Shown: positions 1 to 37,596 of the stretch, one piece after another | Numbering within the stretch: position 1 is the stretch's first letter | Layout: the number at the start of each line of letters is the position of its first letter | IMG/VR virus record: IMGVR_UViG_2558860170_000006 | Source: a virus | Taxonomy: Duplodnaviria; Heunggongvirae; Uroviricota; Caudoviricetes | Direction: 5' to 3' (one strand) | DNA: 37,596 nt | Translations under genes and position numbers: made by a program | Notes under the pieces: generated by a model | Told to the model about the DNA's origin: nothing | Databases searched by the model: none | What the model saw: only the letters and a program-made list of their open reading frames with translations

Positions 1-378
1 ATGGACGAACAGTGGGGCTATGTCGGGGCTAAATCGCGCCAGCGCTGGCTGTTTTACGCGTATGACAGTCTCCGGAAGACGGTTGTTGCGCACGTATTCG
101 GTGAACGCACTATGGCGACGCTGGGGCGTCTTATGAGCCTGCTGTCACCCTTTGACGTGGTGATATGGATGACGGATGGCTGGCCGCTGTATGAATCCCG
201 CCTGAAGGGAAAGCTGCACGTAATCAGCAAGCGATATACGCAGCGAATTGAGCGGCATAACCTGAATCTGAGGCAGCACCTGGCACGGCTGGGACGGAAG
301 TCGCTGTCGTTCTCAAAATCGGTGGAGCTGCATGACAAAGTCATCGGGCATTATCTGAACATAAAACACTATCAATAA
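1..378 (+). CDS. insB: IS1 transposase InsB, C-terminal part (partial at window edge)
   Basis: 125-aa ORF identical to the C-terminus of the InsB ORFs in the other two IS1 copies (…[42 protein letters not shown]…). Confidence 0.85.
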
Positions 379-393
379 GTTGGAGTCATTACC
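1..393 (+). mobile_element. IS1, 3' 393 bp (window starts inside the element)
   Basis: Ends with the IS1 terminal repeat ...CAATAAGTTGGAGTCATTACC at 372-393; sequence matches the two full 768-bp copies at 1929-2696 and 36041-36808. Confidence 0.9.
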
Positions 394-697
394 CGATATC
401 CTGCTGAGAACATAAACACCCACGGATCGAGGCGTACGCTATCATGTTGCTGTGCACCGCCCAGTTTATAATTGGCGATGGTATCGATATCCATGTACCA
501 CACTGACATGTTTTAAAAAATGCAATAAGACATTGTATCTGAAAGAAAAAACAGGATTTTGAGGCGCTTTTTTATACCGTTTTTCCGTGTTTTTAACTGC
601 CTGATTTTATTGAAATCTTTTTTAGTTTTGCAGAAAGGATTTTTTGCTCGATCGCTTTAATTTTATACATTCCTGATAACGGAAATTTTTTTGCCCG

Positions 698-727
698 TTG
701 ACAGTTTTTGTTCTCCGGGGCTATATT
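698..727 (+). promoter_or_regulatory. candidate sigma70 promoter (TTGACA, ~18-bp spacer, TATATT)
   Basis: TTGACA at 698-703 and TATATT at 722-727 within an AT-rich intergenic region upstream of the rha-like gene. Confidence 0.3.
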
Positions 728-735
728 CCTCACAC

Positions 736-809
736 AACCGCAAAATCGGTTGTCGGGATTGGCGTCTCGGATAACATCACAACGCATAGCCGCGTTTGCG
801 GTTTTTTTT
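736..809 (+). ncRNA. candidate structured leader or small RNA with terminator-like 3' end
   Basis: 9-bp closing stem AACCGCAAA (736-744) / TTTGCGGTT (795-803) enclosing ~50 nt, followed by a T8 run (802-809); begins a few nt downstream of the candidate promoter. Confidence 0.3.
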
Positions 810-969
810 GCGTTAAGCATTGCCACATTCGCATTATGGTGGGGCGTGCAGGGGCGGAGAAATCCGCGCCGGGTTTTGTGATGACCGGTTACGCCAACCC
901 TGTACGTCTCACCACCTCCCTGATTGGCGTCAGAGGTGGTGATCATCCAATTAATTGGAGTCATCACAT

Positions 970-1527
970 ATGAATACAGCTATAACTTTTTCTAACGAGT
1001 CACCAAAAGTCTTTTTCAAAGATGGTCGCCTGGTTACCACCTCTCAAGCTGTTGCCGACTACTTCGATAAACAACATAAACACGTTTTAGCTAAGATTGA
1101 CACACTCGACTGCTCTCCCGAATTTACATCAGCCAACTTTTCGGCCGATGTTCAGACTGTCGAAATTGGCAACGGCGCAGAACGTGAATCACGATGCTAC
1201 CTGATCACAAAAGACGGCTTCATGTTCCTCGTAATGGGATTTACTGGCAAAAAAGCAGCCAGACTAAAAGAAGCTTACATTGAAAAATTTAACGCAATGG
1301 AAGAAGAACTCCACAAACGTCCTCCTGCAGCACAAAACTCCCCCGCCCCAAATAATGGATGCGCATTACTGATCCACTTCGATAAACACGGTCAGGTCGA
1401 GTTCACAGAAAAAGTCCCCGCCGATGCGATGGTATGCACTCTGGAACGGTTTAAATTTTATCTGGAGCAACATGGGTGGATCGTTGCCCGTAAAGAACAA
1501 TTGGTGGAAAGGTTGATGCGGTTTTAA
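970..1527 (+). CDS. Rha-family phage regulatory protein (antirepressor-like)
   Basis: N-terminus MNTAITFSNESPKVFFKDGRLVTTSQAVADYFDKQHKHVLAKID resembles the Rha domain; GGAG SD 9 nt upstream of ATG at 970 (the track ORF starts at an upstream TTG, 955). Confidence 0.55.
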   Translation: MNTAITFSNESPKVFFKDGRLVTTSQAVADYFDKQHKHVLAKIDTLDCSPEFTSANFSADVQTVEIGNGAERESRCYLITKDGFMFLVMGFTGKKAARLKEAYIEKFNAMEEELHKRPPAAQNSPAPNNGCALLIHFDKHGQVEFTEKVPADAMVCTLERFKFYLEQHGWIVARKEQLVERLMRF

Positions 1528-1653
1528 TGAATGCAAAACCCCGGATGATCACCGAGGTTAATTTTATCGAGCGTGATTGCCGCTAATCGCCATCGCTCTG
1601 ATTGAGCGTAAATCATTCAGGTTATTCAGTTCTTCCTTCTGCTCTCGCTGACG

Positions 1654-1899
1654 TCAATAAATCCCATCATTGCGATCAACCTCATCCTTAACCATTGATG
1701 CGAGCAGTTCTTCCAGTTTCTGCGCTGACAGCTTTACCTGGTGATCTTCAGCATCTTCCCGGGCTATTGTGGTTCGCGCAGTGGCTGATTTTGCTGACAT
1801 CACCACAGGGGGCAGACGGACCATTGAACCATGGCCTCCGGAACAAATAAGGGCAAAAATAACAACCACTATCGAAAGCTCACAAACTAACCGCAGCAC
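1654..1899 (-). CDS. hypothetical small protein (start uncertain)
   Basis: 81-aa ORF convergent with rha; no recognisable motif; the N-terminal part overlaps the repeat-A hairpin, so the true start may be internal. Confidence 0.2.
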   Translation of the reverse strand: MLRLVCELSIVVVIFALICSGGHGSMVRLPPVVMSAKSATARTTIAREDAEDHQVKLSAQKLEELLASMVKDEVDRNDGIY

Positions 1900-1943
1900 G
1901 TTCCTGCATACGACGTGTCTGCGGCATAGGTAATGACTCCAAC

Positions 1944-2447
1944 TTATTGATAGTGTTTTATGTTCAGATAATGCCCGATGACTTTGTCATGCAGCTCCAC
2001 CGATTTTGAGAACGACAGCGACTTCCGTCCCAGCCGTGCCAGGTGCTGCCTCAGATTCAGGTTATGCCGCTCAATTCGCTGCGTATATCGCTTGCTGATT
2101 ACGTGCAGCTTTCCCTTCAGGCGGGATTCATACAGCGGCCAGCCATCCGTCATCCATATCACCACGTCAAAGGGTGACAGCAGGCTCATAAGACGCCCCA
2201 GCGTCGCCATAGTGCGTTCACCGAATACGTGCGCAACAACCGTCTTCCGGAGACTGTCATACGCGTAAAACAGCCAGCGCTGGCGCGATTTAGCCCCGAC
2301 ATAGCCCCACTGTTCGTCCATTTCCGCGCAGACGATGACGTCACTGCCCGGCTGTATGCGCGAGGTTACCGACTGCGGCCTGAGTTTTTTAAGTGACGTA
2401 AAATCGTGTTGAGGCCAACGCCCATAATGCGTGCAGTTGCCCGGCAT
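1944..2447 (-). CDS. insB: IS1 transposase InsB (made as InsAB' fusion by -1 frameshift)
   Basis: 167-aa ORF; canonical IS1 InsB sequence. Confidence 0.9.
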
Positions 2448-2641
2448 CCAACGCCATTCATGGCCATATCAATGATTTTCTGGTGCGTACCGGGTTGAGA
2501 AGCGGTGTAAGTGAACTGCAGTTGCCATGTTTTACGGCAGTGAGAGCAGAGATAGCGCTGATGTCCGGCAGTGCTTTTGCCGTTACGCACCACCCCGTCA
2601 GTAGCTGAACAGGAGGGACAGCTGATAGAAACAGAAGCCAC
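2366..2641 (-). CDS. insA: IS1 InsA
   Basis: 91-aa [46 protein letters not shown]…; zinc-finger InsA. Confidence 0.9.
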
Positions 2642-3007
2642 TGGAGCACCTCAAAAACACCATCATACACTAAATCAGTAAGTTGGCAGCATCACCTGCG
2701 GCATAATCCCAATGATTACTCCCTGACAGGATTTGCAGGCCACTCAATATCAGGTGCAGTTGATGTATCAACACGATTCAACAATACCCGATATTTATTC
2801 CATGCCTCCAGCAACGATCTTTCTTCCTCCGTTGCGATTTCCAGATCTACAGCATCCTGCAGTGGCGCAATATACTCACTAAATTCCTGGATGTAGAACT
2901 GTGTGGTGACGGTCTTCCAGCCATTCGGCTCCTGCTGTATCGAAGCATACTAGGCTATTTCAATATCGCTATGCTGCGGCAGCATTTAACCCCTTGTAAT
3001 TCATCGC

Positions 3008-3036
3008 CATAATTGATTTAATTCACAAATAAAACT
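3008..3036 (+). promoter_or_regulatory. candidate promoter for the methyltransferase gene (TTGATT, 17 bp, TATAAC)
   Basis: TTGATTTAATTCACAAATAAAACTATAAC immediately upstream of the ORF start. Confidence 0.25.
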
Positions 3037-3041
3037 ATAAC

Positions 3042-3710
3042 ATGGTGAAATCAATGAAAACAAACACAGATGATGGGGCTAAAATTTACACACCACTTAC
3101 CCTAAAGCTTTATGACTGGTGGGTTTTGGGAGTATCAAATCGGCTTGCATGGGGATGTCCTACAAAGGAACACCTTCTTCCACACTTTCTGGAACATTTA
3201 GGTAACAACCATCTGGATATTGGTGTTGGAACTGGGTTTTACCTTACTCACGTACCTGAGAGTAGTCTGATATCTTTAATGGATTTGAACGAAGCTAGCC
3301 TGAACGCGGCATCTACAAGGGCTGGGGAATCAAAAATTAAACATAAAATTAGCCATGATGTTTTTGAACCTTATCCCGCGGCGTTACATGGTCAATTTGA
3401 TTCCATTTCCATGTTTTACCTTCTTCACTGCCTGCCTGGAAATATATCTACAAAAAGCTGTGTAATACGCAATGCGGCGCAGGCCTTAACTGACGATGGA
3501 ACTCTATACGGAGCCACAATTCTTGGCGATGGAGTTGTGCACAATAGCTTCGGTCAAAAACTGATGCGCATTTACAATCAGAAAGGCATCTTTTCAAACA
3601 CAAAAGATTCCGAAGAAGGCTTAACACATATACTCTCAGAGCATTTCGAGAATGTTAAAACCAGGGTTCAAGGTACTGTAGTAATGTTTTCCGCTTCAGG
3701 GAAAAAATAG
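3042..3710 (+). CDS. class I SAM-dependent methyltransferase, substrate unknown
   Basis: 222-aa ORF with glycine-rich SAM-binding motif I (LDIGVGTGFY); AT-rich codon usage relative to the flanking phage genes; followed by a long hairpin 3718-3750. Confidence 0.6.
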   Translation: MVKSMKTNTDDGAKIYTPLTLKLYDWWVLGVSNRLAWGCPTKEHLLPHFLEHLGNNHLDIGVGTGFYLTHVPESSLISLMDLNEASLNAASTRAGESKIKHKISHDVFEPYPAALHGQFDSISMFYLLHCLPGNISTKSCVIRNAAQALTDDGTLYGATILGDGVVHNSFGQKLMRIYNQKGIFSNTKDSEEGLTHILSEHFENVKTRVQGTVVMFSASGKK

Positions 3711-3715
3711 CATCC

Positions 3716-3860
3716 AACCGCAGCACGTTCTTGCTTAAGACGTGCTGCGGCATAATCCCAATGATTACTCCCTGACAGGGTTCGTAGGCCACTCAATATC
3801 AGGTGCAGTTGATGTATCAACACGGTTCAGCAACACCCGATACTTTTTCTAGGCTTCCAC
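3716..3860 (+). repeat. direct repeat copy B (~140 bp), begins with a near-perfect long hairpin
   Basis: CCGCAGCACGTTCTTGCTTAAGACGTGCTGCGG hairpin (3718-3750) then CATAATCCCAATGATTACTCCCTGACAGG…; matches copy A; its distal part overlaps the decayed pin reading frame. Confidence 0.6.
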
Positions 3861-4115
3861 CACCAGCACGACAAGATGCCGCATACAGTGACCCAGTCAG
3901 TCCAGTTTTCAGACAACCAGTGCGTCACCTTTTTGAAGGCGCTTTAAAGCACGTTTTAATCCAGGTCGGCCTGTCCTTGTTCCGCTTAATTTATCTTCAA
4001 ATATTTGTTCATATCCTGCACAAACAAGAGCGTTTCGTTGCAGGTCTGTATTCTGGTCATTTGTTGATACCCTTACATAGCCAATCAGCACGCTGAATCT
4101 CCCGTCCAAAAGCAC
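3780..4115 (-). pseudogene. pin: Pin/Gin/Hin-family serine DNA invertase, decayed
   Basis: N-terminal 68 codons intact (…LIGYVRVSTNDQNTDLQRNALVCAGYEQIFEDKLSGTRTGRPGLKRALKRLQKGDALVV) then TGA; the same frame continues with recognisable invertase residues (KLD*LG…) and further stops; no intact catalytic or HTH C-terminus. A GTG at 4091 aligns with the usual MLIGYVRV start. Confidence 0.7.
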
Positions 4116-4145
4116 AAATCATGCCATGCAGGCCAGAAACCGCCA

Positions 4146-4171
4146 TTATCTAAAACCTCGGTTTACGAGAA
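4146..4171 (+). other. invertase recombination site (gix/pix-like), proximal
   Basis: TTATCTAAAACC-TC-GGTTTACGAGAA, 26 bp with a central TC dinucleotide, as I recall the gix consensus; lies between pin and the alternative fibre segment. Confidence 0.7.
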
Positions 4172-5080
4172 CTCGGCACAAGCGGGGAGAAAATACCGTT
4201 ACTCAGTACAGCGAATACCTGGACTAATCGACAAACATTCAGCGGTGGCCTTTCTGGTGAACTATCCGGCAATGCTTCTACAGCTGCAAAATTAAAAACT
4301 GCCAGGAAAATAAGCAATGTGGCTTTTGATGGTTCCTCCGATATCACATTAAAAGCAAGTCATGTTGGTGCGTTTGCCTTAGGGAAAACAGGAAGCACCG
4401 TTGCGAATGATAAAGCAGTTGGATGGAACTGGAGTAGCGGAGCCTATAACGCAACTATTAGTGGTGCATCAACGTTAATTATTCATTTTTATATGGGAGA
4501 AGGAAGTTGTCCTGCAGCTCAGTTTCGGATTAATTATAAAAATGGCGGTATTTTTTATCGTTCAGCCCGTGATGGTTATGGTTTTGAAGCCGACTGGTCC
4601 GAATTTTACACCACCAGAAAACCTTCAGCAGGAGATGTTGGTGCACTGCCGTTATCTGGTGGTCAACTGAATGGTGCACTGGGTATCGGAACATCCAGTG
4701 CTCTTGGCGGTAATTCGATTGTATTGGGTGATAATGACACGGGCTTTAAACAAAAAGGCGATGGTAATCTGGATGTTTATGCTAATAACGTCCATGTTAT
4801 GCGCTTTGTCTCCGGAAGCATTCAAAGTAATAAAACCATAAATATTACGGGACGTGTTAATCCCTCGGATTACGGTAACTTTGATTCCCGCTATGTGAGA
4901 GATGTCAGACTTGGCACACGAGTTGTTTAGACCATGAAGAAAGGCGTGATGTATGAAAAATCAGGCCATGTAATCACGGGGCTTGGTATTATCGGTGAAG
5001 TCGATGGTGATGATCCGGCAGTATTCAGACCAATACAAAAGTTAATTAACGGAACATGGTATAACGTATCGCAGGTATAA
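4160..5080 (+). pseudogene. alternative tail-fibre C-terminal segment (Sv') with in-frame amber codon
   Basis: Frame is open from the recombination-site centre; shares [12 protein letters not shown](K/R)Q.GDG and the C-terminal [12 protein letters not shown] with the stf C-terminus; in-frame TAG at 4928-4930 splits it into 4319-4930 and a 48-codon tail. Confidence 0.6.
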
Positions 5081-5082
5081 TC

Positions 5083-5616
5083 ATGCAGCATTTAAAAAAC
5101 ATTGTCGCAGGTAATCCAAAAACCGTTGAACAATACCAGCTAACAAAGAATTTTGATGTTATCTGGTTATGGTCCGAAGATGGAAAAAATTGGCATGAGG
5201 AATTAAAAAACTTTCAGGAGGATACAATAAAACTGGCTTACACAGTTGAGGGAATAATTATTGCTATAGACAAGGATGTATCAGCAATTAATCCAGAAGG
5301 TTTAAGTGTCGTTGAGTTGCCTGATATTACAGCAAATCGCCGGGCTGATATTTCGGGCAACTGGATGTTCAAAGATGGTGCGGTGATAAAGCGAACTTAT
5401 ACCGAGGAAGAGCAAAGGCAACAAGCGGAAAATGAAAAGCAGAGCCTGCTGCAGCTCGTCAGGGATAAAACCCAGCTGTGGGACTCTCAGCTACAGCTGG
5501 GCATCATTTCCGATGAGAATAAACAAAAATTAACCGAGTGGATGCTCTATGCGCAGAAGGTTGAATCCACAGACACCTCCAGCCTGCCAGTAACGTTTCC
5601 CGAACAACCAGAATGA
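5083..5616 (+). CDS. tfa: tail fibre assembly protein (alternative-orientation copy, Tfa')
   Basis: 177-aa [17 protein letters not shown]…, paralogous to the minus-strand Tfa ([14 protein letters not shown]…). Confidence 0.8.
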
Positions 5617-5619
5617 GAG

Positions 5620-5648
5620 AAGGCCCGCTATCGGGCCTTAATTTTTAT
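5620..5648. terminator. bidirectional hairpin terminator between the convergent tfa genes
   Basis: AAGGCCCGCTATCGGGCCTT followed by ATTTTTATT; A/T-rich on both sides. Confidence 0.5.
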
Positions 5649-6172
5649 TCAGGCTTTTGTGGCCATTCAGGATTTGCCGTATCCACACGGCTGACCAGAA
5701 CACTGTAGCGTTCCCATGCTTCCAGTCGTGTGCGTTCCTCGTCTGTTGCCATATTCAGCCTGACAGCGCGTTCCAGCGGCTGGATGACTGATTCAGCTTC
5801 GGAAAGCAATGCGGCCTTTTGTGATTCGGCCTGTTGTTGCAGTTCCTGTTCTGTATATTCCCTCTTTACTACTTTACCATCCAGAAACATCCATTTTCCG
5901 TTATTGTCTGCGTGACGATTTGCCGTAATATCAGGAACTTCAACTATGCTTAGCCCTTCAGGATTAATAGTTGAAACGTCTTTACTGACAGCAACGATGA
6001 TGTTGTTCTCATCGTAAGCAATTTTTATGGTGTCTGGCTGAAAATTCTTTTGTTCCTCATACCAGTTTTTGCCATCTTCGCAAAAGAGCCATACCACGCC
6101 CGCTTTTTTAGTTAGCTGGTATTGTTCCGGTGTTTTCGGATTCCCGGCCTTAATATTTTTCAGGTGCATCAT
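5645..6172 (-). CDS. tfa: tail fibre assembly protein Tfa (expressed orientation)
   Basis: Start ATG at 6170-6172, 1 nt after the stf stop; TfaE/Tfa-family sequence. Confidence 0.8.
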
Positions 6173-6173
6173 C

Positions 6174-8930
6174 TTAAACACTCCCCACGTTGTACCATAT
6201 TCCCCCAATCAATTTCTGAATTGGCCTTCTGGCAACAGTGTCGACAATATCATCCGCATTGCTGTTAATTGCGGCTGTTAAAACATAACCTGACGCATCG
6301 CCAAAGCCGTAGTCGCGCCATACGTTTTTATATTCAATGCTGCCAAGACGAATATCCCGAACGACATGATTATGCAGCCATGTGCTTAACCAGTTGTTTT
6401 CCCACACTGAACCATAAATATCGCCACTAGACGCAACTTGCGCACCACTTCCCAGCGCAAATCCCCCATCTGTTTTAAAAATGAAATCACCACCACCATC
6501 TGAACCGTTATTAATATGAACACCATCACCACCGTTATCTTTCCACAAAAACATACGAATTCTTCCGTCTTCGTTGGCGAATGTAATGTGGTGGCGGTAA
6601 TTACTTTTTAATCTAAAATTGCTGCCATTAGATTCAATATCTTTATAAAGATGTAATCCTAACTCATCAATATGTCCGATGCGCGAACCATTTGAATAGA
6701 AGCTAATAATACCATCTCCATCTTGCCTAAATCCGGTGTCGTTATCTCCCAGAACAATGGAGTTTTCACCCAGTGCGTTATCAGTAGCTCCAATAGCTAG
6801 ACCTCCTTTAATTTTGGCCCCGTGGCTGACAGATATAGCACCTGTTCTCAGATTTATAGCGAATGGCCTTAATGGGCCGATATTACCGTTTTCGCCTTGT
6901 CCTTCAGCCGTCGGAATGAAATGAAGAAAATCTTCTGAACGACGGAAAATTAGACCGAAGGTATCATTGAAAATTCGCAGCGCATTCACCGTGCCAATTT
7001 TCAGTTCTCCGGTCATTTTATCGCCGGAACGCTGAACGGCGTTACCAGCCTTGTTTACCGTTTCCTGTAAACCGAGGTATTCGATAACGGCAGCAACGGT
7101 CGATTTCGCAAGAATATCCCGCCCGACTTTTGTCAGGGTTGCCAGGCTGGCGACATCATTCCCCGTAAAATACGGAAACTTGCCTGCCGCAGTAGTAAGT
7201 CCGGCCAGCGCCGTCAGGGTGGCATCTTTCGGTTGCTTACCCGCAAGCGCGTTAGTCATGGTGGTCGCAAAATTCGGGTCGTTGCCCAGCGCCGCAGCCA
7301 GCTCGTTCAGCGTGTTCAGTGCATCAGGTGACGAATCTACAAGGGCGGCAATCGCAGCCATAACGAAAGCCGTGCTTGCGATTTGGGTATTATTCGTTCC
7401 CTGTCGCGCAGTTGGTGTTGTTGGCGTTCCGGTCAGTGCAGGACTATTTAAGGGCGCTTTCTTGTTCGTTTCACCCATTACCGCCTTAACCGCTTTTGGC
7501 GTTGCCGCCAGTGACTCGGAAGTGCTGTTGGTCGCACTGCTGAGCTGTACTATCCCCTTTTTCGTCGTGCTCGCATCCTCCAGCGCCACGGCGGATGCAA
7601 TATCCTCTGCCCGTTTTGCTGCTGTCTCGGCGCGCGTTGCCGCGGATTCAGCAGCAACTTTGCTCTGAGATGCAGCCGTCGCACTGCCTGCCGCCTCTGA
7701 TGCTTTCGTTGTTGCTGTCGTGGCACTACCTTTCGCTGCTGACGCTTGTCTGGTCGCCTCATCTTTTGAAGCAGACGCAGATGATGCCGATGACGCCGCT
7801 GAACTGGCTGACGATGCGGCTGCTGCCTTAGAGGAAGCAGCATTGTCTGCTGAAGTCTTTGCATTTGTTTCAGAGGTTTTTGCTGCAGAAGCAGACCTCG
7901 CTGCTGCAGTGGCTTGCTCAGTGGCTTTGCCAGCCTTCGTTGTGGCTGTTGAAGCGGATGATGCGGCGCTTTCTGCCGATTTTCCGGCGGCGGTGGCACT
8001 GGCTGAGGCCTGCCCGGCACTTGTTGACGCGGCACTGGCAGATAATGCAGCCGCTGTTTTTGAACCTGCCGCAGCTGAGGCGCTCTGTCCCGCTGCTGTT
8101 TCAGAAGACTTAGCGTTCGTCTCGGACGTTTTTGCCGCCTTCGCGGAATTTCCTGCCGCCGTTGCCGAGGAAGCTGCACTACTGGCACTTGATGATGCAT
8201 TCGTTTCTGAAGATTTCGCTGCCTCTTTTGAGGCCGCCGCACCCCGTGCCGAGGTGGCAGCTTCTGACGCCTTCGTGGTCGCTGTGGATGCAGAAGTGGC
8301 TGCCGATTTTTGTGATGCTGCGGCATTCGTTTCTGACGTTTTCGCGGCACTGGCGCTGGTAGCTGCCGCGCTTTTTGATGACTCTGCAGCAGCACTTTTT
8401 GCTGCTTCACGGGCCTTTGTCGATGCCGTTCCTGCGCTGGAAGACGCTGACTGAGCCGACGACGCGGCCTGTCCGGCTGACGTGCTGGCGGCACGTGCTG
8501 AGGCTGCAGCATCGGTTGCATGAGTTGCCGCCTCGCTGGCTGATTTTTTCGCGGCTGCCGTATTCTGTGCAACCGCGGAGGCGTTACGTGACACCTCTTC
8601 CACCATCTGCTCAAAGCGGCGCAGTGCCTCCGGTCGGACATCATCCTCCGTCATGGCACCGAGAAAATCATTCAGCGTACCTGGTCTGGAACCTTCATAG
8701 ACGGTAATGGTCCCGGCATGTGAAGGCGGAAAACCTTCAACCAGCAGGGTGACGCTGTACTGACCATGCTCAACATCCATGCTGTAACGTCCGGCTTCAT
8801 CCGGATTTTCAGAGGCCACCGTGTTCACCACCATCGTGCTGCTGGTTCGTCTGGCCTTCAGCACAATGGTGCAGTTCTGTACTGGTTTTCCTGTGCCATC
8901 TTTAAGCACGCCAGAAATTTTTACTGTCAT
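6174..8930 (-). CDS. stf: side tail fibre protein Stf
   Basis: 918-aa ORF; N-terminus [30 protein letters not shown]… Stf-like; long Ala/Ser/Thr-rich repeat region; C-terminal variable part lies inside the invertible segment. Confidence 0.85.
7062..7087 (-). other. invertase recombination site (gix/pix-like), distal, inside stf
   Basis: Minus strand reads TTATCGAATACC-TC-GGTTTACAGGAA, inverted relative to 4146-4171; encodes EYLGLQE in the stf frame, in the same phase as the proximal site. Confidence 0.7.
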
Positions 8931-8943
8931 ACTTTTCCACCAA

Positions 8944-8976
8944 TAAAAAAAGCCCGCAGCAGTGACGCCACGGGCT
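8944..8976 (-). terminator. rho-independent terminator downstream of lom
   Basis: Minus strand AGCCCG…CGGGCT hairpin followed by a T7 run. Confidence 0.5.
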
Positions 8977-9081
8977 TCAGGACAGTGTAACTTTACGTTT
9001 CCTCAAACGCAGTTCACCCCATAAGGTGGATGAACCTGCGTATCATAACAATATTTACAGAAGATAAATCGGCGTCTGTTG

Positions 9082-9681
9082 TCAGATACGGTATCCGATA
9101 CCAACAATAAATGCATCCGTTCGCCAGTCACCACTACCGGAACCTTCATAAGCAAGGTCAATGGTCACGGATTCGGTCGGGTTAAACTGCACGCCAGCCC
9201 CCCACGCCAGAGACGTGTTGCTGTGGCGACCGTCATCACTTCCGGTCAGCACATCGTGCGTTTTCCCCTTGTTGTCAGTTACGCGGAGATAATCCCCGGA
9301 GAAAGTCGACACACGGCTGTAAGCCACACCCACCATCGCATACGCGCTGAACCATTCATTCACGCGTACAGACGGCCCCGCCATCACGCTGAACCAGCGG
9401 TTACGCACGGAATCTTCATGCCAGCGGGTATCGCTGTAGTGCGTTTTTTGCTCATCCTCAGCATTGGCATAACTGAAGGACGTAATCAGCCCCAGCGCGT
9501 CCGTAAACTCATAACGGTATTTCACGTTAATCCCGTTCAGATTATCGCTGCCGGGAGCGTTCGTACGGGCATGAAGATACCCCGCGCTCAGTGTGGACTG
9601 ATGTTCAGACGCCCATGCAGGCGCACCGGATACGGACAGACAGATGGCTGCGGACAAAATGGCTGCACAAACTTTACGCAT
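9082..9681 (-). CDS. lom: Lom/Ail-family outer membrane protein
   Basis: 199-aa ORF with signal peptide and beta-barrel-like sequence; position after J as in lambda. Confidence 0.85.
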   Translation of the reverse strand: MRKVCAAILSAAICLSVSGAPAWASEHQSTLSAGYLHARTNAPGSDNLNGINVKYRYEFTDALGLITSFSYANAEDEQKTHYSDTRWHEDSVRNRWFSVMAGPSVRVNEWFSAYAMVGVAYSRVSTFSGDYLRVTDNKGKTHDVLTGSDDGRHSNTSLAWGAGVQFNPTESVTIDLAYEGSGSGDWRTDAFIVGIGYRI

Positions 9682-9704
9682 AATTACCTCTCGCTTTTCT
9701 GCAA

Positions 9705-9729
9705 TAAAAAAGGCGCCATTTCTGGCGCC
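9705..9729 (-). terminator. rho-independent terminator between J and lom
   Basis: Minus strand GGCGCCAGAAATGGCGCC hairpin followed by TTTTTTT. Confidence 0.5.
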
Positions 9730-9748
9730 CGTATATGGGTTATAAAAT

Positions 9749-12700
9749 TCAGCTGATACTGATGCCTGCGGTGGCTTTCTTCATCACCACAACCAGCAAA
9801 TCGCTGATACTTGCTGTGGGATACCAGTTATTCACCAGCCATGCTGACACCGAAAACTCCAGCGTCATGTGGCCGCGACCAGCTGGCATATCAATAACAC
9901 CACTGTAAATCAGCGTATTATCCAGCGCGGTACGGTTATAAATTTCAGCACCGTTTTTCCGTACTATCAGGCGGCATGACGAATAAATATCGTTATTCTC
10001 CCGCTCATGTTTAGCGCCGCTGAATGCCACCGCCGGAATAACAATTTGCCTGTCAAAAGGCTGATCGTCATAAATCCTGACGGTAATGGTCCCTGATGGC
10101 CACCGCTCCGGTGCCCGGGAGTCCCGCGGAAAAGCCTTACCCACTGTTTTGACTATATCGCCTTCAATCTGGTTGGCTGACAGTTTCCCCTTAATCTGAC
10201 AGTTCTCATTAATTGTGACATTGTTGAGCGTCCCGGCGTTCGCATTCACACTGCCACTGATATCTGCATTTTTAGCGGTCAGTTTTCCGTCCGGTGTCAG
10301 GGAAAATGCCGGAGGATTACCGCCGCTGGTAATGGTGGGAGCCGTCAGGCGTTTCAGGAACACGTCGTTCATGAATATCTGATCGCCCTGACCAACAAAC
10401 ATCGGCTTTGTGTTGCCATTCGCAGGATTAATCATCGCAATCCTGTCTGCCGCCAGCAGCACCTGACTCTGCATTCCTGCTGGCGTATTCTCAATACCGG
10501 CACCGATACCCGCAATATAAAGGCGTCCGTCCTTCATCTGTTGCAGCTTCACAGCCCACATGCTGTTCAGATTATTATTTGTATCAACCTGAACCTTCTG
10601 TATCTGCTGGATTGCCGCACTCTGGTCTTTCAGTTTCTTATTGACAGTCTGCGTGATTTCATTGCTGACATCCGTAATGGACGTCCTGATTTCAGCCAGG
10701 TCAGGCGCAAGCTGACCGTTATCAATCTGCGTCCACAGCTCCTGAGCCAGATGTGTTTTCCCTATCTCTCCTTTGAAAAAATCCAAGTAACCTTCCGCAT
10801 CATCGCTCGCCCGACCGACAGCCTCCACGAATGCCGATTTGCCAACGGTGTTCACACTGCGAACGTAAAAATAATAATCATGGCCCGGTTTGATATTGAT
10901 ACTGGCGGCTATCCAGTACAGCGCCGTGCCAAGATAGCGGGCGCTGGTTTCAACCTGCCTGATATCCGCAATCCGCTTTTCCGAGAACCAGAACTCAAAC
11001 TGTACCGTCGGGTCATAAACGGCAAGATGCGGCGTTGCGGTTATCTGAAAATAGCCCGGCGTCAGCTCAATCCGCGACGGTGCTGCCGGTGCGGCAATCC
11101 GGAAGGTGGTGGTGGCAGGTTCACCCTGCTGGCCATAGCTGTTTATCGCCCGCACCGTCAGGGTGTATTCCCCGAGCGGCAGGCCGCTGAAACGGTGCTC
11201 CGTGTCTGCGGTGATGGCGGTGGTCACCAGTCTGGCATCCGTTCCCTTACCACTGGTCAGGCGCAGACTGAAGCGCACACCCTTCACCACCCGCGGCGTG
11301 TCCCATTTCGCCTGCGCCAGATACTGGCCGTCAGGTGCTGCACTGCCGGTGGGATGACGCTGTTCAGGGAACCTGACTGCGGCTCAAAGCGGGCACCGTT
11401 ATCCACGATGGCTTCTTTTTCCAGTACGTGCTGCACCGCCGTGATGGCAAAGGTGCCGTCCGTGTTTTCCCGGACGGAGACACAGCGGAACAGGAGACGG
11501 CGCAGTGACGGCAGGGAGAGTCCCCACACCCCGTATGTCTCCACACCATCAGGCAGGGTACTGACCTGTATCCGGTCCGGCGCGGGGTGTTCGGTGATGT
11601 CCACACTCACCGGCTTACCGCTGCCGTTAATCAGGTTCACCGTGGCGGCACCGGTCTCCGGAAGTGTCACTTCACGGTCCAGCGTCAGAGTGCGGGTGGC
11701 AGCATCAATGGACAGGACACGTCCGCCGGTCAGGGTCCCGGCATAGTCGTTATCACAGATTTCAATGATGTCACCGGGTGTGTGCCGCAGCCCCTGAGAC
11801 CCGAGCGTGAAATCCACCGTCTGCGTTTCCAGCAGTTCGGTCTTTATCACCCACAGTCCGGCACGGTGGGCCTGACCGCGGCTGGTACAGCCGAACGCGT
11901 CCATCTTCAGCAGGTTGCGTCCGTAGCGCAGTATGGCTTCCGGGTCTTCCACCAGTTCCGTGGAGGTCTGCCAGCCGTTCTGCGGGTCGGTATAATTCAC
12001 CTCCACCGCCGTGTGCCGGTCCTTCAGGGCACTGAAGCTGTAGCGGAAACCCACGCCGTTATCATCCACCACCACATCGCTGTTGGTGTACGGCCACACC
12101 ACATCCGACGGGCGGTCCTGAACAAACGTCAGCGTCTGGCCGTTCCATACCGGCATACAGCGCATCGCCGAGCAGAAATCACTGAGCACGTCCCATGCCT
12201 TACGCTGTTGTGCCAGGTACGCATTGAAGGTCATCCGCGGCTCGGTCTCCCCGAAACTATCCGGGACCGTCTGGTCGCAGTACTGCCCGATGGCATACAG
12301 CGCCCACTTGTCCACATCCGCCGCCCCCAGACGTTTTCCCATGCCGTAGCGCGGGTGAGTCAGCATGTCCCACAGACACCAGGCCGGATTGTTGCTGTAT
12401 GCCGGTTTCAGGCTACCGTCCCAGATACCACTGTACGTGCGTTTTTCCGGGTCATAGTTTGACGGCACCTGGATGATGCGACCGCGGATATGGTAGTTCA
12501 CCGTCATCTGCTGGCCGCCGAACTGCTCCGCATCCACCTGCAGCCCCACAATGGCCGTGTTCGGGTAGCACTGTTTCACATCGATGATTTCGGTGTATGA
12601 CGACCACAGCGTCTTATTCTGCAGCTGGTCCGTGGTGCTGTCCGCTGTCTCCCGGACCATCCGGATGTTAAAAGGACGGGGAGGCAGATTATCCAGAATC

Positions 12701-13200
12701 ACCGACGCCAGAAACTGCGAGGTGGTCTTGCCGTTAATGGTGACATCCTTTTCTGTCACCCAGTTACCGTTACGCTGTAACTGAATCAGCAGGCGGACGG
12801 ATGTCGGGTTTCGGTCACCCTTTGACGTGGTCTGCACCAGTGACTGCACCCCGAAGGTAACCCGCAGGCGGTCAATGTTCGCGGACGTAATGGTGCGCGT
12901 CACCGGTTTTGCCTTCGTCACTTCCACGCCCAGTCCGGTTTCAGCACCGGAGGACTCAAAGCCTTCCGGTGGTGTCTGCTCCTGCTCCCCGGCGCGTCAG
13001 ACCGCCGTCACACCGTGTATCACGGGATTACCGTCCGTGTCCGTCAGCGGGGTTTTGTTCACCAGGATACTCTGCAGTCCCTTCACCGGACCTTCTATCA
13101 GTCCCTCACCAATCGCATCAATCACGCTCATCATCTGCGTGGATTTGAGATTATCCTTCGCCTCACGAGGCGTGTGTGCCTTACCGCCACCTTTTCCCAT
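9749..13200 (-). pseudogene. J: tail tip host-specificity protein J, disrupted
   Basis: Collinear with lambda J across three track ORFs; in-frame TGA at 12997-12999 (…GVTAV*RAGEQEQTPPEGFE…) and a frameshift near 11290-11330 (…PPAVQHLTA / [13 protein letters not shown]…). Confidence 0.85.
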
Positions 13201-13306
13201 ACAGCCTTCCCCTGAATAAATTAACCGCCACTTGCCATTCCGTACAGAAGTCGGATATCCTTCGCCCGAAAAGCATGAAACACATTTCTGCCATGCTAAA
13301 GAGAAA

Positions 13307-13338
13307 CCCCGGTATCAGCAGATACCGGGGTTTTCTTT
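13307..13338. terminator. bidirectional hairpin in the I-J intergenic insert
   Basis: CCCCGGTATC-AGCA-GATACCGGGG perfect 10-bp stem with T-rich tracts on both strands. Confidence 0.45.
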
Positions 13339-13405
13339 CATGCCCACCGATAATCCTGTTGGTTAAAACCGGTAATGGCATAAAAATTCTGAATATCTTC
13401 ACATT

Positions 13406-13433
13406 TTCACAAACTGACTGTGGCGCGTATAAT
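13406..13433 (+). promoter_or_regulatory. candidate sigma70 promoter (TTCACA, 16 bp, TATAAT), antisense to the tail operon
   Basis: -35 TTCACA at 13406-13411 and perfect -10 TATAAT at 13428-13433. Confidence 0.4.
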
Positions 13434-13498
13434 TTCTCTGCGTTAATTTTTTTGTCGTGATATAAGAATAATTCCTTACACTTAATCTTCGTAACTCT

Positions 13499-13545
13499 CC
13501 CGCAGTTCCTGTCCGCGATCACTGCGGGATTTTTTTATTCTTTTT
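13499..13545 (+). terminator. rho-independent terminator (plus strand)
   Basis: CCCGCAGT…ACTGCGGG hairpin followed by ATTTTTTTATTCTTTTT. Confidence 0.45.
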
Positions 13546-14224
13546 ACCCCTGCCGCCCGATAACCACGACCTTTCCGCCCCCGCCTTCATCACGGGTGCT
13601 GATGTCCTGGGATATACGGCGGGAGCCAACCAGCATTTCCCCGTAAGGCACCGGCATCGGGTTCCCCTGGGCAATCATGTTATCCAGTGAGGAAAAGTAC
13701 GTGTTCTGTCTGCCGTTATCCGTTGCGCGGTAATCCGGTGTTTTTGCCTTCGGGGCCAGCATCTGGGCCACACCGCCCAGAATCATGCTGGCTCCAAGTG
13801 AAAACAGCATCGTGGTGGCAGAAAAACCACCGGCTGCCAGGGCTGAACCCCATAACGCCATTGATGCCCCGGCAGTGAAGAAAGAGCCCACGATGGCTGC
13901 CGCCCCCAGCACAATCTGCAGTCCACCCTTTCCGGCCCCGGCCAGTCGCGGCACAATGTGGATGACCGTTCCCTCACCCAGCTGTTCGTGAAGACGGGCG
14001 TACACCGCCTCCGGTGCCGTGTCATAACCGGCAATACGTATCTGGTACCAGCCTTCGTTCATCTGACGGCGAAAGCCCGGCATCTGCATCGACAGGGCGC
14101 GAATGGCTTCCGCTGCCGTGTTCACATACAGGCTGAGGCGGCGGCCAAATCGTTGTAAATCCCCGTGAAGGCAGATGCGTGCCAGTGGCGGTGACGCCAG
14201 ACTGAATGCGTTCGTCGTTGCCAT
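13544..14224 (-). CDS. I: tail assembly protein I
   Basis: 226-aa ORF collinear with lambda I (…ARICLHGDLQRFGRR…GASMILGGVAQMLAPKAKTP…). Confidence 0.9.
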   Translation of the reverse strand: MATTNAFSLASPPLARICLHGDLQRFGRRLSLYVNTAAEAIRALSMQMPGFRRQMNEGWYQIRIAGYDTAPEAVYARLHEQLGEGTVIHIVPRLAGAGKGGLQIVLGAAAIVGSFFTAGASMALWGSALAAGGFSATTMLFSLGASMILGGVAQMLAPKAKTPDYRATDNGRQNTYFSSLDNMIAQGNPMPVPYGEMLVGSRRISQDISTRDEGGGGKVVVIGRQG

Positions 14225-14865
14225 TTTTCGGAATACCTCTCCCGTTTACTCAGTTGTTCAGGCAGATGGTGAAGCAGCTCACCGTTGCCGCAGTAAATGG
14301 CGGCATGGTTCGGTACCGAAGCACCAAAGCAGCACAGCAGAATATCGCCCGCCTGTGCAGAGGACAGGGGCACCCGGTAAAAGCCGGTGACCGCCATATT
14401 GTCCAGGTAAAGGTTCTGACCGTTGCGCCACCAGTCATCCTCGCGATGAAAATCCGGCATTTCAGTCCCCGCCAGATGATAAGCATCCCGGAACAGCGTG
14501 TAACAGTCCGTCACCCCGTGCTCAAAGCGCCGTCCTGTCAGATGTGGCACACAGCGGAATTTGTGAATGTCACCCCGGCAGACCAACCACCAGGGCAGTG
14601 CGCTTTTTATCTGCAACCGCCGGTCAGCCTCGCTCAGCCAGGGCAGCCCACCGGGATGACTGTGGACCAGTGCCACAATCTCCCCCTGCATCTCTGCCCG
14701 CAGCCAGTCTTCCGGTGCGATACGAAAATACGCCTCCGGCTCTGCGGAAATATTCACACAAGGGATATACCGCTCCCCCTCCGGCGTGCTTATCACGAAG
14801 CCGCACGACTCCGCAGGCGCACACCGCCGGGCATGTGCCAGAATCGCTGATTCAGTCTGTGTCAT
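14122..14865 (-). CDS. K: tail assembly protein K
   Basis: Starts MTQTESAILAHARRCAPAESCGF… at ATG 14863-14865 (the track ORF begins further upstream); lambda K-like. Confidence 0.9.
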   Translation of the reverse strand: MTQTESAILAHARRCAPAESCGFVISTPEGERYIPCVNISAEPEAYFRIAPEDWLRAEMQGEIVALVHSHPGGLPWLSEADRRLQIKSALPWWLVCRGDIHKFRCVPHLTGRRFEHGVTDCYTLFRDAYHLAGTEMPDFHREDDWWRNGQNLYLDNMAVTGFYRVPLSSAQAGDILLCCFGASVPNHAAIYCGNGELLHHLPEQLSKRERYSEKWQRRTHSVWRHRHWHASAFTGIYNDLAAASACM

Positions 14866-14875
14866 AAACCGGGAT

Positions 14876-15574
14876 TTACTGCGAAAGTTTATTAATGGAA
14901 AGGAAACCGCCAAAATTGCCGACATTCCTGCGCAGTTCACACCCGCGCATGCACTTGCTGCATCTGTCCTTACGGATATCCGTGGTGGGGTTGTCGAACT
15001 CATCCGCCACCGCAGGACCGTTATACCCGCATTCATCTCCCCGGTAATCCCACATACAGGTGTTCGCCAGCATGATGCGACCGGGAAACAGCGCCCCGTC
15101 CGTCTCGGTCGGTGTAGCCAGCACAAACGAGGCCGTCATGGCTGTCAGCTGCGACATCTGCTCCACCACCCAGCGGTCACTCAGCTCCTGCTCCGGGTCC
15201 GCCTCCGGATTGCCCGCAACGAAATTCACCGCATCCAGAAAACGGGCATACACCCGGCGGCGGACCACCGTGGCCCCCACCAGACTCTGCAGGTCTTCCG
15301 CCATCCCGGTGACCAGACCGAACAGATTGGACACCGTCAGCGACGGTCTGGCACTGCTGCCCCGGCCGTTCATCTCAAAGCCGCTGCCGTCAATCGGGTA
15401 TGCCTCATACTTACGCCCCTGCCAGGTGACCGGCTCCCCTTTTTCATTCAGCTCATTACAGAAAAAATACCGCTCACCACCCTGTACCGTCAGGTCGATT
15501 TCCCAGAGTACCACCCGCGGTGACTGCTCTGACTTAACCGACTCGTTCAGACTTTCTTCGCGAATATCCTGCAT
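14876..15574 (-). CDS. L: minor tail protein L
   Basis: 232-aa ORF collinear with lambda L. Confidence 0.9.
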   Translation of the reverse strand: MQDIREESLNESVKSEQSPRVVLWEIDLTVQGGERYFFCNELNEKGEPVTWQGRKYEAYPIDGSGFEMNGRGSSARPSLTVSNLFGLVTGMAEDLQSLVGATVVRRRVYARFLDAVNFVAGNPEADPEQELSDRWVVEQMSQLTAMTASFVLATPTETDGALFPGRIMLANTCMWDYRGDECGYNGPAVADEFDNPTTDIRKDRCSKCMRGCELRRNVGNFGGFLSINKLSQ

Positions 15575-15903
15575 CAGTTCACCACCTGCTTAAACTCCGC
15601 GCTGAACTCAACGCGCAACATCCCGACCCGCGCAGACCACCCGGCACAGGTCACCTTTATCTGCCGGTATGCATAGGGTGGCTTCCACAAAAATGCCTTC
15701 CAGCCACCGTGCTCTGCCAGGAACGCTTCCAGATGCCGGGCCTCCTCCCGGGTCACGGAAAGCGTCACCCTGTATGTTTTCAGGTCAGCATTCAGCCCTG
15801 CCGCCATACGCTGTGAGTACCCGTCACCAAAACGCACTTCACGCACCGATGGCTGCGAGTTCACCTCCATATCCGGCTTCACTTTCCAGCGAAAGGTTTT
15901 CAT
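15574..15903 (-). CDS. M: minor tail protein M
   Basis: 109-aa ORF MKTFRWKVKP…, lambda M-like. Confidence 0.9.
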   Translation of the reverse strand: MKTFRWKVKPDMEVNSQPSVREVRFGDGYSQRMAAGLNADLKTYRVTLSVTREEARHLEAFLAEHGGWKAFLWKPPYAYRQIKVTCAGWSARVGMLRVEFSAEFKQVVN

Positions 15904-18473
15904 CCACCGCTCCCTGATAACATACCGCCATCACGCAACTGCAGCCGGAGTTCATCCTGTGCCCCCTTGCGGGCCATCTCATACACCGCTTTCATCAGCT
16001 GCGGCCCTGCCCGCCCGTTGGGGCCGTCGTTCTGAATCACCACGTGATTGTTCTGATTAAAATTAATGCCTTCCGCCCGCCGCATCTGCGCCGGACTTCC
16101 GGCACCGCCGACATAACCACCTTCCGCATAGCCCCGCATCAGGCGGTACAGATTGCCGACACCAATCCGGCTGGTCGCCTCCTTCGTGAAGACAAACTCC
16201 CCGCGATGAACAATCCCCGCAGGTTCATATTTACCCCCCGTCCCCGTAAATCCCCCGGTCGCGAAATGGAAGTTCGCCGCCGCAGCCTGAATGGCCGTCC
16301 CCGTGGAGGCAGACGCACCACCACCGAAAGCACCGCCAATGGCGCTGCCGATACTCCCGACTATCCCCACCATCGCCTGCTTCAGAAAAATCTCTGTCAG
16401 CATGGACAGCACAGAACGGGTGAAACCACGCCAGTTCTGTTCGCTGCCGATCAGCATCGCTGCCATATTCTGTGCAATACCGTCAAAGGTCTGCGTGGCC
16501 GCGTTTTTAACCTGCGAAAAACTGTCCGTCGCACTTTCCGCCCACTCGCCCCAGCCGGACTTCATCCCGGCCATCCAGCTTCCACGAAGCTGCTCCTCCG
16601 CAGACCAGGTGTTCTTCAGTGCAGATGTGGCCTTCGCCAGCGCAGCCGGATTATCACCGTACACCTCACGAAGGCGCTGCTCTTCCGACTCCCGCTGCGC
16701 CTGACGGTCGGTGAGTCCGCGGGCTTTTGCGCTGATTGCCGCCTGCTTCGCGCTCTGCTGCTGTTCAAACCGCGCCGCCTGCTGTGCCAGCTCATTCAGC
16801 CGTTTCTGGTGTTCAATCTTGTCGCCCAGCTCAGCCAGCTGGCGTTTGTACTCCAGCGTTTCTTTCTCATGGGCCAGCAGGGATTTTTCCTGCTCAGATA
16901 ACTGCCGTTTCGTGGCGGCCTCTTTCAGGACCACATACTGATTTTCCGCTTTCCATAAATCACGGCGCTGCTGGCTGATTTTTTCATTCGCACCGCTGTG
17001 CTTCTCCAGCGTCCTGAGCTCAGTTTCAAGCGCCAGCAGGGCTGCATGCGCCTGGTCTTCCTGGCGCTCACCGGCAGACACCTTCACACCGGACGGCTTT
17101 TTCTGCGTCGACTCATAATCCTTTTTTGCCGACGCCATCAGCGTGTTGTAATCCGCCTGCAGGATTTTCCCGTCTTTCAGGGCCTTATTCAGCTCTTCCT
17201 GCCGGGCGGTATATTTCTCCAGTGGCGTCAGCAGGCGCTCATACGCCTTCTGCGCCTCTCCGGTATACTTCAGCTGTGACGACTCACGCTCAGCCCTGTC
17301 CCTTGCCGCCAGTTCACCGGCTTTTTCCATATCCGACTGCAGCGTTGCCGCTGCCAGACCCAGACGGGCATTTTCCCGGTCATCCCATGCGCCCTGAAGG
17401 TTGGCCCGGAAAGAGGAGGTTTTACCGCGGCGCTGGCTCCGACTCTGGTACCACTGCCATTTTTTATCCGCCTCATCAAATGCCTTCTGCGCACTGGCGA
17501 GCATATCCGCTGAGGATTCCGGACGACCGATATCCAGAATGGCATCCCACATCGATTTGAATGCCTTCCCTGTTTTATCCGCCCAGGTCTCCAGTGTTCC
17601 CATGTTTTCTTTCAGGCGACGGGTCTGCTCATCAAAGCCTTTCGTGGCGATATCGTTCGCCGCCTGCAATGCCCCGGCCTCGTCTCCGGAACGCTGCAGC
17701 TGTGCAACATACGCAATCTGCTCTGCCGTCACGTTACGGAACTGGCGCGCCATCGCCATCAGTCCCGACGTCGGGTCAGTGGTCAGCTTCCCGAAGGCTT
17801 CAGCGACTTTATCCACCTCCACACCGGATGCAGACGCAAAACGCGCGACACTCTGGTTGATGGCATCAAACTGTTCACCACCACGCACACCGGCATTCAC
17901 CAGGGCTGCCAGTGACTCTCTCGCCTGGTTAAACGTCAGCCCTGCTGCCTGCCCGGCTCTTGAGAGAGTCAGCATACGATCGGCAGTCAGTCCGGACTGA
18001 TTACCGGAAAGAACCAGGGTTTTATTAAACGCTGAAAGCGTGGAATCTCCCTGGTACCAGGCGTACACCAGTGCACCTGTCGCCACCGCCAGCGAGGTGA
18101 CCCCGACCATCGGCAGGGTGATCGCATCGGCAAGCCCCCTGAACATGGGGATCATCCCGCCGAAGGAGTCCTTCACCTGACCGCCCTGTTGCAGCAGGAT
18201 CAGCCAGGGATTCTGACCACCGGCAAGCTGCGTGGCGATATCCGTAAACTGTGCGGGCAGGGTTCGCATGGCCGCTTTATACTGCCCGACGGAAATCCCG
18301 GCTTTTTGTGCAGCCAGCGCCTGGCGGCTCAGGCCCTGTTCAACAGCACTGGCGGTTTTTCTGGCGTCGGTATCCAGACCTGAAAAATGACGCCTTACCC
18401 GGCTCATCTGCTCATCGAAACGGACAGCATCCAGACTCAGGTCAATAACAAGATCACCAACCGGCTGGGACAT
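15900..18473 (-). CDS. H: tail tape measure protein H
   Basis: 857-aa ORF collinear with lambda H (MSQPVGDLVIDLSLDAVRFDEQMSRVRRHFSG…). Confidence 0.9.
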   Translation of the reverse strand: MSQPVGDLVIDLSLDAVRFDEQMSRVRRHFSGLDTDARKTASAVEQGLSRQALAAQKAGISVGQYKAAMRTLPAQFTDIATQLAGGQNPWLILLQQGGQVKDSFGGMIPMFRGLADAITLPMVGVTSLAVATGALVYAWYQGDSTLSAFNKTLVLSGNQSGLTADRMLTLSRAGQAAGLTFNQARESLAALVNAGVRGGEQFDAINQSVARFASASGVEVDKVAEAFGKLTTDPTSGLMAMARQFRNVTAEQIAYVAQLQRSGDEAGALQAANDIATKGFDEQTRRLKENMGTLETWADKTGKAFKSMWDAILDIGRPESSADMLASAQKAFDEADKKWQWYQSRSQRRGKTSSFRANLQGAWDDRENARLGLAAATLQSDMEKAGELAARDRAERESSQLKYTGEAQKAYERLLTPLEKYTARQEELNKALKDGKILQADYNTLMASAKKDYESTQKKPSGVKVSAGERQEDQAHAALLALETELRTLEKHSGANEKISQQRRDLWKAENQYVVLKEAATKRQLSEQEKSLLAHEKETLEYKRQLAELGDKIEHQKRLNELAQQAARFEQQQSAKQAAISAKARGLTDRQAQRESEEQRLREVYGDNPAALAKATSALKNTWSAEEQLRGSWMAGMKSGWGEWAESATDSFSQVKNAATQTFDGIAQNMAAMLIGSEQNWRGFTRSVLSMLTEIFLKQAMVGIVGSIGSAIGGAFGGGASASTGTAIQAAAANFHFATGGFTGTGGKYEPAGIVHRGEFVFTKEATSRIGVGNLYRLMRGYAEGGYVGGAGSPAQMRRAEGINFNQNNHVVIQNDGPNGRAGPQLMKAVYEMARKGAQDELRLQLRDGGMLSGSGG

Positions 18474-18915
18474 ATCTCACACCTCCCGGAATCCCCGCTG
18501 AAGCCATCATTAATGCGGCATCATCCACCATGACATCCGCCACATCCGCAGACGATAAAATATCGCGCCCTCCGTCCCCACCGAACCGGACGCCTCCGGC
18601 AAGTCCTGCCGCTTTCTGCATCAGCATTTTGTCCTCATCCGGCCTCTCCACCTGCTCTTCCTCATGCCGGGGGACAAGCAGACTGAAATCAGAGGGATGC
18701 ATATCCGGATCGCAAAAAAACAGGCTGAGTACAGCGTACGTCAGCCCGGAAAAATGCATATCCAGCTGGGTATCCTGAAAATAATGCGTGCGGTAAAAAC
18801 GGCGCCAGTCGGCATATTCGGTGGATGTCATCCCGGCAAGCATGGCGCGCCAGTCGGGTCTCCCCATCTCACGCGCCAGTCTGAGGGCAAAGTTCAGCTC
18901 GCCGTCGAAGACTTT
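18454..18915 (-). CDS. T: tail assembly chaperone, T portion of the G-T frameshift product
   Basis: The -1 frame relative to G is open from the slippery site through the T ORF; lambda-like G-T arrangement. Confidence 0.8.
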   Translation of the reverse strand, partial: KVFDGELNFALRLAREMGRPDWRAMLAGMTSTEYADWRRFYRTHYFQDTQLDMHFSGLTYAVLSLFFCDPDMHPSDFSLLVPRHEEEQVERPDEDKMLMQKAAGLAGGVRFGGDGGRDILSSADVADVMVDDAALMMASAGIPGGVRYVPAGW

Positions 18916-19325
18916 CCCGCAGAAAAATCATCATCAGTCAGCGTGTTATTTTTCGCCACTTCAGTAATATCAGTATCCGGACGAACAGCTTCGATCATCC
19001 CGGACAGGCACAACACCACGTCTTCCGCCCGGGCAATGGCATCGGCAGGCCAGGTGGTGAGCACTTCCTGCTCTATCTTCATCACGGCCTCATTCATTGA
19101 CGGTGACTGCGTTTTCTGTGGATGGTTATGCCACAGGGACATCGCCACCAGAAACGCGCCGGTTCTGACGAGATCTTCCACGCTTACCTGCAGGTTGCCG
19201 CTGGATTCTGCCTGTTCTGCACGCCGTTTCAGGAGGGCAAGATGCTCGATACGCTGCAGCGCAGACAATTCGGAAAGCGTGACAGACACACCGTTATATT
19301 CAAATTGTTCTGTTTTCAGAAACAT
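18894..19325 (-). CDS. G: tail assembly chaperone G
   Basis: 143-aa ORF MFLKTEQFEYNGVSVTLSELSALQRIEHLALLKRRAEQ…, lambda G-like. Confidence 0.9.
   Translation of the reverse strand: MFLKTEQFEYNGVSVTLSELSALQRIEHLALLKRRAEQAESSGNLQVSVEDLVRTGAFLVAMSLWHNHPQKTQSPSMNEAVMKIEQEVLTTWPADAIARAEDVVLCLSGMIEAVRPDTDITEVAKNNTLTDDDFSAGKSSTAS
18912..18918 (-). promoter_or_regulatory. programmed -1 ribosomal frameshift site GGGAAAG
   Basis: Heptamer G GGA AAG in the G frame, 6 codons before the G stop. Confidence 0.8.
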
Positions 19326-19338
19326 GTATTACCTCCGT

Positions 19339-20091
19339 TTACCCTGCAGCGCCCGCTTCAGTAACGGTGACTTCAGCCACTGCGGCGAACTGACCATTTC
19401 CGCTCACCACAGGGATCTGCACCTTACCTGTCGCCACGCCGTTTACCGTAATTGTCATATCTTTCACACTAATGGTGGCTTTCGACGGATCGGCGGAAAC
19501 CGCTCTGAACGTCTTGTCGGTTGCACTTTCCGGCTCAAAAGAAACCGTCAGGGTGGTTGTTTTCCCTTTTGCCACCGTACCGGATGTCGGCGTCACCTTA
19601 ATCGCACTGACCGGCGTAATTTTGCTGCGTTCTTCCGCTACAGAAGGTTTACCCACGTTAGTGACTTTCACCGTGCGGGTGATCACTTCTTTCGCCGTCA
19701 CGGCCTTACCGATACTGCTGACCCAGCCACGAAACACATCCACCGTGCCATTCGGAAAACGGATTTTATAGGCCCGGACATCGCCGCTTTCAAACCAGCC
19801 TATAAGCCCTTTCTGGCCTTCCTCTCCCGGTTTCCAGGCCAGCGTAAAACTGGTATCACCTGCAGATTTCTGCCCCTGCCCGGTCGCGCTCCAGTCCGCG
19901 TCTTCATCATCCAGGTAGTTATCATCATAGGATTCAGCCGTCATCTCGCCCGGCGTCAGATCCTTCACCTTAGCCAGTCGCTGCCAGTCATCGTCTGACA
20001 ACGGGTTTGCATAAGCATCAGCCTTGCCGTTGTAAACCCACAGAGTGGTACCGGCACCTTTTACCGGCTCCAGGGGATTTGGTGTTGCCAT
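19339..20091 (-). CDS. V: major tail protein V
   Basis: 250-aa ORF collinear with lambda V, including the C-terminal Ig-like domain. Confidence 0.9.
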
Positions 20092-20098
20092 ATCGTCC

Positions 20099-20494
20099 TC
20101 ACATCTCGTATGTAATGGAATAAGTCAGATCCGCAGAGCTCCATAACGCCATATCGTCATCACGACGATACTCATAGCCCTGCGTAACCATCGTGGTAAT
20201 CAGTCCTGCCAGTGCAGGGATCGCAGTCATCGCCGGATAAATCCGGCTTTCCATCCACTGATCGAGCTCCGAATCAGGTACCTGTGCCGGTAAAAACACC
20301 TCAATATGCAGTGTGGCCCGCCAGGTATCTGCATCCAGCTCTTCACCGGTATACTCTGCATCCGTCAGATAAACCGCGATCGCAGGAAAATCCTCTTCGT
20401 CAAAAACAACGGGGCGACCATCAAACAGCGTCGCCCCGTGTTCATGCTGCTCGAGTGCATCCAGCACTGCGGCACGAATGTCAGTGTGTTTCAT
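20099..20494 (-). CDS. U: tail terminator protein U
   Basis: 131-aa [47 protein letters not shown]…, lambda U-like. Confidence 0.9.
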
Positions 20495-21066
20495 CGTTTT
20501 ATCGCAATCCTCAGTTGTTGTTTCAGCGCGTATGCCAGTTCTTTAGGCAGGCGTTCACGCCGGATACGGTCAACATTCTCATCAAATGCCTGTTTCAGTG
20601 GGGCCGCCATCGGGATTTTCACCACCTGAATGGGAAGGCGATTACGCTTTTTCCTTCCCTTGTCGTCATTGCCCTCCTCATATCTGGCCTGGGGAAGACG
20701 TTGCATAACATGCCAGCGCCCATTATTTAATCGCTGGATAAATGCCCGCTGATAACGATGCTGACCGGCTTTGAGTATGCTGTTCGGACGACGCCCCAGC
20801 ATTCTGATCCCCAGCTTAATCACAGGGAGATCACCGCGGTTAACGATAATTCTGGCATTCGGATTTCTGACCGTCGCCCGTTTCAGTCTGGACCGTTCCT
20901 TTACCAGTTTCCGTCTCACCCTGGTTTCCCGGGCAACCTGTGACGAAGACTGATTAATCGCCGTTGTGGCCACGCGGTTAATGGTCATTGCAGAAGCAGC
21001 CGGAATGGCGTTTTTACGAACCCGGTTCAGATTGTCAATCGCCTGATCAAGCCCTTTTATCGCCAT
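20491..21066 (-). CDS. Z: minor tail protein Z
   Basis: 191-aa ORF MAIKGLDQAIDNLNRVRKNAIPAASAMTINRVA…, lambda Z-like. Confidence 0.9.
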   Translation of the reverse strand: MAIKGLDQAIDNLNRVRKNAIPAASAMTINRVATTAINQSSSQVARETRVRRKLVKERSRLKRATVRNPNARIIVNRGDLPVIKLGIRMLGRRPNSILKAGQHRYQRAFIQRLNNGRWHVMQRLPQARYEEGNDDKGRKKRNRLPIQVVKIPMAAPLKQAFDENVDRIRRERLPKELAYALKQQLRIAIKR

Positions 21067-21080
21067 AATTCACCCTGCGT

Positions 21081-21155
21081 TTATCGTCGCCGGTTAACTG
21101 CGGGTGGTTGCCCACGGTTGAGCCAGAGATAACAGCTGCCCCCGTCATCCGGAGA
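21081..21155 (-). pseudogene. FII: head-tail joining protein FII, 3' remnant (last ~24 codons)
   Basis: Minus strand encodes SPDDGGSCYLWLNRGQPPAVNRRR*, matching the lambda FII C-terminus; the frame breaks exactly where the IS21-family end begins. Confidence 0.7.
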
Positions 21156-21256
21156 TGTCAGCGCCAGTGATATAAGACGGTAATTCGCCATTTGGATTGT
21201 CCGCTCCACCCAACATGTTGTTTCCTTAAGGTTCTCACACCAGAAAGGACATCAAC

Positions 21257-22429
21257 ATGCTGAGCAGAGAGGACTTTTACATGATAAAGCAAATGCGCCA
21301 GCAGGGCGCGTACATCGTCGATATTGCGACTCAGATTGGTTGCTCTGAACGGACGGTCAGACGCTACCTCAAATACCCTGAACCGCCAGCCAGAAAGACC
21401 CGCCACAAAATGGTTAAGCTGAAACCGTTTATGGATTACATCGACATGCGCCTGGCAGAGAATGTCTGGAATAGCGAGGTTATCTTCGCGGAGATTAAGG
21501 CAATGTGTTATACGGGCGGACGTTCCATGCTGCGTTACTACATCCAGCCCAAACGTAAAATGCGTCCGTCAAAAAGAACAGTTCGCTTCGAAACTCAGCC
21601 TGGATACCAGCTCCAGCATGACTGGGGCGAAGTTGAGGTGGAGGTTGCCGGGCAACGGTGCAAAGTTAACTTTGCGGTTAATACGCTGGGGTTCTCCCGC
21701 AGCTTCCATGTCTTCGCCGCACCAAAACAGGATGCTGAGCATACCTACGAATCACTGGTTCGCGCCTTCCGCTACTTCGGTGGTTGTGTGAAAACGGTGC
21801 TGGTTGATAACCAGAAGGCTGCGGTGCTGAAGAATAACAACGGGAAAGTCGTGTTCAACTCCGGATTCCTGTTGCTGGCTGACCACTATAACTTCCTGCC
21901 ACGGGCATGCCGTCCACGCAGGGCCAGAACAAAAGGTAAGGTTGAGCGGATGGTGAAATACCTCAAGGAGAACTTCTTCGTCCGGTACCGCAGGTTCGAC
22001 AGCTTCACTCATGTCAATCAACAACTGGAGCAATGGATAGCCGATGTGGCTGACAAACGGGAGCTTCGCCAGTTCAAAGAAACGCCGGAACAGCGCTTCG
22101 CGCTGGAGCAGGAACATCTGCAGCCGTTACCGGATACAGACTTCGATACCAGTTACTTCGATATCCGCCATGTGTCCTGGGACAGCTATATCGAGGTTGG
22201 TGGTAATCGTTACAGCGTTCCCGAAGCGCTGTGTGGTCAGCCGGTATCGATACGAATATCGCTGGATGACGAGTTGCGGATCTACAGTAATGAGAAACTG
22301 GTGGCCTCACATCGCCTCTGTTCAGCATCGTCTGGCTGGCAGACAGTGCCGGAGCATCACGCCCCGCTCTGGCAGCAGGTCAGTCAGGTGGAACATCGAC
22401 CACTGAGTGCCTATGAGGAGCTGTTGTGA
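21257..22429 (+). CDS. istA: IS21-family transposase IstA
   Basis: 390-aa ORF with N-terminal HTH and DDE region (…QLQHDWGEVEV…VLVDNQKAAV…TKGKVERMVKYLK…). Confidence 0.9.
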   Translation: MLSREDFYMIKQMRQQGAYIVDIATQIGCSERTVRRYLKYPEPPARKTRHKMVKLKPFMDYIDMRLAENVWNSEVIFAEIKAMCYTGGRSMLRYYIQPKRKMRPSKRTVRFETQPGYQLQHDWGEVEVEVAGQRCKVNFAVNTLGFSRSFHVFAAPKQDAEHTYESLVRAFRYFGGCVKTVLVDNQKAAVLKNNNGKVVFNSGFLLLADHYNFLPRACRPRRARTKGKVERMVKYLKENFFVRYRRFDSFTHVNQQLEQWIADVADKRELRQFKETPEQRFALEQEHLQPLPDTDFDTSYFDIRHVSWDSYIEVGGNRYSVPEALCGQPVSIRISLDDELRIYSNEKLVASHRLCSASSGWQTVPEHHAPLWQQVSQVEHRPLSAYEELL

Positions 22430-22975
22430 TGCATGAACTGGAAGTCCTGCTGAGTCGCCTGAAAATGGAGCATCTGAGTTATCACGTTGAAAGCCTGCTG
22501 GAACAGGCAGCTAAAAAAGAGCTGAACTACCGGGAGTTCCTGTGCATGGCGCTACAGCAGGAATGGAACGGCAGGCATCAGCGCGGTATGGAGTCCAGGC
22601 TGAAGCAGGCTCGTCTGCCGTGGGTCAAAACGCTGGAGCAGTTCGACTTTACCTTCCAGCCGGGCATCGACCGTAAGGTTGTCCGGGAACTGGCTGGTCT
22701 GGCGTTCGTGGAGCGCAGCGAAAACGTGATCCTGCTGGGCCCTCCTGGTGTCGGAAAAACTCATCTGGCCATAGCTCTTGGCGTGAAAGCGGTGGATGCG
22801 GGACATCGGGTACTGTTTATGCCACTGGACAGACTGATCGCGACACTGATGAAAGCGAAACAGGAAAACCGGCTGGAGCGTCAGCTACAGCAACTGAGTT
22901 ATGCCCGGGTGTTGATCCTGGATGAAATAGGCTATCTGCCGATGAACAGAGAGGAAGCCAGTCTGTTCTTCCGGC
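22426..22975 (+). pseudogene. istB: IS21-family helper ATPase IstB, truncated by IS600
   Basis: Walker A GPPGVGKTH and Walker B LILDEIGY present; the frame ends at the IS600 boundary after …EEASLFFR; the expected ~80 C-terminal codons are not found downstream of IS600. Confidence 0.85.
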
Positions 22976-23039
22976 TGAGGTAGCCTGAGTTTAACGGACA
23001 CTCCTTCCTGAAATAGAATGGCATCAGAAGGAGCTAATA

Positions 23040-23342
23040 ATGAGCAGAAAAACCCAACGTTACTCTAAAGAGTTCAAAGCCGAAGCTGTCAGAACGGTTC
23101 TTGAAAATCAACTTTCGATCAGTGAAGGCGCTTCCCGATTATCTCTTCCTGAAGGCACTTTAGGACAATGGGTTACCGCCGCCAGAAAAGGGCTCGGTAC
23201 TCCTGGTTCCCGCACGGTGGCTGAACTGGAATCTGAAATTCTGCAACTGCGTAAGGCGTTAAATGAAGCTCGCCTTGAGCGAGATATATTAAAAAAAGCA
23301 ACAGCGTATTTTGCACAGGAGTCGCTGAAAAATACGCGTTAA
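23040..23342 (+). CDS. IS600 OrfA
   Basis: 100-aa ORF MSRKTQRYSKEFKAEAVRTVLENQLSISEGASRLSLPEGTLGQWV…; A-run (AAAAAAAG) near its 3' end fits an IS3-type -1 frameshift into orfB. Confidence 0.9.
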   Translation: MSRKTQRYSKEFKAEAVRTVLENQLSISEGASRLSLPEGTLGQWVTAARKGLGTPGSRTVAELESEILQLRKALNEARLERDILKKATAYFAQESLKNTR

Positions 23343-23377
23343 TCGAACAATGGCGACAACAATTTCCCATTGAAGCG

Positions 23378-24196
23378 ATGTGTCAGGTATTTGGTGTATC
23401 CAGGAGCGGTTATTACAACTGGGTACAGCATGAACCCTCAGACAGAAAACAAAGTGATGAGCGGCTAAAACTGGAGATTAAGGTGGCACATATCCGCACT
23501 CGCGAAACATATGGAACCCGGCGGCTCCAGACGGAGCTGGCAGAGAATGGCATCATCGTTGGTCGTGACCGACTGGCACGTCTTCGTAAGGAGCTAAGGC
23601 TACGCTGTAAGCAGAAACGCAAGTTCAGAGCGACTACGAACTCGAACCACAATCTGCCAGTTGCGCCAAATCTGCTGAACCAGACGTTCGCTCCTACAGC
23701 ACCAAATCAGGTCTGGGTGGCGGACCTGACGTATGTTGCCACACAGGAGGGATGGTTGTACCTCGCTGGCATCAAAGATGTTTATACGTGCGAAATTGTC
23801 GGCTACGCCATGGGAGAGCGCATGACAAAAGAGCTGACAGGTAAAGCCCTGTTTATGGCGCTCAGGAGCCAGCGCCCACCTGCCGGGCTAATCCACCACT
23901 CTGATCGAGGTTCACAGTACTGCGCATACGATTACCGGGTCATACAGGAGCAGTCTGGTCTGAAAACATCAATGTCGCGTAAAGGTAACTGTTACGACAA
24001 CGCTCCGATGGAAAGCTTCTGGGGAACGCTGAAAAATGAGAGCCTGAGCCACTATCGTTTTAATAACCGGGATGAAGCCATCTCAGTAATACGGGAATAC
24101 ATTGAGATTTTCTACAATCGTCAGCGTCGTCACTCTCGTCTGGGGAATATCTCCCCGGCAGCCTTCAGGGAAAAATATCATCAGATGGCTGCTTAA
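23378..24196 (+). CDS. IS600 OrfB (DDE transposase catalytic part)
   Basis: 272-aa ORF with IS3-family DDE integrase-like sequence (…VWVADLTYV…HHSDRGSQY…YDNAPMESFWGTLK…). Confidence 0.9.
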   Translation: MCQVFGVSRSGYYNWVQHEPSDRKQSDERLKLEIKVAHIRTRETYGTRRLQTELAENGIIVGRDRLARLRKELRLRCKQKRKFRATTNSNHNLPVAPNLLNQTFAPTAPNQVWVADLTYVATQEGWLYLAGIKDVYTCEIVGYAMGERMTKELTGKALFMALRSQRPPAGLIHHSDRGSQYCAYDYRVIQEQSGLKTSMSRKGNCYDNAPMESFWGTLKNESLSHYRFNNRDEAISVIREYIEIFYNRQRRHSRLGNISPAAFREKYHQMAA

Positions 24197-24335
24197 AAAA
24201 AGAACAAATGGTAGTGTCCGCTATTGCCAGTACACCTCAGTTAGTCAGCTTCTTATCGAACTTGAGCTGAAGGATCTTAAAACAAGTTTCCATAGTGCTC
24301 CTGGATTTTCTCTTTTTGGACATTGACGTCTCCAC

Positions 24336-24367
24336 TGGTTTAAACACGGCAATGGAGACTGTGGTGA
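24336..24367. promoter_or_regulatory. near-perfect palindrome, operator-like
   Basis: GTCTCCACTGG-TTTAAACACGG-CAATGGAGAC; 10-bp arms with one mismatch. Confidence 0.25.
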
Positions 24368-24418
24368 AAAGAGTTAATTCCCGGAGTGACTGGCGAATTC
24401 CAATCAATGATCGGAAGT

Positions 24419-24534
24419 ATGCCAAATCGTGATCGATTGTGATGCCAAACTGTGATCGGAGATGGATGCCAAATCATGATCGATTCGAATGCCAAACTGC
24501 GATCGATTCAGATGCCATTTTGCAATCAGCGCCA
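24419..24534 (+). repeat. five tandem ~23-bp direct repeats (iteron-like), four carrying GATC
   Basis: ATGCCAAATCGTGATCGATTGTG / ATGCCAAACTGTGATCGGAGATGG / ATGCCAAATCATGATCGATTCGA / ATGCCAAACTGCGATCGATTCAG / ATGCCATTTTGCAATCAGCGCC; period 23-24 bp, so not coding. Confidence 0.7.
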
Positions 24535-24629
24535 GAACAGCAGCTGACAGGCCGTATTTGATTTTTGCGCTCATGGATATTTATCAGGATGCTACCAATG
24601 AAAGATACTGGAAAGCCAACTGCAAAAAG

Positions 24630-24944
24630 CTAACAACCCGTAATCGAGTTATCAGAACTGTTAATTTTTATGGTATACCGCGCCTCTGAACAGGGGCGCG
24701 TTTCTGGCAACAGCTCGTCCCCTTCACATAACCCGGCAGCAACATCCAAGAAGACCTGTCTGATGCTCCTTCTGGCTGCTGCCTCATAAAACTCCAGCGC
24801 GGCACCTTCAACACGGTCCAGCGAGATGTCCAGGTCAAAAATTTCACCGTCAAAGCGTTTTTTGTCCCGTAACGCTAAAGTTACCGTAACTTTATTCTCA
24901 AAATTGCGGATCCCTTTCACAATCAGTTCATAGTTTTGAGTCAT
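24630..24944 (-). CDS. hypothetical protein in the position normally held by the endolysin
   Basis: 104-aa ORF starting 5 nt after the holin stop; no lysozyme or transglycosylase motif seen. Confidence 0.4.
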   Translation of the reverse strand: MTQNYELIVKGIRNFENKVTVTLALRDKKRFDGEIFDLDISLDRVEGAALEFYEAAARRSIRQVFLDVAAGLCEGDELLPETRPCSEARYTIKINSSDNSITGC

Positions 24945-24948
24945 TGAA

Positions 24949-25164
24949 TTACTCTCCCCGTGCAGCCTTACGACGGTCCTCTCTGATTTTGAAATACAGG
25001 TTAGTCAGATATGTCAGCAGCCCAAACAGCAGACTCCCCAGCACGCCTATTGCCGCCCACTGAGACGGGGAAACCCTGTCCAGCAACTGCAGGAACCAGT
25101 AGCCCGTTCCCACCGCTGACGTGGTGTATGACACACCTGTTGTGATTTTTTCCATCTGGTACAT
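24949..25164 (-). CDS. S: phage holin S (Stx-phage/lambdoid type)
   Basis: [71 protein letters not shown]; hydrophobic helices and charged C-terminus; start taken at ATG 25162-25164 rather than the longer track ORF. Confidence 0.75.
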
Positions 25165-25314
25165 ACCCCGTCTCCCGTTATCCGGAAGCTGACAACAATA
25201 AAAAAAGCCACCAGTTAAGTACTGATGGCTCTGATAACTCATGCAGGCATCTCAGACGACCCACTGACACTACCGGTGAGTTTAACGATACCTTCCATTT
25301 GGCTGGCTCACTTT

Positions 25315-27168
25315 TTATGATGATGCCGGTGCATTTATCTCCAGCACCAGACTTTCTATCTCAACGCCATACGCTGCATTTTTGGTAATATCCGTCAGCG
25401 TCAGCGCATTCAGCCCCAGTGTCAGACTGTCTTTTATGACCTGGAATGCCGGGCCAGCCACTCCATTCAGTTTCGGAGTAACCGTGGCACTGCCGGCGGT
25501 GAACACCAGCTCCAGCGTCAGCCAGTCGTTACTGTAATTCCCGAACTCGCCCAACTTTGTGTTTCCTGCTTTCTTGTGATGCATCAGATTCAGTTTGCCG
25601 TCTGTGGTCTGGGTGAAGAACGACATCAGGAACGGGTTACCAGTCCCGGTCATCGCCACGACGTCAGGTAACGCTACATCGGTATACAGATAAATTCCCA
25701 GACCGAACTGGTTGTTGGTCAGTGCGCCTGACAGTCGAAACTTACAGCTCAGTCTGCCACCCCGTGTCAGCAGGGAGACTGCGTCATCCACCGGGCGCGT
25801 CAGGGACCAGGCTTTATTGCTCTGCTTGGTGATCTTAAATACACCATCTGACAACTGAACTCCGCCATTCTTAATGCTCCAGCCCTGCGCAGCAGCGTCT
25901 CCGGCTGTCGGCAACAGGGAGATTGTGCGTATGGATGCATCTTCAGACGGCCCCGATGGCGTGTCGCCGCCGGGCGAGGGTTTGATTTCCGGTGCCTTAC
26001 CACTAATGAAGGCTAAGGTGCGACCGGCTACGTTCAGAATAGCAGTTGCCATACGATCGGGAATAATGCCACGACGCGCCCATGAGCTGAAATGCGTCGG
26101 GCGATTTGATGATACCCAGTTTTTGTTCGTTCGGGATGCCGAACCGTAATAACCAGACCCGGCAATATCAGGATCTTCTGACGGGTTGTTTGTCGGTGTA
26201 TTAACTCCGCTACCATCGGTCATAAAGGGAACAAAATAAATCTGCTGGGATTCTTTACCTTTATATGCACCATATACCACTTCATATTGCGTACCGTGTT
26301 CTTGTTTCCACGCGTATGTCGTGTCGCCACAAATCCAGGGGACTGATGCCGGACTTCCACCGTGACACTGCGCCGCCAGCCCGGCAAGGTCAGCACGGAA
26401 CTGCTGTACCATTGCAAGAAATGCTGCTGGCTGCTGGGCGTAACTGGCATTCGTCATATCGAATTCCCCCTGCATCCAGCATATCGCCAGCAAAACGTTT
26501 TTCGGGTTTTTCTGCAATGCTGCCTTCGTGCGGAAAAGCAGATCCTGATATAACGGCTTACCCACTCCCCAGCGAGCCGAATCCTGACTGGCCCCCGTGG
26601 ACTCGCTGAATGTCCCCTCCGTGCCCTGGGTGAATGCCGAACCACCACAACAGCATGGTACCAGCAGGATCCCCGCATTATTAGGGATATACGGAAGCAG
26701 TTTTTTGGCAATATGTAAGCCCTGTCCGACACAGCCGTACTGCCCTTTGCTCAGGTCAGCCCGGGGATGGTTAATCGTACTCATATCCTGAACATCATGC
26801 AGACAATGGTCAGCAGGAATGATGTCGTTAAATACGCATACTTCACCACCGGGAGTCACTGTGTTACGACGGGCCAGTTGCTTAATGCGCGGATGGGGCG
26901 CATCGTATGAATCCGGAAGCGGAAGACCTTCACCGTAAGCCATGGCATTGGATTGCCCGGCCAGTACGATGACGTAGTACCACTCCGGCTCAGTTGCACC
27001 ACTGACGACCACATCACCTTCTGCTGCAATCGCCTGCATCAGGGTATAAGGGGTTATGGCCACCGGACTACCAAACGGCTGCCAGCCCTCCTTCAGTTTT
27101 TGTGTCAGTCGTTTCGCAAGGTCTGACGGCGATGCCGCCCTGACCACGTCATAGTGTTTAAATGCCAT
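25315..27168 (-). CDS. nanS-p: NanS-p-type esterase (9-O-acetyl-neuraminate esterase-like, YjhS family)
   Basis: 617-aa ORF; occupies the position directly upstream of S, as I recall for this family in lambdoid/Stx prophages. Confidence 0.8.
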   Translation of the reverse strand: MAFKHYDVVRAASPSDLAKRLTQKLKEGWQPFGSPVAITPYTLMQAIAAEGDVVVSGATEPEWYYVIVLAGQSNAMAYGEGLPLPDSYDAPHPRIKQLARRNTVTPGGEVCVFNDIIPADHCLHDVQDMSTINHPRADLSKGQYGCVGQGLHIAKKLLPYIPNNAGILLVPCCCGGSAFTQGTEGTFSESTGASQDSARWGVGKPLYQDLLFRTKAALQKNPKNVLLAICWMQGEFDMTNASYAQQPAAFLAMVQQFRADLAGLAAQCHGGSPASVPWICGDTTYAWKQEHGTQYEVVYGAYKGKESQQIYFVPFMTDGSGVNTPTNNPSEDPDIAGSGYYGSASRTNKNWVSSNRPTHFSSWARRGIIPDRMATAILNVAGRTLAFISGKAPEIKPSPGGDTPSGPSEDASIRTISLLPTAGDAAAQGWSIKNGGVQLSDGVFKITKQSNKAWSLTRPVDDAVSLLTRGGRLSCKFRLSGALTNNQFGLGIYLYTDVALPDVVAMTGTGNPFLMSFFTQTTDGKLNLMHHKKAGNTKLGEFGNYSNDWLTLELVFTAGSATVTPKLNGVAGPAFQVIKDSLTLGLNALTLTDITKNAAYGVEIESLVLEINAPASS

Positions 27169-27361
27169 GAATCCTCCCGGCCGGGATAATATTGTGAGTA
27201 AAATAAGGAGCGGGCTGAAGTCCGGAAGTTACAGGACAATGGCAGAAGAGAGACGACAGCCCGCAATTCGAAAAAGACCGCGCAGTTGCGCAGAGTGATT
27301 ACTATGGGGTATTATTCGCCAGCTGAAATATTACTTCACGTTTTATTGTTTATTCCTTGCC

Positions 27362-27390
27362 GCCCGCGTCTCCCAGCGCGGGCTTTTTTT
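27362..27390 (+). terminator. rho-independent terminator (plus strand)
   Basis: GCCCGCG-TCTCCCA-GCGCGGGC hairpin followed by TTTTTTT. Confidence 0.5.
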
Positions 27391-27395
27391 GCCCA

Positions 27396-27697
27396 CAAGA
27401 AAACCCCTCCGGAGAGGGGCTAAAGCCGCGTATCTGTATCATCATGCACATGGTGCCGGGTGCCTCCCGGTGAGTTCAGCCCGGTGCCACTAAACCCGCG
27501 TCATTCTCGTTTTGATAATCAGAGATTATACCGTCACCAGTCGCCCCTCCGCTCAGGGGGATTCACCATGCGAAATTTTTTTAACAAATGCCCAGTCTGA
27601 CAGGCAACTGTCAACTTACTGAATTGTGAGCAACATAGCATTTAACGGGGAACCTGTTTTCTGCAGTAAAAAGGCCCACCGGAGCGGATGGGCCTGG
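27396..27697 (-). repeat. non-coding module U1 (paralogue of U2); candidate small transcription unit
   Basis: Bounded by minus-strand terminators (GGCCCATCCGCTCCGGTGGGCC+T5 at 27668-27694; CCCCTCTCCGGAGGGG+TTTTCTT at 27396-27419); shares conserved blocks with U2; internal TATAAT on the minus strand. Confidence 0.5.
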
Positions 27698-27886
27698 AAG
27701 GATAGCGGTCATGTGATGCCGGTTTCCCGGTAACTCAGCACCGGTATCTGAGTCAACGTTTTCTCTACTGGGTCATTTCCGATACGCCCTGCCTGCTGAC
27801 AGGCTTTCATCACATCTGAAAATATAGCACCCTGACTGATACTGTAGTACCTAAGGTTCCAGAAACTGTGATGTATCCGGCACAGA

Positions 27887-28129
27887 AAAGCCCCTCCGGA
27901 GAGGGCTGGAGAGTGGCGCTATGTGCCATTGCATGATGCCGGGTGCCTCCCGGTGAATTCAGTACCAGCACCTGAATCCGCGATTATCCCATATACCTAC
28001 TCGCTGATTGCCCCTCCGCACAGGGGGATTCACCATGCCAGTTTCTTTTAACAAACTCCCCGCAAAACAGACAACTGTCAACCGTCTGAATTGTGAGACA
28101 TTTAAAAAAAAGGCCCGCAAAAGCGAGCC
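27887..28129 (-). repeat. non-coding module U2 (paralogue of U1), directly downstream of the tRNA cluster
   Basis: Minus-strand terminators at 28104-28129 (hairpin + T8) and 27887-27907; conserved blocks GCCGGGTGCCTCCCGGTGA, CAGGGGGATTCACCATG, CAACTGTCAAC, CTGAATTGTGAG. Confidence 0.5.
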
Positions 28130-28143
28130 AGGGAAAATAAGTG

Positions 28144-28220
28144 TGGCGCGTTGTACTGGATTCGAACCAGTGACCGATTGCTTAGAAGGCAATTGCTCTG
28201 TCCGGCTGAGCTAACAACGC
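28144..28220 (-). tRNA. argO: tRNA-Arg (anticodon TCT)
   Basis: GCGTTGTTAGCTCAGCCGGACAGAGCAATTGCCTTCTAAGCAATCGGTCACTGGTTCGAATCCAGTACAACGCGCCA; 7-bp acceptor stem, encoded CCA. Confidence 0.85.
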
Positions 28221-28233
28221 ATGATGCAGATAA

Positions 28234-28310
28234 TGGACCGCCATCGGGGACTTGAACCCCGCGCAGCCAGCTTCGAAGGCTGGCGCTCTTTCCTGATGAG
28301 CTAATGGCGG
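28234..28310 (-). tRNA. argN: tRNA-Arg (anticodon TCG)
   Basis: CCGCCATTAGCTCATCAGG…CCAGCCTTCGAAGCTGG…GGGGTTCAAGTCCCCGATGGCGGTCCA; cloverleaf-compatible. Confidence 0.8.
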
Positions 28311-28317
28311 TATGTGA

Positions 28318-28393
28318 TGGTGGCCCTTGCTGGATTTGAACCAGCGACCTGGCGATTATGAGTCGCTCGCTCTCACCACTGAGCTAAAGGGCC
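28318..28393 (-). tRNA. ileZ: tRNA with CAT anticodon, Ile2 (lysidine) type
   Basis: GGCCCTTTAGCTCAGTGGTGAGAGCGAGCGACTCATAATCGCCAGGTCGCTGGTTCAAATCCAGCAAGGGCCACCA; resembles E. coli tRNA-Ile2 as I recall it. Confidence 0.8.
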
Positions 28394-28433
28394 GGGAGCC
28401 GCATAATAACGACGCGTAATTAATTCTTCAATA

Positions 28434-37235: not shown

Positions 37236-37596
37236 AGCCTGAGTTTAACGGACACTCCTTCCTGAAATAGAATGGCATCAGAAGGAGCTAATAATGAGCA
37301 GAAAAACCCAACGTTACTCTAAAGAGTTCAAAGCCGAAGCTGTCAGAACGGTTCTTGAAAATCAACTTTCGATCAGTGAAGGCGCTTCCCGATTATCTCT
37401 TCCTGAAGGCACTTTAGGACAATGGGTTACCGCCGCCAGAAAAGGGCTCGGTACTCCTGGTTCCCGCACGGTGGCTGAACTGGAATCTGAAATTCTGCAA
37501 CTGCGTAAGGCGTTAAATGAAGCTCGCCTTGAGCGAGATATATTAAAAAAAGCAACAGCGTATTTTGCACAGGAGTCGCTGAAAAATACGCGTTAA
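37230..37596 (+). mobile_element. IS600, 5' 367 bp (runs off the window end)
   Basis: Begins TGAGGTAGCCTGAGTTTAACGGACACTCC…, as in the other two copies. Confidence 0.9.
37294..37596 (+). CDS. IS600 OrfA
   Basis: 100-aa ORF identical to the copy at 23040-23342. Confidence 0.9.
   Translation: MSRKTQRYSKEFKAEAVRTVLENQLSISEGASRLSLPEGTLGQWVTAARKGLGTPGSRTVAELESEILQLRKALNEARLERDILKKATAYFAQESLKNTR

Follow-up and report, generated by a model that had tools for sequence, protein, structure and literature searches.

The locus described here raises the question of whether an AT-rich methyltransferase gene, lying between two direct repeats next to a broken DNA invertase gene, is a mobile cassette that inserted into a prophage. 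The window, meaning the whole stretch of DNA analyzed, is 37,596 nucleotides long and comes from a member of the Caudoviricetes (IMG/VR record IMGVR_UViG_2558860170_000006). Judging from its homologies, the region very probably corresponds to the tfa-ybcY-tfaX module of lambdoid prophages, which occupies the cargo slot that extends from the end of the late (tail-fibre) operon to the prophage end. This module is already known, and the locus appears to be an ordinary copy of it, not a new mobile cassette. The features that bear on this reading are the following:

1860-1924, plus strand: hairpin A (1891-1924) with its preceding box, a degraded lambdoid box (..CACTATCGAAAGCTCAC..) upstream
2716-2985, minus strand: tfaX, the 3' end (~90 codons) of a tail-fibre-assembly (tfa) gene, with one internal stop
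3054-3710, plus strand: ybcY, class I SAM-dependent methyltransferase, 218 aa (PHROG 2132)
3718-3750: hairpin B, between the convergent genes ybcY and tfa
3765-3862, minus strand: 3' fragment of tfa (repeat copy B), 32 codons; the tfa homology stops at 3862

The initial annotation reported direct repeats of about 90% identity, each beginning with a hairpin, and we recovered the same structure. The two pieces of copy A (1889-1917 and 2696-2813) match those of copy B (3716-3744 and 3745-3862), each at 90% identity. When the IS1 that splits copy A is removed, a single direct repeat of ~147 nt is obtained, in which the right arm of hairpin A differs by a 1-nt indel. On the minus strand, these repeats correspond to the final 28-60 codons of two tfa genes plus the hairpin. 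Copy A covers the last ~60 codons of tfaX, while the tfa fragment in copy B shares 99% identity, as far as position 3859, with the full-length tfa of phage PhiR26_1. The translated repeats match Tfa of lambda, TfaD, and Tfa of PhiR26_1, and both repeats are annotated as tail-fibre-assembly pseudogenes in EC958. Both are also matched by the Rfam model IS009, which scores 110.8 bits on tfaX and 217.7 bits on the coding sequence of lambda tfa; IS009 itself is in fact tfa coding sequence. Chance cannot explain the repeats, the IS1 duplication, the open reading frame, the hairpins, the contact of copy B with pin, or the composition.

We regard the repeats as the coding 3' ends of two paralogous tfa genes and not as cassette ends or attachment sites. 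Their earlier interpretation as the brackets of a cassette does not hold, as tfa coding ends followed by the hairpin are also present in lambda, HK97, and phi80, which have no methyltransferase. It had been anticipated that the repeats might turn out to be ordinary pin-flanking sequence in prophages devoid of the methyltransferase; they are indeed ordinary flanking sequence in such prophages, but the gene that they flank is tfa, not pin. Near prophage tail fibres, a repeat-bracketed 'cassette' can thus be two tfa ends with a shared, putative terminator hairpin, and such repeats should not be taken for insertion scars.

Window positions 2739-3862 share 97% nucleotide identity with tfaD-ybcY-tfaX of prophage DLP12 in E. 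coli K-12, where the gene order, the orientations, and the ybcY promoter hexamers are as in the window. The two loci differ in several respects: ybcY (b0562) is a frameshifted pseudogene in K-12 and intact in the window; tfaD is nearly full length in K-12, whereas its counterpart in the window was reduced to 32 codons by a joint with a pin remnant (pin'); and the K-12 tfaX has a different distal end, with neither hairpin A nor an IS1 at the locus. The K-12 pseudogene indicates that loss of ybcY is tolerated. Positions 2761-3859 are 99.3% identical to the viable phages PhiR26_1 and ev243 (98-99% across the module), and the YbcY protein is 98.6% identical to the viable-phage version. In PhiR26_1, ev243, and 2G7b, the genes are ordered stf - tfa - ybcY - tfaX - hydrolase - ompT. 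Unlike the window, these phages have a full-length, functional tfa, no pin remnant, and no IS1, and their sequence distal to tfaX is different, PhiR26_1 being without hairpin A. An arrangement identical to ours, except that IS1 is absent, was found in EC958. Among 5426 complete E. coli genomes, 3836 (~70%) encode a ybcY with at least 95% identity, and the arrangement including pin' is present in 1526. These comparisons establish the anatomy, the homologies, and the distribution of the module. The locus itself is of little weight, as the module is annotated in K-12 and present in most E. coli genomes.

The initial annotation suggested another origin, in which Campbell-type integration of a small, methyltransferase-bearing circle into the invertase region created the flanking repeats. 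Direct repeats of ~147 nt do flank ybcY, pin' adjoins copy B, and the observed topology would follow if a circular DNA with a tfa 3' end underwent one homologous crossover with a resident tfa. We nevertheless consider this origin very unlikely. The same module lies beside a full-length tfa, with no neighbouring pin, in DLP12, PhiR26_1, and ev243; the invertase region was therefore not its point of entry, and this part of the proposal is already largely refuted. Moreover, the repeats are coding tfa ends that are also present in phages without ybcY, the two copies diverge by 10%, and the distal end of copy A varies between lineages, hairpin A being missing from PhiR26_1 and K-12. A search of the ybcY unit for the marks of a site-specific cassette found no recombinase, no att- or attC-like core, and a distal boundary that is not constant. 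The second tfa end would rather have come from recombination between different lambdoid phages, through mosaic joints, than from a target duplication, a local duplication being the other candidate.

Copy B does run into a decayed pin gene, as was first described. Both the contact and the truncation were confirmed, but their reading as a duplication or Campbell-type insertion was not, since the joint is a separate event. Two more features are involved:

3863-4091, minus strand: pin', a Pin/Gin-type serine invertase gene reduced to its N-terminal ~77 codons and containing two in-frame stops
4146-4171: crossover site of the tail-fibre invertible segment, TTATCTAAAACCTCGGTTTACGAGAA

The pin' sequence is fused to the tfa fragment at 3862/3863, and the alignment with an intact 200-aa pin allele begins at position 3901. 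A prophage located at the lambda att site has the same pin'::tfa' junction, and its cargo is a MASE4-GGDEF (diguanylate cyclase) gene, not ybcY. The joint is thus an event separate from the ybcY module, which also argues against the Campbell-type origin. From these sequence comparisons, the pin-tfa contact is a secondary, illegitimate joint that linked pin, at codon ~77, with the final 32 codons of tfa and left the invertible segment frozen.

The neighbouring segment at 4146-7091 resembles the Pin/Gin/Cin systems (e14 pinE, P2-like prophages, and the Mu G segment): its two tfa genes are oppositely oriented, the fibre has alternative C-termini, and a crossover site is accompanied by an outward-reading pin gene. 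It differs from them in that the invertase is cut at about codon 77 and contains two stops, and in that the second crossover site is degenerate. Indeed, the inverted partner of the 4146-4171 site, located at 7062-7091, is just 83% complementary, and a search for a second perfect Pin crossover site did not find one. With a truncated, stop-containing invertase and a degenerate partner site, this is not a functional Pin/Gin inversion switch, and it is separate from the methyltransferase unit.

The interruption of copy A comprises the following features:

1920-1928: left target-site duplication of IS1, TGCGGCATA, in the right arm of hairpin A
1929-2696, minus strand: complete IS1, 768 bp, with insA (2366-2641) and insB' (1944-2447), both on the minus strand
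2697-2705: right target-site duplication, TGCGGCATA, a perfect 9-bp match to the left copy

The complete IS1 and the perfect 9-bp duplication reported in copy A are therefore both real: the element is exactly 768 bp long, has normal terminal inverted repeats, and shows every feature expected of an IS1. It is 99.9-100% identical to two further IS1 copies in the window. The IS load of the prophage amounts to three IS1 and three copies of a 1264-bp IS, and may point to a genome of the Shigella type. The same sequence is found without IS1 in E. coli ST131 and many other genomes, so the repeat predates the IS1, as had been proposed. None of the complete E. coli and species-representative genomes searched has an IS1 at this exact site. 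The pin-tfa joint came first and IS1 second; in this later event, IS1 entered the stem of hairpin A.

The hairpin that begins each repeat is a conserved lambdoid element that separates the late operon from convergent cargo genes. Hairpin B starts 7 nt past the ybcY stop codon, and 14 nt separate its other end from the tfa stop codon, which is on the opposite strand; it is thus placed between two convergent genes. The RNA folding z-scores were -4.9 (plus strand) and -4.4 (minus strand) for hairpin B, and -4.0 and -2.6, respectively, for hairpin A. In the hairpin alignment, 92.9% of the cells were paired, with compensatory changes at three pairs, and the Rfam model of the CssrB sRNA terminates in the same hairpin. 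The hairpin follows tfa in lambda, HK97, phi80, and others, all without a methyltransferase, and marks the tail-fibre/cargo boundary in HK97, phi80, mEp460, HK75, 2H10, SKA5, and an Stx2 phage. The interval from the tfa stop codon to the hairpin is a recurrent lambdoid cargo slot, in which the convergent gene is dinI (phi80, mEp460, 2H10, and SKA5), ea47 (lambda), ybcY (the window), or a diguanylate cyclase gene. In lambda, ea47 is bracketed by two copies of the hairpin, one directly following tfa and the other at 24.16 kb. This b region (tfa - hairpin - ea47 - hairpin) has a homologous hairpin at an identical 14-nt distance from the tfa stop codon and, as in the window, a second hairpin beyond a convergent non-essential gene; unlike the window, its cargo is ea47 and no tfa fragment precedes the second hairpin.

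We infer that the hairpin either terminates both convergent transcripts or stabilises their 3' ends. In other phages, TTTT follows the hairpin on the plus strand; in the window, a U tract is absent on the ybcY (plus) strand and weak or displaced on the tfa (minus) strand, and a terminator scan flagged hairpin A on the minus strand only. The conserved box before hairpin A corresponds to the 3'UTR and terminator of the convergent dinI in other phages; its sequence, sought in published papers, gave no match. A small plus-strand protein encoded by the hairpin and box (..RSTFLHTTC..) was also considered and was rejected, as the box lies past the dinI stop codon in the dinI phages.

The 222-aa class I methyltransferase predicted by the initial annotation was confirmed by the open frame at 3042-3710 on the plus strand, with an annotated start at 3042, and by Pfam profile matches. 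Residue M5 is the start in 31/31 aligned homologues, and a Shine-Dalgarno-like GGTGA (3044-3048) lies 5 nt upstream of the ATG at 3054; together, these point to ATG 3054 as the probable true start, giving a protein of 218 aa. The product passed the Pfam gathering scores of Methyltransf_12 (37.6 bits, cut-off 30), _23, _25, and _11, and matched phrog_2132 over residues 1-218 of 218 (E 8.7e-156). Across 32 homologues, neither SAM motif I (D59-x-G61-x-G63-T-G65) nor the acidic residue that closes strand 2 (D81) varies. The seven-stranded Rossmann-like fold is present, and the AF2 model shows a single 218-aa domain with a pLDDT of 89.6. Family-specific motifs include an N-terminal YDWWVL..SN..AW.C.T, HCLPG, and YNxKGIFSN. 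Across homologues down to 56% identity, 58 residues are invariant, which indicates purifying selection on the family. YbcY is a very common, phage-borne, and strongly conserved methyltransferase. The AT-rich composition first reported was borne out, with a G+C content of 41.4% for ybcY (GC3 35.6%) vs 51.6% for the window; the neighbouring tail-fibre invertible segment is likewise low (43.8%).

The gene is preceded by its own upstream region:

2986-3053, plus strand: ybcY upstream region, with two sigma-70-like candidates and the Shine-Dalgarno-like GGTGA

The first candidate is TTAACC-16-CATAAT (2986-3013) and the second is TTGATT-17-TATAAC (3013-3041), whose hexamers are those listed for the K-12 ybcY promoter. 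In the catalogue of Shimada et al. 2014 (PMC3946193), the K-12 ybcY/tfaX spacer has a constitutive sigma-70 promoter, TTGATT-17-TATAAC, together with H-NS, both RNA polymerase holoenzyme and H-NS binding there in vitro. As the -10 element of this candidate ends at 3041, an mRNA translated from 3054 would be nearly leaderless, and the promoter assignment is uncertain. The H-NS binding in K-12 suggests that ybcY may be largely silent.

The earlier view of ybcY as prophage cargo of the moron type, located at the tail-fibre end, is supported. Morons, in Hendrix's concept, are the lysogenic-conversion cargo of lambdoid phages. On this model, ybcY would be a monocistronic moron on the opposite strand, with ~55 nt of its own upstream sequence containing sigma-70-like hexamers, and would be expressed as such in this strain. 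Like morons, it is a single gene at the end of the late operon, with promoter-like and terminator-like signals (the latter being hairpin B), a deviant G+C content, and a patchy presence among related phages: lambda and HK97 are without it, while PhiR26_1 and ev243 carry it. The gene could instead be inert in this strain, a silenced and drifting passenger of a decaying, IS-ridden prophage remnant. Indeed, the prophage is degraded, with a truncated pin, a stop in tfaX, and the IS copies mentioned above; moreover, the K-12 promoter region is bound by H-NS and the K-12 allele is a pseudogene. Such inertness nonetheless seems rather unlikely given an intact ORF with 98% identity to a cluster of 6589 sequences, near-identical alleles in the 3836 genomes and on viable phages, and the purifying selection on the family.

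The initial annotation assigned no substrate to YbcY, and in this it was right. The best profile matches among PDB entries were JHAMT (9e-6) and UbiG (1e-3); together with a bacterial PE N-methyltransferase (8ys9), JHAMT (7ebs/7ec0) and UbiG (4kdr/5dpm) are the best profile and fold matches. These enzymes share the class I Rossmann-like fold, the SAM motifs, and the size of YbcY, but the identity is just 15-22% and many unrelated enzymes score equally. The nearest solved relatives act on small, often lipophilic molecules. NCBIfam profiles matched YbcY only far below threshold (CpaM 17 bits and RquA 17 bits), and PADLOC returned one weak, non-significant match.

DNA methyltransferases are frequent in phages, and the motifs of YbcY indicate SAM binding; the protein might therefore methylate DNA on behalf of the phage, shielding phage or host DNA from restriction or playing an epigenetic role. 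We hold this to be extremely improbable. No DNA-methyltransferase family was found among the Pfam or NCBIfam matches, the Pfam matches being all generic small-molecule-type domains, and neither the (D/N/S)PP(Y/F) nor the PC motif was found in the YbcY alignment. The 218-aa protein has no target-recognition domain, its closest solved structures are small-molecule or lipid methyltransferases, and its homologues are encoded singly on chromosomes, without a restriction partner. The same prophage also encodes a separate methyltransferase ORF with a DPPY motif at 28434-29492. YbcY thus resembles small-molecule methyltransferases, often with lipophilic substrates, and not DNA methyltransferases.

By this resemblance, YbcY would methylate a small metabolite or lipid of the lysogen, in a form of lysogenic conversion, and not DNA. 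The intact ORF, the strong family conservation, and JHAMT, UbiG, and PE N-methyltransferase as nearest solved relatives allow for a stronger version, namely a true lysogenic-conversion enzyme that acts on a lipophilic host molecule and alters the envelope or metabolic properties of the lysogen, with candidate targets such as a membrane lipid head group, a quinone/isoprenoid intermediate, or an exogenous toxin. We view this specific version as quite unlikely; if it were true, a phage-spread methyltransferase in ~70% of E. coli would alter the envelope or metabolism of lysogens.

The neighbourhoods of nine homologues (56-79% identity) from Salmonella, Enterobacter, Yersinia, Erwinia, Klebsiella, and Pasteurellaceae represented nine unrelated contexts, in which the gene was always monocistronic, and gave no functional clue. 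An esterase/methyltransferase pair, considered because of alpha/beta hydrolases in three contexts, was rejected, as the hydrolases are not homologous (BLASTP E 0.87). Literature searches with ybcY, tfaX, b0562, and the RefSeq accession yielded gene lists and a promoter catalogue only, with no functional study. With its frameshifted ybcY, K-12 offers a natural null background for tests of YbcY.

The two direct repeats flanking the methyltransferase gene ybcY are the ends of tail-fibre-assembly (tfa) genes. The first repeat, copy A (1889-1917 and 2696-2813), matches copy B (3716-3744 and 3745-3862) with 90% identity for each piece, as the initial annotation had described. Both repeats are coding on the minus strand, and their translations, compared with the C-termini of lambda Tfa and K-12 TfaD, are those of tail-fibre-assembly proteins. 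The same sequence is found without the IS1 in E. coli EC958, where RefSeq calls both repeats tail-fibre-assembly pseudogene fragments. The Rfam model IS009 matches both repeats and reaches 217.7 bits when run on the coding sequence of lambda tfa; IS009 is therefore tfa coding sequence. The proposal that the repeats are the ends of a mobile cassette was not borne out, as both are ordinary tfa gene ends plus a hairpin, and, judging from the sequence, there is no mobile cassette at this locus. The features of the unit and the insertion sequences of the window are as follows.

1891-1924: hairpin A, strong, first part of copy A
1920-1928 and 2697-2705: 9-bp target duplication TGCGGCATA of the IS1 in copy A
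1929-2696: IS1 in copy A, exactly 768 bp, with normal terminal inverted repeats
3042-3710, plus strand: ybcY open reading frame
3718-3750: hairpin B, strong, first part of copy B
1-393, 1929-2696 and 36041-36808: the three IS1 copies, 99.9-100% identical
22976-24239, 34315-35578 and 37230-37596: three copies of a 1264-bp IS3-family element
21257-22429: IS21-type istA-like ORF

The long hairpin reported at the beginning of each repeat is present, and so is the complete IS1 in copy A, with a perfect duplication on both sides. No IS1 was found at this exact site among complete E. coli genomes or species-representative genomes, so its insertion into hairpin A is, from this comparison, recent and lineage-specific. 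The abundance of insertion sequences in the window is suggestive of a Shigella-like genome.

The tfa-ybcY-tfaX locus (tfaX being the tfa fragment with copy A) is already known. Prophage DLP12 of K-12 MG1655 carries tfaD (+), ybcY (-; pseudogene b0562) and tfaX (+), 97% identical to window 2739-3862. Phage PhiR26_1, in a note on which the methyltransferase is called YbcY, has the order J, lom, stf, full-length tfa, ybcY (opposite strand), tfaX, hydrolase and ompT; its identity to window 2761-3859 is 99.3%. YbcY is found at 98% identity in viable lambdoid phages, including PhiR26_1, ev243, 2G7b, Kati and Turner. The gene (at least 95% identity) occurs in 3836/5426 complete E. coli genomes, in up to four copies.

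Since the two copies are 10% divergent, tfaX distal to window 2761 differs in K-12, PhiR26_1 and ev243 (all three without hairpin A), tfaX starts merely ~55 nt before the ybcY start, and the ybcY unit contains no recombinase or att-like core, the arrangement is consistent with mosaic joining of different lambdoid phages, in which the tfa-hairpin-ybcY of one phage would have been fused to the interior of another's tfa. Alternatively, the tfa ends may have been duplicated by a single homologous crossover or locally. In this lineage, the tfa-ybcY-tfaX module was first assembled in a lambdoid phage, pin was then fused to the 3' end of tfa, and IS1 entered hairpin A last. Overall, the first reading holds for the moron-type cargo methyltransferase and fails for the mechanism.

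Copy B runs into a decayed pin frame, as initially noted: the minus strand past it encodes the N-terminal part of a resolvase/invertase (pin'). The intact 200-aa pin of a P2-like prophage aligns to window 3901-4680 (96%), and the frame runs to 3863 with two in-frame stops, changing to tfa at VVLVVEA/*KKYRVLLN. The same joint between pin' and the 3' tfa fragment (tfa') is found in E. coli 13C1065T (window 3778-4166, 97%), within a prophage that occupies the lambda att site. Past the final tfa codons, that prophage carries a MASE4-GGDEF diguanylate cyclase gene (2498-3829 of the 13C1065T locus, L012) and, after it, the hairpin element. The cyclase gene takes the place, between the pin'::tfa' joint and the element, that ybcY has in the window. 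This slot, held by ybcY or a diguanylate cyclase, points to a recurrent cargo site of lambdoid prophages. Because the joint also adjoins the MASE4-GGDEF cargo, it is, on this comparison, an independent, older illegitimate recombination unrelated to the arrival of ybcY. The ybcY module occurs in DLP12 and phages, and the joint occurs with other cargo, which rules out the proposed insertion of a circular element at the invertase region. The ybcY version joined to pin' is present in 1526 of 5426 complete E. coli genomes. Beyond pin' lies a frozen tail-fibre inversion segment.

4146-7091: tail-fibre inversion segment
4146-4171: intact crossover site
7062-7091: inverted, degenerate crossover partner, within the 918-aa fibre gene
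4319-4930, plus strand: alternative fibre C-terminus
5083-5616, plus strand, and 5645-6208, minus strand: opposed tfa genes

Within the 918-aa tail-fibre gene, a stretch of Ala/Ser-rich repeats (7613-8374, plus strand) gave weak Rfam isrG matches of 19-27 bits, far under the gathering score; an isrG sRNA was rejected there, the match being almost certainly coding-sequence similarity.

A hairpin homologous to those of the window lies 14 nt past the tfa stop codon in lambda, the same distance as in the window, with compensatory changes in the stem. A further lambda copy lies at 24161-24199, so that the pair encloses ea47, and the lambda order of tfa, hairpin, ea47 (non-essential, opposite strand) and hairpin is like the window's tfa, hairpin B, ybcY, (tfaX) and hairpin A. 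Further instances are in HK97, phi80, mEp460, HK75, 2H10, SKA5, Stx phages and the 13C1065T prophage, and in all of them the hairpin separates the final late gene (for a tail fibre, Tfa or an invertase) from whatever follows. An alignment of 12 hairpins, with 92.9% of cells paired and both-sided changes in three pairs, speaks modestly, yet consistently, for conservation of the structure.

On the plus strand, a conserved ~100-nt element, GTAAAATCGG...CACTATCGAAAGTTCACCAGCC-hairpin-TTTT, with GTAAAATCGGTAACGGCTGGAAATCATTCAATACTCGCACTATCGAAAGTTCACCAGCC ahead of the hairpin, has the hairpin as its 3' end; CACTATCGAAAGCTCAC, left of hairpin A, is a degraded copy. In phi80, mEp460, 2H10 and SKA5 the element lies past the stop codon of convergent dinI and is therefore the dinI 3'UTR and terminator; lambda, HK97 and the 13C1065T prophage keep it without dinI.

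Window 1860-1924 and 3718-3750: element copies
13C1065T locus (L012) 2120-2245: element copy
HK97 locus (L015) 3447-3550: element copy
K-12 locus (L029) 3001-3100: element copy, unannotated, between ecpE and ykgJ, with two compensatory changes in the stem

The element was found in 5381/5426 E. coli genomes (median 2 copies, maximum 9). Its fold, a 5' stem and a terminator, resembles a 3'UTR-derived sRNA, and its strand matched no Rfam family. On the minus strand, the Rfam model of CssrB, a Shigella sRNA, ends exactly in hairpin B, a hint that RNA 3' ends are made at this site. On the ybcY strand a canonical U tract is absent from both window hairpins, and we therefore only infer that they act as terminators.

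The AT-rich methyltransferase ORF was likewise upheld: its protein exceeds the Pfam gathering thresholds for four generic class I methyltransferase domains, and its G+C content is 41.4% vs 51.6% for the window, the adjoining tail-fibre segment also being low (43.8%). All 31 homologues begin at the fifth codon of the 222-aa ORF and GGTGA stands 5 nt before that ATG, so the true start is probably 3054, giving 218 aa. YbcY matches PHROG 2132 (annotated function unknown) over its full length, and its family has 2296 matches in Enterobacterales and beyond. The homologues are monocistronic, and their surroundings, whether chromosomal, island or prophage-end, are unrelated. Across 32 sequences, with identity down to 56%, 58 residues are invariant, among them the SAM motif DxGxGTG, D81, D106 and the motifs YDWWVL..SN..AW.C.T, YLLHCLPG and YNxKGIFSN, which are specific to the family. 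AF2 gave a confident model (pLDDT 89.6), the top matches in a profile search of PDB sequences were JHAMT (9e-6) and UbiG (1e-3), and Pfam, NCBIfam and the 32-sequence alignment revealed no DNA-methyltransferase signature. We conclude that YbcY is a predicted small-molecule methyltransferase, possibly with a lipophilic substrate. A second methyltransferase ORF, in the prophage early region (28434-29492, minus strand), has the TDPPYF motif, a DNA N6-A/N4-C methyltransferase signature, and, unlike ybcY, is a candidate true DNA methyltransferase.

For the K-12 ybcY/tfaX spacer, Shimada et al. 2014 (PMC3946193) catalogue TTGATT-17-TATAAC as a constitutive sigma-70 promoter, along with an H-NS site. 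This sequence is found at window 3013-3041, and a second candidate, TTAACC-16-CATAAT, at 2986-3013. Our literature search turned up no work on the function of ybcY. Within tfaX, ~70 nt 5' of the ybcY start, positions 2969-2983 form a perfect 15-nt palindrome, ATGCTGCGGCAGCAT, which may be an operator or a chance occurrence.

The prophage end carries a P1/P7-type immunity module (721-1527) near an ompW remnant.

721-773: c4-a1b1 target
734-808: isrK, 72 bits
832-919: C4 antisense RNA, 76 bits
955-1527: Rha/anti-repressor gene, directly downstream of these RNAs
372-509, minus strand: ompW C-terminal remnant (..DPWVFMFSAGYRV), marking the prophage/chromosome junction

The EC958 copy of this prophage is flanked by trpA and an ompW fragment. 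In the window the ompW remnant is cut by another IS1, the copy at 1-393, which extends past the window start.

Follow-up and report, generated by a model that had tools for sequence, protein, structure and literature searches.

Related inversion systems

The closest described relative of the locus analyzed here is prophage Phi4 of Escherichia coli EC958, which has the same two crossover sites and a truncated invertase, and in which inversion takes place in trans (Forde et al., 2014; PMC4134206). Both orientations were present in PacBio reads of one culture, and it was proposed that the Phi1 invertase acts in trans (PMC4134206). The Mu G segment, the substrate of Gin, is laid out as constant fibre part, gix, Sv-U, mirrored U'-S'v, gix and invertase. 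Action of an invertase on a distant segment is also known from E. coli K-12 and Salmonella, in which the e14 P segment is inverted by its own PinE and also by PinQ and PinR of other cryptic prophages, and the Hin segment is a substrate of Fin (PMC12529663). Since the cis-acting PinE is intact in K-12, trans action is redundant there. In Shigella, the pinB/B segment and other pin genes, reportedly described by Tominaga et al. in 1991, are said to be defined by active invertases. The S. boydii system is included in the consensus footnote of PMC4134206.

Organization of the switch

Over 18,930 bp, the window (the whole 37.6 kb stretch of DNA that was analyzed) matched S. sonnei 53G at 100% identity. 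The prophage carrying the switch is lambdoid and defective and occupies trp/ompW in Shigella sonnei. It is IS-ridden, its J gene is split and IS1 copies flank the region; the IS1 insertions in the flanks are specific to the S. sonnei lineage. The locus belongs to the Din family of inversion switches (Gin/Pin/Cin type) and serves the side tail fibre; its features are as follows:

3765-3885, minus strand: tfa 3'-end fragment fused to the invertase stump (TAG at 3849-3851, stop codon TAA at 3765-3767)
3886-4091, minus strand: gin/pin serine invertase remnant (60 good codons, 4091-3912, GTG start)
3950-4091: putative Fis-dependent enhancer (sis), predicted inside the kept 5' part of the invertase gene
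4146-4171, plus strand: invertase-proximal 26-bp site, gixR-like (TTATCTAAAACC-TC-GGTTTACGAGAA)
4158-7075: invertible segment, core to core, 2918 bp, inverted in three complete chromosomes and at one end of a further assembly
4172-5080, plus strand: tipA, silent alternative fibre C-terminus (in frame with the site; Pfam gp37_C)
5083-5616, plus strand: tfaA, assembly chaperone cognate to tipA, 177 aa, intact (ORF; Pfam Caudo_TAP)
5645-6172, minus strand: tfaB, assembly chaperone cognate to tipB, 175 aa, intact (ORF; Pfam Caudo_TAP on the identical protein)
6174-7061, minus strand: tipB, variable C-terminal part, now fused to stf (ORF and in-silico inversion)
7062-7087, minus strand: crossover site inside stf, gixL-like (TTATCGAATACC-TC-GGTTTACAGGAA)
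7076-8930, minus strand: stf constant N-terminal part (ORF; Pfam phage_tail_N on the identical 53G protein)

A sequence-only reading of this DNA had described two inverted 26-bp sites with a central TC, and both were confirmed in position and sequence. Each consists of 12-bp imperfect palindromic half-sites around a 2-bp TC core, and together they make up an inverted repeat of 30 nt with 83% complementarity whose arms are separated by 2890 nt; the longest exact stretch common to the two site regions is 12 nt. Only two matches to TTATCNAAAACCTCGGTTTACNNGAA with at most three mismatches could be found in the 37.6 kb, compared with 0 in 100 shuffles. Likeness to known gix-type sites, on which that reading had staked its interpretation, is evident: Mu gix (TTATCCAAAACCTCGGTTTACAGGAA) agrees with the site at 4146-4171 in 23 of 26 positions and with that at 7062-7087 in 24 of 26, and the two are identical to EC958 Phi4_3prime (Table 3 of PMC4134206) and Phi4_5prime (PMC4134206), respectively. 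In the stf frame, the internal site is translated as V-I-E-Y-L-G-L-Q-E.

ORF and Pfam analyses bore out the description of a 2.9-kb segment with two tips and their cognate tfa genes in opposite orientations. The cassettes are mirror images, tipA-tfaA on the plus strand and tfaB-tipB on the minus strand, and the 5' 159 nt of tfaA form a 71% inverted repeat of the 5' end of tfaB. In the present orientation, the whole stf gene spans 6174-8930 (minus strand) and encodes 918 aa. In-silico inversion of 4158-7075 joined stf to tipA with the frame open across the junction, and the inverted relatives described below do contain such a fusion, called as an 875-aa ORF with a 48-aa leftover ORF; the predicted in-frame exchange of tips was thus upheld. 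Both alternative C-termini are present, as had been claimed, although an in-frame TAG in tipA (4928-4930), which costs its last 48 codons, had been overlooked. The orthologue in E. coli NCTC86 has CAG at this position. The silent tip is therefore not intact, and tipA is a pseudogene. In the inverted relatives, tipB is called as a promoterless 280-aa ORF beside the dead invertase.

The locus resembles EC958 Phi4 closely: the two prophages are orthologous, both in trp/ompW, window positions 2696-4914 match at 99.1% identity, the pair of 26-bp sites is identical and the truncated invertase of each lacks the HTH domain. However, the present host is S. sonnei, the C-terminal module of tipA, both tfa genes and part of tipB are other alleles (74% identity or no match), and the nonsense codon in the silent tip and the IS1 copies flanking the region set the S. 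sonnei locus apart. The order of parts is also that of the Mu G segment, whereas gin is intact in Mu and the sites at its two ends are identical, and the locus here has a lambdoid stf fibre, a 60-codon invertase stump and one pseudogene tip. The Shigella pinB systems are alike in being Din-family inversion systems in Shigella prophage remnants, and are set apart by their reportedly active invertases.

Loss of the resident invertase

Alignment of the remnant to Gin, which had been proposed as a check, confirmed N-terminal homology to Mu Gin (PDB 4m6f; E=3e-40, N-terminal part only). At the DNA level, the first 183 nt of the remnant match Mu gin at 177 positions (96.7%). The alignment spans residues 1-98 of Gin (193 aa); stop codons fall where Gin has W61 and R65, and beyond about residue 75 the sequence derives from tfa. 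The stop codons (TGA) lie at 3909-3911 and 3897-3899, DNA homology to complete invertase genes stops near 3901 and the resemblance to pin fades by about 3886. Approximately 110 codons of the C-terminal part are missing, among them those of the HTH domain, and a complete catalytic domain with the oligomerisation helix E and a C-terminal HTH could not be found in the remnant. Intact relatives have 195-199 aa and contain both PF00239 and PF02796. The orthologue of the remnant is annotated as an incomplete recombinase pseudogene, and no invertase-like sequence other than the remnant was detected in the window.

The sequence-only reading was thus right that the invertase is dead, but 60 rather than 68 of its codons are genuine (the 68-codon ORF begins at an upstream GTG at 4115, whereas the start homologous to that of Gin is the GTG at 4091), and the main lesion is a deletion with fusion to tfa and not the accumulation of stop codons. 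The fused tfa 3' end is a direct repeat (3745-3862 versus 2696-2813, 90% identity), and in E. coli relatives its annotation is that of a fragment of a tail fiber assembly protein. The fragment marks the deletion that took the C-terminal half of the invertase. An intact invertase ORF, which would have refuted the sequence-only reading, was not encountered, the gene being truncated in all relatives examined. The same pin-tfa junction was found in 533 complete genomes of E. coli, which span many lineages; this implies that the lesion is old and the prophage widespread.

For Gin and Hin, the recombinational enhancer is located within the gene of the enzyme itself, some 100 bp away from the proximal site (PMC3798978); the title of Kahmann 1985, as cited in PMC3798978, supports a placement within the gene. 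A scan for Fis motifs in the remnant, Mu gin and an intact P2-like gene gave several shared AT-rich G-N13-C matches and no decisive pair, so that we infer the enhancer, which has probably been retained in the surviving 5' part of the resident gene.

Orientation of the segment in related genomes

Exactly 4158-7075 was found inverted in three complete chromosomes (CP179990.1, CP026802.1 and CP041511.1), with flanks 100% identical to the window, including a 100% match over window positions 1-4166. Their sites are TTATCTAAAACCTCGGTTTACAGGAA and TTATCGAATACCTCGGTTTACGAGAA, in which the half-sites are swapped at the central TC. This conversion of the sites indicates strand exchange at the core. The S. 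sonnei assembly UGZB01000001.1 is inverted at one end and has the window orientation at the other; judged from the coordinates, this pattern is consistent with an untrimmed circular overlap. Recombinant junctions were also present in contigs of several draft assemblies of the lineage, counting N-free junctions only. The 12 exact nt shared by the sites are too short for an assembler to hop between them. Two scaffolds that join the locus directly to a P2-like prophage (L007 and L009) were rejected as artefacts, since the joins, at window position 3495, sit at single-N scaffold gaps.

Outside S. sonnei, a clean inversion with swapped half-sites distinguishes the E. coli ST131 isolates 4/0 and 4/1-1, whose flanks of 6407 and 3270 bp are 100% identical. 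Among complete E. coli genomes, each assembly giving one consensus orientation, the broken pin adjoins tipA in 374 and tipB in 150. In the index, the 918-aa form was counted in 272 blocks and the promoterless 280-aa form of tipB in 349. The earlier view that the switch could flip only with an invertase supplied in trans gains support from these data, because the inverted state occurs in relatives that all carry a broken cis invertase.

Candidate trans-acting invertases

An intact Gin-like invertase of 195 aa (P0121; occurrences taken from 10 of 28 contigs) is encoded in a P2-like prophage of the assembly that shows both orientations; this gene (L021) and an identical copy of the locus (L008) belong to the same assembly. 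The sites used by P2-like prophages, TTATCGAATACCTCGGTTTACAGGAA and TTATCTAAAACCTCGGTTTACAGGAA, have the half-site sequences of the window switch. This enzyme is the best candidate, which parallels the attribution of inversion in EC958 to the P2-like Phi1 invertase (PMC4134206). A second candidate is Gin of a Mu-like prophage (P0094), which is named as S. sonnei but belongs to other assemblies and was discarded as evidence for 53G. In L033, Mu-like Sc is fused to tipB.

Unlike in EC958, the P2-like prophage of the S. sonnei sister has its proximal crossover site split by IS600. The insertion lies 65 bp upstream of the invertase start and may have removed the promoter of the gene.

The arrangement recalls the e14 P segment and Salmonella Hin/Fin, in which a prophage invertase likewise turns around a fibre or flagellin segment at another place in the chromosome and the elements are defective prophages kept by the host. 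However, the e14 sites given in PMC12529663 differ in sequence from the window sites, and the cis PinE of K-12 is intact, whereas trans action would be obligatory in the S. sonnei prophage.

Proposed mechanism and alternative explanations

We propose, with a probability of about 0.85, that the locus is a Din-family fibre switch of a defective prophage whose own invertase is dead and which flips by means of a compatible invertase encoded elsewhere in the genome. Dimers of the serine invertase would bind the two 26-bp sites and synapse with the Fis-bound enhancer; the enzyme would then cut both sites at the central TC, rotate the strands and religate them, so that 4158-7075 is turned around. In the orientation seen here, stf reads into tipB (918 aa), with tfaB next, and in the other into tipA and then tfaA, the nonsense codon shortening the product to 875 aa. 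Because the resident enzyme is reduced to 60 codons with its C-terminal half deleted, inversion would depend on an invertase from elsewhere, and since sister genomes still flip with their own enzyme broken, that of another prophage appears to do the work. We infer that 53G itself may flip too, with an acting enzyme of presumed identity and an enhancer of presumed function.

A quite unlikely alternative is that the switch is frozen, no compatible invertase being expressed in the strain and the orientation differences representing rare past events. The dead invertase, the pseudogene tipA, the IS-ridden state of the prophage with its split J gene and the IS600 copy that closely precedes the P2-like invertase gene of the sister genome, and may silence it, would all fit such a history. 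However, a single assembly (UGZB01000001.1) shows both orientations at its two ends, recombinant junctions recur in several draft assemblies of the lineage, both states are common in the index, and for the orthologous Phi4 segment, PacBio contigs from a single culture of EC958 had both orientations (PMC4134206).

The orientation polymorphism might also have been made by RecA-dependent homologous recombination between inverted repeats, with no serine invertase involved, considering that the sites lie within the 30-nt inverted repeat and that tfaA and tfaB share one of 159 nt. We consider this very improbable. Such recombination generally needs an exact match far longer than 12 nt, the longest in the site regions; the exchange fell at the central TC with clean half-site swaps in every inverted relative, and no inversion endpoints were located in the tfa repeats among the relatives compared. 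It is extremely improbable that an ancestral polymorphism, fixed before the invertase decayed, was later spread by horizontal exchange of the prophage. The occurrence of the pin-tfa deletion junction in so many E. coli lineages agrees with this scenario, but the same broken invertase is found in both states, whose flanks are 100% identical down to the lineage-specific IS1 insertions in S. sonnei; moreover, the ST131 isolates, apparently serial, differ by the inversion only, and mixtures occur within single cultures.

Implications

Both the principle and the locus (as EC958 Phi4) have already been published, and the S. sonnei copy adds detail and no new concept. A more far-reaching idea, which we regard as unlikely, is that complementary decay has led to an obligate partnership across prophages, the P2-like prophage retaining an invertase and an IS600-locked switch and the lambdoid prophage retaining sites and no invertase. 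Besides both sites, the lambdoid prophage retains a stump presumed to bear the enhancer, the 918-aa stf and both tfa genes. If the partnership is true, survival of the switch in an IS-riddled prophage could mean that the host has co-opted fibre switching, for example, for a receptor-masking anti-phage function like that of StfE2 of e14.

As a further part of this unlikely idea, such invertases might join sites of different prophages, to which the Mu-like Sc-tipB fusion may point, and in this way drive chromosome rearrangements. In practice, such switches affect assembly and annotation through spurious contigs, duplicated ends and mis-called fibre fragments. More generally, the locus is a clear case of a recombination substrate that has been orphaned and yet remains active, since the prophages of one genome have compatible invertases in common, and bears on how defective prophages stay dynamic.

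Structure of the invertible segment

Across 18,930 bp, the window was 100% identical to the chromosome of Shigella sonnei 53G (HE616528.1, the accession of this strain; PMC5447701). This region forms the right end of a lambdoid prophage located at the trp/ompW locus, and in Escherichia coli EC958 and NCTC86 the same prophage adjoins an OmpW gene fragment beside trpA. The features considered here are as follows.

Features of the prophage region
4172-5080, plus strand: tipA, alternative C-terminus of the side tail fibre gene stf, between the sites
5083-5616, plus strand: tfaA, cognate assembly chaperone, between the sites
5645-6172, minus strand: tfaB, cognate assembly chaperone, between the sites
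6174-7061, minus strand: tipB, alternative C-terminus, now the 3' end of stf
6174-8930, minus strand: stf, intact, 918 aa
1-393, 1929-2696 and 36041-36808: IS1 copies
22975-24239 and 34315-35578: IS600 copies

The sequence-only reading had proposed a fibre switch bounded by two 26-bp sites (4146-4171 and 7062-7087), and these positions were exact: matches to TTATCNAAAACCTCGGTTTACNNGAA with at most three mismatches occurred exactly twice in the 37.6-kb window and never in 100 shuffles. Together the two sites make up an inverted repeat of 30 nt, whose arms are 83% complementary and lie 2890 nt apart. They are also gix-like, as had been supposed; the Mu G segment carries TTATCCAAAACCTCGGTTTACAGGAA at both boundaries, and the window sites agree with Mu gix at 23 and 24 of 26 positions and have the TC core in common with it. 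Pfam analysis of the identical 53G proteins revealed phage_tail_N, gp37_C and Caudo_TAP. When 4158-7075 was inverted in silico, the stf frame ran uninterrupted over the junction, and thus the claim that both sites lie in the same codon phase was correct. The silent alternative tip is not intact: a TAG at 4928-4930, where the NCTC86 orthologue of tipA has CAG, costs tipA its last 48 codons.

In the NCTC86 locus (L003, 3037-5965), the two tips have one N-terminal module of the tipA type in common, with 94% and 99% identity to window 4142-4914, and diverge only at the C-terminal end and in the tfa partner, a pattern that shows tip domains shuffled as modules within the switch. The lambda J-like tail tip gene (9749-12927, minus strand), one ORF of ~1157 aa in NCTC86, is broken here into two overlapping ORFs (547 and 513 aa), and its N-terminal part is missing or fragmented. 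This prophage is probably unable to form infectious particles. Such studding with IS1 and IS600 is typical for S. sonnei.

Loss of the invertase

The invertase had been described as 68 good codons followed by stop codons. That the enzyme is dead was borne out; its homology to Gin, with a start at GTG 4091 rather than 4115, comprises only 60 codons; these end at a TGA (3909-3911) where Gin has W61, and a second TGA lies at 3897-3899. DNA similarity to intact invertase genes ends near 3901, pin-like sequence is gone by ~3886, and beyond this point lie the last ~30 codons of a tfa gene, to TAA at 3765-3767, in a 90% direct repeat of 2696-2813. Since similarity stops and the tfa end takes over, ~110 C-terminal codons, helix E and the HTH domain among them, are deleted and not merely decayed by stop codons. 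The identical pin-tfa junction was found in 533 complete E. coli genomes and carries the annotation of an incomplete recombinase there.

Between the direct repeats 2696-2813 and 3745-3862 (tfa 3'-end fragments, 90% identical) sits a class I SAM-dependent methyltransferase gene (3042-3710, plus strand, 222 aa), a cassette that takes the place of the invertase gene's 3' half and is conserved across hundreds of E. coli genomes. Directly next to the outer tfa fragment lies the IS1 at 1929-2696, a copy that the related draft contig JAACXM010000015.1 lacks.

By the standard Din-family mechanism (PMC3798978), invertase dimers would bind both crossover sites in a synapse joined by a Fis-bound enhancer, cut at the 2-bp core, rotate as subunits and religate the ends. 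The enhancer of these systems lies within the invertase gene, ~100 bp from the proximal site (PMC3798978). As the matching stretch survives in the stump (177 of 183 positions identical to Mu gin), retention of the enhancer is plausible; a Fis-motif scan was uninformative on this element.

Both orientations in related genomes

Among complete E. coli genomes, the broken pin was joined to tipA in 374 and to tipB in 150. Two ST131 isolates from Sweden, 4/0 and 4/1-1, apparently serial, have flanks of 6407 and 3270 bp that are 100% identical, and an inversion with swapped half-sites is their sole difference.

With regard to the S. sonnei lineage, we looked up a 280-aa ORF (6174-7016, minus strand) whose separate call is expected only where tipB adjoins the dead invertase. 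It was present in three complete chromosomes (CP179990.1, CP026802.1 and CP041511.1), all of which match window 1-4166 at 100%, both IS1 copies included, and carry window 4142-7091 in reverse. Their sites read TTATCTAAAACCTCGGTTTACAGGAA and TTATCGAATACCTCGGTTTACGAGAA, a reciprocal exchange of half-sites at the central TC. Gene calling there splits the stf::tipA fusion into an 875-aa product and a 48-aa remainder, and the inverted genomes therefore have the nonsense codon as well. UGZB01000001.1 (4.96 Mb) contains the locus twice, each ~27 kb from an end; the start copy (~6-29 kb) has the window orientation and the end copy (4.939-4.957 Mb) is inverted. This appears to be an untrimmed circular overlap of ~27 kb, doubling the trp/prophage region, and the opposite orientations imply a mixed culture. 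Recombinant junctions free of N were also observed in several draft assemblies. The site regions have 12 nt of exact sequence in common in all, and an assembler could therefore not have made these junctions.

Candidate invertases acting in trans

A tblastn search of the window with an intact invertase gave no match beyond the remnant. A candidate for an intact enzyme serving in trans from elsewhere is a 195-aa invertase (Resolvase and HTH_7) that S. sonnei-type assemblies carry in a P2-like prophage; its exact sequence is encoded at 4,413,089-4,429,676 of the sister assembly UGZB01000001.1, the one with both locus orientations. P2-like prophages with this enzyme use sites TTATCGAATACCTCGGTTTACAGGAA and TTATCTAAAACCTCGGTTTACAGGAA, whose left half-sites are identical to those of the window sites and whose right half-sites differ by at most two bases. 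In the UGZB01000001.1 prophage (L021, 7860-8010), and likewise in L018, IS600 has inserted into the crossover site next to the invertase (...CTACCTCA|GTTTTAGATAA), at a distance of 65 bp from the start of that gene on its upstream side; the ORF is intact and one intact site is left, so the prophage's own switch is locked. Gin of a Mu-like prophage is a second candidate enzyme. We infer that an enzyme acting in trans is present in strain 53G itself.

The N-free draft contig JAACXM010000015.1 (8413-9000, corresponding to window 7087 downwards) has the fibre constant part (Sc) of a Mu-like prophage fused in frame to tipB at a hybrid site, TTATCGATAACG-TC-GGTTTACAGGAA; on the other side of the segment lie the broken pin and then the methyltransferase gene. 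The parental sites have no more than 9 exact nt in common at the junction, and this therefore looks like true invertase-mediated recombination between crossover sites from two different prophages. If true, it would represent a large chromosomal rearrangement.

Comparison with known systems

The same arrangement has been reported in prophage Phi4 of E. coli EC958 (Forde et al., 2014; PMC4134206), to which window 2696-4914 is 99.1% identical. Phi4 has the same two 26-bp sites with a 3106-bp segment between them (their Table 3) and a truncated invertase without the HTH domain (EC958_1582), and one culture yielded PacBio contigs in both orientations; the invertase of the P2-like Phi1, whose sites are nearly identical, was proposed to act on Phi4 in trans (PMC4134206). 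Din invertases acting in trans are well documented, including PinQ, PinR and PinE on the e14 P segment and Fin on the Hin segment (PMC12529663; PMC4272514). The observation is real; the inverted relatives and the published Phi4 case support, and document more fully, the view of an orphan switch in need of an invertase in trans. The phenomenon itself is already known; what is specific to S. sonnei, namely the tipA nonsense codon, other tip and tfa alleles and the IS600 that locks the switch of the donor prophage, is an incremental addition to it.

What the first reader, a model, noticed from the sequence alone, without database searches (positions are those of the whole stretch)
13201..13543. 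A ~340-bp non-coding insert between I and J with its own promoter and terminators
In lambda, I and J are adjacent. Here they are separated by a block containing a bidirectional perfect hairpin (13307-13338), a strong plus-strand promoter (TTCACA, 16 bp, TATAAT at 13406-13433) and a plus-strand rho-independent terminator (13499-13545). That predicts a ~100-nt antisense-oriented transcript with no ORF, possibly a moron-type small RNA or a transcriptional insulator inside the tail operon.
Basis: partly seen in the sequence, partly recalled or inferred. Interest (0 to 1): 0.5.

Follow-up and report, generated by a model that had tools for sequence, protein, structure and literature searches.

The report
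PasB-type prophage small RNA gene

Summary
I (13544-14224, minus) and J (start 13200, minus) are 343 bp apart, against 60 bp in lambda. The gap holds a perfect 13-bp hairpin (13304-13333), an 11/12 sigma-70 promoter (13406-13433, plus) and a 9-bp hairpin with a T7 terminator (13498-13536, plus).

The promoter-to-terminator unit is an allele of a known prophage sRNA. The published Northern probe for PasB of EPEC E2348/69 (83 nt, Hfq-dependent) is antisense to this terminator hairpin, with 20/23 contiguous bases matching here. PasB sits in the same I-J gap, antisense to the tail genes. The EcOnc22/23/24 probe of EHEC Sakai (about 85 nt, destabilised without Hfq) maps to the same unit in Sp11, Sp14 and Sp15.

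The window allele shares 65 of 90 aligned columns with each, so it is a third allele. It is near-identical in about 630 complete E. coli genomes, including CFT073. No Rfam family covers it.

Things seen here and not found in the papers read:
- The equivalence of PasB and EcOnc22-24.
- An invariant CRP-like TCTGA-N6-TCACA site upstream of the promoter.
- A terminator on the tail-gene strand just before J in every version of the spacer.

Targets of this allele are unknown. Interest is modest.

The parts
13440..13536 (+). PasB-family small RNA gene. The transcription start is predicted at about 13440 from the -10 hexamer. By homology to the mapped 5' end of E2348/69 PasB the mature 5' end would be about 13453, giving about 84 nt.
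   Evidence: Promoter and terminator. Alignment to the PasB locus and to the Sakai EcOnc24 locus. The reverse complement of the PasB probe matches 20/23 contiguous bases at 13511-13530. No ORF. No Rfam family.
13406..13433 (+). Sigma-70 promoter, TTCACA (-35), 16-nt spacer, TATAAT (-10).
   Evidence: 11/12 matches. Only two such sites occur in the window, against 0.35 expected. The -10 is kept as TATAAT, AATAAT, CATAAT or TATCAT in homologues, whereas the -35 region is hypervariable.
13388..13403 (+). Invariant inverted repeat TCTGA-N6-TCACA, which resembles a CRP site (9 of 10 core positions of TGTGA-N6-TCACA). It is centred at 13395.5, about -44.5 from the predicted start.
   Evidence: Two matches in the window against 0.08 expected. 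Both half-sites are identical in all 122 intact copies recovered, which carry five different 6-nt spacers, at a nearly fixed distance to the -10 (1-nt insertion in one of 52 unique sequences). The function is inferred and was not tested.
13468..13491 (+). Most conserved single-stranded core of the sRNA (AAUAAUUCCUUACACUUAAUCUUC), the candidate seed. UCCUU is complementary to a Shine-Dalgarno AAGGA.
   Evidence: Alignment of homologues found by BLAST. The core is unpaired in most minimum-energy folds. Zhu et al. 2026 place the PasB seed just upstream of the terminator.
13498..13536 (+). Rho-independent terminator of the sRNA and probable Hfq-binding 3' module: 9-bp stem, 14-nt loop, U7.
   Evidence: The 3' arm plus a run of at least six T (CTGCGGGATTTTTT) is identical in every homologue found by BLAST.
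13204..13378 (.). J-proximal module ('module A'), one of several alternative cassettes found between the sRNA promoter and J.
   Evidence: At least 99% identical in 1442 of 1451 E. coli records that carry it. It is replaced by unrelated 84-100-bp cassettes in Sakai Sp11/14/15 and in E2348/69.
13304..13333 (.). Perfect 13-bp hairpin that looks like a bidirectional intrinsic terminator. On the tail-gene (minus) strand it is followed by UUUCUCUUU, about 100 nt upstream of the J start codon.
   Evidence: A GC-rich hairpin plus U-tract on the tail-gene strand is present in every cassette type, with one compensatory change (GCACCC/GGGUGC against GCAUCC/GGAUGC).
13544..14224 (-). Tail assembly gene I (flank).
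12997..13200 (-). 5' end of tail-tip gene J (flank). In this window it is interrupted by TGA at codon 68.

Best explanation
The I-J spacer carries an autonomous, antisense-oriented small-RNA gene of the PasB / EcOnc22-24 family, inserted as a moron into the tail operon of a lambdoid prophage.

Shown from the sequence: a near-consensus sigma-70 promoter (13406-13433) faces away from J. It would drive a plus-strand RNA of about 84-97 nt with no ORF, ending at a 9-bp hairpin plus U7 (13498-13536) just short of the I stop codon.

Shown for homologues elsewhere: the RNA accumulates in lysogens as an 83-85-nt species, is bound by Hfq, is much less abundant in an hfq deletion mutant (destabilised in Sakai), and forms Hfq-dependent chimeras with many mRNAs, almost always as the second RNA of the chimera.

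Inferred for this allele: it is made in the lysogen independently of late transcription. It binds Hfq through the terminator and U-tail. It pairs through the conserved unpaired core (UCCUUA...UUAAUCUUC, anti-Shine-Dalgarno-like) with host and prophage mRNAs to alter their translation or stability. Because this allele differs from PasB and EcOnc22 in about a quarter of its positions, including around the core, its target set may differ.

Also inferred: the separate hairpin at 13304-13333 acts as a terminator on the tail-gene strand, and here on the plus strand too. It would stop non-antiterminated transcription through the sRNA locus from running into J, while Q-modified late transcription reads through.
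For: Location: PasB is annotated at NC_011601.1 1466343..1466261. That lies between the tail assembly gene (ends 1466255) and gpJ (starts 1466496), on the opposite strand.

Probes: the PasB probe AATCCCGCAGTGATCGCGGAGCT is the exact reverse complement of the E2348/69 terminator hairpin and matches the window at 20/23 contiguous bases. The EcOnc22/23/24 probe matches 23 contiguous bases of the plus-strand unit in Sakai Sp11 and Sp15.

Coordinates: the Hfq-CRAC peaks of EcOnc22/23/24 fall on that unit once the roughly +140 offset between old and new Sakai coordinates is applied. The offset was calibrated on AgvB1.

Expression of homologues: EcOnc22 is about 85 nt and destabilised in the hfq deletion. 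pasB shows log2 fold changes of -6.8 and -2.4 in the hfq-deletion versus wild-type table, 37 interactions, and a rank of 15 among interacting RNAs.

Sequence relationship: the alignments show a shared promoter, core and terminator. The window allele is identical to each homologue at 65 of 90 aligned columns.

Promoter and terminator statistics. Spread: 1726 of 5426 complete E. coli genomes match the 451-bp query spanning the spacer and its flanks, and 1847 match the sRNA unit alone. In every locus inspected it lies next to the tail assembly gene, with J on the other side in all but two rearranged loci.
Against: Its sequence differs from the two experimentally studied alleles at about 28% of aligned columns.

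The 5' end predicted from the -10 (about 13440) and the 5' end implied by the published sizes of 83-85 nt (about 13453) disagree by about 13 nt.

No target has been validated for any family member. A 2021 review lists the EcOnc22 target as unknown.

The stem arms of the sRNA terminator barely vary, so covariation cannot support the structure.

The Sakai Sp12 copy, which is nearly identical to PasB, was not listed as an Hfq peak by Tree et al..
Confidence: 0.85

Rival explanations
1. The block is mainly a cis-acting device for the tail operon. The sRNA would act as an antisense RNA against the I-J junction of the late mRNA, directing processing or attenuating J. Alternatively the hairpins would serve only as transcriptional insulators, with no targets elsewhere.
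For: The RNA is perfectly complementary to the late transcript. A terminator on the tail-gene strand directly upstream of J is present in every cassette type, including unrelated ones. The spacer position is strictly conserved next to I, and next to J in intact loci.
Against: The sRNA does not overlap the I coding sequence. It ends about 240 nt away from the J ribosome-binding site here, so it cannot mask it. PasB forms Hfq-dependent chimeras with 37 partner RNAs, and the Pas sRNAs as a group are reported to contact core and accessory genome transcripts. PasB and EcOnc22 are expressed in uninduced lysogens, where late mRNA is scarce. The two roles are not mutually exclusive.
Confidence: 0.1
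2. The spacer encodes a small protein on the tail-gene strand: the 113-aa ORF at 13181-13522, or its 66-aa internal version, which is annotated as 'hypothetical protein' in phage ASU11.
For: The ORF is open across the whole spacer. One phage record annotates the 66-aa version.
Against: There is no Pfam match. The ORF runs through the terminator hairpin and overlaps the J start in another frame. The region it covers is replaced by unrelated 84-100-bp cassettes in related prophages, and homologues differ by 1-, 2- and 8-nt indels. RefSeq annotates nothing there in thousands of genomes.
Confidence: 0.02
3. The promoter-like and terminator-like sites occur by chance in junk spacer left by recombination, and nothing functional is made.
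For: Consensus scans do give false positives. The weaker plus-strand site at 13232-13261 (9/12) is at chance level.
Against: Only 0.35 sites at 11/12 or better are expected per window, and this one is correctly placed about 65 nt upstream of a perfect terminator. The homologous unit is detected as RNA in two pathotypes. The architecture is kept across 52 distinct sequence versions.
Confidence: 0.03

Closest known systems
PasB (pathogenicity-associated sRNA B) of EPEC O127:H6 E2348/69, prophage PP6 (Pearl Mizrahi et al. 2021, PMC8550237; distribution study by Zhu, Shabalina and Storz 2026, bioRxiv 10.64898/2026.05.13.724894)
   Same: It occupies the same site between tail assembly gene I and J and has the same antisense orientation. 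The promoter -10 is the same, as are the TCTGA-N6-TCACA site, the conserved core and the terminator 3' arm with its U-tail. The last 25 nt are identical. It is described as embedded in an operon of phage structural genes and as often the only Pas sRNA in non-EPEC, non-EHEC strains.
   Different: Only 65 of 90 aligned columns are identical. The 5' third and the segment between the core and the terminator are different sequence, and the terminator loop is 3 nt longer here. E2348/69 has a short (about 85 nt) J-proximal cassette in place of the 175-bp module A. Expression, Hfq dependence and partners have been shown only for the E2348/69 allele.
EcOnc22 / EcOnc23 / EcOnc24 of EHEC O157:H7 Sakai, prophages Sp15, Sp14 and Sp11 (Tree et al. 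2014, PMC4104026)
   Same: Same I-J gap, strand and architecture. They are bound by Hfq in CRAC, run at about 85 nt on a Northern blot, and are destabilised in the hfq deletion.
   Different: This is another allele, also 65/90 identical to the window. It has a weak -35 (TTCCGG) and an AATAAT -10. The spacer is 240 bp, with a hairpin that terminates only on the tail-gene strand. The papers read here do not equate EcOnc22-24 with PasB. That link rests.
Prophage 'anti-sRNAs' AgvB and AsxR, and HnrS (EcOnc10-12)
   Same: They are short Hfq-binding sRNAs carried as morons in lambdoid prophages. They are multi-copy in EHEC and have allelic variation in the pairing region with a conserved terminator.
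   Different: They lie elsewhere in the prophage: downstream of PR' for AgvB and AsxR, and near the lysis and nuclease genes for HnrS. Their sequences are unrelated. The Rfam models for AgvB, AsxR and Esr41 give no hit at this locus.
Morons of lambdoid phages (Juhala et al. 2000), cited through PMC4104026
   Same: Extra DNA lies between two genes that are almost adjacent in lambda. It carries its own promoter and terminator and is expressed from the prophage.
   Different: The cargo is a non-coding RNA in antisense orientation, not a protein gene co-oriented with the operon.

Membership tests
PasB / EcOnc22-24 prophage sRNA family | Located in the spacer between tail assembly gene I and tail-tip gene J of a lambdoid prophage, on the strand opposite the tail genes | tested here: met
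   Window: I at 13544-14224(-), J start at 13200(-), unit on the plus strand. The same arrangement holds in E2348/69 and Sakai Sp11/14/15.
PasB / EcOnc22-24 prophage sRNA family | Sequence homology to the experimentally defined RNAs | tested here: met
   65 of 90 aligned columns are identical to PasB and to EcOnc24. The 3' 25 nt are identical to PasB. The reverse complement of the PasB probe matches 20/23 contiguous bases. The flanking promoter region is nearly identical to that of the PasB locus.
PasB / EcOnc22-24 prophage sRNA family | Own promoter, and an intrinsic terminator with a U-tract of at least 4 | tested here: met
PasB / EcOnc22-24 prophage sRNA family | Non-coding | tested here: met
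   There is no AUG in 13440-13536. Homologues differ by indels of 1, 2, 3, 6 and 8 nt.
PasB / EcOnc22-24 prophage sRNA family | Accumulates as an RNA of about 83-85 nt in the lysogen | not testable with these tools
   Shown only for the E2348/69 and Sakai alleles.
PasB / EcOnc22-24 prophage sRNA family | Hfq binding and Hfq-dependent stability, with base pairing to other RNAs | not testable with these tools
   Shown for homologues by CRAC, RIL-seq and hfq-deletion Northern blots. For the window allele only the 3' hairpin-plus-U7 module is visible.
Rfam-curated prophage sRNAs (AgvB RF02702, AsxR RF02703, Esr41 RF02676, STnc100, IsrK and others) | Score at or above the family gathering threshold | tested here: not met
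   No gathering-level hit falls in 13201-13543. The best permissive hits are far below threshold, at most 19.6 bits against thresholds of at least 39.
Moron (autonomous insert in a phage operon) | Extra DNA between genes that are adjacent in related phages, with its own promoter and terminator | tested here: met
   The gap is 343 bp here against 60 bp in lambda. Promoter and terminator.
CRP-activated promoter (class I or II) | Match to the TGTGA-N6-TCACA consensus | tested here: met
   TCTGA-ATATCT-TCACA at 13388-13403, 9 of 10 core positions, with AAT and TTT flanks. The half-sites are invariant across five spacer variants.
CRP-activated promoter (class I or II) | Site centred at -41.5 (class II), or at -61.5, -71.5 and so on (class I), from the transcription start | tested here: inconclusive
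   The centre at 13395.5 is about -44.5 from the predicted start at 13440 and about -57.5 from the homology-mapped 5' end at 13453. Neither is canonical, and the true start is not known.

The most novel reading that the evidence does not exclude
This ExPEC-type allele would be a functionally distinct member of a hypervariable PasB family. Its transcription would be set by cAMP-CRP, or a similar dimeric regulator, through the invariant TCTGA-N6-TCACA site. That would tie a prophage sRNA to the host's carbon status. The universally present terminator on the tail-gene strand behind its promoter would make J expression strictly dependent on Q antitermination and keep antisense transcripts off the sRNA. 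The sRNA body, and not its flanks, would be the part under diversifying selection, so different E. coli lineages would carry PasB alleles with different target sets.
Probability: 0.3. Interest if true: 0.45.

Novelty: new member of a known kind. Interest (0 to 1): 0.28.

Why it matters
The window's near-identical allele is present in about 630 of the 5426 complete E. coli genomes searched, among them the widely used strains CFT073, S88 and ATCC 25922. No feature is annotated in the spacer in the RefSeq records searched.

Recognising the unit as a PasB / EcOnc22-24 allele does three things. It joins two literatures that named the same locus separately. It extends a 'pathogenicity-associated' sRNA to extraintestinal and commensal lineages. 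It supplies testable regulatory features, namely the conserved CRP-like site and the conserved terminator before J.

It does not reveal a new kind of element.

Tried and rejected
- **Rfam.** The gathering-threshold scan of the window and the permissive scan of 13100-13700 gave nothing at the locus.
- **AgvB and AsxR.** I suspected these first. They lie downstream of PR', not in the tail region.
- **EcOnc10.** I guessed it lay next to ECs2236, but it lies near the terminase and lysis genes and is HnrS.
- **svsR of NC101.** It sits at the 3' end of cI, so it is not this element.
- **Sakai coordinates.** Taken at face value, the Table S2 coordinates put EcOnc24 on the J-proximal hairpin. That was an artefact of the roughly +140 shift between the old and new Sakai records. 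The AgvB1 calibration and the probe sequences resolved it.
- **Covariation.** It could not support the sRNA terminator because the stem arms barely vary. RNAalifold recovers only part of that stem.
- **LexA box.** Reading CTG-N10-CAT at 13389-13404 as a LexA box was dropped. It matches 13/20 positions and lacks the conserved CAG. The CRP-like reading fits the invariant positions better.
- **Small ORFs.** The ORFs in the spacer have no Pfam match and are not conserved.
- **Tail-strand promoter.** I looked for one inside the spacer that would use the module A terminator and found nothing at 9/12 or better.
- **Zhu et al. supplement.** The one file held as text contains no variant sequences, so I could not tell whether this allele is among their 1,158 PasB hits.
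- **RIL-seq partners of PasB.** I could not extract the list from the stored supplement within the look-up cap.
- **One genome per species.** That scan returned only 5 loci, four of them in implausible taxa, so it gave no view beyond Escherichia.

Full report
**What is in the sequence**

All tail genes in this part of the window are on the minus strand. The ORF at 13544-14224 is tail assembly protein I (Pfam Lambda_tail_I, E 6e-17). The ORF starting at 13200 (MGKGGGKAHTPREAKDNLK...) is the N-terminus of the tail-tip protein J. The 343 bp between them (13201-13543) compare with 60 bp between I and J in lambda.

- A perfect 13-bp inverted repeat at 13304-13316 / 13321-13333.
- TTCACA-16-TATAAT at 13406-13433 on the plus strand, 11 of 12 matches.
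- A perfect 9-bp stem at 13498-13506 / 13521-13529, followed by seven T.

In the whole 37.6-kb window only two promoter-like sites reach 11/12. These are this one and one immediately upstream of the Rfam-recognised sRNA isrK. First-order Markov random sequences give 0.35 such sites on average.

**What it is**

Rfam has no family for the region, either at gathering thresholds or permissively. BLAST shows the 451 bases around the spacer in 1726 of 5426 complete E. coli genomes, at 100% identity in CFT073, S88, ATCC 25922 and many others. It lies next to the tail assembly gene in every locus inspected, and between that gene and J in all but two rearranged loci.

The literature gives the identity in two independent ways.

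*EcOnc22/23/24.* Tree et al. 2014 (PMC4104026) list three homologous Hfq-CRAC peaks, EcOnc22, EcOnc23 and EcOnc24. They lie in Sakai prophages Sp15, Sp14 and Sp11, on the plus strand. The Northern size is about 85 nt and the RNA is destabilised in the hfq deletion. In the current Sakai record those coordinates fall in the I-J gap of each prophage.

The table uses the older Sakai record. Calibrating on AgvB1, located with its Rfam model, gives an offset of +137 to +146. That moves the peaks onto the promoter-to-terminator unit next to the I stop codon.

The published Northern probe for EcOnc22/23/24 confirms this independently of coordinates. Its reverse complement matches 23 contiguous bases (GTTAATCTTCATCGTTCTCTCCC) of the plus-strand unit in Sp11 and Sp15.

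*PasB.* Pearl Mizrahi et al. 2021 (PMC8550237, Table S6) define PasB of EPEC E2348/69 as NC_011601.1, minus strand, 1466343..1466261, 83 nt, with probe AATCCCGCAGTGATCGCGGAGCT. In that genome the tail assembly gene ends at 1466255 and gpJ starts at 1466496, both on the plus strand. PasB therefore occupies the same place and orientation.

The reverse complement of the probe is the terminator hairpin. It is exact in E2348/69 and Sakai Sp12, and matches 20 of 23 contiguous bases in the window.

PasB is strongly reduced in the hfq deletion (log2 fold changes -6.8 and -2.4). It has 37 recorded interactions and is almost always the second RNA in chimeras. It is higher in overnight LB than in DMEM.

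Zhu, Shabalina and Storz 2026 found 1,158 PasB hits. [quoted passage not shown]

The candidates I considered and excluded are AgvB and AsxR (downstream of PR'), HnrS = EcOnc10-12 (late region near the nuclease and lysis genes) and svsR (3' end of cI).

**How this copy relates to the known ones**

The window RNA (13453-13537) is identical at 65 of 90 aligned columns to PasB and at 65 of 90 to EcOnc24. It is a third allele.

Across 12 BLAST-derived versions and 52 pattern-derived versions, the following parts are shared:
- the -10 hexamer;
- the first transcribed bases (CTGCGTTA);
- a central core (AAnAAyTCCnTAnnnTnAATCTTy);
- the terminator 3' arm with its T-run.

The 5' third, the stretch before the terminator and the terminator loop occur as several unrelated versions.

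The core is unpaired in most minimum-energy folds. It contains UCCUU, the complement of a Shine-Dalgarno AAGGA. This agrees with the seed position proposed by Zhu et al..

The window's exact allele, at 99% identity or better over 166 nt, is in 633 records. I could not establish whether Zhu et al. counted this allele as PasB. Neither PasB paper mentions EcOnc22-24, so that equivalence rests on the analysis here.

The 5' end is uncertain. The -10 predicts about 13440, giving about 97 nt. The published sizes of 83-85 nt correspond to about 13453.

**Things not in the papers read**

*A conserved CRP-like site.* Just upstream of the promoter lies TCTGA-ATATCT-TCACA (13388-13403), which is 9 of 10 core positions of the CRP consensus. 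The pattern occurs twice in the window against 0.08 expected.

Loci were recovered by a pattern anchored only on the sRNA core and terminator, so the recovery did not depend on this site. All 122 intact copies have both half-sites unchanged, with five different 6-nt spacers. Between this site and the -10, the sequence, including the window's -35, exists in at least five unrelated versions of nearly constant length (one of 52 unique sequences has a 1-nt insertion).

This is the pattern expected of a binding site for a dimeric regulator, and it fits the higher PasB level in LB. However, the centre is about -44.5 from the predicted start, which is not a canonical CRP position. I treat it as a lead only.

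*A conserved terminator before J.* The J-proximal 175 bp (13204-13378) are at least 99% identical in 1442 of 1451 carrier records. In Sp11/14/15, E2348/69 and others they are replaced by unrelated 84-100-bp cassettes.

Every cassette type nevertheless has, on the tail-gene strand, a GC-rich hairpin followed by a U-tract just upstream of J. Two types differ by a compensatory change, GCACCC/GGGUGC against GCAUCC/GGAUGC. In the window the hairpin is a terminator on both strands.

The simplest reading is an insulator. Transcription that is not Q-antiterminated stops before J, and in this cassette antisense transcription from J stops before the sRNA promoter. That is inference.

**Rivals**

- **Purely cis-antisense or insulator role.** The sRNA cannot mask the J ribosome-binding site, which is about 240 nt away. 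Its homologue pairs with many other RNAs. A cis role could still coexist with the trans role.
- **Small protein.** The 113-aa ORF, or the 66-aa version annotated once in phage ASU11, has no family match. It is not conserved and runs through the terminator.
- **Chance.** This is excluded by the statistics and by detection of the homologous RNAs.

**Verdict**

The element belongs to a described family, PasB / EcOnc22-24, so it is not a new kind of thing. This copy is a divergent and common allele that is unannotated in the RefSeq records searched, and whose expression and targets have not been shown.

Interest is modest. The most novel defensible reading is CRP-type control of an allelically diversifying sRNA, coupled to a conserved terminator before J. 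It is untested.

Noticed in passing
window 9749-13200 (minus strand): The J gene of this prophage is a pseudogene. Codon 68 is TGA (12997-12999) where CFT073 has TGG. A 22-nt deletion relative to CFT073 J, near nucleotide 1874, shifts the frame. J therefore reads as three ORFs of 67, 547 and 513 aa.
   Followed up: partly
window 13388-13403 (+): TCTGA-N6-TCACA resembles a CRP site and is invariant in all 122 intact homologous loci, while its spacer and the adjacent -35 region vary. Its centre is about -44.5 from the predicted start, which is not a canonical CRP position.
   Followed up: partly
window 698-727 (+), 734-808 (+), 832-919 (+): The only other promoter-like site at 11/12 or better in the window (TTGACA-18-TATATT) sits directly upstream of the Rfam hits isrK (734-808) and C4 antisense RNA (832-919).
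   Followed up: no
window 27391-27600 (-), 27878-28067 (-), 28147-28393 (-), 33300-33475 (-): There are two STnc100 copies, three tRNA genes and a sok antitoxin RNA. Zhu et al. report STnc100 and sok as common neighbours of PasA and PasD. I did not check whether PasA-like or PasD-like genes are also present.
   Followed up: no
window 13204-13378; L004 13393-13569; L005, L010: Module A is almost invariant (at least 99% in 1442 of 1451 records) even where the adjoining sRNA body is only about 75-85% identical, as in Sakai Sp12. Identity breaks down right after the -10 hexamer. This suggests either a recombination boundary there or faster evolution of the sRNA body.
   Followed up: partly
window 13232-13342 (+): A weak plus-strand promoter-like site (TTGCCA-18-TATCCT, 9/12, chance level) lies about 40 nt upstream of a small hairpin, an A-rich linker and the 13304-13333 terminator. 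This could make a second RNA of about 75 nt, but there is no evidence for or against one.
   Followed up: no
L001 (CFT073, NC_004431.1 1364140-1364484): RefSeq locus tags jump from C_RS06865 (I) to C_RS06875 (J). A feature tagged C_RS06870 in the spacer seems to have been annotated once and later withdrawn.
   Followed up: no
L019, L020, L022, L023: Contigs in assemblies labelled Saccharibacteria MAG, Parendozoicomonas haliclonae, Streptomyces flavalbus and Clostridiales MAG match the pattern built from this E. coli prophage sRNA. Only L022 was inspected, and it carries a window-type module A and the sRNA unit. For that contig at least, contamination or mis-binning is the likely cause.
   Followed up: no
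L018 (NZ_CP148282.1), 1-316 and 401-501: In some strains a deletion removes the sRNA promoter, module A and J. It joins the sRNA body to a frameshifted sodC region. This promoterless remnant accounted for 14 of 137 pattern hits.
   Followed up: no
Sakai NC_002695.2 against Tree et al. 2014 Table S2: The published EcOnc coordinates are about 137-146 nt lower than in the current RefSeq record between 1.94 and 3.49 Mb. Used uncorrected, they place features in the wrong neighbouring element.
   Followed up: yes

What the first reader, a model, noticed from the sequence alone, without database searches (positions are those of the whole stretch)
21081..24239. IS21-family insertion in the FII 3' end with IS600 nested in istB; packaging and head module and most lysis genes absent
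Upstream of Z there are only 24 codons of FII before an IS21-family end. The element carries istA and a truncated istB, cut at 22975 by a complete IS600 with no target duplication, and the expected istB 3' part and IS21 right end are not found after IS600. About 10-12 kb expected between the lysis genes and Z (terminase, portal, head, plus endolysin and Rz) is missing, so the IS elements mark a deletion junction.
Basis: partly seen in the sequence, partly recalled or inferred. Interest (0 to 1): 0.45.

Follow-up and report, generated by a model that had tools for sequence, protein, structure and literature searches.

The report
IS-bounded deletion in Shigella prophage
This is a real but ordinary scar in a dead lambda-like prophage of Shigella sonnei, where three insertion sequences meet and about 10.5 kb of head, packaging and lysis genes have been lost.

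Summary
Only the last 24 codons of FII remain upstream of Z (21081-21155). They abut the precise left end of an IS21-like element (21156-22975: 1820 of 2131 bp, istA intact, istB cut at codon 182). A complete 1264-bp IS600 follows (22976-24239), flanked by GGC and GTT, so it has no 3-bp target duplication.

Positions 24240-24524 are the left end of a second IS21-family element, ISSso4, inverted and 100% identical to full copies. It sits in codon 17 of the phage lysozyme gene (remnant 24525-24574).

Intact E. coli prophages (042, O104:H4) are colinear with both sides and place 10,538-10,539 bp in the gap. This is therefore an internal deletion of a single prophage.

The window is identical to S. 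sonnei 53G, and the junction recurs in at least 10 contigs from several NCBI assemblies, so it is not an assembly artefact. Other S. sonnei genomes keep the IS600-ISSso4' junction. Some extend the loss by 16.5 kb on the other IS600 side, and some invert the segment between two IS600 copies.

This is well-known IS-driven prophage decay. Interest is low.

The parts
20491..21066 (-). Tail gene Z (191 aa), the last intact gene of the tail module before the junction
   Evidence: ORF. Pfam PF06763 Minor_tail_Z on the identical gene in L005. 99.5-99.9% identical to the O104:H4 prophage.
21081..21155 (-). FII (head-tail joining protein) 3' remnant: stop codon plus 24 codons
   Evidence: The translation is identical to residues 94-117 of the intact 117-aa FII. 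Homology to intact prophages ends at 21155.
21156..22975 (+). IS21-like element, left 1820 bp of 2131: left inverted repeat, intact istA (21257-22429) and istB codons 1-182 (22429-22975). It lacks the last 311 bp, which carry istB codons 183-265 and the right inverted repeat.
   Evidence: Left end aligned to three full copies. Right end and length taken from full copies. One mismatch in 1820 bp, and the IstA and IstB comparisons. Pfam rve plus Mu-transpos_C_2 and IstB_IS21.
22976..24239 (+). Complete IS600 (IS3 family), 1264 bp, with orfA 23040-23342 and orfB 23378-24196. Flanks GGC and GTT, so no target-site duplication.
   Evidence: Self-BLAST against the other copies. Ends, flanks and SNPs. 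Control IS600 insertions in related genomes carry 3-bp duplications, GGA and TAC.
24240..24524 (-). ISSso4 (IS21 family) left-end remnant: 285 of about 2638 bp, comprising the left inverted repeat with repeated TTTGGCAT motifs and the first 18 annotated codons of istA
   Evidence: 100% identical to complete ISSso4 copies. End mapped by alignment. Full length derived.
24525..24574 (-). Phage lysozyme (endolysin R) 5' remnant: 16 codons, MSAKIKYGLSAAVLAL
   Evidence: Translation and comparison with intact lysozyme. Homology to intact prophages resumes at 24522.
24630..24944 (-). YdfR/DUF1327 gene of the lysis cassette (104 aa)
   Evidence: Pfam PF07041. Annotation in related prophages.
24949..25164 (-). 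Class II holin (71 aa), the only lysis effector gene left intact
   Evidence: Gene call and Pfam PF04971 in L005. Annotated as holin.
34315..35578 (-). Second IS600 copy, inverted relative to the junction copy and also without a target duplication. It is the partner in the inversion seen in other S. sonnei assemblies.
   Evidence: The hybrid IS600 in L030 joins window 6462 to 34314.
6462..6463 (.). Breakpoint of the larger deletion found in most other complete S. sonnei genomes. There the IS600 left end is joined to 6462 and 6463-22975 (16,513 bp) is lost.

Best explanation
The region is a genuine, inherited deletion scar inside one lambda-like cryptic prophage of Shigella sonnei. I put about 0.9 on that level of the claim.

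**Shown**
- An IS21-like element has a precise transposition junction in FII codon 94.
- ISSso4 has a precise junction in lysozyme codon 17.
- The two elements face each other, and a single intact IS600 lies between them without a target duplication.
- Missing between them are the IS21 right 311 bp, about 10.54 kb of phage DNA and about 2.35 kb of ISSso4. The phage DNA covers the FII 5' part, FI, the capsid, decoration, protease, portal and W genes, both terminase subunits, Rz, and the lysozyme gene beyond codon 16.

**Inferred history**
1. The two IS21-family elements inserted independently.
2. IS600 copies then landed in direct orientation, one in istB of the IS21-like element and one in istA of ISSso4.
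3. Homologous recombination between the two copies excised about 13.2 kb and left one hybrid IS600.

**Consequences**
- The prophage can make neither heads nor packaged DNA, and cannot lyse the cell.
- The IS21-like copy is immobile, because it has no right end and a truncated IstB.
- IS600 stays intact. It continues to act as portable homology, and other S. sonnei lineages show a further 16.5-kb deletion and an inversion at the same copy.
For: - **Precise IS ends at the phage junctions:**
- **No duplication at this IS600, unlike simple insertions.** This copy has GGC and GTT flanks. Two simple IS600 insertions in the same genomes show 3-bp duplications, GGA and TAC.
- **One prophage on both sides.** Both flanks are colinear, in the same orientation, with single intact prophages of E. 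coli O104:H4 (gap 10,538 bp) and E. coli 042 (gap 10,539 bp).
- **Nothing left in the window.** The missing IS21 3' part and the rest of ISSso4 are absent from it.
- **Independent assemblies.** The window is 100% identical to S. sonnei 53G (HE616528.1) over the 20.5 kb compared. The exact IstB'-IS600 fusion protein is encoded on 10 contigs, including complete chromosomes.
- **IS600 x IS600 recombination happens at this locus.** L030 carries a hybrid IS600 that joins window 6462 to 34314. That is an inversion between the junction copy and the inverted copy at 34315-35578.
Against: - No genome with the proposed two-IS600 intermediate was found, nor any pre-deletion state. None of 5,426 complete E. 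coli genomes carries the FII::IS21 junction or the lysozyme::ISSso4 junction.
- In every S. sonnei context seen, the IS600 right-end/ISSso4' junction is invariant and only the left-end flank changes: istB in one type, tail-fibre position 6462 in the other. That polarity fits repeated one-sided, transposase-driven deletions at least as well as it fits recombination.
- IS600 SNPs were too few to reveal a hybrid copy.
- The rest of the 53G chromosome could not be searched.
Confidence: 0.55

Rival explanations
1. The deletion scar is the same, but it was made by IS600 itself. A single IS600 inserted into istA of ISSso4, so the right-end junction at 24239/24240 is the original one. Its left end then attacked a target in istB of the IS21-like element, 13 kb away on the same molecule, through intramolecular, one-ended or IS-dimer transposition. 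That deleted everything between. A second event of the same kind later gave the 16.5-kb extension seen in other lineages.
For: - The IS600 right-end/ISSso4' junction (flank GTT) is invariant in all 53G-type and larger-deletion genomes. Only the left-end flank differs: GGC in istB, or AAT at tail-fibre position 6462.
- No intermediate with a second IS600 at either left breakpoint appeared among the contigs read.
- The IS600 copy is intact.
Against: - From my own knowledge, IS3-family elements move by copy-out/paste-in through a circular intermediate, and this does not normally leave adjacent deletions.
- Recombination between IS600 copies is directly documented at this locus by the inversion in L030.
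- An invariant right junction is also what sequential recombination with new left-hand copies would produce.
Confidence: 0.3
2. The head and packaging segment was not lost. It was moved elsewhere in the chromosome by IS-mediated inversions or translocation, so the junction is a rearrangement breakpoint.
For: S. sonnei genomes do rearrange through IS600 (inversion in L030). One draft assembly (L009) shows the IS21-like left end next to a yifB fragment instead of FII. The rest of the 53G chromosome could not be searched here.
Against: - A single inversion cannot place IS600 directly against ISSso4' with both phage flanks keeping their orientation (inference).
- A search of 5.8 billion proteins with the missing 93 N-terminal FII residues found no product with the predicted FII/IS21-right-end fusion. 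The one 96-aa candidate was a frameshifted FII next to Z and U.
Confidence: 0.07
3. The two sides come from two different lambdoid prophages that were fused by recombination between IS600 copies, so no single prophage lost 10.5 kb.
For: Identity to any one reference is uneven. Against O104:H4 it is 99.5% on the left and 87-94% on the right. Against E. coli 042 it is 92.7% on the left and 97.4% on the right.
Against: Both flanks have the same orientation and the same gene order as single intact prophages in two unrelated E. coli strains, and the gap size is the same to within one base. Uneven identity is normal mosaicism for lambdoid phages.
Confidence: 0.04
4. The junction is an assembly artefact caused by collapsed IS repeats, or else a plain IS600 insertion into istB plus an unrelated deletion.
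For: The region is dense in repeats: three IS600 and three IS1 copies lie in the window.
Against: The same junctions occur at 99.94-100% identity in independent assemblies, including several complete chromosomes. A plain insertion would leave istB sequence and a 3-bp duplication on the right side of IS600, and neither is there.
Confidence: 0.02

Closest known systems
IS-mediated genome and prophage decay in Shigella (Hawkey et al. 2020, PMC7373316; Yang et al. 2005 as cited there)
   Same: Same organism and same elements. IS21, IS600 and ISSso4 are among the 12 IS types reported in S. sonnei 53G. IS600 is one of five expanded IS, and deletions and rearrangements between homologous IS copies are described as a main route of gene loss.
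   Different: In the text I read, the paper does not describe this particular junction. What is added here is only the base-level anatomy and the set of variants seen in other genomes.
IS21 (IS21 family; 2131 bp, istA plus istB)
   Same: The 1820 bp present are 99.9% identical to complete 2130/2131-bp copies. Those copies have TGTCA...TGACA ends, a 390-aa IstA (rve) and a 265-aa IstB (PF01695), and one of them has a 4-bp duplication, TCAT.
   Different: This copy lacks the right end and istB codons 183-265, so it cannot transpose on its own. Whether it matches the original Pseudomonas IS21 sequence was not tested; the name rests on PGAP and ISSaga labels.
IS600 (IS3 family)
   Same: It is 1264 bp with TGAGGT... 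ends, a 100-aa OrfA (HTH_Tnp_1) and a 272-aa OrfB (rve). Simple insertions in sister genomes carry 3-bp duplications.
   Different: This copy has unrelated flanks and no duplication, which marks a recombinant or deletion-associated copy.
Cryptic lambdoid prophages of E. coli, such as Qin. In strain STEC276 the Qin prophage has an IS21-like element at the rrrQ lysozyme start.
   Same: Lambda-type late region with holin, YdfR, lysozyme and Rz, inactivated by IS insertion. The same IS21-like element has hit the same lysis cassette independently.
   Different: In STEC276 the IS is complete, carries a TCAT duplication and caused no deletion. Here three ISs and a 10.5-kb loss are involved.

Membership tests
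IS21 family (element at 21156-22975) | istA encoding a DDE (rve) transposase, followed by an overlapping istB encoding an AAA+ helper ATPase | tested here: met
   IstA has PF00665 plus PF22483, and IstB' has PF01695. The istA stop and the istB start overlap at 22429. IstB is truncated after residue 182 of 265.
IS21 family (element at 21156-22975) | Terminal inverted repeats (TG...CA) at both ends, flanked by a short target duplication | tested here: not met
   The left end is present and precise. The right end and any duplication are absent from this copy and from the window. Full copies elsewhere have both ends, and one has a 4-bp duplication. This is therefore a truncated family member, not a complete element.
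IS600 / IS3 family (22976-24239) | An element of about 1.26 kb with imperfect terminal repeats and orfA/orfB (HTH plus rve) in consecutive frames | tested here: met
   1264 bp, with ends TGAGGTAGCC... and ...GTACACCTCA. OrfA is 100 aa and OrfB 272 aa. It is annotated elsewhere as a 385-aa programmed-frameshift product.
IS600 / IS3 family (22976-24239) | A 3-bp target-site duplication, as expected for a simple insertion | tested here: not met
   The flanks are GGC and GTT. Control copies in sister genomes have GGA/GGA and TAC/TAC. The element is an IS600, but its position is not a simple insertion.
ISSso4 (IS21 family) fragment at 24240-24524 | Sequence identity to the ISSso4 end, including its terminal repeat and the istA start | tested here: met
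   100% identity over 285 bp to complete copies annotated as ISSso4. The terminus was mapped by alignment of three copies in different contexts.
Lambda-type late operon (single prophage with an internal deletion) | Both flanks colinear and co-oriented with one intact prophage in the order tail, Z, FII, head, terminase, Rz, R, YdfR, holin | tested here: met
   O104:H4 prophage and E. coli 042 prophage. The gaps are 10,538 and 10,539 bp.

The most novel reading that the evidence does not exclude
The IS600 copy at this junction is not passive homology. It is a polar, transposase-driven deletion generator. Its right-end junction with ISSso4' has stayed fixed while its left end has eaten leftwards at least twice, first about 13 kb to istB and then 16.5 kb to the tail-fibre gene. 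That would be a natural example of one-sided nested deletions made by an IS3-family element.
Probability: 0.25. Interest if true: 0.3.

Novelty: already known. Interest (0 to 1): 0.1.

Why it matters
It matters little beyond housekeeping. It documents at base resolution how one S. sonnei prophage lost its head, packaging and lysis functions. It also shows that the same IS600 copy underlies structural differences between lineages: the 53G-type arrangement, a 16.5-kb larger deletion, and an inversion. That is useful for annotating S. sonnei genomes, for choosing structural markers, and as a caution when mapping short reads to 53G. It opens no new biological question.

Tried and rejected
1. **Pre-deletion or intermediate states in 5,426 complete E. 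coli genomes.** No genome has the FII::IS21 junction or the lysozyme::ISSso4 junction.
2. **The reciprocal product.** I searched 5.8 billion proteins with the missing FII N-terminus and inspected the truncated hits. None has the predicted read-through into the IS21 right end (...VDRVSLSTPRCLT). The best candidate, P0001, was an ordinary frameshifted FII next to Z and U.
3. **IS600 SNPs as evidence of a hybrid copy.** Only 0-2 variable sites exist, and they are shared haphazardly between copies, so they are uninformative.
4. **Matches that appeared to extend beyond the ISSso4 end.** Some related elements matched up to query position 315, which suggested the end might lie further out. Alignment showed the end is at 24524 and the extensions were chance.
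5. **IS21-like elements next to lysis genes in several E. coli strains** (H8-H10). I asked whether the IS21-like element had originally sat at the lysozyme gene here too. In STEC276 it is an independent complete insertion at the rrrQ start codon with its own TCAT duplication, so this was rejected.
6. **An intermediate for the larger deletion.** I looked up the neighbouring tail-fibre assembly protein. It gave no intermediate, but it did reveal the IS600-IS600 inversion.
7. **Not done.** The genome contigs and metagenome scans were not used, because I expected S. sonnei to be folded into E. coli in that species-representative set (my own recollection, not checked).
Full report
**Observation**

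The phage genes lie on the minus strand. They run from the tape-measure gene (15900-18473) through the tail assembly and tail genes corresponding to lambda T, G, V and U, to Z (20491-21066).

Upstream of Z, the frame that ends at the stop codon 21081-21083 reads SPDDGGSCYLWLNRGQPPAVNRRR. These are exactly the last 24 residues of the 117-aa FII of an intact E. coli O104:H4 prophage. Nucleotide homology to intact prophages ends at 21155.

At 21156 the sequence TGTCAGCGCCAGTG... begins. Three complete IS21-like copies in unrelated contexts begin at the same base. Those copies are 2130-2131 bp long and end in ...GGCGTTGACA. One of them has a 4-bp duplication, TCAT.

The window copy has an intact istA (21257-22429, 390 aa, one substitution). 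Its istB follows the reference for 182 of 265 codons. There is one mismatch in 1820 bp.

At 22976 a 1264-bp IS600 starts and runs to 24239. It has both ends, orfA and orfB, and differs by 0-2 bases from the two other IS600 copies in the window. Its flanks are GGC and GTT. The missing 311 bp of the IS21-like element are nowhere in the window.

The only coordinate shift is that the last IS21 base is 22975 and IS600 begins at 22976.

The 285 bp after IS600 (24240-24524) are 100% identical to the left end of complete ISSso4 elements. ISSso4 is a different IS21-family member of about 2638 bp. The fragment lies on the minus strand and includes the first 18 annotated codons of the ISSso4 istA.

Alignment of three ISSso4 copies in different contexts puts the terminus at 24524.

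Beyond it, 24525-24574 (minus strand) reads MSAKIKYGLSAAVLAL. This is the N-terminus of the phage lysozyme. Homology to intact prophages resumes at 24522.

The arrangement in the window's plus-strand order is therefore:

Z, FII' | IS21-like left end, istA, istB' | IS600 | ISSso4' (inverted) | lysozyme', YdfR, holin, SASA esterase.

Both IS21-family fragments keep only their outer, precise transposition junction and point towards each other.

**Source and reality**

The window is 100% identical over 20.5 kb to S. sonnei 53G, HE616528.1. That strain is lineage II according to PMC5447701.

The exact IstB'-IS600 fusion protein is encoded on 10 contigs, including other complete chromosomes at 99.94-99.98% identity.

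One draft (L009) shows the IS21-like left end next to a yifB fragment and an IS1 instead of FII. This could be a chimeric contig, or a recombinant between IS21-like copies. I did not resolve it.

**One prophage, about 10.54 kb missing**

Two intact prophages are colinear and co-oriented with both flanks.

| Reference prophage | Left flank | Right flank | Gap |
|---|---|---|---|
| E. coli O104:H4 | window 19252-21155 matches locus 18773-20676 | window 24522 matches locus 31215 | 10,538 bp |
| E. coli 042 | window 14028-21155 at 92.7% | window 24522-31262 at 97.4% | 10,539 bp |

In those references the gap holds:
- the FII 5' part and FI;
- the major capsid, decoration, protease and portal genes, and the small head-tail joining gene (W position);
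- both terminase subunits;
- small ORFs;
- the Rz-type lysis protein;
- the rest of the lysozyme gene.

If both IS21-family elements were once complete, the total loss was about 13.2 kb.

**Mechanism**

A simple IS600 insertion leaves a 3-bp duplication. Two extra IS600 copies in sister genomes show this, with GGA and TAC. The junction copy has no duplication, and its two flanks belong to two different elements. It therefore sits at a deletion joint.

Population data add three facts.

1. The IS600 right-end/ISSso4'/lysozyme' junction is present in every S. sonnei context returned. The 56-aa junction ORF is indexed in 196 blocks of the collection.
2. In 7 of the 10 places shown, and about 20 of the 24 contigs read, the IS600 left end is joined to window position 6462 in the tail-fibre gene rather than to istB. 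This removes a further 16,513 bp, comprising the IS21-like fragment and the whole tail module.
3. In L030 and one similar place, a hybrid IS600 joins 6462 to 34314. This is an inversion of the segment between the junction copy and the inverted IS600 at 34315-35578.

The third fact shows directly that IS600 x IS600 homologous recombination operates here. On that basis I favour recombination between two directly repeated IS600 copies, one in istB and one in ISSso4 istA, as the cause of the deletion (0.55).

The invariant right junction with a variable left flank is equally what repeated one-sided, transposase-driven deletions would leave. I rate that rival at 0.3. It goes against what I recall of the IS3-family copy-out/paste-in mechanism, and no intermediate of either kind was found.

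The literature supports the general picture. IS21, IS600 and ISSso4 are among the 12 IS types in 53G. IS600 is one of five IS expanded in all Shigella species. Deletions between homologous IS copies are a recognised route of decay (PMC7373316).

**Was the segment moved rather than lost?**

I could not search the rest of the 53G chromosome.

A search of the 5.8-billion-protein collection with the 93 missing N-terminal FII residues returned many FII variants. None had the predicted read-through into the IS21 right end. The single 96-aa candidate was a frameshifted FII next to Z and U.

Geometry also argues against a single inversion. I leave relocation at 0.07.

**Consequences (inferred)**

- The prophage cannot build or fill heads, and it lacks endolysin and spanin. 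Only the holin and YdfR remain of the lysis cassette.
- The tail module in 53G is itself decaying, because J is split into at least two ORFs.
- The IS21-like fragment cannot move, having no right end and a truncated IstB. Its intact IstA could at most act on other copies.
- IS600 is intact and remains a substrate for further rearrangement, as the sister genomes show.

**Comparison and verdict**

Each component is a known element, and the process is textbook Shigella genome reduction. The sequence itself is a published reference genome.

The only additions here are the third IS fragment, the exact breakpoints, the measured size of the gap, and the catalogue of alternative arrangements at the same IS600.

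- Novelty: already known.
- Interest: about 0.1.
- Most novel reading not excluded: polar, transposase-driven nested deletions by IS600. Probability about 0.25. It would be of modest interest even if true.

Noticed in passing
window 6463-22975 (compare L014-L016, L018, L021, L023): Most complete S. sonnei genomes returned lack this 16,513-bp stretch, which holds the IS21-like fragment, FII', the whole tail module and part of the tail-fibre gene. In them the IS600 left end is joined directly to 6462, while the IS600/ISSso4' side is unchanged.
   Followed up: yes
L030 (JBEAAF010000002.1) versus window 24240-34314: A hybrid IS600 joins window 6462 to 34314. This is an inversion between the junction IS600 and the inverted copy at 34315-35578. 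The same assembly also has a 250-bp deletion of window 32592-32841.
   Followed up: partly
L009 (GCA_000268225.1, AKNE01000010.1) positions 1-587: In this draft assembly the IS21-like left end is flanked by a yifB (Mg-chelatase-like) fragment and an IS1 instead of FII and Z. It is either a chimeric contig made through the repeated IS21, or a recombinant between two IS21-like copies.
   Followed up: partly
window 34315-35578: The second IS600 copy also lacks a target duplication (plus-strand flanks GGA and AAA), so it too is probably a product of recombination. To its right, 37101-37229 matches the E. coli 042 prophage in inverted orientation.
   Followed up: partly
window 4142-7091: A 2950-bp tail-fibre segment is bounded by inverted sites of the form TTATC.AA.ACCTCGGTTTAC, which resemble Gin/Pin-type crossover sites from memory. 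It is flipped in two other S. sonnei genomes (L033, L035), which swaps the tail-fibre C-terminus and its assembly protein. Only a 60-aa resolvase fragment is called nearby.
   Followed up: partly
window 1929-2696: This IS1 copy is absent from the larger-deletion genomes, where the flanks overlap by about 9-10 bp (the duplication). It is therefore a lineage- or strain-specific insertion. Other IS1 copies lie at 1-395 (cut by the window edge) and 36041-36808.
   Followed up: partly
window 27699-27703: Many other S. sonnei genomes carry an extra IS600 here, between the esterase gene and the tRNA/methylase region, with a GGA duplication. 53G does not.
   Followed up: yes
window 9749-12927 and 31264-32322: The tail-tip gene J is split into at least two ORFs (9749-11290 and 11284-12927). 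The DUF968 gene is split in 53G (113 and 208 aa) but is a single 352-aa ORF in two other S. sonnei genomes (L006, L007).
   Followed up: no
window 28144-28393: A phage-borne tRNA cluster lies on the minus strand between the esterase and methylase genes: Arg-tct, Arg-tcg and a CAT-anticodon tRNA. ARAGORN calls the last one Met, while it is annotated as Ile in the related E. coli prophages.
   Followed up: no
L001 (E. coli STEC276, Qin prophage) 4001-6131: This is an independent, complete insertion of the same IS21-like element, placed exactly at the start codon of the rrrQ lysozyme gene with a TCAT duplication. The lysis cassette of lambdoid prophages has thus been hit repeatedly by this IS.
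   Followed up: yes
window 24420-24524: The ISSso4 left end carries several spaced copies of the motif (G/A)TTTGGCAT, each followed by TCGATC-like sequence. This is the multi-repeat end architecture typical of IS21-family elements, presumably the transposase binding sites.
   Followed up: no

What the first reader, a model, noticed from the sequence alone, without database searches (positions are those of the whole stretch)
24336..24534. Iteron-like array of five 23-bp direct repeats with regularly spaced GATC sites, next to a palindrome
Five tandem repeats with consensus ATGCCAAAYYGTGATCGATTC and a 23-24-bp period are plainly non-coding and place four GATC motifs about 23 bp apart. A 10-bp-arm palindrome (GTCTCCACTGG…CAATGGAGAC) lies 50 bp upstream. 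This resembles plasmid or phage iterons, a Dam/SeqA-sensitive control region, terminase-binding repeats at a cos/pac site, or subterminal binding sites of a transposon end. The last residue of the array reads …CAGCTGACA, reminiscent of the TGTCAGC start of the IS21-family left end.
Basis: seen in the sequence. Interest (0 to 1): 0.55.

Follow-up and report, generated by a model that had tools for sequence, protein, structure and literature searches.

The report
Left end of insertion sequence ISSso4
The repeat array is the transposase-binding left end of a known IS21-family insertion sequence (ISSso4) that landed in a prophage lysis gene and was later cut down by another insertion sequence, so it is an ordinary mobile-element remnant.

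Summary
The repeats are real. Units of 22-24 bp, each with a TTTGGCAT box and a (C)GATC box, lie at 24395-24524, and a 10-bp-arm palindrome lies at 24328-24359. They are not iterons, a cos/pac site or a phage control region. Window 24240-24524, read on the minus strand, is 100% identical to the first 285 bp of ISSso4. ISSso4 is a 2638-bp IS21-family element (istA + istB, 5'-TG...CA-3' termini, 5-bp target duplication) found in hundreds of E. coli and Shigella chromosomes and plasmids. The array is the multi-repeat left terminal inverted repeat (L1-L5 plus a degenerate L6). The right end of intact copies carries three inverted copies of the same unit. In the IS21 family such units, spaced 23 bp apart, are the sites bound by the two HTH domains of the IstA transposase. 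Here ISSso4 inserted after about codon 17 of a lambdoid-prophage endolysin gene. IS600 (22976-24239) then removed everything beyond istA codon 18, so only a solo, inactive end remains. The palindrome sits in the istA leader, and its 3' arm holds a GGAG just before an upstream in-frame ATG. Already known; low interest.

The parts
24240..24524 (-). Remnant of IS21-family element ISSso4: its first 285 bp, made of the left terminal repeat region, the istA leader and the first 18 annotated istA codons
   Evidence: 100% identity over 285 bp to full-length ISSso4 copies. blastn of the 2638-bp element against the window finds only positions 1-285.
24501..24524 (-). Unit L1 with the IS terminus (IS strand: TGCAAAATGGCATCTGAATCGATC); the 5'-TG terminus is at 24524
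   Evidence: Boundary fixed by comparing three independent insertions and the intact phage gene. Register taken.
24478..24500 (-). Unit L2 (GCAGTTTGGCATTCGAATCGATC)
24454..24477 (-). Unit L3 (ATGATTTGGCATCCATCTCCGATC)
24431..24453 (-). Unit L4 (ACAGTTTGGCATCACAATCGATC)
24409..24430 (-). Unit L5 (ACGATTTGGCATACTTCCGATC)
24395..24408 (-). Degenerate half-unit L6 (ATTGATTGGAATTC). Relatives have an intact GATTGGCAT here.
24328..24359 (-). Palindrome or hairpin in the istA leader. Its 3' arm on the IS strand (CCAGTGGAGAC) contains GGAG 6 nt before the upstream in-frame ATG at 24323.
   Evidence: arms; fold, z = -2.97; conserved in relatives; changes keep pairing through G-U; in-frame upstream start.
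24240..24323 (-). 5' end of istA: possible long-form start ATG at 24323-24321 (MSKKRKSRST-), RefSeq-annotated start ATG at 24293-24291 (METCFKILQLKFDKKLTN) preceded by AGGAG at 24302-24298. The gene is cut after annotated codon 18 by IS600.
24525..24574 (-). Stump of the prophage endolysin (lysozyme) gene, about 17 codons (MSAKIKYGLSAAVLALI), disrupted by the ISSso4 insertion
   Evidence: Identical to the start of the mEp460 lysozyme gene up to the junction. Intact 177-aa lysozyme genes follow the identical DUF1327 gene in 8 other loci.
22976..24239 (+). IS3-family element of 1264 bp (taken to be IS600) that truncates ISSso4 on one side and IS21 istB on the other. It has no 3-bp target duplication (GGC versus GTT).
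   Evidence: Self-blast finds three copies in the window. Flanks. ORFs of 100 and 272 aa. The name IS600 comes from my recollection of the protein sequences and the Shigella context; it was not looked up.
21156..22975 (+). A separate IS21-type element (left end TGTCAGCGCC..., istA of 390 aa, istB truncated at 185 aa by IS600).

Best explanation
The array is the left terminal inverted-repeat region of the IS21-family insertion sequence ISSso4, read on the minus strand. It holds five 22-24-bp direct units plus a degenerate sixth. Each unit carries two conserved boxes, TTTGGCAT and (C)GATC, about one helical turn apart.

By analogy with IS21 and IS5376, each unit is a docking site for one IstA transposase subunit through its tandem HTH-1 and HTH-2 domains. 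The terminal unit L1 positions the catalytic subunit at the 5'-TG/CA-3' end. The inner units bind structural subunits. The roughly 23-bp phasing lets the two ends wrap as negatively supercoiled crossings in an IstA tetramer, which the AAA+ helper IstB then activates.

In this window the element inserted into a lambdoid-prophage endolysin gene. It then lost everything beyond istA codon 18 to an IS600-associated deletion or recombination. What remains is a solo left end with no transposase gene and no partner end, which makes it an inert relic.

The palindrome lies in the istA 5' leader. It most likely acts as an RNA hairpin that masks the Shine-Dalgarno sequence of the upstream in-frame istA start. 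This last step is inference.
For: Shown here:

- 100% identity of 24240-24524 to the first 285 bp of full ISSso4 copies, which lie next to genes RefSeq annotates as 'IS21-like element ISSso4 family transposase' and IstB.
- The 231-bp non-coding end has 2332 matching places in 1661 E. coli genomes. 331 records cover at least 80% of it.
- It is 100% identical in Shigella sonnei plasmids, including those of Ss046 and 53G.
- The full element is 2638 bp with a 5-bp target duplication (TTCCT) and termini TGCA.../...CGCA.
- IstA matches NF033546 (IS21 family transposase, 287 bits against a cutoff of 160) and Mu-transpos_C_2. Its rve score, 32.2 bits, is just under the 32.6 cutoff. IstB matches NF038214 (252 bits against 200).
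- The same unit occurs three times in inverted orientation at the right end, with GATC at 20, 44 and 66 from the end. On the left, GATC lies at 21, 44, 68, 91 and 113.
- The junction with the phage gene is base-exact. The window follows the mEp460 lysozyme gene up to ...GCGCTGAT and then switches to the ISSso4 terminus.
- Relatives whose IstA is only 44-50% identical (ISPre4, ISEc12, ISAs29, ISBmu3 and a Serratia element) all carry about 3-4 tandem 21-23-bp units upstream of istA, and inverted copies of the unit are visible after istB in the four whose downstream sequence was read.

From the literature:

- IS21 TIRs are composed of multiple direct repeats (L1/L2, R1/R2).
- Each repeat has two conserved boxes (CS1 and CS2) about 10 bp apart, contacted by HTH-2 and HTH-1.
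- Repeats are spaced 23 bp apart, two complete repeats are needed for integration, and target duplications are 5 bp (PMC10122671).
- The multiple terminal repeats help keep the transposase autoinhibited until IstB binds (PMC11208146).
Against: No direct binding or transposition data exist for ISSso4 itself, so the assignment of units to IstA subunits is by homology. IS5376 needs only two repeats per end, and the role of the extra left-end units L3-L6 is unknown. A Buttiauxella variant lacks two of them. No sigma-70-like promoter was detected in the end by the simple scan, so how istA is transcribed is not shown. For the palindrome, sense and antisense strands fold about equally well and only three distinct sequence types were available. 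An RNA role is therefore not distinguished from a DNA (operator) role.
Confidence: 0.96

Rival explanations
1. Dam/SeqA-sensitive control region. The regularly spaced GATC sites would make IstA binding, or istA expression, depend on the methylation state. That would couple ISSso4 transposition to passage of the replication fork, as in IS10 and IS50. This would be an added layer on the IS end, not an alternative identity.
For: There are five GATC sites in 96 bp, the densest cluster in the window. Eight of the 13 GATC sites in the 2638-bp element lie in its two ends. All five left-end GATCs are kept in the 83%-identical Serratia variant, while neighbouring bases vary. The known hosts are Dam+ enterobacteria (my own knowledge).
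Against: GATC is simply one of the two conserved boxes of the repeated unit, so its enrichment follows from the repetition. The box is kept (TGATCA) in ISBmu3 of Burkholderia, a genus without the Dam/SeqA system (my own knowledge). It is replaced by other sequences in ISPre4 and ISAs29, and ISAs29 comes from Dam+ Aeromonas. No methylation data are available.
Confidence: 0.1
2. Iterons of a plasmid or phage replication origin, bound by a Rep initiator.
For: Only the form fits: tandem direct repeats of about 22 bp with GATC sites.
Against: There is no rep gene, DnaA-box or AT-rich unwinding context. The flanks are an IS3-family element and a truncated lysis gene. The array always sits at the end of an istA-istB unit in unrelated chromosomal, ICE and plasmid sites, bounded by target duplications. 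An inverted set of the same units closes the other end of the element.
Confidence: 0.01
3. Terminase-binding repeats (cos/pac) or another native regulatory site of the prophage lysis/packaging region.
For: Its position downstream of the lysis genes is where lambdoid phages place cos and Nu1 (context).
Against: The eight other loci read that encode the identical DUF1327 protein all have an intact endolysin gene after it, followed in most by an Rz-type lysis gene, and none has an IS after the DUF1327 gene. mEp460, aligned base by base, lacks the array. The phage collection has only three partial 86% matches, annotated as partial transposase. The array interrupts the endolysin reading frame at about codon 17.
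Confidence: 0.01

Closest known systems
ISSso4 (IS21 family; named from Shigella sonnei, so annotated by RefSeq/PGAP)
   Same: Identical sequence: 285 of 285 bp, covering the left terminus, all repeat units, the leader palindrome and the first istA codons. The same 231-bp end is found in S. sonnei plasmids including those of Ss046 and 53G.
   Different: Only the first 285 of 2638 bp are present. The rest of istA, all of istB and the right end are missing from the window.
IS21 / IS5376 terminal inverted repeats (L1-L2(-L3), R1-R2), the structurally characterised IstA binding sites
   Same: Both have multiple direct repeats at each end, about 23-bp phasing, two conserved boxes per unit roughly one helical turn apart, a terminal CA, 5-bp target duplications, and an istA-istB operon starting just inside the left end (PMC10122671).
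   Different: The box sequences differ (TTTGGCAT and CGATC). ISSso4 has more units on the left (5-6) than the two used in the structures, and three on the right. ISSso4 IstA is 511-521 aa against 390 aa for the IS21-type IstA in this window.
Transposase-binding repeats in Mu ends (L1-L3, R1-R3) and Tn7 ends (TnsB sites)
   Same: The logic is the same: several subterminal copies of the transposase recognition sequence, with asymmetric numbers at the two ends, assemble a multimeric DDE transpososome controlled by an AAA+ partner (PMC10122671 discussion).
   Different: These are different protein families and motifs. ISSso4 is a 2.6-kb IS with no cargo.
Plasmid iterons (e.g. 19-22-bp Rep-binding repeats)
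   Same: A tandem array of about 22-bp direct repeats, sometimes containing GATC.
   Different: There is no initiator gene or origin, and the array is bounded by a transposon terminus and mirrored at the other IS end.

Membership tests
IS21 family / ISSso4 | Nucleotide identity to the reference element | tested here: met
   285/285 bp identical to copies annotated 'IS21-like element ISSso4 family'. ISfinder itself could not be queried.
IS21 family / ISSso4 | Two consecutive genes: istA (HTH + DDE transposase) and istB (AAA+ helper) | tested here: met
   Met in the full-length copies L001-L003: NF033546 at 287 bits (cutoff 160), NF038214 at 252 bits (cutoff 200), and Mu-transpos_C_2. The rve score, 32.2 bits, is marginally below its 32.6 cutoff. 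In the window only 18 (or 28) istA codons survive, so this copy is a remnant.
IS21 family / ISSso4 | Termini 5'-TG ... CA-3' with imperfect terminal inverted repeats | tested here: met
   The left end is TGCAAAATGGCATCT... The reverse complement of the right end is TGCGTATTCCGCTCT....
IS21 family / ISSso4 | Multiple direct repeats inside each TIR, spaced about 23 bp, each with two conserved boxes | tested here: met
   Left GATC at 21/44/68/91/113 and GGCAT at 9/32/55/79/102; right GATC at 20/44/66. The family trait is described in PMC10122671. It recurs in five relatives with 44-50% identical IstA.
IS21 family / ISSso4 | Short target-site duplication (commonly 5 bp) | tested here: met
   TTCCT flanks the copy in L002, and (G)CAGAT flanks the copy in L003. 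It cannot be tested for the window copy because the right end is absent.
IS21 family / ISSso4 | IstA binds the repeat units | not testable with these tools
   Inferred from the IS5376 cryo-EM and biochemistry (PMC10122671, PMC11208146).
Plasmid/phage iteron origin | Adjacent initiator (rep) gene and origin elements; the array is independent of a mobile-element boundary | tested here: not met
   The neighbours are an IS3-family element and a truncated endolysin gene. The array is always the end of an istAB unit.
Phage cos/pac terminase-binding site | Present in related phages next to terminase genes | tested here: not met
   Phage mEp460, aligned directly, lacks the array, and the 8 other loci with the identical DUF1327 gene have an intact lysozyme gene and no IS after it. 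Only 3 partial matches exist in 50,697 phage records, annotated as partial transposase.
Dam-regulated transposon end (IS10/IS50 type) | GATC in the transposase-binding site or promoter, with methylation-dependent activity | tested here: inconclusive
   GATC is present in every unit. The box is also kept in a Burkholderia relative and lost in an Aeromonas relative. Methylation dependence cannot be tested here.

The most novel reading that the evidence does not exclude
ISSso4 and its close relatives may use two so far undescribed regulatory layers in the left end. First, a GATC inside every IstA-binding unit could make end recognition depend on Dam hemimethylation. Second, a conserved leader hairpin could mask the Shine-Dalgarno sequence of the upstream in-frame istA start. 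That would set the ratio of a long (transposase-like) to a short (cointegrase-like) IstA isoform, as the two starts do in IS21.
Probability: 0.12. Interest if true: 0.3.

Novelty: already known. Interest (0 to 1): 0.06.

Why it matters
It matters little beyond correct annotation. The result shows that this stretch is not a phage or plasmid control element. It is the orphaned end of ISSso4, and it marks where a prophage lysis gene was inactivated in an IS-rich, Shigella-like genome. It also explains the chimeric 56-aa ORF. It documents an IS scar (IS21' - IS600 - 'ISSso4) at a site where the prophage lacks everything between endolysin codon 17 and tail gene Z. The side observations on ISSso4 could be useful to people working on IS21-family regulation. 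These are 5-6 left units against 3 right units, a GATC in every unit, and a leader hairpin over the Shine-Dalgarno sequence of an upstream in-frame start.

Tried and rejected
- **Tn7/Mu-like transposon end.** This was my first guess from the truncated endolysin gene. It was rejected once megablast gave the exact ISSso4 match.
- **Finding the source genome.** An exact search for the endolysin/ISSso4 junction (40-mer) in genome contigs found nothing. That collection has one genome per species, so this says nothing about rarity.
- **Rest of the interrupted elements.** blastn of the full element and of the mEp460 lysis region finds neither the rest of ISSso4 nor the rest of the endolysin gene in the window.
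- **Known RNA families.** An Rfam scan of 24150-24700 gave only a chance-level snoRNA hit (18 bits against a gathering score of 55, E = 0.28).
- **Promoters and terminators.** The scan found no sigma-70-like promoter in 24200-24700. It found one terminator-like hairpin, at 24655-24630, between the DUF1327 and endolysin genes, outside the element.
- **RNA versus DNA role of the palindrome.** Comparing sense and antisense folding did not separate the two. Energies are similar on both strands and only three sequence types were available.
- **NCBIfam on the neighbours.** It gave no family for the 104-aa and 97-aa proteins. Pfam did: DUF1327 and the P21 holin S family.

Full report
**1. The observation**

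The sequence at 24395-24524 contains a tandem array. TRF finds a 23-bp period with 4.3 copies at 24419-24517. The degenerate pattern ATGCCAAAYYRTGATCG, with up to 3 mismatches, hits five times, all on the + strand and all in 24397-24505. The chance expectation for the whole window is 0.71, and 0 of 100 shuffles reached five hits. GATC starts at 24409, 24431, 24454, 24478 and 24501. That makes five sites rather than four, and it is the densest GATC cluster in the window. The palindrome is also there: 24328-24337 pairs with 24350-24359, with 9 of 10 positions complementary and a 12-nt spacer.

**2. What it is**

A megablast of 24200-24640 against complete E. coli genomes shows that window 24240-24524/5 is 100% identical to a segment lying next to genes annotated 'IS21-like element ISSso4 family transposase'.

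- In three independent loci, the array is the outer end of an istA-istB unit. The loci are L001 beside an autotransporter pseudogene, L002 inside an integrating conjugative element, and L003 in an RHS region.
- Comparing flanks fixes the termini. The left end is 5'-TGCAAAATGGCATC and the right end is ...GAGCGGAATACGCA-3'.
- The element is 2638 bp and is flanked by a 5-bp duplication, TTCCT in L002 and (G)CAGAT in L003.
- IstA matches NF033546 (IS21 family transposase, 287 bits, cutoff 160) and Mu-transpos_C_2. Its rve score is 32.2 bits, just under the 32.6 cutoff. IstB matches NF038214 (IS21 helper ATPase, 252 bits, cutoff 200).
- A blastn of the whole element against the window finds only its first 285 bp, on the minus strand.

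**3. Context in the window**

Read on the minus strand, the window runs in this order:

- a SASA-type esterase (25315-27168);
- a P21-type holin (24949-25242);
- a DUF1327/YdfR protein (24630-24944);
- the first ~17 codons of a lysozyme gene (24574-24525, MSAKIKYGLSAAVLALI).

The lysozyme stump is identical to phage mEp460 up to ...GCGCTGAT. There the sequence switches base-exactly to the ISSso4 terminus. Eight other public loci that encode the identical DUF1327 protein all have an intact 177-aa lysozyme gene after it, with no IS there. So ISSso4 inserted into the endolysin gene.

Inside the element, the RefSeq-annotated istA start is ATG 24293, preceded by AGGAG. After codon 18 the sequence runs into the end of a 1264-bp IS3-family element at 22976-24239. 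I take this element to be IS600. It occurs three times in the window. On its other side this IS abuts a truncated istB of a different, IS21-type element (21156-22975). It has no 3-bp target duplication (GGC versus GTT), so the junctions are deletion or recombination scars. Beyond the IS21-type element lies tail gene Z (20491-21066). The prophage therefore lacks the rest of the lysis cassette and the packaging and head genes.

The IS content matches what is reported for Shigella sonnei 53G (PMC7373316): IS1, IS600, IS21 and ISSso4. The 231-bp end is 100% identical in S. sonnei plasmids including those of Ss046 and 53G. The origin of the window is inferred from this and is not proven.

**4. Anatomy of the end**

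Counting from the terminus on the IS strand, the units are:

| Unit | Sequence | Length |
|---|---|---|
| L1 | TGCAAAATGGCATCTGAATCGATC | 24 bp |
| L2 | GCAGTTTGGCATTCGAATCGATC | 23 bp |
| L3 | ATGATTTGGCATCCATCTCCGATC | 24 bp |
| L4 | ACAGTTTGGCATCACAATCGATC | 23 bp |
| L5 | ACGATTTGGCATACTTCCGATC | 22 bp |
| L6 (degenerate) | ATTGATTGGAAT... | partial |

- GGCAT lies at positions 9, 32, 55, 79 and 102, and GATC at 21, 44, 68, 91 and 113.
- The right end of intact copies, read inward, has three units with GATC at 20, 44 and 66: TGCGTATTCCGCTCTATTCGATC, ACGGATTGGCATCGAAGTTCGATC and AGCGATTCGCATCCATTCGATC.
- Variants at 83-97% identity keep all GATC boxes while the four bases next to them vary, and they have an intact sixth GGCAT.
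- A Buttiauxella variant lacks exactly two units (47 bp). L001 has a deletion between right-end units. This is the kind of slippage expected in a repeat array.

**5. How it works**

Structural and biochemical work on IS5376 (PMC10122671) states the following.

- IS21-family TIRs are composed of multiple direct repeats (L1/L2, R1/R2).
- Each repeat has two conserved boxes, CS1 and CS2, about 10 bp apart. They are read by HTH-2 and HTH-1 of IstA.
- Repeats are separated by 23 bp, which favours a supercoiled synapse.
- Two complete repeats are needed for integration.
- Insertions make 5-bp duplications.

PMC11208146 adds that the multiple terminal repeats help hold the transposase in an autoinhibited state until IstB binds. 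The ISSso4 array fits this description feature by feature. The assignment of TTTGGCAT and CGATC to CS-type boxes is my inference.

The trait holds across the clade. Five relatives with IstA only 44-50% identical were examined: ISPre4, ISEc12, ISAs29, ISBmu3 and a Serratia element. Each has about 3-4 tandem units of 21-23 bp upstream of istA. Inverted copies of the unit are visible after istB in the four whose downstream sequence was read. In this window the end is orphaned, with no istA/istB and no right end. At most it could bind IstA supplied in trans.

**6. The GATC question**

GATC is one of the two boxes of the unit, so its regular spacing follows from the repetition. The box is kept (TGATCA) in ISBmu3 from Burkholderia, which to my knowledge lacks Dam. 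It is replaced by other sequences in ISPre4 and in ISAs29 from Aeromonas. This argues that GATC is primarily a protein-recognition element. A secondary Dam effect in enterobacteria, as in IS10 and IS50, is not excluded and was not testable.

**7. The palindrome**

The palindrome lies between the array and istA.

- On the IS strand its 3' arm (CCAGTGGAGAC) carries GGAG 6 nt before an in-frame ATG at 24323. This ATG lies ten codons upstream of the annotated start (MSKKRKSRST-METCF...).
- IS21 itself (MLSREDFY-M...) and four of the five relatives have a second in-frame Met 7-8 codons after the annotated start; ISPre4 instead has an in-frame GTG five codons upstream of its annotated ATG. [quoted passage not shown]
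- The 116-nt leader folds better than shuffles (-32.5 kcal/mol, z = -2.97). The predicted stem also pairs CUCC with the GGAG of the annotated start.
- The three base changes seen in relatives keep pairing through G-U.
- ISPre4 has a comparable hairpin, CGACCTCT...AGAGGTCG, directly before an in-frame GTG.
- Sense and antisense strands fold equally well, and the available diversity is low.

Translational control of the long isoform is therefore a reasonable hypothesis but not a result.

**8. Rivals**

- **Iterons.** There is no rep or origin context, and the array moves with the IS.
- **cos/pac.** Phage mEp460, aligned directly, lacks the array, and the eight other loci with the identical DUF1327 gene have an intact lysozyme gene after it. 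The phage collection holds only three partial 86% matches, annotated as partial transposase.
- **A known RNA family.** Rfam gives nothing meaningful.

**9. Verdict**

Those bases (24541-24549) are endolysin codons shared with mEp460. The genuine TGTCAGC terminus belongs to the other IS21-type element at 21156. The array is a known feature of a known insertion sequence, and this copy is a truncated remnant. Interest is low.

Noticed in passing
window 24291-24323 (-); L008-L012 istA starts: ISSso4 istA has an in-frame ATG ten codons upstream of the RefSeq-annotated start (MSKKRKSRST-METCF...). IS21 and four of the five relatives show a second in-frame Met 7-8 codons after the annotated start; ISPre4 has an in-frame GTG upstream instead. 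This resembles the IS21 transposase/cointegrase pair, so the annotated ISSso4 start may be that of the shorter isoform.
   Followed up: partly
window 22976-24239 with flanks 22973-22975 and 24240-24242: The IS3-family element (IS600-like) has no target duplication (GGC versus GTT). It joins a truncated IS21 istB to a truncated ISSso4 istA, which makes it an IS-mediated deletion or recombination scar. Two more copies lie at 34315-35578 (-) and from 37230 to the window end (+), and could support inversions.
   Followed up: partly
window 20491-24574: The prophage goes straight from endolysin codon 17 to tail gene Z (PF06763). Rz/Rz1, terminase, portal and head genes are absent, so the prophage is defective.
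   Followed up: partly
L008 about 1337-1409; L010 and L011 upstream of istA: In the Serratia 50% relative, ISEc12 and ISAs29, extra copies of the repeat unit in the opposite orientation lie between the direct array and istA. They could be operator-like sites for autoregulation. None is seen in ISSso4.
   Followed up: no
L006 3002-3240; L001 1194-1230: The number of repeat units varies between copies. A Buttiauxella variant lacks exactly two left units (47 bp), and the E. coli CE0026f copy has a deletion between right-end units.
   Followed up: partly
E. coli O157:H7, O145:H28 and other genomes, hits H58-H63; Stx2a phages H109-H111: Many EHEC genomes and three Stx2a phage records hold only about 95-100 bp of the array, matching units L2-L5. 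Identity is about 92% in the genomes and 86% in the phage records. The genome hits have no annotated feature and the phage hits are annotated 'transposase, partial'. These look like orphan IS21-family end remnants.
   Followed up: no
window 24404-24574 (-): The 56-aa ORF is a chimera: the signal-anchor-like N-terminus of the endolysin (MSAKIKYGLSAAVLALI) fused to read-through of the IS repeats. It should not be annotated as a gene.
   Followed up: yes
window 28434-29492 (-): This 352-aa ORF is 79% identical at the DNA level to the mEp460 gene annotated as DNA methyltransferase. Its specificity was not examined.
   Followed up: no
window 1-395, 1929-2696, 36041-36808: Three copies (one partial) of a 768-bp repeat, whose size fits IS1. 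Together with IS600, IS21 and ISSso4 this gives very high IS density, typical of Shigella. The name was not looked up.
   Followed up: no

Follow-up and report, generated by a model that had tools for sequence, protein, structure and literature searches.

STnc100-family units and a putative convergent small RNA gene between the tRNA genes and nanS-p of a lambdoid prophage

Eight Sakai prophages have been described as carrying convergent pairs of Hfq-bound small RNAs (sRNAs) beyond their Q-dependent late promoter, and the pair in Sp5, located 3' of stx2B, consists of EcOnc27 and AsxR (Tree et al. 2014). EcOnc27 was detected by Northern blotting as species of ~235 and 247 nt, of which the 247-nt form was destabilised (Tree et al. 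2014). The same RNA is known as sRNA103 (Gruber and Sperandio 2015), and fimZ and espA transcripts increase when it is overexpressed. It is the STnc100 RNA of EHEC, in 2025 it was again described as lying 75 nt downstream of stx2, and SNPs in EcOnc27/STnc100 have been reported among the top features predictive of HUS.

STnc100 is among the most abundant annotated sRNA families, and eleven copies are transcribed in EDL933, one of them confirmed by Northern blot. A 2026 preprint has linked STnc100 to the EPEC sRNAs PasD1 and PasD2 and proposed a common ancestry. PasD1 and PasD2 are abundant in Hfq RIL-seq and carry their seed in the 3' tail, and PasD levels in RNA-seq were not Hfq-dependent. No validated direct target was found for any member in the literature on STnc100.

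The interval between the tRNA genes and nanS-p

The window, which here means the whole stretch of 37,596 nt that was analysed (IMG/VR record IMGVR_UViG_2558860170_000006), is a lambdoid prophage, the letters of which run against the direction of the late genes. The ORF list places the antiterminator Q gene (coordinates 30886-30065) and a DNA methyltransferase gene (29492-28434) on the minus strand, and these are followed on that strand by tRNA genes, the sRNA array, nanS-p and the holin gene. The tRNA cluster (Met/Ile-CAU, Arg-UCG and Arg-UCU; 28144 to 28393), identified using ARAGORN and by Rfam tRNA matches, lies directly upstream of the array. Downstream of the sRNA dyad is a nanS-p-type sialate O-acetylesterase gene (617-aa ORF; 25315 to 27168), which shares 84.6% DNA sequence identity with an E2348/69 gene annotated as a SASA family carbohydrate esterase, and this is followed by a class II holin gene on the same strand.

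The interval between the tRNA cluster and nanS-p is ~971-975 bp. No ORF of more than 77 aa was found anywhere in it, and a Pfam search with its three longest minus-strand ORFs gave zero matches, on which basis coding potential was rejected. The interval (971 bp) was found to be 99.4% identical in UTI89, S88, IHE3034, NU14, ATCC 11775 and other extraintestinal E. coli (ExPEC), and at least 80% of it is present in 353 of 5426 complete E. coli genomes and at least part of it in 2728 of the 5426.

A preliminary description of this DNA had proposed two paralogous non-coding modules here, in ~1 kb lacking credible ORFs, and the further analysis agreed. A repeat search identified a direct repeat of 88 nt with 82% identity and a second of 31 nt with 94% identity, at a spacing of 467-483 nt. 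The four blocks said to be common to the modules, namely GCCGGGTGCCTCCCGGTGA (27455 and 27938), CAGGGGGATTCACCATG (27554 and 28021), CAACTGTCAAC (27605 and 28072) and CTGAATTGTGAG (27619 and 28086), each occur exactly twice in the whole window, in every case on the plus strand as written.

STnc100 units and their conserved core

The window was scanned using Rfam 15, in which the gathering score for STnc100 (RF02076) is 47 bits. Both modules gave cmscan matches on the minus strand over model positions 1-206, module 1 (27600-27391) with 161 bits (E 1.9e-36) and module 2 (28067-27878) with 123.6 bits (E 7.3e-27). With such E-values the similarity is far above what chance would give. These are full-length STnc100 members and their membership is secure. 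The array also has the location expected of the family, in the late region of a prophage and on the late-gene strand. The interval is an sRNA cluster at the 'moron' position of a lambdoid prophage, and its sRNA genes are real but belong to a family that is already catalogued and is not new.

A permissive Rfam scan identified a third minus-strand unit between the two modules, coordinates 27839-27666, with a score of 30.1 bits, which lies below the gathering score and hence short of the threshold for membership (E = 2e-4 in a 1.1-kb search and 0.006 for the whole window). Named in the direction of transcription, the units are U2 (27881 to 28095), the divergent STnc100-like Umid (27666 to 27839) and U1 (27393 to 27628). 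The duplicated minus-strand sRNA genes of the preliminary description are therefore STnc100 members, but the tandem units number three and not two. The interval is probably best explained as three tandem minus-strand sRNA genes of the STnc100 family together with a convergent plus-strand sRNA, in which a structured scaffold carries variable pairing parts.

The possibility that the modules are decayed remnants of protein-coding, stx or IS sequence was also considered, as RefSeq holds a 126-bp 'hypothetical protein' pseudogene fragment on the plus strand of the equivalent UTI89 interval. However, blastn of the interval revealed no similarity to stx2AB or to IS sequence, either of which would have spoken against the preliminary description, and the ORFs have no Pfam match. 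The differences between U1 and U2 in their common frame are mostly non-synonymous, and the sequence shows compensatory base-pair changes and matches an RNA covariance model with an E-value of 1e-36. An origin in such remnants is thus extremely improbable, and decay of coding or IS sequence is excluded.

From 5' to 3', a unit begins with a 5' block and a leader hairpin, which an AU-rich linker joins to the core, and it ends in a variable tail (23-26 nt) and a terminator. The 5' block is (CU)CACAAUUCAG and the leader hairpin is UGACAG-UUGC-CUGUCA; the shared block CAACTGTCAAC is the loop region of this hairpin and not a separate motif. The core is closed by helix P1 (GCAUGGUG/CACCAUGY), which encloses P2, a variable hairpin, P5 and P4. 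All of the core helices are present in U1 and U2, namely P1 (NNNNGGUG/CACCNNNN), P2 (CCCCC...GGGG), P5 and P4 (CCGGG-AGGCA-CCCGG), and the scaffold blocks of these two units are 82-94% identical, whereas the internal hairpin and tail differ. The minimum free energy (MFE) fold of U1 includes P1, P2, P5, P4, the leader hairpin and the terminator. The z-scores from single-sequence folding were modest (-1.6 to -1.7), which counts against the preferred explanation.

In U1, the 5' block is at 27628-27619 and the leader hairpin at 27613-27598, followed by P1 (27571-27564 / 27455-27448), P2 (27560-27544), P5 (27497-27490 / 27479-27472), P4 (27470-27456), the tail (27447-27422) and the terminator (27421-27402). 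The corresponding elements of U2 are the 5' block CACAAUUCAG (28095-28086), P1 (28038-28031 / 27938-27931), P2 (28027-28011), P5 (27979-27972 / 27962-27955), P4 (27953-27939), the tail (27930-27908) and the terminator (27907-27889). Umid retains P1 (27815-27808 / 27718-27711), a P2-like hairpin (about 27803-27788), P5 (27755-27748 / 27738-27731) and a P4 with a GAAA tetraloop (CCGG-GAAA-CCGG; 27730-27719), and has its terminator at 27695-27672.

The 12 nt after P2 were found to be complementary to the P5 loop, forming a pseudoknot. The paired strands are CUGGUG (27540-27535) and CACCGG (27486-27481) in U1, AUCAGCG (28008-28002) and UGCUGGU (27970-27964) in U2, UAUCGG (27784-27779) and CCGGUG (27744-27739) in Umid, and CUGGUG and UACCAG in Sp5, and in other genera they include AGGCUAC with GUAGCCU and UUAACC with GGUUAA. 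In the cmscan structure line for RF02076 the P5 loop is unpaired; the pseudoknot is absent from that line and is not mentioned in the 2026 preprint on STnc100 and PasD.

Further copies of the family were collected from a one-genome-per-species collection and from viral contigs using an exact 19-mer, CACCGGGAGGCACCCGGCA. This was present in at least 120 genome loci, nearly all in Enterobacterales (genera including Salmonella, Shigella, Enterobacter, Kosakonia, Klebsiella, Pantoea, Erwinia, Rahnella and Trabulsiella), and in at least 120 viral contigs. As the 19-mer sits in P4, the invariance of P4 in this collection is inflated, partly by construction. Rfam called STnc100 in 13 of the 18 genome loci scanned, and the five without a match all carry a variant motif, GGUGAAUGCGGCUCAGCGC...CACCGGGAGGCACCCGGCACC, which thus received no Rfam call in any of the five loci scanned (L007, L009, L021, L041 and L102). 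This variant motif is located upstream of small ORFs, one of which is DUF1317.

Among 181 unique cores, positions 3-6 of P1 are paired in 95-99%, with G-C, A-U, C-G and U-A alternatives, and the 3' strand of P5 occurs in 94 distinct forms, 7.3 of its 8 positions being paired on average. P1 and P5 are therefore supported by covariation. As the length of the linker after P2 varies by 1-2 nt, there is no fixed column register, and the pseudoknot was instead assessed by comparing matched with mismatched partners. A helix of at least 6 bp can form in 80% of 178 unique cores, as against 19% with mismatched partners and 16% with an adjacent control segment (Mann-Whitney p ~1e-58 and ~1e-34 for the comparisons of matched and control pairs), and 104 distinct duplexes are represented. 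Covariation thus supports the pseudoknot in the conserved core across 178 unique copies from many Enterobacterales.

In 673 E. coli genomes Umid is present as a unit of its own. A Umid lineage with 92% identity (e.g. in a strain named ST167) keeps P2 through a change from C-G to U-A and the pseudoknot through a change from G-U to A-U. As its helices are retained, the unit is widely present and compensatory changes occur in this lineage, Umid is not debris.

The extent of this conservation raises the possibility that the STnc100 core is itself the functional domain, as a site for a protein or ligand, a tRNA-related decoy or a catalytic fold, with Hfq-dependent pairing secondary. A purely base-pairing sRNA would not usually have a core so strongly conserved, with a pseudoknot and loop nucleotides that are invariant, and this was counted against our preferred explanation. 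P1, P2, P5, P4 and the pseudoknot are conserved in the 178 unique copies while the tails vary, the junction and loop nucleotides GGUGAAUCC, GCGG and UCACCGGGAGGCACCCGGCACC are near-invariant, and tandem STnc100 arrays of up to six copies occur at several loci. A tRNA gene lies within 1.5 kb, always on the same strand, in 17 of 103 copies, some of which abut it. The depth of conservation favours such a function to some extent. On the other side are the inflated invariance of P4, the position of most copies away from tRNA genes, which also led us to reject an obligatory linkage of STnc100 to tRNAs, and known data that point to association with Hfq. There is also no conserved alternative pairing between core and terminator, and hence no riboswitch-like expression platform. 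A riboswitch or attenuator had been considered, as the 3' strand of P2 and the 5' strand of the terminator can pair in U1 and U2, and do so in the MFE fold of U2, but it was rejected as neither Sp5 nor other genera conserve this pairing. It is thus doubtful, if conceivable, that the core acts in its own right. The fold is found in both prophages and islands of many Enterobacterales genera, at times with phage tRNA genes interspersed among the copies, and this would fit a ~115-nt pseudoknotted core that binds a specific protein or ligand or acts as a decoy, to which the variable tail is an addition, but such a role is likewise judged improbable. If it did so, the window would carry three such domains in a row, including a divergent Umid subclass that Rfam misses.

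The relationship of the units to PasD1 and PasD2 of EPEC E2348/69 (EcOnc13 in EHEC) was also examined. PasD genes occupy the same site upstream of esterase or lysis genes and, like U1 and U2, have P1 and P2 (GCAUGGUGAAUCC...) and an AU-rich stretch before P1. Unlike U1 and U2, they have no canonical P4 hairpin and carry a U-rich tail with a UGUGAG seed, and no copy of this seed occurs on the RNA strand of U1, U2 or Umid, tails included. When U1 and U2 were aligned with PasD1 and PasD2, the 5' core alone was in common, which places the two units outside the PasD group. PasD scores only 38-41 bits against the STnc100 model, below the gathering score, whereas U1 and U2 score 124-161 bits, and U1 and U2 are therefore STnc100 proper and not PasD.

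Relation to Stx2 phages and the convergent gene

The window was compared by blastn with the Stx2a phage Stx2_95 and with Sakai Sp5, in both of which its gene order is repeated. Homology extends from the methylase gene through the tRNA genes to window position 28103, and resumes at 27629, from where it covers U1, the plus-strand gene and the beginning of nanS-p. As homology to the Stx2 phages stops and restarts at these positions, stx2AB occupies the place of window coordinates 28102-27630, which comprise U2 and Umid. The preliminary description had placed both modules in the slot used by stx, and this holds for U2 together with Umid, but U1 is retained downstream of stx2B. U1 shares 90.6% identity with the stx2B-nanS interval of Stx2_95 and 85% with Sakai Sp5, and on this comparison is the orthologue of EcOnc27/sRNA103, the RNA 3' of stx2B.

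In Sakai Sp5, the start of the STnc100 match (207.7 bits) is 75 nt away from stx2B, on its downstream side, and the match stops one base short of the 3' end of AsxR, which is convergent. Like U1 and U2, EcOnc27 matches the covariance model over its full length and lies on the same strand relative to late transcription, and its locus resembles that in the window in that the RNA follows phage tRNA genes, precedes nanS-p and has a convergent sRNA directly against its 3' end. The layout is known from the literature as a 'dyad of Hfq-binding sRNAs', which in lambdoid prophages lies between the late promoter and the lysis genes, and the family, its place relative to stx and its convergent partner have all been published already. 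The window differs in having no stx operon, and in carrying three tandem units where the Stx2 phages have stx2AB and one unit. The tails of U1 and U2 are also unlike the Sp5 tail, and their targets, if any, are probably different.

The sequence at 27190-27400 was found to be ~95% identical to an EPEC RIL-seq sRNA candidate of 182 nt, E2348C_1409.E2348C_1408.IGR, which is encoded in EPEC PP6 and is a homologue of EHEC EcOnc08/21/42. A convergent sRNA gene is accordingly placed by homology on the plus strand at 27209 to 27390, antisense to the nanS-p 5' UTR. The predicted RNA would start near 27209 and be ~180 nt long, and a promoter scan identified a candidate promoter at 27162-27190. The gene retains a seed-like CCUUGCC (27355-27361), matching the target motif GGCAAGG/GGCAGGG, and also the terminator (27362-27383, with a U-tract to 27390), and is of the EcOnc08/21/42 type. 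A plus-strand terminator back to back with that of U1 had been noted in the preliminary description, and was here found to end this gene.

The convergent gene is in the same position as AsxR in Sakai Sp5, and the two loci have the upstream segment GAAAAAGRCCGCGCAGTTGCGCAG in common. However, the body and terminator differ from those of the anti-sRNAs AsxR and AgvB, which are 51-60 nt long with a conserved 3' region of ~42 nt, as compared with ~180 nt here. The Rfam models for AsxR (RF02703) and AgvB (RF02702) gave no match at E values up to 10 in 27100-28200, whereas AsxR of Sakai scores 88 bits. As only the upstream segment was common in the alignment and there was no Rfam match, assignment to AsxR/AgvB was rejected.

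Transcript ends, terminators and possible roles

The copies become homologous ~10 nt upstream of CACAAUUCAG, where each has a TTAAAT although the sequences before it are unrelated. A candidate 5' end near this TTAAAT would give an RNA of ~235 nt, as for EcOnc27. Upstream of the unit start, -35 elements are weak and differ between units. A candidate internal promoter, TTGYCU-N18-TGtTAAAAA, would place the first nucleotide at the G of GCAUGG, a position homologous to the PasD 5' end as mapped, and the RNA expected from such a start is ~178 nt, as against 235-247 nt. A conserved TTGACA (27613-27608 and 28080-28075) was rejected as a -35 box, as there is no -10 element 16-18 nt downstream and the hexamer is one strand of the conserved leader hairpin. 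The TATAAT (27530-27525) and GATAAT (27988-27983) that had been read as -10 elements are inside the variable hairpin, which comes after the conserved P1 and P2 in the RNA. Given this position within the RNA and the sizes of 235-247 nt seen for the orthologue in Northern blots, these are unlikely to be promoters.

A terminator scan of 27100-28500 identified 12 terminator-like sites where 1.3 were expected, including minus-strand sites at 27421-27402, 27695-27672, 27907-27889 and 28129-28112 and the plus-strand site at 27362-27383. U1, U2 and Umid each end in their own intrinsic terminator. The modules had been described as bounded on both sides by minus-strand terminators, and this proved correct for their downstream ends, but the upstream terminators lie outside the modules, as 27695-27672 ends Umid and 28129-28112 follows tRNA-Arg(UCU). 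The U-tract of this tRNA-Arg terminator (28112 to 28129, minus strand) continues into the TTAAAT at 28105-28100, just upstream of U2. In U1 and U2 the U-tract of the terminator is interrupted (UUUUCUUGU and CUUUUCUGU), which is suboptimal for Hfq binding and, like the Hfq-independence of PasD levels in RNA-seq, was counted against the preferred explanation.

Directly between the tRNA cluster and nanS-p, 750 bp contain four terminator-like hairpins on the minus strand. These, as part of the excess found in the scan and in a position from late promoter to lysis genes that is conserved in many prophages, would fit a mainly cis-acting role. The units would then form a terminator stack that, in the lysogen, shields nanS-p and the lysis genes from read-through out of the tRNA genes or moron promoters and is overridden by Q, with the RNAs as by-products. 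However, termination needs no conserved pseudoknotted domain of ~115 nt, and the core is kept across many genera, also in copies without a nearby terminator. The RNAs, as judged from the orthologues, are moreover stable, abundant and Hfq-bound. A mainly cis-acting stack is therefore considered unlikely, and insulation of this kind is compatible with, and not exclusive of, an array of sRNA genes.

Under the preferred explanation, U2, Umid and U1 would be transcribed on the minus strand, each stopped at its own terminator, with the plus-strand gene converging on U1. From experiments on orthologues, the RNAs would be expected to accumulate in lysogens as discrete species of ~180-250 nt, with Hfq binding the 3' tail and terminator. 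The Hfq-CRAC peak of EcOnc27 (Tree et al. 2014), when its coordinates were converted to the current record, covers P4, the 3' tail and the terminator. We infer from the orthologues that U1, U2 and Umid may be discrete, Hfq-associated RNAs in lysogens. The conserved pseudoknotted 5' domain (P1, P2, P5, P4 and the pseudoknot) would serve as a stable scaffold, and the variable internal hairpin and variable single-stranded 3' tail would confer base-pairing specificity, such that the three paralogues and their convergent partner could act on different host or phage RNAs. The terminators would also stop transcripts arriving from the tRNA genes or other upstream promoters, and RNA polymerase would reach nanS-p and the lysis genes only when modified by Q.

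The sRNA pairs OmrA/OmrB and PrrF1/PrrF2 resemble the array in being adjacent same-strand paralogues with common blocks, differing segments and their own terminators. However, they do not have a large conserved pseudoknotted domain, whereas in the array it is a structural part that is conserved, and the internal hairpin and tail that vary.

What the pseudoknot and the divergent middle unit add to a known family is small. They could improve the family model and guide mutagenesis, and they leave the overall picture unchanged. As the interval is left blank in RefSeq, the finding is useful for annotation, and it is relevant to work on EcOnc27/STnc100, the SNPs of which were recently reported among the best predictors of HUS. 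A lambdoid prophage of extraintestinal E. coli that has no Shiga toxin genes carries the sRNA dyad that flanks stx2 in EHEC, expanded to three tandem units.

The convergent sRNA gene and its counterpart in E2348/69

A gene for a convergent sRNA was located on the plus strand at window coordinates 27209–27390, and shared 95% identity with the EPEC RIL-seq candidate E2348C_1409.E2348C_1408.IGR (EcOnc08/21/42). This gene lies antisense to the 5'-UTR of the esterase gene nanS-p and has a candidate promoter (27162–27190) that overlaps the start codon of nanS-p on the opposite strand. The EPEC candidate is itself convergent with an STnc100 copy in prophage PP6 of E2348/69 (locus L246; coordinates 2150–2300), and the 5'-end of that copy was found to have been removed by insertion of ISEc13. 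The convergent pair in PP6 has a single intact partner.

STnc100 copies and a core variant in other genomes

Tandem arrays of 3–6 STnc100 copies, spaced ~250–580 bp apart, were found in Pantoea, Superficieibacter and metagenomic phage contigs (loci L098, L051, L079, L096, L144, L157 and L194). At L096 and also at L116, the terminator is replaced by a tRNA gene that follows the STnc100 core by no more than ~30 nt.

A variant of the core carrying GCGGCUCAGCGCNCGCG instead of P2 was present in L007, L009, L021, L022, L029, L041, L069, L102 and L112, among other loci on genome contigs, and none of the five of these loci that were scanned (L007, L009, L021, L041 and L102) gave an Rfam call for it. 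The variant is followed immediately by small ORFs, not by a terminator; one of these ORFs encodes a DUF1317 protein and the others belong to no Pfam family.

Other elements in the prophage

The plus-strand region at 721–919 is an isrK/C4 immunity-type RNA module, as in P1/P7- and Gifsy-like phages, and includes matches to isrK (72 bits) and the C4 antisense RNA (76 bits), accompanied by a sub-threshold c4-a1b1 target site. On the minus strand, a match to the sok antitoxin RNA (33300–33475; 112 bits) implies that a hok/sok type I toxin-antitoxin locus is present in the early region. The IS009 RNA family was matched slightly below its threshold at 2759–2962 (110.8 bits; gathering score 117), with a second, partial match at 3808–3887, both on the minus strand. 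Pairs of ORFs of 100 and 272 aa were found at 23040–24196 (plus strand) and, in inverted orientation, at 34358–35514 (minus strand). Judged by ORF size alone, the two pairs resemble a duplicated insertion sequence of the IS3 family.

The middle unit and the conserved 5'-block

The divergent STnc100-like middle unit (27666–27839, minus strand) scores below the Rfam gathering score, and its P4 is capped by a GAAA tetraloop where STnc100 has the loop AGGCA. The unit has been conserved across 673 E. coli genomes, and may represent an STnc100 subfamily that is not seen by the current Rfam model.

The conserved 5'-block of the STnc100 units (RNA CUCACAAUUCAG; 27619–27630 and 28086–28097, minus strand) includes CUCACA(A), the reported target motif of the PasD seed UUGUGAG, and the block and the seed are perfectly complementary over 7 bp. 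The match could be due to chance, or could reflect an sRNA–sRNA interaction in strains that carry both RNAs.
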